A stretch of 45,998 bases of DNA, the filler included, from Sphacelaria rigidula (lineage: Eukaryota), in assembly GCA_964200075.2 (NCBI GenBank). It is 2 parts of 2 records of this genome, joined end to end, with 100 filler letters (N's around TTAATTAATTAA, not from the genome) between each part and the next. Parts side by side here need not be neighbours in the genome. Positions count along the whole stretch, not along the records: positions 23,061 to 45,998 come from CAXNAA020000298.1; 1 more part is not named here. The stretch is one strand, 5' to 3'. A program made the position numbers and the translations under genes. The notes beneath the pieces were generated by a model. That model had not been told where the DNA came from. It saw only the letters and a list, made by a program, of their open reading frames with translations, and searched no databases. This document shows positions 1 through 45,998 of this stretch, in pieces; positions within the stretch are counted from its first letter, which is position 1, and each line of letters starts with the position of its first letter.

Positions 1-2886
1 AACCCCATCGGGGGTCCGCCCCTACAAAGCAGGGACGGAGCACGCCGGGTTCTCGCCGGACCAGGCTAAAGGGGGGTGGGTGGGGGGGGTATGACGTAAG
101 TTGTTTACATTGAGAGTACTCCTTGTGTCTTGTGCAAGTCGGTGTTTGCCTTGTTCTATCTTGTGTTTCCTGTGGCTCCAAAAAATGTGCCGTCACTGGA
201 GTACACAGTGAGTGAATTTCTTGGGCAAATCTTGCATGAGGTATACTCACGTTGTGCTACCGAAACGATCACATATCTAATGATTTGTAACGCTTGCCTG
301 CGAGAGGATCGCCTTACGTTCAGCGCGACATACGGCGAGTATCTAGTTCCAGCATCCCTACCCAGAATTTGTTTGTACACACCTACCGTAGAACCACCCC
401 TACCCGTGCATAGCCCTTGCGTCGCTCCCGAGGGAGTACACGAAACCGGCGGCTATCATCTCACGCTCGCAAACCTGTCCTTCCGCGGTGAAAGCTACAC
501 ACAGCGCAATCAGCGAAATTGGTTGTGCAGCTTCTAGGGTCCACCCATGAACACGGAGTCAGCTACGAGTACGATGCTCAAACGGCACCGTGGGAGACAC
601 GCTCGTTGAGGTTCGCACATCTTCACCCTTCCCCTGTCTGAAAGACACGAGTGCCTGCGGGAAACCTCGGTGTAGCCTCCACTACGCCAGACAGCGCTCA
701 TTTATGGCTGTCCCGTGGCACCATCCGACAGTAAAAAAAACATCCAAAAGCACCACAGAAACAACGGTGCGGAGATGAATGGACCAATGAATACATCCAT
801 GTCCCAATAACACCCTCCCGGAACTGCGAACAAATCCCGGGTAGCCTGAAACGTTTGTCGAGAAATTTCACAGCATTACGTGTCTGCTTCTGCGTTAGTC
901 CGGGAATCCGACAGCTAGCTCCAACATCCAGGACGTTCTACTTGCGGTGGAAAGAAACGTGCGGACCCCCCTCATGCTGGTCGATAGGATGTGCGGGATA
1001 TCACGCACTACACGGCGCGCGCGGTACGCCCTCATCTTGACCATCACGACGAAATATTCGGAGACACACAAGCCCCTTTGAATATATTTCTCTCTGTATA
1101 TATGCGTGTGTATATACATACACGCCTCCTCTGTCCCGTACGCCAAGTCCGCTATGGGATGCAGAACACATCTCCCCAACGAAGGTGCCTAAGATGCTAC
1201 GGTTGAGTTCGTTGAAAAGATTATATAACGGGAATGCTCGTGGGGAGAAGAAGAAAAATCGGGGGCATACTGAGAATGTTTAGGACAAAATTGCCCATAT
1301 GATGGAAATATTTGGGAAACTCTTCGGAATTTTTCACCACCAATTTCGGAAGTGTCCACTTTTGTCTTGGACATTTCGACGTGTAATCGCCCACTACCTA
1401 CCACAACCGCGATGGACTCCCCCGTGCACAAACCCCGATGCCGTAAACGGGGCTGAAGAACAATTTGGCCGCCGTTACGCCACGGCGGTAGTTATAGCGC
1501 TGGCCACCCCGCCAGGCAACTCAAGGAGAAGACCATTTGAGGTTCGCTCACCGAGCGCTACAACGTTGGTCCCGAGCACCGGACAAGACTTTGGAAAAGC
1601 TGCAACGCTGCAATGCTCAGAGATAGCACCGGGGAGCTCAACCTCTTATGATACTAACGTCGGAGTGGGCGGCAGTCGCTCCTCACTCCAACAAGAGCGT
1701 TTCTCTTGACGTTTTTCCCAGCGTTTTCTCCCCTCCTCAGATGAGGGTGAGGAACGGCCATTTTCGGGCCGACTATTTAGTTTTCGGCCGTTCGTTTGTC
1801 AACATAAGGTACTGTAGTGCGAGAAGAAGAAGATGTTTCAACTAAACAAACGTCGACTAAGCATATTTTCGTCGAACTCATGGGACACCGTCAAGGGCCC
1901 ACGTGAACAGAACAGAAATTATTGAGGAGTCTATTCTAAGATGAAGAGTGCTGTGGGTCGACTATTCCGTTTCGACAGAAGAAGCCCCTCCTCCTCCCTC
2001 TCGACGTCGTACGCGCACACCAAATCGTTCATGCCACGGGGTGTACACGAAGTGGAAGGAGTGAAACCTAGGGCACACCGTGTACAACATCCCGAAACGC
2101 GATATATGCAGTAACGTCAGCCACGGCGAACAATCAACGAGTCCGGACGCGAACTCAAGCCAGACAGTGCGAAAACAACGCTGGAAAGGGCAAATTGCCA
2201 CCGGTCGACGGGTGTCATATTTTCCAGCTTGGGGGCCTCGCTAAATGTGTTCCTGTGAGGGCAAATTCGACAGGGGGGTACTTAGAATCCACGCACTATA
2301 ACAGTACTGGGGTACAGGCTCTTGAACCTCTCTCCAGCATTGACACCAAGTTCTGCATTTTCGATATTCAGAACGGCTGCACTTTAAACCGAACAATTCG
2401 GACGATCCAACGCCAACATATAGCACCGCCACTAGGATTGTGTATCGGTTTCGTCGATAGCCTCTCGAGTAGTGCATTCACATTCACAATTAGTAGCAGT
2501 GCCGTTTGGTGCCGACCCATGAGTAACCCCCCTTCTACGAGTAAAGATCCTGGCGAACCAGCAACGCACGATGGTGGGGACAGGTGCCACAAACATGCCA
2601 TTGTGGGGAGTCCGGTCCCAAAAGGGTTGGTGCGATTTACAATGGTCACAATATTAGCATATTCTATCGTTGTTTCACCAGGCTTCCGCCATGTATCGCA
2701 CCTCCCTCGTCCATCACTTCAGTGATTGATTGATGATTAGCCCTTGGGTTGTCCAGAAAAGGCGTAAGTAAACGAGTCATTACTCGTGATACAACAGTGG
2801 ATGACTCGAGCAAACGAGGCATGCCATTTGAAAAAGTAAATGGCTCGAGCAAGCGACTTAGTAGATCGTGGTGGACAATATTAATA

Positions 2887-3292
2887 GGGCGAGCACTCGA
2901 GTCATTGCTCGTTATGGACGAAAGCTCAATGGGGCGAACACTCGAGTCATTGCTCGTTGTGGGAGAAAATAATGGGGTGGATACTCGAGTCATTGCTCGT
3001 TGTGGAAAAAAAATAATAGGGCAAGCACTCGAGTCATTGCTTGTTGTAGAAAAACAATAAGAGGGCGAGCACTCGAGTCATTGCTCGTTGTGGAGAAAAA
3101 ATGATGGGGCGAGCACTCAGCCATTGCTTGTTGTGGAAAAAAAATAAAAGGGCGAGCACTCGAGTCACTGCTCATTGTGGAAAAAATGATGGGGCGAACA
3201 CTCGTGTCATTGCTCGTTGTGGAAAAAAAATCATAGGGCAAGCACTCGAGTCACTGCTCGTTGTGGGAAAAATTAATAGGGCGAGCACTCGT
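2887..3292. repeat. Minisatellite, about 9.5 copies of a 41-45 bp unit
   Basis: Unit approximately GGGCGAGCACTCGAGTCATTGCTCGTTGTGG(A)nTAAT; more degenerate copies upstream to about 2770. Confidence 0.95.
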
Positions 3293-4095
3293 TTCGACGA
3301 GTAATGATTCGTCCGACATGTGAAATGTTGGTACGAGTTGACCGGGGGACAGGAAAGTTGAACTGGTGCGGTGATTGAAAGTACACCAGTAAGATCGCTG
3401 GCTTTTTTTTATCTTCGAGACTGCGACGCATCCTGCAGGGTGTGAAAAAAATGAAAGCACGTAAGCGAGAGATAACTCTCTCCTGCAGCTAGTAACGCAG
3501 TAGCTTGCGGAGGCCGTCATTCTGTTTTCGTGGTTTCCGGTGGACGCGTGGATTTTGCTTTCCACGACCGAAAACGGGTGGAGGGGGAAGTGTCTGAAGT
3601 GAGAGATATGCCACCCCGTATGAGCCATGCCAAGGTAGGGTTGCAAAAAATATTTCTCAAGGTCGAGTTTTTGGGGGCTCTTTATTTAATCCAAAAAACG
3701 ACTCACGACTCACGACTCACGACTCACGAAATAATTGAGAGCACACCACGATTTGCATTTCAATGGGCTCGGGATATCTCCGATGAATGTTCGAACGGAA
3801 ATGTTCTGATCCATAATCTAGAGTAGCTGCTAAACTCAGGAGTCCCTCAATGGAAAATACTTGGGGCCAGATGTGTAACCTCTACCGCGGCATGGCTCCG
3901 GCTGAATCGATAATACCCGCTATCTATTGTTTTCCATTTTCACTCATAAGTGCTAGCACTGATGGAAAGTGGTGAAAGGAACACGCCGTTCACAGGAACA
4001 GTCAATTTGAGGTGAAAACCCTACCGTATCTGGTCGGGGATTCCAAAGCACGCTTCTACGGCTATACCGTACTGTGCGCCTGAACAAAGAGTATT

Positions 4096-4540
4096 TATTC
4101 ATTTTGAAATTTCTTCGAAATTGGCGATTTTCTTACTAGCAGGCTCTCTTGCTTGCCACCGCTTATCACATTGGGGATCTGAAGATACTTGTCTTCGCTC
4201 CACATGTCAAGAAGAAAAAAAATGTACTCAATGTTGAGTGACCCACGGGCTGACCGATCATCGGGGTCCTGACACGTTTCAGCCCAGATTCTGACTATTC
4301 GGTATTTTATCTGTTGATCGAGCCTGTCCCGATCGTGTTTGTGAAGAAATGTGCAGGTTCGTTTTTCTTCAATTCTACCTACCCATTGCACTAGAGCCAA
4401 CAAACTGTGCTTAACGGTCAATAACACCCTCCTCATAAACGAGGTATCTACTCGTGTCGCTCGATAAAGCCAACCGACACCAACTTGGGCACTGGGGGGG
4501 AAGACGACCTGTCAGTTTCATCAAAATATACGGACGCCAG
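4096..4540. repeat. Dispersed repeat family X, uninterrupted copy
   Basis: Its reverse complement aligns by eye to 16445-16753 plus 19615-19751. Confidence 0.85.
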
Positions 4541-6836
4541 CACTTTGGAGTTCCATCGAAAAGTAGTCGCAAGAAAAAAAAACTCCTGAACAAAAATATT
4601 TCAAGCGCCAAGTGCTATAGCGCGATCAATAGTTTGAAACGTGAAAAAAGATGGCATACAATTTGTCCACCCGAACGGTCCTAATTGGTTCGATCAGTCG
4701 AAGTTAACATAGAGCAGGGAAGTGGGGGCTGGGTTCTCGTATGACCCCCAACGATCTGTTAGCCCGACGGCATTCAAAGTTGAATATAGGGGGAAAAGGT
4801 ATCGGGACTTTCTGTCGGGTACCAATGTGCATATATCCTCCAACTTGGGTAAAAAATATTCGTTCTGATGAGTCCATGTGTCCGAAGAATTGCGATGAAG
4901 CTATTCCCAACAAAAATCCAAAATTCAAACGGTGCTTGCTGTAAGTACGATCTGCCTTACGCACTCGCCTGTCGCCCACACACGATAGATGGGATTTGCC
5001 GATAGAAATCAACCTCGACAAAATATACGACTTCACCGGCGTAGTACACACGTCAACGGTAAAATTAAAACATCACCCCGAACTGGACCAACTCTCAGAC
5101 TTCATCGTTGTGTATGCTGCAGTACACCTACTATTATTGGCGCAACGGAGCCCACCTCGACTCGACCTCCGCCTGACCCCGAACGGGGAGACACAACAGC
5201 AAACACGAAACACAGCGTCGTCGCGCAACATAATGTTGTGGATAAAATTGGAGGTCCAACCACAGCGTGGTCCCCAACACAGCAGTGCCCCACTTCGGGC
5301 ATACAAATATCGCCAGTCATCAGTGCAAAACCGCTGCAGTCTCCTTGAGGAACTGCACATGCCGAAGGTCAGGGGTCCCGCCACACACGCGATACAACAC
5401 GGTCATGCAGGGCTGGCGACCCATACCGCAGCCGCGTGACGGGATCCCTACTTCATAGGACAAACGCTCCACCCTGGATCAGCGCTCAAGCCCTCCCCCC
5501 CCCCTCAATGTACGTACGGTCCCATCAAACAACTGGTCATGTTCAAAATCCAGATACAACGGGGACCCCTCTTAGCCGACCTGGCACACAAGTGAAACAT
5601 TATTGAACACCAACATAGAGCGCCGCTCACCAAAGAATATACCCATCAAAATTTCTCTCGTGGTAGCTGCTGATCGAAAGCAGCGTAGCTACTGCTGTGG
5701 CCTGCTCTGCCTCCCACAACACAAACTGCGGCGACGTACGCACGGTGTCTAGAAGGAAAGAAGCACCCCAACAGTGCAACGGACGCAATAATGATGTTTG
5801 TTCAAACACGCGTGTTTTCGCCTAGAAGACGCAGCATCTTGCCACCAAACAGGTGGCTCTAGGAGAGGTACCCATGAGTAGCTAAGAGGCAAAATCGAAC
5901 CTTCGGAACAACCCTCTCCCGAACACCGCTGCTGCGCTCACGACAAAATACTATGGTCAAAGGAACAGGGTCTGGCAGAAAAAGCGACCATGTCCATGAC
6001 TCGCTCAAGTCACCCGTATCCGTGGGGCCACACAAAACGAAGTTGTAGCGCCAAGCTTGACTCCAGGTGCATCAAGTTATGAACACGCGCAGCTGTGTCC
6101 GTGCACCACAACCGCCGGCTATATACAACCTTAATCTACCTTCTTAGACAAGAAAACAACACGGCACTCACCAGTCGCCCAACACCACACAGCATTAGAT
6201 ATGCCCCATGACGAGATACACCATTGGCTACACAAGATTCATCTACTCCTCTCGGAACGACAGACACGGCACTCAGCTTACACCACCATCCAATATAGCG
6301 AACATCATGCTTAACAAAAAAAAAATCCCTGGTTATACAACCTGAATCTACCTTCCTCGATGCTACGGGCATGGGTTGATCTTTTGAGACAGACTATGGG
6401 CTCGTCCCGAGGAAGGGAACGGGATCAAAGAATGATAAATTAAAAAAATGCAGGGAGGAAAAAAAAACGACGCCTCCGTCGCCATCACCCATACAGCAAC
6501 AAAGCACCTCGCACACAAAGCCCCTCGTTGATTCCTCCCGTGCATCAGTACCCTGTGTCGAATGACCCTATTGCCCCGCATGGCAAGAAACGTTTGTTAT
6601 CACCCATTTCCGACCCGGGGCGCTCTCGACATCTCACAGTGACCATTTCATCACTGCTGGTATCTCTACCCCCGTCGACGAGCGGCCTCCCTCCTAGTAG
6701 CCGTTATATCTACATTCAAATGCACTGGAAAAAAAATACTAAACCTCCCGTGCTTGCCCTGTGGCCATACCGCTAGTCGTACCTCCAATACTAAAAACAG
6801 TCACCATATTCACGATTCCAAATCACGTCAATTTGA

Positions 6837-7272
6837 TCAGCGGTGGGATTCGGCCGCGTGTCTGACAAATGCCTGTGCCAAAGATCCCAAAATATTTCCC
6901 CCTCTACCAGCGGCGGCGTTGCCGTTAGCACCACCAGTACCCGCTGCGGCAAAAGCACGCACAGCCGAGAGGGCCGTACCTACAATCCTCTCACTGCGTA
7001 TAACGCTCTCCCCGTGCATCTCAGAGTCGCCGCCGTGCTTCAAGCCCAAGCCAGGAGGCATGTGTCGGACTAAATCGCCGCGGTGTTCGATCCTGCGGTG
7101 CTCGATGGCGTACACCTGCCTGGCCCTCTCGTATCGCGCAATGTCTGCGGCGCAGAGAACCCGCGGCGCGTTGAAAGTCATGATTGAGACCCGAGAGAGG
7201 TTGGCGTCGCTTTCCCTGCTGTCTTCTCCGCATGCGAGGAGTGCAGCGGCTAGCTGGGCGATCGCGCCTCCC
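6837..7272 (-). CDS. Lipase terminal exon (GGAIAQLAA, TFNAPRV, GDLVRHMPP, stop TGA)
   Basis: Acceptor with T-rich tract (aatgacAG); completes GHSR-GG; ends at the ORF-track stop at 6837. Confidence 0.88.
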
Positions 7273-10200
7273 CTGTCATTTGAAAAGAAAAGAAAAAGCG
7301 ACGTCAGATTTTTTCAGTAGAGTAAACCGACGTTGGGCTACGATATGTCCATGGTTGATATTACTTGATTTGAGTGTGAACAACGAGAATCAGATCTTCA
7401 GTGGGGCTGACAGTCTCGTATGCTCTTCGCGTGCGCAGAACGCGTTTTCGTTCGAATCGGCGCCACAGGCGCCGACTTGGGGTCTACCAAGGCCGCACTT
7501 GGCCTAGGAAATCCCATGTACCTTCCTTGCACGAGGGTTCTCGGTATGCCTTGGGTTAAGATTAGGGTTAGGGGTAGCGATAGTTGTCAAATGTGTCAAC
7601 CATGGACATATCGTAGCCCAACGCCCGTTAACCCACCTTGATATTTTGTCCAGATTGCTCTGGAAGTTGTTCGTTTTGGCTGCTTACAAGCTGACAAAAC
7701 CTGCGACCAGGCGTGGAGCAGTGTCCAGCCTACCAAAAAGCGAAAAACACAATTTGCCTTTTCGAAGAATTCACGAAACAAACCATCATCTCGCGGAAAA
7801 GTAGGATCCTATGTTGCCGTCGGAACAGAGTAACTTCGCATCGTATGAGGACATAGAGGTACATTCCTACTTTTTGTTACACGGACCAGGGGAAGGGGGG
7901 GGGACTCGGGTTTCTCCTGCACCTGCTGTGTCCAGTAAGCCAAACTTGGCGCCCGGCGTCCAGCGATCGGGATATAGTCTCTCCCATGGTGGAGGGTGGG
8001 CCACCGTCGCACACTCCATCGCCGGGTCGATGCCAAATCTGCGCAACAGAAAAGCAACGCGGTATCCCAGAAGCAAGCTAGAGGTAAGGTGAGGTGCAGT
8101 ACAGGCTGGGTGGGCTGCCTAAGAAGTGCACTTTCCTTCAGCCGGTTCTAACTGACGACTTTTATCGCGAGTTGTGCCTACTAGACACATCGTGGTAATT
8201 TGCAAATCAACGCACGTCTTTCACTTCACGTAGCACTGCTATCTGACAAGTTCCCATCAAACGAAATACCAAACTCTAGTTAGCTGCGGAGTGTAGAGAG
8301 TTGAGGGTGTCATGTGCGGCGGAATGAGGGGGGGGAAACCCGGCTGAAATCGCATTTACGGTCACAGTCGGCTGTGCCACGGCCGCAAAGTGACGGTGCT
8401 GCACTAGTTGTGGTTGTGCAGCAATGCACGTCGTACTGTAAGGCGCGCAGGGTCTGAGATGGCACTCAGACGAGACCTCCAGTGACCCAGGGCGTCGGGT
8501 TGGTAGAAAACGTCAAAGTTCCGGCTGAGGTTGTTGTTGTCTAAAAGCAAGTGAACCGGTTCTTGACAGAAAAACGCGATTTCACTGCTCAATTTTCAAG
8601 TCGTTTTCCATGAAATTTCGGCACGATGCACACTAGGTACATGTGAAGCCCCTACCGTTTTCCCTTCCTTCATTTATTTTTTTCCTCGTGAGTTATTGGT
8701 GATCTAAATATCGGAACAACTTTTCCTGATACGAAGGCGTCGACAACTCATTAAAAAAAAAAACTGTCAAGGGGGGACAAAAGGGACTTCACAACATACC
8801 TCATGCGCATCGCGTCAGATTTTCGTGGAAAAATACTTGAAATTGAACAGCATAACCGCGGTTCATTTTTTCGTGGCTGGTCCATCTCTACATAGGAACC
8901 GGTCTTCGACCCGAGCACGCGATTTAGCAGCTCAATTTTGGGTCGTTTTCTATGAAAGTTTGACACGATGTACAGGATGTATGTGCAAAGACTCCACCTT
9001 TTACCCCCTACATTTTTTCTTCTTTCCGTGAGTTATTGGCGACCAAATATTTCACAACAGTTTTTTTCGGAACAAAATCGTGAATGACTCCCGAAAAAAC
9101 AAGAAAAAATGTAGGGAGCAGAAGATGAAGCTTTCGTACATACGCCCTGTACATCGTGTCGAACGTTCATAGAGAACAACCCCAAATTGAGTTTTGCTAA
9201 ATCGCGTGTTCACATCCCTGACCGCGTCTTGGGTGGCCCAGCTTGTAGGCAATCCACAACCGGGGACTTAGGAACATAATTTGTGGCGAAATGAAGGCAG
9301 GAAGGAGCACGCTGAACAAGTGGTGAGACGAAAACATATGCGTGTTCTCCATCGCCGTTCAAGATAAATATACACATCAGGATCGCCCATGACCAGCGAT
9401 TCCGACCGAGCGGCTTGAGTGATGGCGAACAAGAGGGTGCCTACCGTTGCACCGTTCTCCCTCTCTACCCTCCCTTTGGAGACTAAATACCATCAGGTGC
9501 CACCGCCAGTATTTCCAAGCACAGAGGAACAGATCCCGCACAAAGGACACTAGACCGCTGTCCTACACTGAAGTTCGTGCAAGGATGGTGCAATATATTA
9601 CGCTGCACGGGGCCCTGTTGTGCTGCGCTGTTCTGGGCTATGCTTCGCCCTACTACGGAATGTACGCCACTCGACACATAATCTGTCCTACCCTACCGCA
9701 ATCTGTTGTGCTGTACTCTGTGTTGTGTGTCACCCTCCCATCTATTCTGAACGTCAGTTCACACCTGTCGATATACATGGGCGCATCAGGCGGGGTCACA
9801 CAGGAGGAAGGCCAACACAGGAGATTTTTCTTTTTCATTCTGTTTTTAGTGCTCCCACCTCCCTTCTGCGGTTATCACCTTACTTTTTATCGCGAGAGGG
9901 GTTCAGCAGCCCCCTCGTCGACCGCGAAGTCGAATTTTATATAAATACGACTTCAGGTGTCACTCTCCACTCTTGGGCATCGTGTGAGAAAAACTCCCAG
10001 ATCGTACGACTTCACCGAGATTCGAACTCACGACCCAACTGTCACAAGTTTCGAGGCTAACAATTGAGCCACCGGTATGACTGCTCTACTCTGCCCCAAC
10101 TGTGAGCCTTACTACGCCCCGTCATCAAACATCACCTTCTGAACGGCATCCACAAAGGGGGCGAACCCTGTCAGTCCTTCCACACACATGAAGGGCTCTC

Positions 10201-12082
10201 CCGCCAGTGCCCCAGGATACGAGAGCCACTCCGGCGTGCCCACTGTCCCGCGGAACGACACAAGAAGGACCTCGAATCCGGGTGCCACGGTCAGCGCGGC
10301 GGTGAACGCCGAGAAGCCTCGATGTTCAAAGATTGCTGGCCACGTCTGTAGGATCGCCGCGTATGACTGTGTTGCCTCGGCTACGAGCTCATGTACGCTT
10401 TCGAGGTACGAAGCCTTGGAAAGGCGCCTGCACAATTGCCGCTTGGGATCCTCCGGCTCCTGGGTCTCCTGCGGCGGCAGCATCTGTGGCGGATGCATCT
10501 GCTGCGGCGGCTGCACCTGCATGGCGGCGTTGTACTGTGCGGGGTGATACCTGGAAGTGGTGACGGTGATGGGAAAAGGTATTGAGCGAATGGCCGTTGT
10601 GATGGCTCAACTTTGGCAACGAAAAACGCTGTAGTTCACATGGGACTTTGTTAAGCCTAGTTCTGGAATATGACACGAAATTATGGCGCGCAGAAGGGGA
10701 ATATCGAGACAATGAAGACGATAAAGCGTTTCTCGTAGCCGGTGGTGTAGACGAAGCGACATATGGCCTACGAGCGCAAAAACAGGCGGTTTCGTTCTTG
10801 CTCTTCACCTCAAATGCGAATATCGAGTCGAGCGAACTTCCACTGTACGCGTAAATTTCGCGAGGTCTTTTCGACGTCCTCGTTTCCCCCCAAACCCGAT
10901 TGCCTGGGTCTACAGTCTACCTGCTTATATCATGACCAAGCCATCGACCTGTTCTACAATGCACTTTTGGTAGCTCGCCGTCGACGAAAAGCACTGTATT
11001 GTGAGCACATGGTGTCTCGAAGAAACTAAGGTCGAACATGAAAAAAAATGGATACGGCGGGTCATGAAGGCCGCGCCTCTCGCGGTTTTAGATCAGTGGA
11101 GGGTACAGTAGTGCTCAAGCGTGTCATCTTTACTGCAGCAACGCTCGTGTAATTTACAGGGTGTGCACTCCGCACCCGCTGCCATTGCGGTTAAAGGTCG
11201 ACCGTGGGAAAATATTAAAAAAATCTTTTCTCGCGACCGATCGTAACACACCATCTTGAAATTCAAACACTGGCGTCATGTTTTTGGGCATACGCACCAC
11301 CGACCCTGGCGAAATGTTCTAGAGCCGTCTTCCGGAACGCGGGGGCGCAAGTTTCATCATGACTAGGACTATCGAGCAAAGTACCGCTCCGTTGCCTACA
11401 AAACCCAATCCATTCACTCAAGTGCGCCAGCATGCGGGTGACTTGACGCATACGCCATGCTTAGGACTACCGACGACCGCTTTTAAAAACCCAGACGTTT
11501 GTATTCAATGAGGTTAGGCATGCGCGGGCGGTCAAGTTTGCTGCTCCAAAATACACCCAACGAACACACAGTATTCCATCTGGAGGGAGAGGGTCGCATG
11601 CGAGGGCGCGCAAAAAAAAAAAGGTAACCTGGTTACCTCGCTTACGCAATGAGTGGCGTGTTTCATAGCGTCATCGCCAACTGACGCCAACCCCATAGGG
11701 GGTCCGCCCCCTGCAAATCCGGGACGGAGCACGCCGGGTTCTCGCCGGACCAGGCTGACTGGAGAGAGGGGGGGGGGGCGTACTCATGTGTTGCTTGCCT
11801 TAGTCGTCTGACCATTGACCACGCATCCCTTTCGAGACGGAGCACCGGGGGGGCGTACTCATTTATTGCTTGCCTCAGTCGTTCGACCATTGACCACGCA
11901 TTCCTTTCGAGACGGAGCACCATCTGGAGGAGGGGATCTACAGGACAGCATAGCTGGGAAAACACAACGTGGAATATTCTCGTGAGGTCACAACTTCACC
12001 CGTCATCTTCGCCATCACGCTCGACACAGCACCGTTGCCCAGAACTCGACTTCACACGAGCGTTCTGGGATATGGGTGACAT
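6837..12082 (-). CDS. Class-3 lipase (Lipase_3, alpha/beta hydrolase), spliced: join(12082..12000, 10550..10136, 8038..7923, 7272..6837), about 349 aa
   Basis: All introns are GT-AG and the phases join (2, 0, 2); exon lengths 83+415+116+436=1050 nt. Class-3 lipase motifs occur in order: LLVSFRGT, GF..FVDAVQKIW, VWLTGHSRGGAIAQLAA (GxSxG), TFNAPRV, RIEHRGDLVRHMPP, C-terminal His. The start codon is uncertain: an AG acceptor at 12151-12152 suggests an upstream exon. Confidence 0.85.
7923..8038 (-). CDS. Lipase exon ending in VWLTGHS (catalytic Ser)
   Basis: Pyrimidine tract plus gcAG acceptor, donor AG|GTgcag; reads IWHRPGDG...GRQVWLTGHS in a frame missing from the ORF track. Confidence 0.85.
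8574..9210. repeat. Fold-back repeat in a lipase intron: direct copy (8574-8730) plus inverted pair (about 8915-9040 / 9085-9210)
   Basis: Shared sequence CGCGATTT...CTCAATTT...GACACGATGTACA...CATTTTTTCTT. Confidence 0.85.
9720..10075 (-). mobile_element. tRNA-derived SINE-like element in a lipase intron
   Basis: Minus-strand head ccggTGGCTCAATTGttag (A box)...gaGTTCGAATCtc (B box); the body recurs at about 17306-17436 plus 18551-18645. The 3' boundary is approximate. Confidence 0.75.
10136..10550 (-). CDS. Lipase exon (Gln/Pro-rich linker, LLVSFRGT)
   Basis: Acceptor ttccAG, donor AAG|GTgatg; contains the FRGT motif typical of Lipase_3. Confidence 0.85.
11587..11921. repeat. Dispersed repeat family Y with two tandem 75-bp units
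   Basis: Units at about 11772-11846 and 11847-11921; a module at 11689-11757 also matches 1-67; bracketed by CCATCTGGAGG at 11576 and 11920. Confidence 0.8.
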
Positions 12083-12150
12083 CTGGATGGCCGGATCTGA
12101 AGACTTGCGTTCGCTTGCGCGAGGCCTGAGCTTCAGCGTTCCAGTAGATG
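12000..12150 (-). CDS. Lipase upstream exon (MSPISQNARV...CCVERDGEDDG; candidate ATG at 12082)
   Basis: Acceptor ccgcAG and donor GTgaag; the phase-2 end (gg) joins the g-TAT start of the 10550 exon in frame. Confidence 0.55.
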
Positions 12151-12460
12151 CTGCGGGTACGTACGGGTACCGGACTTCGCCCATTCGAAATCCACCTGGT
12201 AGACCCGTGGCATATTGTGTGTGTATGTGTGTATATTTATTTGGGGGATGTAAACTTCAATCCAGTCCAGTCCAGTCCTGCGCCGTACCCACCGTGCGAC
12301 GTACTACAGTAAAGTTAGATGCAGAATTGAGACCCGATTAGAACCAGCCATGGTCTACAAACATGGTGTCAAGAAAGGCAAAAAACAAAGGCTTCTCAAC
12401 TCCATGATTTTTGGTTTGTGGCAGGAAGTCCCCCTCTCCCCCTCCCCTCCCCCCCTCCCT

Positions 12461-12530
12461 CCGTCTCGACAGGGATCCGTGGTCAATGGTCAAACGACTA
12501 TGGCAAGCAATAAATGAGTACGCCCGCCTC
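12461..12530. repeat. Family Y unit, inverted
   Basis: CCGTCTCGA...GTGGTCAATGGTC...ATGAGTACGCCC is the reverse complement of the 11847-11921 unit. Confidence 0.85.
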
Positions 12531-12910
12531 CCCCCCTCTTCGTTCGAAAAAGAGCCACAGCAGCACAAGAAAACAAAGCATCAACAGCCAAAAAAGGTTT
12601 GACCACCGTCGTAATTGCTTCGACAACTCATCTCCGCCTACACGACCCCTTCGGTGATCATACCAACCCGCGGTAGCACAATGGCATGGACGCGACACGG
12701 GGAGGGGGGGGGGGTTGACGGTAAACGACTAGTGGGAGTACCTTGAAATGGCCGGCGTTGATGTTCGAAAAGCGTGATGCCCCGATTTGGCCATCACAGC
12801 CCGTTGATCATTTCCCTCTTACCTCTGACGTCATCTCGACTTTCTGGCACACAAGGCACATGCAATCATACTCTAACGTCGTTCGTCAGTATGTGTCACC
12901 GGGATGATAC

Positions 12911-13067
12911 CACACCCTGGAAAATGACAACAGACGACATTGTCAACAAGTGTACTGCGTACAGTGTAGACTATTGCATCTATTGCAATAGACAATATAT
13001 TCCATACTGTACGCAGTACGCAGTACACGTGTTGGCAATGCAATCTATTGTCATTATCCAGGGCGTG
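12911..13067. mobile_element. hAT-like MITE, copy 1
   Basis: Termini CACACCCTGGA / TCCAGGGCGTG; perfect 8-bp TSD GATGATAC. Confidence 0.85.
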
Positions 13068-13658
13068 GATGATACAAAACTGATTGTACCCCGGCTGATG
13101 CGCCAGCACACACCGAAATATGCAGACTGGCGTGCAGAATATAGACGGGATGACAAAAACACAACACAAAACAGACAACAACGTGCACGTACACGGACTG
13201 TGTCGGTTCTTTACACTGAGTAGTGAACTACTCTATTGCTGTGTGCTGTACTGTCTGTTGTACCAATCGTAGGGTACACGCTCACACACCAAACAACGCA
13301 TGTCACTTGATCCACAAGCACAAGACCGAAGGGCGCAAAAGCAGCTGCTGCGACTGATAAATAGTTGGGCGGATGGCCACTGTATTGAGTCGGATGAACG
13401 GCGGAACAGTACCTTCGAGTCCCGACACAGTGGTACCGTGTTTTTTACTGGTTCAGGTCGTGAAATGCGTGAGATTATTGTCGACAAGAAAATTAGGGTT
13501 GTTCTGCTGTCCTCGGTTATTCACCTCACGAGCATCAAGATCAAAATTGGAAAGCTATTCATGCGTCCAATACCGAATCGACGTATGACGAGGCAACGCA
13601 ATGCGACGAACTCCCAACCTGCGGTAAAAATTTGGCGGGGCTAGTTTTCCCAAAATTT

Positions 13659-13761
13659 CACACCCTGGACAATATATGGTCAATAGATGCAATAGACGAA
13701 AAGTGTACTGCATAAAGTAAAGGCCTATTGCAACTATTGAATGAATGTTGTCCACGGTGTG
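13659..13761. mobile_element. hAT-like MITE, copy 2
   Basis: Termini CACACCCTGGACAA / TTGTCCACGGTGTG; perfect 8-bp TSD CAAAATTT. Confidence 0.85.
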
Positions 13762-14571
13762 CAAAATTTCAAGATAGGTGCGAGTGTGCCGACGGCAATT
13801 TTGCGCAGGAGATGAACGTCGAGGTGAAGCGCGGGCAGTACTTTTCGGGTGAGGGGTATTACCCGTGACAACCTATCGGCGATGCAATCATCAGCGAAGG
13901 AGTGTAAACGAAAGTGTTTTGCTCTCGAACTTTTGTCTTCCTTCATACTACCGTAGTGCTCGACCAGTGATAGTTTGCCCGAAAGGTGATCTTGCCGCAC
14001 ACGATTTAAGGACAGTCATCACTTTTGGGCGTTGTTCTGGGACCGAGGGTAGTCCTGAAAAGAAATGACGAGATTTCGATGGCCGGCAGCTTTGTTGTGG
14101 TCATGATCAACTGCTCGATGAGGAATTTTGCAAGGTAAGATACTGGAGGGGCGACGAGTTAGTTGTTCCTGAGACGATAGACACATCCAGAGAGGAGAGA
14201 GGAGGGCTAAAAAAATACGACAAAAAGTACCCTCTGGCTTTACTAAGCAGACCATTCGAGGTTTTGTACCGCTGGATGTTTGAAGCACGATTTGTGTCGA
14301 TATTGGGCTGCACGTGAGGCACAATGTTGCCCTGCGTTTGTAGCACTGAACGTCCGGCACGGCGTTGTGGCATTAATGTGCAGAGCTCTCATCATAATCC
14401 GCTAACTTACAACAGCAGCGTGGTCAAGGCCAGTGTGTAGCCATGGATGAGCGCGGAATGAACATGGGGCGCTTGGTAGGAGTGTCGCGGAGAATAAAAG
14501 AGAAGGGACAGTGGGTGTGCGGCAGGCGTTTGCTGTGATATGGGGATTACCGAGTGCAACCTCCATAGTTG

Positions 14572-14708
14572 CACAACCTGGACAACAGATTCTATTGTAA
14601 AAAAATATACTGCGTACAGCGTGGAATCTATTGTCTGCTGCAATAGGCGCAAACGTCAATACTGTAAGCAGTACACTTTTCACAGTGTATTCTATTGTCC
14701 AGGGTGTG
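14572..14708. mobile_element. hAT-like MITE, copy 3
   Basis: Termini CACAACCTGGACAA / TTGTCCAGGGTGTG; TSD CATAGTTG / CGTAGTTG (7 of 8). Confidence 0.8.
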
Positions 14709-15759
14709 CGTAGTTGACAGTCGGGCGGTTCAAGGGCGACGTCGCCGGTACTCGGGTTCTTCGTACATGACAATTCAACCGACTTTCGGAGCGTTCCGAA
14801 GTGGTCAAAGGGCGGAACCGATGGACAAAAAAGGGTAAAACAAAAACTTGGAAGAGATACGGCGGTATATGGTAGTCGGCATCATAATTATTCCGGGTTG
14901 TTTGAGGAATTTCTCGCGTACCACTCTTCGATCGAACACGAAAGTGCTACAGGCTGGTTTACGAAAACCCCCCCACATTCTGTCATCTGCAAATGCCCTC
15001 TGCAATACACACCCAGAAGTCGCATACATGGTATCATACTGAACGCGATGAACAGACGAAAAGGGTGACACAGCCGGATTTGTTTTCAAGGCTATAGCGG
15101 TGGCGCTATGGACAAAAATGTGTCTCGACCAATCAGCGCCGTTCAAACTGTTCCGAAATTGAAAATACGATTTCCAAGCCCAATTTCCACCGAGTCTCCA
15201 CATGCTTCAAATCGTAGAGACCATTATCACCTCAAGAATCTAACGGGAGAAACGGATTCGAAAACGATTCCAACGGGGTCGAATTATACCCGAAACCGTA
15301 ATGTTTCGGTGATGTGGACTTTGGCGTCGTCTAATTTCCTCGCATGATACGCAGAAAAGACTCAGGAAGCCTCGTGACGATTTCCCTTGTAGAAAAGCTC
15401 AGATCATCCTCAAACTTAGCAGTTCCGTAGGTATTGATGCTCCAAATGGAAAAATTGTGTTCTTGGCAATGGTTCAAAGTTTCTCCGTTCTCTAACGGCT
15501 TCCGGGGGTCCCAGTACAAAGGCCCCCGAAAGGCGGTGCAGAATCACTCAAAAGAAAAAATAATAACATGGTGCGTCCCAGGATGGTCTAAGGAACACAT
15601 GTACAATTTTTGGTGGAGAAACTCGAAAATCTCATACAATTTTTCCTGCCTTGACGTGAAATTCACCCTAAAAGATGTTTTCATACTCAAACCAAGAAGT
15701 TAGGAGTTTGCACGTTTCAAGTTCACATCCTCGCACATACGCGCAGTCTTGGCGCATTT

Positions 15760-16404
15760 ATTAGGAGTTCGACCCTGAAACGTTGCACAAATGTGCTGTA
15801 AATCATCACGCAAGTTTCGATCAAGGAGGTTATCCTATTTCTTGAATTGTTTACCGTGTTTCGGGGGTCCGACGGGATCCAAGTCGTTTTTTTCGAAGTC
15901 ATCCATTCTGGGACCCCGGAAAACCGGCACGAAAATATTTTTATTCATTTTTTTCGCGAACGCTCTGCCGCCGCACACCCAAGGAAGAACCCCGTCAAGT
16001 TTTGTGGCCAAACTCGATCAACTGGTGCTTGAATTTTCATTTTCAAAAAGGCCCTAAAACGCCGTTTTCATACCAAAATTCAGTAGTTTGCCGTTTCACC
16101 GTGGCACGGCTCAAGGTTCATCGCACAAACGCGAAAAAATTCACGCCGTTTTCAGGAGTTAGACCCTGAAATTTTGCACAGGTGTTCCATGGGTCATTAC
16201 GCAACTTTTTAAGGACGTTTTTTTCCCCTCTTCTTTACCGTTTACGGGGGGTCCGACTAGATCGAAGTTTTCCCGACAAAACTGGGACCCCGGAAAAACG
16301 GTGAAAAAGCAAAAAACAAAAATCGTCGTTGAAGTTGCGTAATGACCCATAGAACACCTATGTAAAATTTCAGGGTCTAACTCCTCCAAACGGCGTGAAG
16401 TTTT
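15760..16404. repeat. Fold-back repeat: direct copy (about 15760-15935) plus a roughly 72-bp inverted pair (16136-16207 / 16332-16404)
   Basis: Arm TTCACGCCGTTTTCAGGAGTTAGACCCTGAAATTTT...CATTACGCAACTT and its near-perfect reverse complement. Confidence 0.88.
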
Positions 16405-16753
16405 GCCGATGAGTGTATTTGTTTTTTTTTCCGTGAACCAGCCTGTAGCGTCGGTATATTTTCGTATAATAAACAGATCGTCCGCAAAACATAGTGCCCC
16501 AGTTGGAGTCATTTGGTGTTATCGGGCGATACGAGTAGATACTCCGTTTATCAGGAGGGTGTTGTTGACCGTGAAACACAGATTTTCTGCTTTAGTGCAA
16601 TGAGTAGGCATCATTTTTTAGAAAAAAATCCTTCAAGTTTTTCACAATTACATTCGGAATAGGTTCGCTCGACCGAAAATACCGGAGAGTCAAAATCTGG
16701 GCTAAAAAACGGCAGGACCCCCGATGACTGGTCAGCCCGTAAGTCACTCAATA

Positions 16754-18456
16754 GAGAGTTTCGGAAAAAAAAATCAAAACTCATGGGGATACCAGCGAGA
16801 AACGACTGGATTGTTTGGGCTTAATCTCCAGGTTTGTTTTATCTTTTTCCACCACGTGGGTGTGGACCGTCGCCAACTTTTCAGGGTTTTGTATCTTCTG
16901 TTCCGAATGCAACGTGGTCGGTGTCATGAGTTGAAAAGGTACAAGTCGCGCCGTGCTTTTCTGCGCTTGTACTCTTCGCCCACCCATGCGGTGTTACCCG
17001 TACAGCACAGGAGAGCATGTACAGAGCCGTGCAACCATAGGTTGGGTGTTTGACTCCAGGGGGGAAAGACTCATAGATGTTTCGGACAATCCAACACACT
17101 CGCCGTGCGAGTGTATTTGGGTAAAACAGCATCAAGCAGTATGAATGAGCGTTATTTACTGCCAACACGCCCGTTCTGAAGATCGCTGCTCCTAAAATCG
17201 ATTCAATTTAGTGGAAGCAACGGCCAACAATAACCCCCGTCCTATCCTAGCATGACTTTAGTTGTTTATGTTGTCCCCGTACTGCTGAATACGCGACAGC
17301 AGTATGTTCGACTTAACGGTCAACGAGGGAAAGGGACTGCTGAACCCCTCTCGCGATAAAACATGAAGGCAAGCACCGCAGAAAAAAAGGTGGAGTACTG
17401 AAAAACGAACAAAAAATGAAAAAACTCCTGTCCTGGCAAGGGTGGGTGAAAAAAATATTCCTGGACCCACACTCACATTTTTCCATTTGGGGCCGATTGG
17501 GGGGGGGGGAGTGGCAGCACTGTTGGGATCGTGTCCGGGCTGGCAGGTTCCGGTTCCATACTAAATCCTATGTACTCACTGCAACCTAGCTCAACCACAA
17601 GTTACTTGGTTTTAGAATGGGTTGAACGGGGGAGAAGAGTCACTTCACTTGCAGAGCACACCCAAGCACAATCAGTGAAAAACAAAACAGCAGTCGCGGT
17701 CTCGGCAAGTCTTGGTTTGGTTTTGGGCTTGAAGTACGCTGTGTAAGCGAACATGAACCGCTTGATCCATTGCTTGATGCAACCTGATCATGAATCCTAG
17801 CAAACCCAAGTGAGTCAGATGACTATTATAGAGTTCGGCACCCGAACACCAGGACAAGCAGAGCCAAGGACTTTTCGCAAAAACGCAGCGAGACTAAAAA
17901 CTGAAACCGTCAAAAACGCGGTGGGGGGAAACGGGTTGATGAGTTGGGGCAAAAGATCGAGGTGGGGGAGGGGGGCAGTTGCGACGAACCTAAAACCCTT
18001 CACCCGTCTGTGACCGCAGCAACCACTGCAACGGCCGCACTAGTTTGGCTGAGGGGGTGTAGCCGGAGGATCTGCGTAATTTATTTGGCGTAATCATTTT
18101 TACTTGCTTGAATCATCTTGAATCATCCAAGAACCATTGATAAATTAATCGAAAACAACACTCAACACTGCTCACACCATTGAACACCATCCAAGTTTAT
18201 TCGTGAAACACACCAACAAACCACGCACGGCTCGTGCGCATTGTTTCGACAACGTGGTGCTGAGCAACTGACGCCCCAAAGGCTGATAAACAGGTGTCTC
18301 GTTTGAGAAAATAAATAAATAAGTCAGGAGCTGCTGAGGGGGGGGGGGGGGGGGGGGGGGTGGGGGGGGGCGGGGGATCTTTNNNNNNNNGGGGGCGGGG
18401 GGGTGGGGGGTGAGGGAGAGGAGGGAGGGGAGAGGGTGAGGGGGGAGAGGAGGGAG

Positions 18457-18501
<45 letters not shown>

Positions 18502-19614
18502 GGCTAGTGTGGGTCCAGGGATACTTTTTTCACCCGCCCTTGGTCCTGGCTCTCCTCCTGTGTGACCCCGGCTGGTGCGCCCACGTGTACCGCGAGGTGT
18601 AGACCGGCGTCCAGAATAGATGGGACGACAACTTACACACACAGTATCGTCAACACAGCCTCCGGATACGAACCCGGTACAGTATACAGCGTTGGGTACA
18701 CAGGCAGTGCACCTCGGCGCCCGCTAGTCATTCACAAGTCCTGCACACGTCGGTGTGTCGTACAGCACTATTAAGTTGAGACAGCTGAGAGTTGTAGTGT
18801 AGTACTGTTGTTGCACTGACTGTACTGTCTGTAGACAGTTTTGTGTACTTCCTGCAGTAAGGGTTGTGTACTGTACTAATGTGCACATGCCCGTGTGTGT
18901 GCGTTTGCATAACATGAGAAAGTACAGTAGTTCTCGATTAAGGTTCTCTATACGCAGTAATCCTAGCTGCGTGGAGGCGAACGGGGGAACAGAGACACCT
19001 GTCGACCTGGCTGAAGATGACGTCGAAGGGCTGAAGTGGGCCACTCATGCGGATGCTACGAGGATCTCGGCAAAATGGCCACAAAAGGGCGGTGTACCTG
19101 CGCGAGCTAACGCAAGCTTCACGTTCGGTGGCCATTTTGTCAAGTCCTCGTAACAGCTGCTTGAGCGGCCGACTCCCGCCCTTTCGCATCATCATAAGCC
19201 AGGTGGGCTGGTGTCTCGGCTCCTCCGTTCGCCTCCAAATGCTCCTCGTAGTCTTGGGTCACCCTCGTGAACGAACTGCCATCACCAGCGCTGTCGCGGG
19301 CGTTCACGGCATCCGCCATCGCCTCACTTACGATATTTGCCCTACGGCTGTGTTCTGTAACCTTGGTCGTTATGGGGCAGGGTGTCTTGTTCCGTTTCAT
19401 AACCCCGAGTGTGGCATCGACCCTTTGGGGTGTTTAGCAACTCAGGGTTTATTTGAAAAATTGAAAATTAATCCGGAGTTGCTGCGCATGTCTCTTCTCA
19501 GGGTTTAGTTTTCGGGGTTCACCTCGGAGAATTCGTCATATTCTGGCCATAAATCCCAGCTTTTAAACGCTGACCCTGAGTTTTTCCGGCCGGTTTTGTG
19601 TTTCTGAAACTCTG
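16754..19614. mobile_element. Non-autonomous TIR element (about 2.9 kb) interrupting family X
   Basis: Ends GAGAGTTTCGGAAA / TTTCTGAAACTCTG, flanked by CAATA / TAATA; removing it restores collinearity with 4096-4540. Confidence 0.65.
17437..18542. mobile_element. hAT-like non-autonomous element (about 1.1 kb) inserted in a SINE copy
   Basis: About 37-bp TIRs CAAGGGTGGGTGAAAAAAATATTCCTGGACCCACACT / AGTGTGGGTCCAGGGATACTTTTTTCACCCGCCCTTG; GTCCTGGC duplicated at 17430-17437 and 18543-18550. Confidence 0.85.
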
Positions 19615-20058
19615 TAATATTGAGTACTGATGCTTTTCCCCCTTGAAATGTGGAGCGGATAAGAGTACCTTCAGATCATGAATGTGATGAGCGGTGGCAA
19701 GCGAAAGAGCCTAGGAAAATCGCCAATTACGAAGGAATTACAACATGAATAGTTCAGGCGCTCGCTACTATACCCCCTCAAGTTGCAGAAAATGGGGGGG
19801 TATTCGTTGCCGAACTTCAGCGCCACGGCGCTGATAGACCCCAAAACGTGCCCGACACTAGAAAACGTTGGTGCCCATGCTTAGAATGGGCTGCGGGTGT
19901 AATGCCCGAGTCAGATTGAATTTGAGGTAACTGGGGCAAGCGCGGGTATGTCGCGCGGACTTGTTTTCCTTGTATAATATTTTGGCTGAAGAAGGGGCGG
20001 GTATACCCCAAATGAGTTCTTCCCTCAAAAGAAAAAAAGCGCCGACGAAGTAGGTTAA

Positions 20059-20156
20059 CCCTTAGACCGCGAGGTTAGTCTTCTGTTGAATCGGCATCAA
20101 TTTCAAGTGAAAAAAAGCATGCATGGTCCGGAAAGACTAACCTCGCGGTCCAAGGG
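20059..20156. mobile_element. 98-bp piggyBac-like MITE
   Basis: TTAA-CCCTTAGACCGCGAGGTTAGTCTT ... AAGACTAACCTCGCGGTCCAAGGG-TTAA: 24-bp TIR with one mismatch, TTAA on both sides. Confidence 0.85.
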
Positions 20157-22960
20157 TTAAAGAAATGGCCAACCCTGCAGCATGGCTTGCGTTAAAGAGG
20201 CCGTGAAAAAGACAGATAATATTGCACTGCATATTTGACCACATGTACTGACTTGTACACAGAGTAGGTACTGCGCTACACTGGGCAAAAAGAGTCGATG
20301 TGCTTCATCAGCAGCGTCATCAGCAGCTATGACGACACAGTCGGTATGTCATCGCTCTCCATCCTCAGAACCCAGGACAGCGAAATATGCACAGCTTCTG
20401 TATGCGCGTCCCAGATCAGTACTGTTTTTCTCGAGGTGCAGTGTTTTTGAGCGTCGGAGGGGCGGGCGGCAGAAATTAGGAATTGCTCCAGTAGAGGTCC
20501 GTTTCTTGTATCCAACAGACAGTACCATCATGATAGGTTCTTGCTGTACAAGATGTGAGAAAATGCGTCGCTGAGAGATGGGCCATACTGCGCAAATTTG
20601 TACTGCTGTACGTACGTCGCATATTCTTAGTTTGATTGACCGCCCTTGTTCGTCGGGTCGTTGCACGGATCCTCAAACCTAACAAATGTCCTGCTTGTCT
20701 CAAAAACGCAGGCCGTTGCAAATGTTTCGAGGGGAGGGGAGTCAGTGCGAGTGAAGCTCGCAATAGCGGGCCAATCCTGGGTCCAAATTACTTGGGTCCA
20801 AATTACTGTTTGTAAATACGTACAAAAGCGCATCGCTCTTGTATGGAATAAACACAAACTGTGGGCGGAGATTACGTGGGCCACAGCGGTCGATCACCTG
20901 ACAGTGATAACGCCTGCGTATTCTCTGCGACGTGGAGGTTGTCGAGAGGAACACGTGAAAAGTGTCCCCATATCCAGACACCAAAATGCGCTTGTATGGG
21001 CGAGTTGGGCATGGATAAAGATCCAGGGCTCTACACTCAGCTCACGCAGAAAGACACCGAGCATGTGAATGTCGGCACATGCGATTGATACATGTGTCGG
21101 CAAATCTCATGGGGTTTGTCAGTACCTCCTTTTTTCGACCGTTGAACATGCGGCCATAGGACACAAATGATGACGTTGACGGGCGTGTTGGAGACAGGAG
21201 AAGGCCTGGTACCAAAAGTGACGCGTGAAGACCCCTAGGTACGGGTACGCCCGATCGATAAAGCAAACTTGCTCACAGATATCACGGGACTGTCGATGAC
21301 CCTGCACAATAATTGTTGTTAACTGTTGAACAAGACGGTCCAATATAGTCGTATGGACATTTAGGATCTTATAGGCATCTTGGTGTGGATAGGGCCTAGT
21401 AGTCGCTGACCTCGTGAATACAAATCTAAACGCATGGTGACAGAGGGATCGGTACCACGTCTTTGCAAATCTCACGGGACTGTCAGTGCCCCCCTCCACA
21501 TTACGCTGATTGTTTTAACACGACATCTACGAGACAACAGCGAAATCTGTGCACTATCTGTGAAGAGAGATGCGCATGATGGGTTTGGGGGGAACAGGGA
21601 GGAGGATTGCTCGGACGTCAACCCAACAGGAGGATTGGCTCATCCCAAGCATAACCACTTCAAGCCACTGCAACTCCGCAGTCGCACGCCGACATATTTC
21701 CGAACGGTAGTAGAGTTCAAGTACGAGGTAGAACAGAGCAAAGAAAATACACATTACAGCTCATAGAAGAGTAAAGAGTGGAGACTACAAGTCAGTACAG
21801 GAACAGGAAGTGGAGTCGGTTCTCTGCTTGGCAACCGATTCCTATCGCTCATTTGCATCGCAATGCCGATGTATAGTCATACCCATACCTTCGTAGCATT
21901 GACTCACATTCTGTACGTATTCCTCCCGCCGCGCTTACGGTGGCAGAAAGATTGTGCTCCCAAAAACAAGGCAAGACTGGAACCGGGCACAGGTTTGAAG
22001 CTCAAACCCAGAATTCCTAGTTAGGTTTGGGATGATACCCCTCCGCTCACGTACGTCTTGCGTATCTTCATCTACTGTATTCCAGCACCAGAGGCCAGAA
22101 CAACTTCAGTGTATACTTGAGATCTTGAGCAATTGCATTGTTTATCGATAACTCCTACTACCCGAGATTTTCATCTGCGTTCTTCGGCGCAGTACGAGTG
22201 CCCACGTGATGGAGCTTGTCTTATTGTGTAAATATACAGTAATTTACAGTACGTGGACGAAAAGCGCAGTGGCTCCAGATCCCAAATACGGCGCCTTTCT
22301 GCAAACAGTCAGGATCTATGTTCACGGCATAAAAGCTGAAACTTACTCTGTGATTTAGTGCACTGTTGTATAGTTTTGAAAAGTGTGCACTGGATGCTGC
22401 TGGACGAGTCAGCACGGCCTGTGCAACTGAAGTCTTCGCCTTTACTTTGTCTCCTTTCCTGTGCGGGTCTGAAGTACAGTAGGCGAAAGTAGCACGTACT
22501 TTGGTAACTGACCGTCCCAGCTTTACCGTTTTGACGCTCTTATTATACTGTGTACAGAGACTAGATTGTGAAACCGACCGCACATTATTACCGACCGGCA
22601 ACCACCGTGGAGTATGATATTCAAAGTACAGTGTCGTACCGTATGACAACAGACTGTATCATAGTGTACGCGGCTTCACGAAGATACAACCGTTATGATA
22701 TGTACAGCACAGCAGCACAGCAGCACAGCAGCACCGCACCACATGACAGCAGGCTATATTACAGTGTACGTAGCTTCACGAAGACACAGCCGTTGCATAT
22801 CCTCTGCGTAGCCCGCGCTACACAGGCCGGTAGCTGGATCTGTAGAAGGTTGGCACAGAGCAGGTGCAGGTGTAGGTGCGGGTAGTACGTTCCGAGCTGA
22901 CCTAGCGAGTAACCATGAGCAGCACCAACTGTGCTTCTGCTGCACATAGCGCGATTAATC

Positions 22961-23060
22961 NNNNNNNNNNNNNNNNNNNNNNNNNNNNNNNNNNNNNNNN
23001 NNNNTTAATTAATTAANNNNNNNNNNNNNNNNNNNNNNNNNNNNNNNNNNNNNNNNNNNN
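22961..23060. other. Assembly gap with artificial six-frame-stop linker
   Basis: Exactly 100 positions: Ns with a central TTAATTAATTAA at 23005-23016. Confidence 0.95.
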
Positions 23061-23207
23061 GCCTGTGCGGCGCAATTCCCTAGCGTAATTCCACCGCATT
23101 TCGTGAAACGAAACGTCTCCAGACACGCTATCACGCAACGACACGAGATGTTCCCGGTACTCAATGCAGCACAATAACATCATCGCCAAAACTTCGCCTA
23201 TCGATAA

Positions 23208-23310
23208 GCGGCGGTGCCGTGCATTACCAGGTTGGTCTGCCGTTCACAGCGATATCCTCAAGTCGAGCTGGTTTGGTAAACTTGACGAGTTATGGTGTGG
23301 CATGAAAATG
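23208..23310. repeat. About 100-bp dispersed direct repeat (second copy at about 26606-26710)
   Basis: GCGGCGGTGCCGTG..TTACCAGGTTGGTC...TTCACAGCGATAT.CTCAAGTCGA...GTAAACTTGA in both copies. Confidence 0.85.
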
Positions 23311-23404
23311 CGGGATGTACTGCTGACCCAGCTCGTTGAGGGAAAGGCAGGTACACGGTACTGGTATTCGGGACATCTCATACCCTACCGATACCAACCC
23401 AATG

Positions 23405-23635
23405 GGGTATTTTCAAATGTCGTACCTACGATACCTACGACACCACGGTATTTCGAGATACCAGTACCTACCGTACCCGCTCAATAAGGTATTTTCAAAT
23501 GCCATACCTACGATACCTACGATACCTACGATCCCACGGTATTTGGAGATTTTTTCACCTCTCGTACCCGCTCAGTCAGGTATTTTCAAAACTCATACCC
23601 ACGATACCCACGCATACCATGGTATGAGATATCCA
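23405..23635. repeat. Three tandem 80-90 bp units with internal (GATACCTAC)n
   Basis: GGTATTTTCAAA recurs at about 23407, 23488 and 23579, each followed by TACCTACGATACC-type motifs. Confidence 0.85.
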
Positions 23636-25069
23636 GGTAAATAACGGGGGTACGCTCGGTACGGTACCTTACCTACGGTTCCCGTGCTCCTTTGCACATT
23701 CGAAACGGCTCTCAACAGGTGAGAGGAAGTTCTTTCGTCGGCTTCCTACGGGTTTCATAAAACAAAATTGTTCCAGAGTTTTTTCGAACTCTCTCGAAAT
23801 AATAGAAAAGGGAATACTTTCATGGGAAGTGAAGTGCCGCTGTTGGTGTTTCGAAAAAGAATTCCCGTTGCTGGAAACGTTTTATAGATGTAACAACAGG
23901 AAATTTCAGAGGCGGGAAACTCTCTGCCCCTTGCGTTTTCCTCTAGGAGTCGAAAACAACTCCGGCATCATCTTCTTCCAACATGAAGGAATCCAATGAA
24001 CAGCGCCTTGCCTCACCTGGTGACAACCGTTTCGAATGTACACGTACTAAAGGAGTTACAGACACTGGAGCAACAATGCGCGACAAGGCAAGCCAGGGTA
24101 AATTTCAACAGACAAATAAAATCCTCAGTTAGTTGTGTTTGCGAAACTGTTTCTGGTAAAATGTGACATTTTGGAAGGCGACTTCAAATCCATTTGAATG
24201 TTCAACCTCATTTTTCGGGATCCGTTGTTGGTACTGCTGCCTGTGAAAGGACCGGAAGAGGACTGCTGCGTAAAACAATAGGTCGGGATTAACTTGATCT
24301 CAACGAAGCGTCTTTGTCCCCAATATTGCCCGCCCTTGCCCATAAACGAAAGCACGTCTCTCCCTCCCCCAAAAATGACTGGAAAATAACAGCATGAACC
24401 GGCGGACTTCTAGTCTTGAGAACATGGAGTCGCTCGTGCCAAGGCGGGAGGGGATGAACAAGTTGCACATAACCGAATGATGTATTCTCAGGAAACTACA
24501 ACCACAACGGGCCCATGCAGATTACTATGAATGATCCAATTCAGTCTGCACCATGCCTTATAAAAGTGAGTGCGCGTAGTACGGCATAGCACGGTCTGTA
24601 CCGTAGACCACAAAAAAATTGAGGAGTTACACAGCACAGACATGCAAATTTACGTGACGGAGTATAACACCCCTTTTCATCTTCCATCCCGCAGTCGTGA
24701 TATTTAAACCGCGATCTCCTTCAACAGCGCGGCGCTAAGATCATCGCACTTACATTTTACGCCATTGAAGATATGCTGTTGAGAGGAGCGGGGGGCTTTA
24801 GATGAAATGAGATGGGATTTCGGAACAGTTTTCCCGTTGTCCTAGGGTGAAGATGTTCACGATACAAAAAACAGTAGATTGCAGTAGTTTCAACTGCTGT
24901 CACGCTACACTGTACTACACTGTGCTGAACGGTACCGCATGATCAAACTGCATGGATACGAGCTGGAACATATTTGATGAACCCATTCACGTTGGAGGGC
25001 GGTAGTGAACTATATACTCACTGTACGGTTCGTCTACCACCTTGTGCAGGAGCATGTTACATCACAAAC

Positions 25070-25227
25070 CTCAGAAACTCGTTTGCTACCCTTCACAGAC
25101 GATCCTACGGCGGACGTCGCGGCCGAGGTGTCCCCATTTGCGTCCTCGACTGCATGTTGTGCAAATATACCCAATCGTAGGAGGGCATTTGCCGCCAGCT
25201 GCTCTGCGAGGCGGTTGGGCATACCGT
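25070..25227 (-). CDS. Candidate exon of an unknown gene (GMPNRLAEQLAANALLRLGIFAQHAVEDANG...)
   Basis: GC-rich, protein-like frame bounded by tacAG and GAG|GTttgt; could join in phase 0 to a terminal exon at about 24125-24266. No family recognised. Confidence 0.25.
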
Positions 25228-28157
25228 CTGTACGCAGGCTCCATGATATGGTGAGCAGACGCGTAGGGTATTTTGTCCGCTGTTGTGTCTCCTACCCGCA
25301 GTCGGGCCAGGGTGCACGGATTTGTACCATGCGATTCAGGGCCGTCCTAAACGACGGGGTGGAAGTTGAGTTTCCCCCGTTTGCCCCATATTTTGACCAC
25401 TTCCCATAACATCAGACTGTGCTCACAGAGAAATTTTAAGGTACCACCGGTATGGGATTCTTAGAGAACTCATCGAGTCTGTCGGGTAAGCTATGATGGT
25501 GGTGTACAGAAATCCTTACCCGCAACCGGGTATATACATAAAAAGGGTGTAGCAAAAGACGATACCCGTACCCCAGGCAAGATTGAACATTTCGTACCGA
25601 TCGTACAGACCTGTTGGGTGCCGCTACGAAGAGGGTCTCCTAAAAAAAGTTTTTTTATGCCACCGTGAGGTTGACCCTACGTTTGGATTTTCGCCATTTA
25701 TTTTCGCCAAGAAAGTTTGGGTTAGGAAGCACTGTCGGCTCATGTATTTGTTTTAAAAGTTGAGTGGCTGTTGTTGCTGTGTGCGCCCAATTCGGTGTGC
25801 ACGTGACACGTGTGTCGACGACGCCGCCATCGGATGAGCGATGGCGGAGAGGAAGTGTCCTTCTTGTGTCTTTGCTCGGGGATTCTCCATCAAGCGGTCG
25901 AGAGATTGGCATCAGCAGCAGCAGAAGGGGGGCAGTGAAAAAGAAGCTCCGGTTGAGACGATGTACGACATGCATGCGTGTAATATCAAAGACACGCTGG
26001 CTCGAGTTGTCCCAGTTCTGCCCCAACAGTTAGTTTAGTGAAGAACGATGGCACGCCATGGCGGTTTCATACGTCGTATCGTTTCGATTCAACTGAACAT
26101 GATGCTGATTCAATTTTCCAGGTGAATACAAGCTGGACCAGATGACATTGATTTCTCCATGTTTTCGGGCCCGGTCGTGGGTAATTCGAGGAGTTATACG
26201 CTGAAAAGTTGACACATTTTAATCAACATGCGCAACATGTTGAGGGATGCCGAGAAGAAAAAACGAACGGAAAGTCAGAGCGATTAGAAGGCTCACCAAA
26301 AACCAAAAACCAGAGAAATTCAAGAACTCCGTGGGAATGAAGAAATACAGCGGCATCCGACCACATGTTGTGCGTATGGGCGTGGAGGAGATCCCGGTGA
26401 AGTTTCGTCGAAAAATTCTCAAAATTGGGCGCAGCCGGGCACTTGTTTTGTGACACCGCTGCGCCCCTCCAATCTAACTTATGAGGGAGACTTCAGTTAT
26501 GGAGGTCACGAGTTCGAATCCCAATATCTTCTCGTTTTTTCTCGTTCCGTCGCGAAGGTTATATATTTTGCAGCCCGTTTCTGTCCATTTTTTCTTCATT
26601 CAGCGGCGGCGGTGCCGTGTGTTACCAGGTTGGTCCGCAGTTCACAGCGATATGCTCAAGTCGACTTGCTTCCGTAAACTTGATGAGTTGTGGTGTGAAA
26701 TGCGAATAAGAGACAATTCTAAAAAATGAGGTTCAAGCCCAGAGCAGGTATTTCCCCACACTTTCAGCGATGGTGCCCCCTGACGTTCTCGTCGGCTTAA
26801 TGCCACTCTCGATCGCGAAGAAACTTTCTCAGCGCATTTTACTGGCTCTGTGAGCTAACAGCGCTGTTTCAGGCATTACTTCAGTTTTTTCCAAAACTAA
26901 TGGGCCGGCCGCATAACACGTGCCCGAGTCACAGGGACAACAAAAGTCAGGCCAGACAGACATGACATTACCTTGACCATGTAATCATCTTTACTTCTCC
27001 GACTTCCATGTATTCATACATCTTGTGCGCGTGCTATATTATGCTCAATCGTTGAACCGATAATCAACCCCTTCTAGACGCAATCATCATTCCGAAGAGT
27101 ACCTGAGGGCGAATATTTTTTATGCTCCTTCCGCATCTTCCGCCGCCACGGAAATTCCTCGACTCAGTTCAATCGATGTCCTGATAATCATTGCATTCTT
27201 CGCGCAACGCAGGCAAAATTTTCAAGTAATGATAGTATCCGAGGAATCAAGACAGCAACTTCTCCCATCCACCTCTTCCCCCCGTCGCAAACAAAAAAAT
27301 CTCAAGCAGATGAAACAGTACCATACTCGAGAGAACTACTACATCACGAAGTCCACTGATGACTCTCGACAATATCACCTCACCAACATCACTACAACAG
27401 TCCGACGGCCGCGGGGTTATACTTCAAGGGGTACACACAGCGTGGCAGGCGAAAAAAAAAGGCAGTAAAAAAAGCAATATATATACTCAAGTCAGTGGCC
27501 GTTGAAACCGAACGCCAAAACCTCGAGGCGCTAAAAACTACGCTGACATCAACGCACACAACAAGCTGCCGCCGGTCTCTTGTGGAGGCAACCTAGGGCC
27601 GTTAGGAAGGCACCGAAACAGGACCACTACAGTGGTAGGCGGCTTTTTGAGAAAAACGTCTCGTCTCAGCGGATAGACGTAAACGTACTCTTGAGCATTT
27701 CTTGGGAATACGGTCGTCGTGGTCGATTGCAATTTACGCTTCACCATCGTCAGCCCTTCCAACGCATCATTTCTTGTATCCGCTTCTTCGCCCCTCTGCA
27801 CTTCATCCATCGGCGGTGATATGGGTGATATTTCTGTGCATCCCTCACCACACCCCACACCGACATCACTCATGCGCTCTCTTTAAAAGCCATGTCCCCA
27901 TATCGAACGTCTTCTTGCTCGCCAGTCCCGATTTCCACAGTCCTGACAAGAGCCATCATCTTCCTTGCAATTGCGGGTTCATTTTCCCTCTTCCGCTTGC
28001 CCGCTGTTCAGCACAGCAAACGCGGAGGACGACAAAGCCTCGATATAAAAAACAAAGGACGCAGAGTGACCAACGATCTTGGTATAATACGTCGTACACA
28101 CACGACGAATCAAGCGCATACTAACAACCCAACTCAACGAAAGAGCACAAAAGTGCA

Positions 28158-29826
28158 TCAGCGTTTCTTGGGGCGACGACCCTTCACCATCCTCCTGCCA
28201 GCTTTGTTGGTATTCGGCTGGGCCTGTTGGGCCCCAAGATTAAACGCCCCTCCTGCATTCGCCGGGGGCCGCACCACAGGCGCTGCACCGGCCACGGGTG
28301 GGAATCCGCCTGCTGCTCCCACACCAACAAAGCCCCCGGTCGCGGTGCCAGCTGCCGGCGCCGTCGTACCAAACTGTGTCGATGGGGGCTGGACACTAAA
28401 ACCTGTGGCAGAGGGTGCCGCGGCTGCGCCGAAAGAAAACCCACCAGCGGTAGCTTGCGGGGCAGCTGAAGCGTCAGCCCCGGCAGCACCGAACAGGCCG
28501 GTGGCGCCGGGCTGAGCTCCGAAGGCACCCGCAGCGCCACCGCCGAAGGCTGTGTTTGCGAGGGAACCACCGCGCTTCGGCGCGCCTTGCCCGCTCGGGC
28601 CGAAGCCTCCGGCGCTCCCGGCAGGCGAAGCACCACGCTTCGGCGCTCCCTGCCCGCTCGCGCCAAAGCCTCCAACGCTTCCGGCAGGAGAAGGTGCCCG
28701 CACCCCTCCGACTGTGGATCCGAACGCGGCAGTACCGAAGACGGGGAATGTGGTCGGAGCAGGCATAGCCAAACCCGTCGAGGCCCCGGTGGCTCCAGCG
28801 GCGGGGGCAGCGGCGGGGACTGCGGTGGCACCGACCGCTGGAGCAGGGGCCGCACCCCCGAACAAGAACGGCGAGGCGGCCGGCGCCGGAGCTGGGGTTG
28901 CAGCGGGAACCGGGGCAAGAGCAGCACCACTGGTTGCGGCAGCAGCTGCAGCTCCGAAGGTGAAACCTGCCGTGGAAGATGCAGGAGCGACGGGGGCGGG
29001 GGTAGGAGCGGCAAAGCTGGTGAACCCCCCAGCACCCTTGCTCTTTGGAGGGCTCTTCGGAGGAGCGTCCGTCCCACTCTTGAAAAAGGATGAGGCAGTC
29101 GGCGCCGCCGTCACCCCCGCGCCTGATGCTGCGGGCGATGTCTTTGCGGCTGTCGATGTAGAAGACGATGTGCCCCCGAACGTGAAGCTGGCGGTTGTGG
29201 AGCCTCCAGGGGCCACGGCCGTGGCGGCAGGTGCTGCGGCGGCCGTAGCAGCGACATCAGCGACTGACGGCGTCTTCGACGCGGTGGAGCCAAAGGTGAA
29301 ACCAGCGGTAGCTGAGGCGGGTGCCGGCGCCGCCGTCACAGAAGTTGCTTTATCCGACTGTGCCGCCGCCACTGCGACAAATCCAGGATTTTCGGCGGCG
29401 GTGCCGAAAGCCGTGTCGGCCGGCGCGGTTGCGCCGGCGGCTGTAGAAGCAGGAGCAGAAAACTGGAAAGCGGTTCGCTTGGCAGGTCGCGCGGCTGATG
29501 CTGCTGCGGGATCGGACACCGCAGGAGCGGGGGCAGCAGCAGCACCCCCTGCTGAAGCAGCTGCGGCAGTACTTCCAAAAGAGAAAGCGGGCGTGGATGG
29601 TGTAGCGGTAACTGGCGCGGGGGTCGACAACGACGTGTCCCTGCTGGCGGCGAAGGAGAAGCCAGGGCCCGGGGTTGCAGGTGCAGCGGCGGGAGTTGGA
29701 GTCAGACTCGGAGCCGCAGTCGCAGTCGCAGTCGCAATTGCAGTCGAAGTCGGAGTCGGAGTTGGGGTGGGCGAAAAACCCTTGGTGTCGCTACTGAATC
29801 TGACGCTGGTCGCCTTCGGCGTTGAT
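28158..29826 (-). CDS. Nucleoporin terminal exon: FxFG repeats and basic tail
   Basis: Acceptor cgcAG; FSFG, FTFG (x3), FLFG, GGFG and AFG motifs; stop TGA at 28158. Confidence 0.92.
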
Positions 29827-32800
29827 CTGCGTACAACACGGGTGTACACATACACGGGGGGTGGGCATGACGTAAAAAAACTTTGACGAGAAAAGGAGGC
29901 ACGATTGCTCAACGACGGGTGATAGATGCGAATTGAGGGGGCTTTTGCACACACGAAGCGATGAACGCATTTGTTATCGCGGTACTGGCTTTAGGAATGG
30001 GCGCTGGCCAACTTCAACACGTGTGGCGTCTACGAGTTCACGTACCGAAACGGTGACACAATACGAAGAGTGCGAAGTATAGTTGTTCGTATCTCAAACA
30101 TGACACCGAATTGCCAACTTTGTAGTTCAGGCAGGAGGCGAGGGACACCGGAATTATTAATCAAGAGATGAATCCATCATACCTCTGAACTGAAGTTACG
30201 CCAAGAGATGAATCCATCATACCAAAAGGGGAAGGACTACGTGAATTATGTTGGGAGTATTTGATCGGTTGCGAGAAAGAGAGGAATTGGACACATGTGG
30301 TGCAAGCAAGACGAATGGGATCGGTCGAGTTGTGGTGATGCCTGTACAGTAGATCAACCACCCCACACCCATAGTACAGGGTACGCCAAGCATATGTTAC
30401 TCGGAGAGTATTTACACGCATATATGAAGTCCCTCCTACAGGTGCTCCGGTTGCCTCCGGAGCACCCTTCAGCCGGTGTCGGCCAATATAGAATATTCAC
30501 GTCCAAGGCTCAAACAAGAGGTGTGTGCGTGTGTGTGTGTGTGCACGCGCCGGGGAGAGAACTGAAATGTGTGCCCCTGCTTGAAGGGTGTCTGAGGAAT
30601 GATGAAAAGTGACGGGTGCCATAAATTTTTCCTGAGCTTCAACACGGGCGAGCCTTCCGAAGCGATTCTGCCGGGAGTTGGTGAAAGGACGACGCACTCA
30701 AGTCATCACGACGGGAGGCTTGGCGTGCAAGTCATGGGAGGTGCTTGAGAAAATCCGGACCGCGCAAATCTGTACGGCCACCGCACCAAGCACAGGAACA
30801 TAGCAGCGCCCGGCCAACAACAACTGACTCGGGTACGTGGGTACGAACGATGCGCGCGCGCCATCGTAACGCATACACAGCAGACACACAGCCGGGCAAA
30901 GTTGTACTGACAACCACACGATCAATAACGACACTACCGGGAAGCTCTGTACCGGACCAAATGGATTACAAAATTATCAGCACCGATACAGAGATCCCGT
31001 GCAGTCTTTCACCCGACGAGGACGAAGCCAACAAGTATACTATTATTGCCAGTAGCAAGGAAAAAAAAAACGAAAGGGAAAGAGAAAAAAAACCTTACCC
31101 GCCACCTGTAGCCACCGCAGATCCCGGCTCCGACCCAGGGACCGGCCCCGATCCAATGGTCGGGGCGGCATTGATTGCGGCCGGTGTGGACCGAGCGGGG
31201 GTTGACATCTTCGCTGCCTCGAGGTTGATGCGAACGTTATGGAGCGTCCTGCCGTTTCTAGCGATTCCGTCGGCAGGAAATGGGATGGGCACACACACAC
31301 GGGGGGGTGGGGGTGGGGGGGGGCGATTCGCTTCACTTCTCTCGTACCCTATCAACCTATTCGGCAAAGACGGGGGGCATAACGAGGACCGCAGTCAAAA
31401 CGACTTCGACACAAATCAACCACGAAACGACTTCGGAATCGGCTGCCTGGAGCATGGTGGGCAGCAACTCAACTCAAAACGTGCCTGTTCGGAATAAAAT
31501 AAGCGGGGTTCAGCTGTCCGTTGATTGTCTGTACTTGATTGACACATGCTAGCACGCGGTGAAGGAAAGACCAAAAATAAGCGTTTCAACCACAGTTATC
31601 TTCGGCTTCTATTTTTCCCTGCGTTGCATTCGCAATAAAATCGGAATGAATCGCAAAATGCCTGCGATGAAGAAAAAACACAACAGATCTCAACCCTATC
31701 CAAACACAAGAAAAAAGCATACTCACGCGAGAACGGCTCTAGGTTGCTTGTAGTATGGCGTTCCGAAGTTCTTCGGCCTTAGACACATGTCGCACTCCTT
31801 GGCGTCCATGTCGTAAATCCGCACGTAGCAGCCTCGGCATGTCCAGTAGTCCAGCTGTTACGGGGGGGGGGGAGGGAAAAAGCAAATAACATACACATGA
31901 GCATGCACGCGCACAAAAGGATACAGGGCAAGGTGTGTAGACCCAAGTGCACCGAACACACCACCGATAGTGTAGAAAAACAACGCGAAGGAAACAAGGG
32001 GGAAAATACAACAGCCCCGAGGGGGCACTCCTTCGAACCGGTGTGCCTGCCAAGTCGTGTGCAATATGAATGGACAGCAAACAGAAAAATATGCGGGGGA
32101 GGGACAACGATATCACTTTAGCTAAAGCAACGAGCTACTACTGTGGAAGCACGAGACAAATGGCAGCGTGTGAAAGCCAGCACGCAACACTTTCACCACG
32201 GCTGCAGAGCAGGAGAACAATATCATCTCACTTTTGTGGGTGCCTGCTGGGCTTCCGAGTCCGTAAAACGTACGCCGCCTGCCGCCGCCGACCGATAGGG
32301 GCGCGGCTTCATGCCCCCGTCGCCGCGTACATAAGGCGACTTCCCACCGAGATGTCGATCTGTCCCGTGCGCTTCGCGTCGCCTCTCGGCACCATCCGCG
32401 CTACTGTCATTGGGGCGCTTCGGCGTCTCTGAAGCTGCCAAGTCGCCGTCGTCGTTCTTCTTGTCTCCATCGCCGCCCGTCGTCACCTCGGCGCTACTCT
32501 TATCCTTGCCATCGCGGTCAATGCTACTACGGGTGTCCTGCTTTCGTCCATCATTCGCAGCGTGACCGCCGTCGGCGTCGTTGCCCCTGCCTTGTTTTAG
32601 CTGCTGGTCGAGGAGGACCTCGCTGTTGGTACGCGCGCGCTTGTTGCGATGCGGTGATATGCCCGTACTTTCAACGTCATCAGCAACTCCCGCCATCCCA
32701 ACGACCGCCGCGGGCGACATCTGCGTACCAACGGCCGTCGGCTTTCTCCCGTCTACCTCCATCTCCTTCCCTCCTTCTCCCTCCCCCGCCGGCGCTGACG

Positions 32801-35800
32801 CATCCTTTCCTTCATCATCTTGGACATACTCGTCCGTTTTCCGCTTCCGTGATTGCCGCCGGGGGGAAGGCGAAGCCGAACTAGAGCCACCACCACCGCT
32901 GCCCCGGCCACCACTGCCGATAAGACCATCGTCCGTCTGAGTCTGTATTTCGCGTCGTGCCCATCGCGATGGAGGAAGCTTGGCGGCAGGCGAAGCCAGC
33001 CTTGCCTTCCTCTCCTTATCGCGACCATCATTTCCTGCTCCGGGATCAACCTTCGTATTCGGGTACGGCACAGACAGCATTTTGGTGGGCAGTCGTCCCT
33101 CTTCCGCGTATGCTGTATCCGGCTGCACTGCCACATCTTCAATTACCGTGGTGGGGTTTGCAGAGGGCGGCGAGAGCTGTGTTTTCCGGGGGAGGGTTGC
33201 ACAAACAAGAGAAGACACGAGAGACATGAGAGTGACCAAAAATGGACGAGAACAGGAGCGGGCGGCGGGGGCGGGGGCGGGGGCGTATAGCCGCGTGGTG
33301 GATGAGGGGGAAACGTAGCCAGCGCCAGGGTGTGTAAATTCCGTGTGCGGCAAGGCGTGCAGGCCGCATAAAAACGCCTGATTTTGGGTACGCAGACCGA
33401 ACCTGTCTGTGCGGACCGCAACTTTTGTGCACACGTCGGTACTATAGTAGATTATAGCACTAGCCCTAACCCCTACGAAGTGTGTGCACGTACTCACCCC
33501 CACCTCGGCTCCGGTGTATTCATTTTATTATACGTCCACTAATCCATTCAACGTTTCAAAACTTTCTGACCATGCCATACCACCCTATCCTACGCGTGCA
33601 CTACGATACGTAATGCATGTACGTGCCCGCGTACTCTCCCGCTTCAGTTACGCCACAACATCACGCCCATGACCCTACCTACCAACAAAAATAAAAAAGC
33701 GGGCACGAAACTTTGGACCAGCGTCGCACACCGTACACAAAATCTTCACCTCATCAGCGATATCGTATCTGCACTGCGTTCAATTACACACGAACAGTGA
33801 CTCGAAGAACCACTATTATACTGAAGTACAAAACCAAGTAGCACCGCTGGGAAAAAGGACAAGAGCCGCTCCTCGTGCTCGCTCCTAGTCAAATAATTTC
33901 AGACTGCATGACTGAATCTTTTATCCTTCACTCTTCGCGGCGCGACAAGGAACACTTTGAGACACATCACAGCCGCCACACAAACTCACCCTGAGCGGCG
34001 TTCTCAGGCTCGCGGCGTCATCCAGCAAGCTTATCACGCGGCGCGCCATTGCCGCAGGGGAACGCAGCGACCCCAAGCTGTATCGAGCGGGCGTTCTGCG
34101 GTTAGCAATGTCGTCCCCTCCCACAGCCGGCGGCTCCTCGTGTACCCTGCTCCGCGGCGCGCCGCCGCTACCTTCTCCACGAACGTGGGTCCGCGGCGCT
34201 CCCGCCCATGGCGTCCCTTGATTGGCTGTTGCAGCCGGTTGCCACACACGATCTCCACCAGGGGTTGAATGCGCGAAAGATCTGTGATGGTGTTGCGTTT
34301 TGAGTTGTAGAGGCAGCCCGACGGGATGAGCGGGCGATAGGGAAGCACTTTTCGGTGAATCTGGAGTGGTTCAAGGTTTTCCGCTAAATTTTATTCGTAC
34401 TGTTAACTTTGCGGCTGATACATCAAAGTACATCTCTGCGTTGTACCTAGTTTTAGTTTTTGCTAGAACACGATGTGGTTTTTTCGTGAATATGCTTTTG
34501 AGCTGTATGCCTTCCATTTCCATGAAGGAGGATGGGGGCGGAATGTCAAATGTCAACACTTGATAGTTCTTTGCACAACAGGTGATCAGGCACTATACGC
34601 GCGATGCGGTGCGACAACAGAAAAAACTGACAAGCCGAGTGTCCTGTCACACTTCCGTTACAGTTGGTGAATTAGGTCAGGGAATAGACCAGAAATGTTC
34701 ACACCTGCACCGCACCGTGAACCAAAAATCCATCCTGTATTGCCTGCACATACCGAAATGAGAGTACACCGACAACTTTCAGCACATCCCTGCTGCCGCT
34801 TCTGTAATTGTAACAAAGGAAGGTGTTAGCAAACCTCTCGAGCAGTCATCGGGAGCAACAACTATGGACCCCACTGTTGGTAGTAATGAAACATGAAGCA
34901 GCAGTCTGCTAGGGTAACGTCTGCCGCTGCGTGCGATGATGTACGTGTATGTGCTGTGTGGGCATCCCAGGCGCAGATTATGCAAGCGCTGTGCTTTTGA
35001 ACAACTTGCGTATAAAAAAAACTCGCTGTTGTTCAGTTCTGTCTTTTATACCGTGTTTTCTTCATCTTCCACAAATTTGAGAGCCGGACCTGAACAAAAT
35101 TATTTTCACCTAGGTAGCCACCATCTCCCCGGTGGTAGCAAGGAAGGATTGCCTACCTCGTGTGCCAGCAAGGACGCGTCAGGTCTCCGTTAGCCTCCAC
35201 CTCTACAGGTCTACATCTCATGTTTGTTTGTTCTTTGTGACATTTTCCACATTTCTTCAACAAGTGCAACCGACGTCACCACGCCAGCACTTCCGTAAAA
35301 AATAATAACCTCCCTCCTCTTCACTTCCACACGGAGAGCACTGTAGCGCGCGCACATACGACGGCCCACGACCAAGTTGAACCTACTCACCGTTGCTCCC
35401 TCAAAGACTGCCGCCGCGCCGTGGCCCGCGCCTTGTGGGCAGGAGTTAGCAGCCCGTCGGGATCTCCTCCGCGCGTCACCCGAGGAGCCAACATCTCCCC
35501 GCCTGCAACCGATGACCGGCGCTCATACGGCGCTCGCGATCTTACGCCATCCCTGCTCTCCGAAGCGCCCCTGGCGCCGGCACCCGCATGGCTCTTCAAA
35601 AACTCACCACCGCGAGGGGGCGGGGGTAGCATGAGCGGCGAATTTTGAAGCGGGGCCGTCGGCACTAGCTCGGAGCCCGGCGGGGCACCCCTTCGTCGAG
35701 CGATGGGTGCAACGATGGGCGGCGATTGGTTGTTGCTACTGCCTGCGTTTCTCGACACACCAGCGCGTACGGAGCGTGCTGCTTCCGGCTCGTCTCGAAA

Positions 35801-37369
35801 CGCATCTAACGAACCTGCGGAACTGGCACTTGATCGTTGAGCGTCGCCGAGTGCGATATGCGCGAGTGAAGTGGATGCCGGCGCCGCTTCTCCAACATCA
35901 CCGAATTTGCCGCCTCCCGGTGCCGGCCAGGAGCGGCCCATTGTCTCCTTGTACTCTCGCAGCACTTGCACGCGGAGGCGAGCGACCGAACGGGATTCCA
36001 TCTTGGACAGAAGGTACATGGCAGCCGAGGGCGGCAGGTTCCTCCTGAACCGTAGTGCGCGCACCAAGTCTCTCCCCTCCGACGCAGTGAACGGGTCATC
36101 TCCTTCGTCATTGGTAGCTGTGTTTTTCCCTTCATCTTCCGTCTCTTCGAATCGCGTCCCGCTCTGGCGGCGGCCGCCGCCACCCAGCACCGCTGCAGCC
36201 GCTGCGTCACGCCGGCGTTGAAGTATACTTCGCCTCGGGTTGCGGCTGTCGCTCGACCCCGCAAAGATTGCATGCCCATCAGAGGGGGAGTTTCTGTTGT
36301 CATTGTTGTTGTTTCGGGGAGCCTGCGGTGTGGTCGCCTCAAGAGGGCGATTGCCGAACACAAATGTCTTTCTTTGTCCATCGAGACTGTCAGTGCTTGG
36401 GCCCGGAAAGTTATAACCTGCAACCGTGCCCTCTTCCAGTGACTCGCGGCCTCCACTGTTTTGATGGCTGAAACCACCAGCATCGACAGCGTGAACATCT
36501 CCCATACCCACTCCCTCCCTCTCTTCACCGAGAGCAGCACCCATCATCGAGCGCTGTTCACCATGCCCGAAGGACGCCCGCGCCGGCCGGTACGCCGTGC
36601 GCGTAGCCCTTTGCCCCTCGCCTCTCACCAACATTGACGAACGCCGTCTCGGCCTCGACCTCAACCTCGCCTCGTCACGCAAAATTTGCCGTACCCCGGG
36701 ACTAAAACCTCCAACGTTGGTTCCGCCGGCGATGTTATGGAGCTCGCCAACCCCTAGTCCGTTGTCAGGGCTGCTGCCGAAGCCTCCTCTTCTCACACTG
36801 GACACGTCTCCTCGGGGGGTGAAGCCGCCACCGCCGTCTCCGGGCCTCCCCGATTCTCGGGTGTCTTCACCGGCGGCCGCTAGAGCGCCGCGACCACCGA
36901 CACCGCCACCGCCGCCACTCGTGCTGCTACGTCCCTTCGCCTTTCCAGCCACTGCCGTCGGCTGCCATTGGTCTCGGTTAAGCTCAGGCGACCACTCTTC
37001 TTCATCTAGGCCTGCATCATTTTGCGCTTCAGCGGTGGCGCCGCCGCCGCCGCCGCTCGGGGTGACGTCGTGATCATTTTCATCATTAATGCTGCTGCCC
37101 GGACTGTCGTCATCCCTGTCGATGCCAGCAAGGAGTTTTTTACCGGGGGTCAACATACCTACCACGCGGCCGACGACCCCGCTCACTCTTCCGTATATCC
37201 CTTTACGGGGCTGCTTTGCAGCCGGAGTTTCCGGGGCAGAGTCGGCATTTCCATCGTTGCCTGTTTCTGGTTCGGGTCGACGGCGTTTGTTGGAAGTTCT
37301 CGACCTCGTGTTGTTGCTGATGCGGGGCGAGTTGGTATTGATGTCATCTCTGTCGTCATCCGATTCCAT
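28158..37369 (-). CDS. NUP153: Nup153/Nup1-like nuclear-basket FG nucleoporin, spliced: join(37369..35391, 34281..33990, 33176..32232, 31854..31727, 31257..31099, 29826..28158), about 1723 aa
   Basis: Six exons with GT-AG boundaries and matching phases (2, 0, 0, 2, 2), total 5172 nt. Disordered N-terminus, C4 zinc finger, Ala/Pro/Thr-rich FxFG repeats, and a C-terminal RRMVKGRRPKKR tail resembling the basic tails of Nup153, Nup1 and Nup124. The symbol reflects architecture, not proven orthology. Confidence 0.8.
31099..31257 (-). CDS. Nucleoporin exon 5 (NGRTLHNVRINLEAAK...)
   Basis: Acceptor gctAG, donor GG|GTaagg; phase 2/2. Confidence 0.75.
31727..31854 (-). CDS. Nucleoporin exon 4 encoding a RanBP2-like zinc finger (WTCRGCYVRIYDMDAKECDMCLRPK)
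   Basis: Acceptor aacAG after a C-rich tract, donor GC|GTgagt; W-x-C-x2-C-x11-C-x2-C pattern; this frame is missing from the ORF track. Confidence 0.8.
32232..33176 (-). CDS. Nucleoporin exon 3 (charged, disordered, NLS-like RKRK)
   Basis: Acceptor cacAG, donor AAA|GTgaga; 945 nt, phase 0/0. Confidence 0.85.
33990..34281 (-). CDS. Nucleoporin exon 2 (SFAHSTPGGDRVW...MARRVISLLDDAASLRTPLR)
   Basis: Acceptor cacAG, donor AGG|GTgagt; phase matches both neighbours. Confidence 0.8.
35391..37369 (-). CDS. Nucleoporin coding exon 1 (MESDDDRDD..., low-complexity, basic clusters)
   Basis: About 660 open codons; ATG at 37369 lies after an AG acceptor near 37396 (possible 5'-UTR intron); donor CG|GTgagt. 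Confidence 0.85.
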
Positions 37370-40300
37370 GATTAGCACGGGGCCTGGAGGAAGACCTAGA
37401 GGCACAGCGGCGCGAAGATTGTGGCCAGGGAGAAAGAGAGAACAAGCTGAGCGAACACCCCAACGGGATACAACAAACGAGATGAGGCAAAAACGTGCGC
37501 AGCGCTAGGCATGGATAGCTTCGGTTTCGGTGCTGACGGCGGAGTACTTTCTCACGCGTGCTACACTGCGGTCAAAGCCTGTGTAGTTGGGACACGTGAA
37601 AACAAAGGGTCCAACGAACGCAGCACAGCGCGCGTTTTTCATTACATCGGCGTGACACATGGCATGGCCTCGACCTCACCACACCCTGTTGTGCGGTTGT
37701 TTGCGGTACCGGTACAGGTGTATAACTTTCCGGATACACGAACAGACCAAAGGAAACAACAACCAGCACCAGTAGGGTTTGAATATCTACCTTCGGGCTA
37801 TGCGCGCAACTCACGTATTGAAAAATATTCCATCCTGATCCCGAGTTCCTGAGGTACAGCCATACCCGGGAAGGTAGCAGAAGTTGTGCCCTTGACACAA
37901 CTATTTTGAAAACATCGGCAACCGAGCACGCTCTGCCGTGAGAAGAGGAACCCGAACTGAACTTATCAGAATTCCCCATGCGGCACCAAAAAAGCAATCG
38001 ACACGGTAATATTGGCCAACACTCCGGCACTCGTATCACAGTACAGCCCGGCATGCCTACACCACGGTAATGCGCCACACCATGTTTCCCGCACGGAAGA
38101 CGGGAAAGCCTTTGTACCCACACACAAGGACTGCTGAGAGTTAACTTCTGTACACTCTGTGGGTATGGGAGGTTCGGGGATGACAACCAAGCCTCCACCA
38201 CATAAACGGCATATTATCCGAAAACCTTCGATATTATGCAGAGGTTAAACCGGGCATACCTCACATGTAGAGCACTAGCTGGTGTCGAACACTCGGATGC
38301 AGCGTAAGCAGTCCGATTAGCTAGCGTGAGCCGTTGCTTGTCGACAGCGCAGTTGCGAGAGTGTGACTACAGTTGGCATTCTGTCCTCATGCGGGGATAG
38401 GGACACATATATTAACATCGTACATCTGGGAGCTTCCTTGTATACTGGTGGTTCGTTACACTAGTTTGTAGTTTGTAATTTGACTGTGTTGGTTCCAACT
38501 CATGTAGTACACTGCCGTCGTACAGTACCATACAAGACGGTGATGTACAAGATGATTGAATGCACCAGTCAACGTACTCATCGCGCACCATTATCTAGTG
38601 CCAATAGGTGTGTGCATGAACCCATCTTGCTGAATATACGCTTCAAAAACATCCCATGTAGCACATCCCTGGAAATGCTCTCCTCATGGAAATTGTAGTT
38701 CTACTTGGAACTCATAGATCCGACTTCAGAGGGTTTCGGTTCTATCTCGATGGAACCAGGATCCTCTCTTCCGTCCATCACCAAGTGGGTACTCATGCGG
38801 AGGACTGAACCACTGTACTCTCAAGCGGATTGTCCATCGTAGACAAGGAGCCTTAACCCTACACCAACACCAATATGGAAGTGCATGGAGGCCCTAATAC
38901 CGGAAATGAGAAGGTAGACCGAGAAGGTGTGCGCCTGCCCCTGCCGCCACTCCAGGCATCGTCGTCACCGCCGCTCCAGGCAACCGACTCCGAGTACTTC
39001 GACCTGAACGTCCTAAAAGGGTGTGTGTATGTACTGGCTGAACTATTGTGCTTTTTTCTACTTCAACAGACAGTACAATAGCTAGGCTTATCAGTGGGAC
39101 ACCCCAGCCAAATTTCGATCTCAAATTTCCACGCAAGCGCTGCAGCAGCAGAGATTGAAGTGCGGCGGCCCCTGTTGTTGGCGGCAGCTATCCACCACCG
39201 ACAACACATTGGATTACAAAATGAGATGCCAGCTGTACAGCGTACTCTACTATGAGAGGCACAAGGAGTTGTTGTCGTTGCTGTGTTGTCGTCGTCTTGG
39301 AACCTGGTCTGTATCTGACGCTCACAGCTCAAACTGAGTATTTTGAGAACGCCTGTGCGCGCAGTTCAAGACAAACTTTGATTTGGTGCAGCGCCTGGAA
39401 GGGGCGAGGATGGGGAGGGTGGGGGCTCGACGATGTCGTATGGGACGGTAGGGTAGGGTAGGGTAGGGTAGGGTGCGGTATGATACGGGTTTGCTGACAT
39501 GCGCATGCTTCTTTTTGATCATGTTTAGATCTGTGCAATGCATTGCTCGACAAACACAACAGCAAGGCCAGCAACTGGCGGAAGTGGATGCAACTACAGC
39601 GGTCTTGTTGTGACTGTCGGTGTTGGCTTTTGCATTTCTGGCGCGTTGGCTTCTACTGACCGTACCGACCCCGTCAAGTTTCTTCCTTGAAATTATCCAC
39701 TAAATAGAAACACACCGCGTTAGACCTATCCGAGATGTCTTCCATGTTCCTACAGGTAGCATCTACATGAAGTAAATAGTGTCCTGGGTGACGTACGAGT
39801 GATGCCATGATAACCCTTCCGCCGGAAACCAGCCTCAAAACTGTTACAAAGGAAATGGTCATACAGCGCATGATGCTTGTGTAGCTGGTATCATGATGCG
39901 CCTCGAATGGGCTGCATTGGCGAAAACGATCCCGAGCGTGGGAGTTCCCAGCTGCATGGTGTGCTCGGCTTCTGTCATTTTGATCCGCATGAAGATCTTA
40001 CCTCCTCGAACCAGCCAATTTTCTGGAGGGGGGGGGGAACCTGTCGCGGTATCACTCGTACATGTATGACATACGGGAAACGACAACAGCGTCGTAGGTG
40101 CAACACAGTACAGCAGTACAACAGACAGTAGTGTACAAACGGTGCGATCAATACACGGGATATATCAGGATATATCCGGTCCTTTTTTACGCTGCTGTAC
40201 TGTTGATACTGCGAGTACCCGGAGGATGAAGGGTACGAACTATCATCCGTGCGAGTAACAGACCGCAGTACAATACACCAGTACAGCGCGGATAGTGCAG

Positions 40301-42878
40301 ATAACAGTAGTATTACCATAGCATCGATGATAATCATTGTTGATAATCATCACTGCATCATTGAGACAGGAAATCGAGTACAGTAGTACGTTCTTGTGGT
40401 CAATTCCTTGCTTGTCTGCGGCCGTAGGAGTACTCTTAATGCGTAAATTTATCTTAATCCTGCACGTGCTGTCGTCCTGCCCAATTCTTGCTAAACGCGC
40501 GTGTTGTATGTTGCATGCAGCGTGGTGGCAACCAACACAAAACCCTTCAAGGACCGATTTCTTGTGTGGATCGGGATCCGGAAGGTCCTGTTCTTTCCGT
40601 TCAATCGACAGTGGTGGCTGGCAAGGGTGAGCGAGGGCATCATCGACAACAGTACACACACACACACACACATACACACTACACGCCGCGCATTTCCAAT
40701 CCTCTTCGGAGTGCAGAACACATGTTTTGCTGTTCGGCACAAGCTGTATGTATACATGACCGAACGGTAAATCTCTACCCCAACCGTTCGCACGCGGTGG
40801 AATGTCGAGAGTTGTTCGTGATGCATGCAGTCCTTTCCGACCAAGCACGCTGAGTATTCAAAGTGGAACTTAGGATTGGCGATCGGGGACACAGGAGTAT
40901 ACGTACCCGTCGTGTCGCCTAGTGTTGACCCTCGACTGCTAAGGTGGGTGGGTGGTCGGTAGTCATCCGTTGAATTGGCATCATTTTAACTTGGAAAATG
41001 AACCCTAATACTCAGATGACCCGCCCTGGCTGTCAAATCGTCGACCCTTTCATATCCAGAGTCGGTCATCTATTGGGTCGCATGCGTGACCCGTTGAATG
41101 CGAGAATGGGCCATCCGAGCATTTCAGTAATCTCTCGCGAAGTTTTTTCTTGCCGATTCGGCCATATGAGCCACTCTAGCTGTCGAAGGGTTGGGTACAG
41201 CAACCACCTTCAGTCCCAATCCGTGAAGAATAGATGCCGCGACAGCCAGATATTTCACTTTCTCCCACGGCGCAAAATAAAATACCCGGGCATGGTCGGG
41301 AATTTCGAATAAACTGAACATTTACATGATTTTCGAGTAAAAAAAAAGAAGGCGCTTCTTCGTGAAACCTTCGATCGGCCGAGGTGGTCCTTTGGTGAAT
41401 GGGGATCGCACCGTCACTCGAGAGAGGACTGTAAATGATGCTGATTCACAACTGGACCACCTTCGGCGGTCGAAGGGTTGAAATTACATTGCCTGTGGAC
41501 AATAACATAGGACGCTATCATAGCAATGTACCGCATATTATTTGAAGATACACACGCATATAGTTCGAACAAGAGCTGCACGTACTGTTTTTCGAAAAAA
41601 AAGCTTGGAAGCAGCAGCTTGCTCTTCTTCCTGTGTGTATGTACTCGCAGATGAGAAAGTCTACCACCCACCAACACTGGCATCTCTTGCATTAACGATA
41701 ACAACCTCAGTGGCTGGACCAGCGCTGCAGATGTATGTCGGAGACCATATGTGCGGCAACCACGGGAGGTTGCCACACGTGACGCCGGGACGCATGTGCC
41801 TCCATAGTGGCCCCAAGCCAGCCCCCCCGGAGGGCTGAAGAAGTCGTCTCGATATTTTCCCCGCCTTTACCGCGAACTAGTAGGCACCCATTTCTTTCAT
41901 TAGACCTAAAACTTTGGTCGTATACCTATGGTTGACAACATGACTACTTGATTCTGAATGTGAGAAAGTTCTGAAACAAATCATGGTTGACGTAGCTCGT
42001 CCAGAACATGTTTTTGTCGAAATCGGGGCCTGCAGCGTCGATTTGAGGACTGTCAACGCACCCTTTGCCTAGGGGAATGTGTGTACCCCCCTTGCCCGAG
42101 GGTCTTGTACGCCTTGGCTTGGGGATATGGTTAGGGGTATTGTTGGTTTGTTCGAAAAAATCAACCACAGATATACGACAAAACTTTATGTCGCCTCATT
42201 TTTTTTCCCATCGGCGATTTCCACTACACCCGCACATGTTTTCGCCGCGGCAAAAAAAAACGTGCGCGGAAAAAAAAAACAGCGGTTGCTGCACGCCGCA
42301 CGCCGCAATTGCCGCATTACACACCGCGCGCTTTTCCTCATTTTTCAGTCTAGAATGTGTGGTAGCGCACGGGCGCAGCAGCACCCTCTATCTGAAGCGC
42401 TGGACTGGACGATAATATTCAAAGTTCGATCCAAACCGTAAGAGCGTGTCTCCGGATCTCCGTGACGCGCCTCCCCCCCCCCCCCCCCTGTGCGCACGTG
42501 TGTGTGTACGTACATGGCACGATGGTTATTATGCCGACCACGATGCGAGAAATTTATTCTTAGCGAACTAAACGGACATCCCTCCTTGCTTGTGAAAAAA
42601 ACAAGTTGGCAGATTGCCAGATTCACAGGTCTACCCCCCTCCGGTGCGTGGTCCCATGATTGCCGAAGTACGCCCCTACACGCTGGCTAGGTGTCGGATA
42701 GAAACGAGGGCTTGGATGAGTACGTATTACAGTGAGGAGTCGGATAAAACGTAGGCCTGTAAAGTGCAAGCTGTCAAAATTCCTAGAAGCTTCCTTATAT
42801 GGAATCGTGGGTCTGAGGGATGCTGCGATGGCTCTCTCCCCCCCAAAGAGTGAGTAAGGCTGTGTCTTCCCACATCGG

Positions 42879-43024
42879 TTTTCGATCGAGAAGGTGCGGC
42901 GTAACACAAATATGCCGATGTGATAGCTCATTATTTCAACCATCCTGAAAACAACTACGATAGTTGAAATCAGGACCTATCAGATCGGCATATTTGTTTT
43001 CCACCGCACACTTTCGACCGAAAA
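42879..43024. repeat. About 146-nt imperfect hairpin
   Basis: Arms 42879-42944 and 42959-43024 (ACAAATATGCCGAT.TGATAG...ATTTCAAC.ATC) with a 14-nt loop. Confidence 0.85.
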
Positions 43025-43034
43025 ATAATGCGCT

Positions 43035-43302
43035 AAGGCCGGACGTTATGGCAACAGATCTTCGGCCCCGGATCTTCAGAGTTTGAAATAATTCGTGTGA
43101 GGCCGGATCTTATGACACACAGAGTTTCGCCCCACGGATTGTTCACTTTTATGGCGTTTGAGCCACTTTTTGACCCCCAAACAGGGAAAACCGCCAACAC
43201 ACGTCTTGAACACTTTTTGGCGATTTTCCCTGTTCGGGGGTCAAATGTCCCGAGGTGAACAATCCGTGGGCCAAAAATTTGTTTGCCATAACATCCGGTC
43301 TA
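43035..43302. repeat. Fold-back repeat: direct copy plus inverted pair (about 43098-43147 / 43254-43302)
   Basis: CCGGAT.TTATG.CA...GCCCACGGATTGTTCAC and its reverse complement. Confidence 0.75.
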
Positions 43303-43564
43303 ACACAAAAAACGGTATTAACACGGTATGATAAAAAGAAAAAAAAAGGAAGCACACCTATACAGTACAATGGTACGGACACAAGCACATCATACACACA
43401 CCATCAACGCCTCTCACACACATGAAAAAAATCGATCGTGGCAGATGCGTAACGAGCACCGCAGACCACCCTTCGAGGCCCACACTGTGACACAGCATCT
43501 CTTATCTAATCTAATCACAAGGTACATGGCTCAGACCTTCCGAGATGGCCAGGGCAGGGGCGCC

Positions 43565-43636
43565 GGGGGGGGTACTCGTTCATTGCTTGCCAGTCATTTG
43601 ACTATTGAACATGCATCCCGTTTGAGACGGAGCACC
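43565..43636. repeat. Family Y unit (forward); an inverted unit lies at about 45252-45325
   Basis: GGGGTACTC...TTGCTTGCC...GAGACGGAGCACC; 45272-45325 reads GCGTGGTCAATGGTCGAACGAC...ATGAGTACGCCCC. Confidence 0.75.
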
Positions 43637-43984
43637 GTCCACACTCCTGCCCTGACAGGGGGATGGAGGGGGATGTAATAATGATCTTGCGTACCGTAGT
43701 CATGAGACCATTGACCTCGTATTCCTGAAACGCCGGGACGGAGAACGACGGGTTTCCGCCGGAATAGGCTCGCAAACAATCACCAAGCGCGAAGGGGGGA
43801 CCGGGGGGGTATACTACACACTATTTGGGGTGGAGAAACAAGAACAAAAACTAAACTAAACAACGAGCGGAATTACAAGAGGATTGATTGCCCTGCTTGC
43901 GTGCGACACGTATTCGGGTGCAGGACCGCCCTTCTCGTCCCCTCCCCCTTCCCCCCCCTCCCCTCCCTCAAGGTCGTTTGTTAC

Positions 43985-44125
43985 CTCGCCTCCCAGAACA
44001 GTGGTGTTGTCCGCAGATAGCAGGAGAATGCCTCTTCGTACCCAGGGTGCCACAACCAACAGTTTCAAGCCGGGCGGAGGGTCTGCGGAGAGTCCCTGGA
44101 TACGGCGGTACTCGAACGCCGCAAC
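43985..44125 (-). CDS. RMI1: Exon of an RMI1/TDRD3-family N-terminal OB-fold protein
   Basis: VAAFEYRRIQGLSADPPPGLKLLVVAPWVRRGILLLSADNTTVLGGE matches the family pattern EY..I..L....PPG.K.....V..G.LLL...N..VLGGEV. Acceptor gacAG, donor GAG|GTaac, 141 nt. Other exons were not identified and TDRD3 is not excluded. Confidence 0.75.
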
Positions 44126-44790
44126 CTGTCGGAAACGAATATATATATATATATATATATATAGCACGGAAAAACAAATCCGAAAACATGAAACAGAGAA
44201 AAACGTTTCCCCTACAGGGTAGGTATAGTACAAGGTAGTAGGGATAATGATTGACGGGGGTGGTGTGGTTACAATAGACCCTCTTGGAATGGATCATGGT
44301 GCGTGCTCGTATTGATTGATCGATTGGTTGGTTGATTGATTGTCGCACATTAACTGATCAGCCACGACAATATATTGCATCGTCAAAAAGTGTACTATAA
44401 AACGAGCAGTATCGACTATAATGGTGCCTCTATTAGAGATAGACAAATAGATTCTATGCTGTACATCTTTCGACAATTTAATCCACAGTGCAGTCATGAT
44501 CCAGGGTGTGCTCCAAATCCAGCCCGTTGCCGGTAGATACAAGATAGGCGTAGGCACCGAAGGTAATTTATCGAATGGAAACACTCGCCGGAGAAAATTT
44601 GGGAAAAAATAGATCGGGTGTCTGTATTGTGTATGCTATGGATGTGTATTTGTAGAGATGTGTTTCATGTTGATTCTTTTGATGGCTTCAAAATGCGTAC
44701 GAGCTTTCCTTTTCTTCTTCCTGCTGAAAGGAAGCAAGAAAACAAAAAATACAGCGAGGGGTGGCATATCTCCCCACTCGGGCACCACAG

Positions 44791-44822
<32 letters not shown>

Positions 44823-45539
44823 CACCCAAACAACACCGACCAACACCGACACCAAGAAAAAAGAGAAGAACACGCAGCCCCGAGNNNNNNNNNNTCCTGT
44901 TGAAAGGAAGAAAAAAAACAAAAAATACAGGGGGGGGGGGCATATCTCCCCCCCCGGGCACCACAGCCCCCCCCCCCCCCCCTTCGGCTTCACTTGAACA
45001 TATTATACATTCACCGGAATACAGGATAAAAATAGTATGGAGGTATCCGCACGCCGTTGCATCAGCTATAGGACTTGATTCAACGTACGTAGACAAACTG
45101 GTCGGGTGACCTGATCTTCTTCTGCAACCCCCCCCCGCCCGCCTGTACGGCGAAACAAGACGGGGACAAGATTGGTAATAAATTTTTGTGTAGTGTATGA
45201 AAGAAATGTAATGAGCACCGAAATGTTGGAGGTGTCTCCACGAGGAGTAGGAGCGGCCGCCTCGAAAGGGTTGCGTGGTCAATGGTCGAACGACCAAGGC
45301 AAACAACAAATGAGTACGCCCCCCTCCCAGTACGGTGCGGCGCGGTATCCGGGAAACCCCAGAACTCAGCCGCTCTTCCTCACTGCTATTTTTGTAACGA
45401 GCACACCAGTTCTGATCTTTCTGACCCGCGGTCAACTCGTTTCATTTTACTCGAAGACACTGTATGCATCGACTGCTCCGAGTCCAGCAACGCACTTTCG
45501 GCACGTGAGCCAACTTCTCTCTCAGAAATCTGAGTACGT

Positions 45540-45680
45540 CTGACAGCCTGATGACTTGGGTTTAGAGTACCCCCCCCTCCCCTCCCCTTCCTAATGTGAG
45601 CTGGCCACATCTGACAGCCTAACTACTTGGGCTTTTTAGAGTACCTTCCCCTCCCTCCCCTTCCTCGCCTAATGTGAGCC
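45540..45680. repeat. About 71-bp tandem duplication
   Basis: CTGACAGCCT...ACTTGGG..TTTAGAGTACC...CCTAATGTGAGC occurs twice. Confidence 0.85.
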
Positions 45681-45998
45681 TACAACAAAAAATATGTGGT
45701 GGCTGGACTGAAATAACCGCAATCCCTTGCTCGCAGTGCTGCTTGTTTACTGTTGGTGTTTGCGTGTGTTTCACAACTCGAGACCTCCGTTTTGATTATG
45801 ATCTTTATTTTTTTTTTCGGCGGGCAAAACAAGTACGAAACACGATACCATGGGCTTCAGCGATCGATCGCAAAGGCAAAACTGTCGGTAACTTTGTCAA
45901 TCCTTTCCTGCCCCCCCCTCCCCGGGTCATATTTCGCCCTTGCTGGTCTCAAGGCAAAATTCTGTTCTCGTATCGTACGAGCTGGGCCGCCTCGCCTG

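Follow-up and report, generated by a model that had tools for sequence, protein, structure and literature searches.

The nuclear-basket nucleoporins NUP153, Nup1, and Nup60 are described as largely unstructured and poorly conserved, and their common traits are given as FG repeats, linker regions, ZnF domains, and amphipathic helices (PMC13242641, PMC8700311). Linear motifs of yeast Nup1 and Nup60 are reported to bind the Y-complex and Mlp1 (PMC11392808, PMC8700311), and segment 305–320 of human Nup153, the sequence of which is printed in bioRxiv 10.1101/2023.05.13.540659, is presented as a predicted Tpr binder (PMC11392808). Zinc fingers of the RanBP2 type follow the consensus W-X-C-X2-C-X3-N-X6-C-X2-C (PMC4916219). 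Basket nucleoporins evolve very fast and are therefore often overlooked outside animals, fungi, and plants. The Tetrahymena proteins MacNup153 and MicNup153 are described as identified by proteomics and localisation and not by sequence search (PMC5450191), and a 2010 survey tabulates Nup153 candidates in 'chromalveolates' (PMC2951903). Our literature search found no description of brown-alga nucleoporins.

The window, a 45,998-nucleotide stretch of DNA analysed as a whole, contains a minus-strand gene of six coding exons. We read it as probably encoding a linker FG nucleoporin of the nuclear basket, which in brown algae would correspond to vertebrate Nup153 and yeast Nup1/Nup60 by its role and its layout. 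The NCBI protein P0001, an unnamed product of Sphacelaria rigidula, belongs to the same gene and is 100% identical to our translation but truncated at the N-terminus. Because of this identity and the lineage, Phaeophyceae (brown algae), the host is a stramenopile, a point that an earlier sequence-only reading of this DNA had left conditional. A coccidian parasite, which the composition had suggested as host, was rejected on the strength of this identity. The public model is without the first 274 residues, and the spliced transcripts correct it.

The six exons are one expressed gene. In each of three sequencing runs (X1, X2, and X3) a single contig matches all six exons with no differing letters and joins them across five GT..AG introns; all three runs come from one study and their type, 'RNA?', is a guess, hence we call them transcript-like. 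The contig blocks (35391–37393, 33990–34281, 32232–33176, 31727–31854, 31099–31257, and one ending at 29826) leave out 1109, 813, 377, 469, and 1272 bases, whose plus-strand ends CT..AC are GT..AG on the minus strand, and every intron opens with GTGAG or GTAAG and closes with AG. The five introns are spliced in all three transcript-like runs, and none of the five joints was found when looked for in the DNA-like run X5. The spliced coding sequence of 5172 nt runs from the ATG at 37369 to a single, terminal stop codon at 28158 and encodes 1723 residues, bearing out the six phase-consistent exons and roughly 1723 residues proposed from the sequence alone; the short exon at 31727–31854, on which that proposal hung, is included in the contigs of X1, X2, and X3. 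We regard the gene model and its splicing as demonstrated.

The transcripts extend beyond the coding region on both sides (Table 1). The spliced 5′ UTR carries an in-frame stop nine codons upstream of the ATG, and its intron reads GT..AG when the cut is shifted by +2. At the 3′ side the contigs start at 26740 (X1, record 1), 27452 (X2, record 5), and 27849 (X3, record 8). One further joint, 36916 to 37037, was present in every one of the four runs but was anchored by just 20 letters on a side; it is placed between two GGC-repeat runs, and we took it as a repeat artefact. The ten longest open reading frames outside the gene gave no Pfam family, and Rfam gave no match on the window.

Table 1. 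Features of the gene and of its product, in window coordinates, ordered along the transcript.
Feature	Position	Strand	Evidence
5′ UTR exon, non-coding (3′ part)	38260..38352	-	X1 (95 letters) and X2 (35 letters) contigs join 37393/37395 to 38258/38260
5′ UTR intron, 864 nt, GTATGC...CTCTAG	37396..38259	-	joint in X1 and X2; none in DNA-like X5
Exon 1, residues 1–659 + 2 nt, ATG 37369	35391..37395	-	contigs, spliced CDS, homologous ORFs
Basic cluster KRRR, residues 28–31, candidate classical nuclear localisation signal	37277..37288	-	alignment
Conserved block APETPAAKQPRKGIYGRVSGVVGRVVGMLTPG, residues 46–76, candidate membrane-binding amphipathic ALPS-like helix	37142..37234	-	7/7 exon-1 sequences
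Conserved helical block, residues about 425–480, PFTxxExRDLVRxLRFRRxLPPxAAMYLLSKMES...	35930..36097	-	alignments A1, A4
Intron 1, 1109 nt, GT..AG	34282..35390	-	contigs, CDS join
Exon 2, residues 660–757	33990..34281	-	contigs, CDS join, exon-2 homologues
Conserved motif PAAMARRVISLLDDAA, residues 735–750, candidate Tpr/NUA-binding helix	34011..34058	-	7/7 exon-2 sequences
Intron 2, 813 nt, GT..AG	33177..33989	-	contigs, CDS join
Exon 3, residues 758–1072, charged linker, probably disordered	32232..33176	-	contigs, CDS join, alignments
Intron 3, 377 nt, GT..AG	31855..32231	-	contigs, CDS join
Exon 4 (zinc-finger exon), residues 1073–1115	31727..31854	-	contigs, CDS join
C4 finger WTCRGCYVRIYDMDAKECDMC, residues 1076–1096	31783..31845	-	CDS join, alignment with P0022
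Intron 4, 469 nt, GT..AG	31258..31726	-	contigs, CDS join
Exon 5, residues 1116–1168, opens with conserved NGRTLHNVRINLEAAKM	31099..31257	-	contigs, CDS join, alignments
Intron 5, 1272 nt, GT..AG	29827..31098	-	contigs, CDS join
Exon 6 coding part, residues 1169–1723 + stop, FG domain	28158..29826	-	CDS join
Basic C-terminal tail AGRRMVKGRRPKKR	28161..28202	-	CDS join
3′ of stop, in same contigs; 3′ UTR at least partly	26740..28157	-	X1, X2, X3

The central C4 finger, the FxFG repeats, and the basic tail picked out earlier are all seen in the spliced protein. The module order, from a disordered N-terminus through the finger and the FxFG domain to the tail, is genuine, and P0022, a full-length relative, retains it together with every module; we regard the modules as demonstrated, along with how they are ordered and that they are conserved, the conservation of finger, FG domain, and tail being drawn from two full-length sequences. 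Six homologous open reading frames of exon-1 size (P0004, P0005, P0008, P0009, P0010, and P0015) give coverage from the first Met, and P0011, P0012, P0017, P0019, and P0006 are homologues of exon 2. A whole-library HMMER search with residues 275–1168 returned 20 matches, of which 18 look real and 2 are spurious bacterial repeat proteins, and the relatives it found are brown-alga-like exon pieces only. Homologue searches with exon 1 and with residues 400–960 and 135–485 of P0001 returned P0001 alone, which is weak evidence of absence, as some 8000 low-complexity candidates crowded the list. A metagenome scan with alignment A2 gave 147 pattern matches and confirmed none of them. Low-complexity Ala/Gly runs are abundant in the brown-alga proteins that we compared.

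Profile searches did not place the protein in a known family. When the six exons, P0001, P0022, and P0006 were compared with Pfam, no family was accepted at the cut-offs, and neither PF08604 (Nup153) nor PF10599 (Nup_retrotrp_bd) matched at E ≤ 10; PF13634 (Nucleoporin_FG) likewise found no match at E ≤ 10 in exon 6, P0001, or P0022. A language-model neighbour search of the annotated product placed Nup153 clusters at ranks 1, 2, and 9, with a best score of 0.89, 172 shared features, and a common family or clan for all ten of the best named matches; this score lies under the tool's line of 0.9, and one third of shuffled proteins likewise obtain ten concordant matches. Residues 1–1000 of P0022, from which the finger and the FG domain are removed, scored 0.78 with generic Nucleoporin_FG clusters. 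The neighbour search is the only one that connects the protein with Nup153; no profile does.

The roughly 1070 residues that precede the finger are largely disordered, with short conserved helices. In the AlphaFold2 model of exon 1, pLDDT is below 50 at 540 of 659 residues, and a few short helices reach about 67–77. The basic cluster KRRR is present in six of the seven complete exon-1 sequences, our own included, and reads KRNR in P0009; it is a candidate nuclear localisation signal. The neighbouring APETPAAKQPRKGIYGRVSGVVGRVVGMLTPG block is kept in all seven. Its 18-mer starting at residue 56 has a hydrophobic moment of 0.50, which ranks first among 642 windows and was reached by 10 of 5000 shuffles, and the amphipathic motif is the top hydrophobic-moment window in six of the seven sequences; AlphaFold2 predicted no helix at this segment. 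Further along, the model has helices at 429–440, 447–455, and 460–480 (pLDDT about 67–77), and this conserved block of about residues 425–480 may serve as a docking motif. The PAAMARRVISLLDDAA motif of exon 2 is kept in all seven sequences that cover the exon. It is also where human Nup153 305–320 finds its best 16-mer match in six of seven sequences, a weak match that 297 of 2000 shuffled queries reach for this protein and 96 of 2000 for P0022, and that is not significant alone. Exon 3 carries the short conserved blocks LPTKMLSxP, KLPxSxWA, and SPHRNKRxRTNSEVLLDQQLK.

These N-terminal features bear on the side of the pore at which the protein would act. An FG domain and a finger alone do not fix that side: animal Nup358 is also described as presenting zinc fingers to Ran (PMC13242641), and the N-terminal part by itself resembles only the generic clusters at 0.78. 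The protein could be an FG nucleoporin of the cytoplasmic filaments, similar to Nup358, Nup214, or Nup42, or a lineage-specific nucleoporin of the channel. We consider this unlikely, as Pfam gave no match at E ≤ 10 for the Nup358 hallmarks (Ran-binding domain, TPR, and cyclophilin) or for beta-propeller and zf-CCCH profiles, the top neighbour clusters are those of Nup153 and neither Nup358 nor Nup214, and the N-terminal KRRR and amphipathic segment followed by a linker of short helices are traits that the reviews assign to basket nucleoporins. The pore location is itself putative.

The finger region is the best-conserved part of the protein, with exon 4 being 72% identical to P0022. The finger holds all four Cys residues of the protein (four of five in P0022), its Trp and four Cys are invariant across the two full-length sequences, and the NGRTLHNVRINLEAAKM block at the start of exon 5 continues the module. 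The pattern in this species is W-X-C-X2-C-X3-I-X7-C-X2-C, in which the loop exceeds the X6 of the RanBP2 consensus by one residue and Ile stands at the position of the consensus Asn; the P0022 finger has the Asn, and its loop is also X7. PF00641 (zf-RanBP) did not match at E ≤ 10 in the six exons, P0001, P0022, or P0006. Sequence searches of the PDB with exon 4 and alignments A2 and A3 found no chain of a nucleoporin or of a RanBP2-type finger at E ≤ 10, and what they returned, where anything, was a NOT4 RING (E = 6) and chains of LHC proteins and seed globulins. Exon 4 gave weak Pfam matches below cut-off to zf-CXXC (E 0.013) and to the IFT121 finger (E 0.024), and the AlphaFold2 model of the finger block has a pLDDT of 38.5, too low for the model to be of use. 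An assignment to the RanBP2 type, to which the earlier comparison with animal Nup153 had pointed, is therefore not supported by profile, PDB, or spacing.

Whether the finger was inherited or gained separates two accounts of how a brown alga would come to have this layout. A brown-alga basket protein may have gained a C4 finger independently, which would make it an analogue of Nup153 and not an orthologue; we give this convergence a substantial chance, somewhat below even. No part of the protein is tied to Nup153 by a sequence profile, the finger spacing departs from the consensus, the HMMER relatives stay within brown-alga-like pieces, and plant Nup136 is reported to be homologous to Nup153 by function while its sequence shows no similarity (PMC4010787). 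Against it, the module order is that of Nup153, the P0022 finger has the consensus Asn, the neighbour search returned look-alike clusters with PF00641 in Basidiomycota and Zoopagomycota (a lead only), and chromalveolate Nup153 candidates were reported in 2010, according to the survey table (PMC2951903). The last two points also weaken the earlier view that Nup153-like fingers belong to animals alone, and because such candidates were already listed, the gene is no surprise of its kind. The other account is that brown algae retained an ancestral Nup153-like basket nucleoporin with five modules in the vertebrate order. We hold this tentatively and on the doubtful side, common descent with Nup153 being putative. 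So read, the five modules run from a nuclear localisation signal with membrane helix through a Tpr-binding helix and a Ran-type zinc finger to an FxFG domain and, last, a basic tail.

The last exon encodes a domain of 555 residues that is rich in Ala, Gly, Pro, Thr, and Ser (Ala alone 29%) and low in charge, with 38 charged residues (6.8%). The whole protein contains 20 FG dipeptides, 15 of them in this domain, a modest density that is nevertheless far above chance, as the shuffle mean is 5.1 and none of 2000 shuffles reached 15. Six FxFG motifs fall in the domain, and a seventh (FVFG) lies at residue 336. A C-terminal FxFG-rich domain such as that of Nup153 is thus present, and it is kept in P0022, whose domain, although 44% identical, has the same low charge and retains both the spacing of FxFG and the places of the motifs. 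The protein of this species ends in the basic tail listed in Table 1 and P0022 in GGRRIVRARRSGKRN; human NUP153 likewise ends in a short Arg/Lys tail.

The FG domain is also the place to consider that the protein may have nothing to do with the pore. It could be a disordered nuclear regulator whose finger, of ZRANB2 type or another small C4 kind, binds RNA or protein, with the Phe-Gly pairs being incidental in an Ala/Pro/Thr-rich tail. RanBP2-type and similar fingers are described as binding single-stranded RNA and as present in every domain of life (PMC8034646), nucleoporin profiles give no match, and Ala/Gly runs are common in the brown-alga proteins compared. The threefold excess of Phe-Gly over the composition expectation, the fact that P0022 keeps the FxFG spacing, the motif placement, and the low charge despite the divergence of the domain, and the nucleoporin identity of the closest neighbour clusters make this improbable in our view.

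If the protein is a basket nucleoporin, as we favour, its modules suggest the following course. The KRRR cluster would bring the protein into the nucleus, and the Gly/Ser/Arg-faced amphipathic segment (residues 56–75) would then fold at the pore against the inner nuclear membrane. Short helices within the approximately 1000 disordered residues, among them residues 425–480 and the ARRVISLL motif at 735–750, may act in docking to the Y-complex of the outer ring and to the Tpr/NUA filament. The C4 finger and the conserved block that follows it would bind a partner, for which Ran-GDP is possible by analogy and RNA or another protein equally possible, Ran binding being putative. The FxFG/FG domain, uncharged and about 550 residues long, would extend into the channel and bind transport receptors, and the Arg/Lys tail may offer an additional receptor-binding or nuclear localisation site.

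The locus provides a transcript-verified, full-length candidate that amends the public model short of its first 274 residues. The membrane segment, the ARRVISLL helix, and the finger with its NGRTLHNVRINLEAAKM block offer ways to ask if the layout of Nup153 is an ancestral or a convergent one, and in a multicellular stramenopile the conserved motifs might serve to mark the pore's nuclear face. Should the ancestral account hold, the longer finger loop would be a natural variant with which to probe what finger recognition needs.

Among the known systems, Nup42/hCG1 is a short protein that opens with a CCCH finger at its N-terminus and continues in FG repeats, whereas the algal finger is C4 and central (residues 1076–1096 of 1723), with no zf-CCCH match. 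The algal protein differs from Nup358/RanBP2 by giving no Pfam match at E ≤ 10 to the three hallmark domains named above. Yeast Nup1 and Nup60 are not known to carry a zinc finger. In PMC11392808 and PMC8700311 they are described as an intrinsically disordered 'suspension cable' that bears an amphipathic helix at the N-terminus and leads into FG repeats, a layout that the algal protein resembles, its own amphipathic helix being a candidate. Plant Nup136/NUP1, compared by description, is likewise a basket FG protein and a functional Nup153 homologue that lacks sequence similarity (PMC4010787, PMC8421043); it is described as unique to higher plants (PMC4010787), and no finger is reported for it in the accounts cited. 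Tetrahymena MacNup153 and MicNup153 are FG nucleoporins named Nup153 from another SAR lineage (PMC5450191); here too we compare by description, and the word 'zinc' is absent from the main text of that paper. From metazoan Nup153, to which four fingers are ascribed (PMC13242641), the algal protein differs in having one finger, with one loop residue more than the consensus has and Ile for Asn, in its very Ala-rich FG domain, and in giving no match to PF00641, PF08604, or PF10599. The two are alike in that both proceed, in the same order, from an N-terminal targeting region (putative in the alga) that includes an amphipathic segment, through a long disordered linker containing short helices and then a finger region, to an FxFG/FG domain of low charge and finally a basic end, and they share ARRxxxxL, part of a short motif found both in the human 305–320 helix and in exon 2.

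We aligned the contigs of four public runs over 26500-39000, comprising three transcript-like runs from one study (X1-X3; their RNA status is guessed) and one DNA-like run (X5, share 1.00). In all three transcript-like runs, one long contig joins all six exons with 0 differing letters, jumping 1109, 813, 377, 469 and 1272 bases, and every skipped piece has CT..AC ends on the plus strand, equivalent to GT..AG for a minus-strand gene. X5 covers the introns and contains 0 of these joints, which makes the joined form a processed transcript and not a DNA variant. The sequence-only reading had placed six phase-consistent minus-strand exons encoding about 1723 aa at 28158-37369, and the spliced contigs show this model, with all five introns, to be correct to the base. 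A script that joined the exons by coordinates gave 5172 nt encoding 1723 aa, with a single stop at the end. Skipping of exon 4 may occur as a minor isoform; contigs drop rare variants. Short contigs of depth 6-12 (versus 164-230 for exons) in introns 4 (31340-31705) and 3 (31943-32204) of the transcript-like runs are unspliced precursor or DNA traces.

Coordinates of gene features and of runs of N in the window
Feature	Position	Strand	Basis
Exon 1, contig-covered stretch	35391-37393	-	X1-X3
Exon 2, contig-covered stretch	33990-34281	-	X1-X3
Exon 3, contig-covered stretch	32232-33176	-	X1-X3
Exon 4, contig-covered stretch	31727-31854	-	X1-X3
Exon 5, contig-covered stretch	31099-31257	-	X1-X3
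Exon 6, contig-covered stretch	ending 29826	-	X1-X3
5' UTR intron	37396-38259	-	GT..AG; seen in X1 and X2
Exon-1 predicted helices	residues 379-396, 429-440, 447-455, 460-480, 643-657	-	AlphaFold2, pLDDT about 67-77
Runs of N	18383-18390, 22961-23004, 23017-23060, 44885-44894		

The spliced leader carries an in-frame stop nine codons ahead of the ATG at 37369, which is therefore the start. In the spliced 5' UTR (about 37396-37402 and 38260 onward), an in-frame ATG immediately followed by a stop forms a minimal AUG-stop upstream ORF 33 nt ahead of the start codon, and two more ATGs lie upstream, out of frame. Exon 1 matched one long protein in a 5.8-billion-sequence set, P0001 (1449 aa, 100% identity, 'unnamed protein product [Sphacelaria rigidula]'), an exact suffix of our model without the first 274 residues. 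This public model starts at an internal Met, and the lost part (36548-37369, residues 1-274) holds a conserved KRRR cluster and an amphipathic block. Six exon-sized ORFs from other assemblies begin at Met and align through these residues. The first 274 residues are genuine coding sequence, the upstream ATG being supported by the transcript contigs and the six homologous ORFs. Two GGC-repeat runs in exon 1 (36895-36916 and 37037-37056) encode Gly stretches. All four runs show a 120-nt skip joint between them, with only 20 letters on each side, and loose ends at the GGC runs; this is taken as an assembly-graph artefact and was rejected as an isoform.

The brown alga Sphacelaria belongs to the Stramenopiles (Phaeophyceae), and the identity with P0001 bears out the stramenopile host that had been guessed. 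A HMMER search of residues 275-1168 against 1.84 billion representatives (E<=0.001) gave 20 matches, 18 of which resemble exon-sized pieces of this gene in other assemblies, and found no relatives beyond brown-alga-like sequences. P0014 and P0021 were set aside as bacterial repeat proteins. A partial relative comes from Scytosiphon promiscuus, also Phaeophyceae, and the cluster member P0022 (1634 aa, on a 5-kb contig), 53% identical overall, is a full-length relative. From three word-based searches, crowded by about 8000 low-complexity candidates, P0001 alone emerged; as evidence of absence this is weak.

The proposed layout of disordered N-terminus, C4 finger, FxFG repeats and basic tail is present in full in the spliced 1723-aa protein. 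KRRR (residues 28-31) occurs in six of seven complete exon-1 sequences, and residues 46-76, APETPAAKQPRKGIYGRVSGVVGRVVGMLTPG, are conserved in all seven. Within this block, the 18-mer from residue 56 has a hydrophobic moment of 0.50, the highest of 642 exon-1 windows and matched in 10 of 5000 shuffled versions with the same letters; the motif ranks first in 6/7 sequences. Its polar face of Gly, Ser and Arg resembles lipid-packing-sensor helices as PMC8700311 describes them. The block is unfolded in the AlphaFold2 model, which lends no support to a helix. Unfolded output is expected for lipid-packing-sensor-like motifs. Elsewhere exon 1 is mostly predicted disordered (pLDDT<50 for 540/659 residues), and its second to fourth predicted helices fall on the conserved block PFTxxExRDLVRxLRFRRxLPPxAAMYLLSKMES. 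The exon-2 motifs SFAHxTPGGxRVWxxAAxxxQGTPWA and PAAMARRVISLLDDAA are conserved in 7/7 sequences covering that exon, and exon 3, a charged linker, has a few short conserved blocks.

Exon 6 consists of 29% Ala, 14% Gly, 12% Pro, 12% Thr, 10% Ser and 6.7% Phe; of its 555 residues, only 38 are charged. It contains 15 FG motifs (shuffle mean 5.1; 0/2000 shuffles attain 15), including six FxFG and one GLFG; P0022 has seven FxFG at corresponding places. The C-terminal tail is AGRRMVKGRRPKKR, and that of P0022 is GGRRIVRARRSGKRN. A 63-nt tandem duplication in the FG domain (28564-28693; 2.1 copies, 85% matches) encodes SPAGSxGGFGxSGQGAPKRG twice, with one copy in P0022. Downstream, summed X5 contig depth reaches about 99,000 over 26500-26916 (about 64 elsewhere); short alternative joints are numerous at 26519-26626, and all runs have loose ends. 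The pattern resembles a very high-copy repeat just past the 3' region of the gene. Outside the gene (1-26000, 39000-45998), none of the ten longest stop-to-stop ORFs matched a Pfam family at E<=0.01, and Rfam gave no match on the window.

The exon-4 finger, WTCRGCYVRIYDMDAKECDMC, holds all four cysteines of the protein (four of five in P0022) in its best-conserved region (72% identity with P0022), and continues into conserved NFGTPxxxQPRAVLxNGRTLHNVRINLEAAKM across the exon 4/5 junction. Compared with the RanBP2-type consensus W-X-C-X2-C-X3-N-X6-C-X2-C (PMC4916219), the last loop is X7 and Asn is replaced by Ile, whereas P0022 keeps the Asn with an X7 loop. Exon 4 gave only sub-threshold Pfam matches (zf-CXXC and the IFT121 finger), and the finger-block structure prediction reached pLDDT 38.5 from three alignment rows. 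The C4 finger is a genuine module under selection, with spacing close to that of RanBP2. It cannot be filed as RanBP2-type, given the X7 loop and the lack of PF00641 at E<=10 or of a PDB finger.

The suggested profile comparison with zf-RanBP and Nup153 families likewise gave no match: Pfam at E<=10 returned no family for any exon, P0001, P0022 or the database sequence P0006, including PF00641, PF08604, PF10599 and PF13634. PDB sequence searches (exon 4, a two-sequence full-length profile and a finger-block profile) found neither a nucleoporin nor a RanBP2-type finger at E<=10. In the atlas, a protein-language-model neighbour search over protein clusters, Nup153 clusters came first for P0001 and the ten best named neighbours all belong to one family or clan; the best score of 0.89 (172/256 features common) is below the tool's own 0.9 line and can be equalled by shuffles, making it a lead only. 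The N-terminal 1000 residues of P0022, which leave out the finger and FG domain, score only 0.78.

Human Nup153 305-320 is placed as a helix on the Tpr homodimer by AlphaFold-Multimer, as Nup60 on Mlp1 (Stankunas and Kohler, PMC11392808), and the sequence of residues 301-330 is printed in preprint 10.1101/2023.05.13.540659. We scanned the 305-320 16-mer over seven algal sequences (ungapped BLOSUM62). The best window was the conserved exon-2 motif (ARR[VI]IS.L) in six of the seven, the exception being the database sequence P0019; scores were weak, reached by 297/2000 shuffled queries for this protein, 96/2000 for P0022 and 3 to 78/2000 for short exon-2 pieces. The motif is a possible candidate Tpr-binding helix, a lead and not evidence of homology.

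Nup153 candidates were already marked in chromalveolates by Neumann et al. 2010 (PMC2951903), and two 'Nup153' proteins of Tetrahymena have been located experimentally, in a paper whose main text nowhere mentions zinc (PMC5450191). A finger on Nup153-like proteins had been held to be animal-only; in the atlas, Basidiomycota and Zoopagomycota have look-alike clusters that carry PF00641, a lead that speaks against this. The algal finger may have descended from a finger-bearing ancestor or arisen convergently; we think such descent somewhat less likely than not. Our literature search found no paper on brown-alga nucleoporins. The gene thus adds a well-documented example of a known protein kind from a lineage not studied in this respect, and brings a corrected gene model along with specific motifs for testing.

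The basket nucleoporins NUP153, Nup1 and Nup60 are mostly unstructured and show poor conservation, share FG repeats, linkers and ZnF domains, and anchor the basket through amphipathic helices (PMC13242641; PMC8700311; PMC11392808). The algal protein is built in a similar way: its uncharged FxFG/FG domain follows a long disordered linker that carries short conserved helices, its amphipathic segment is of membrane type and adjoins a basic cluster, and it has a zinc finger. We do not class it as a Nup153 family member; the likeness is in layout only. Based on this layout and its Nup153 neighbours, we lean towards an FG nucleoporin of the basket type that would work as Nup153 does.
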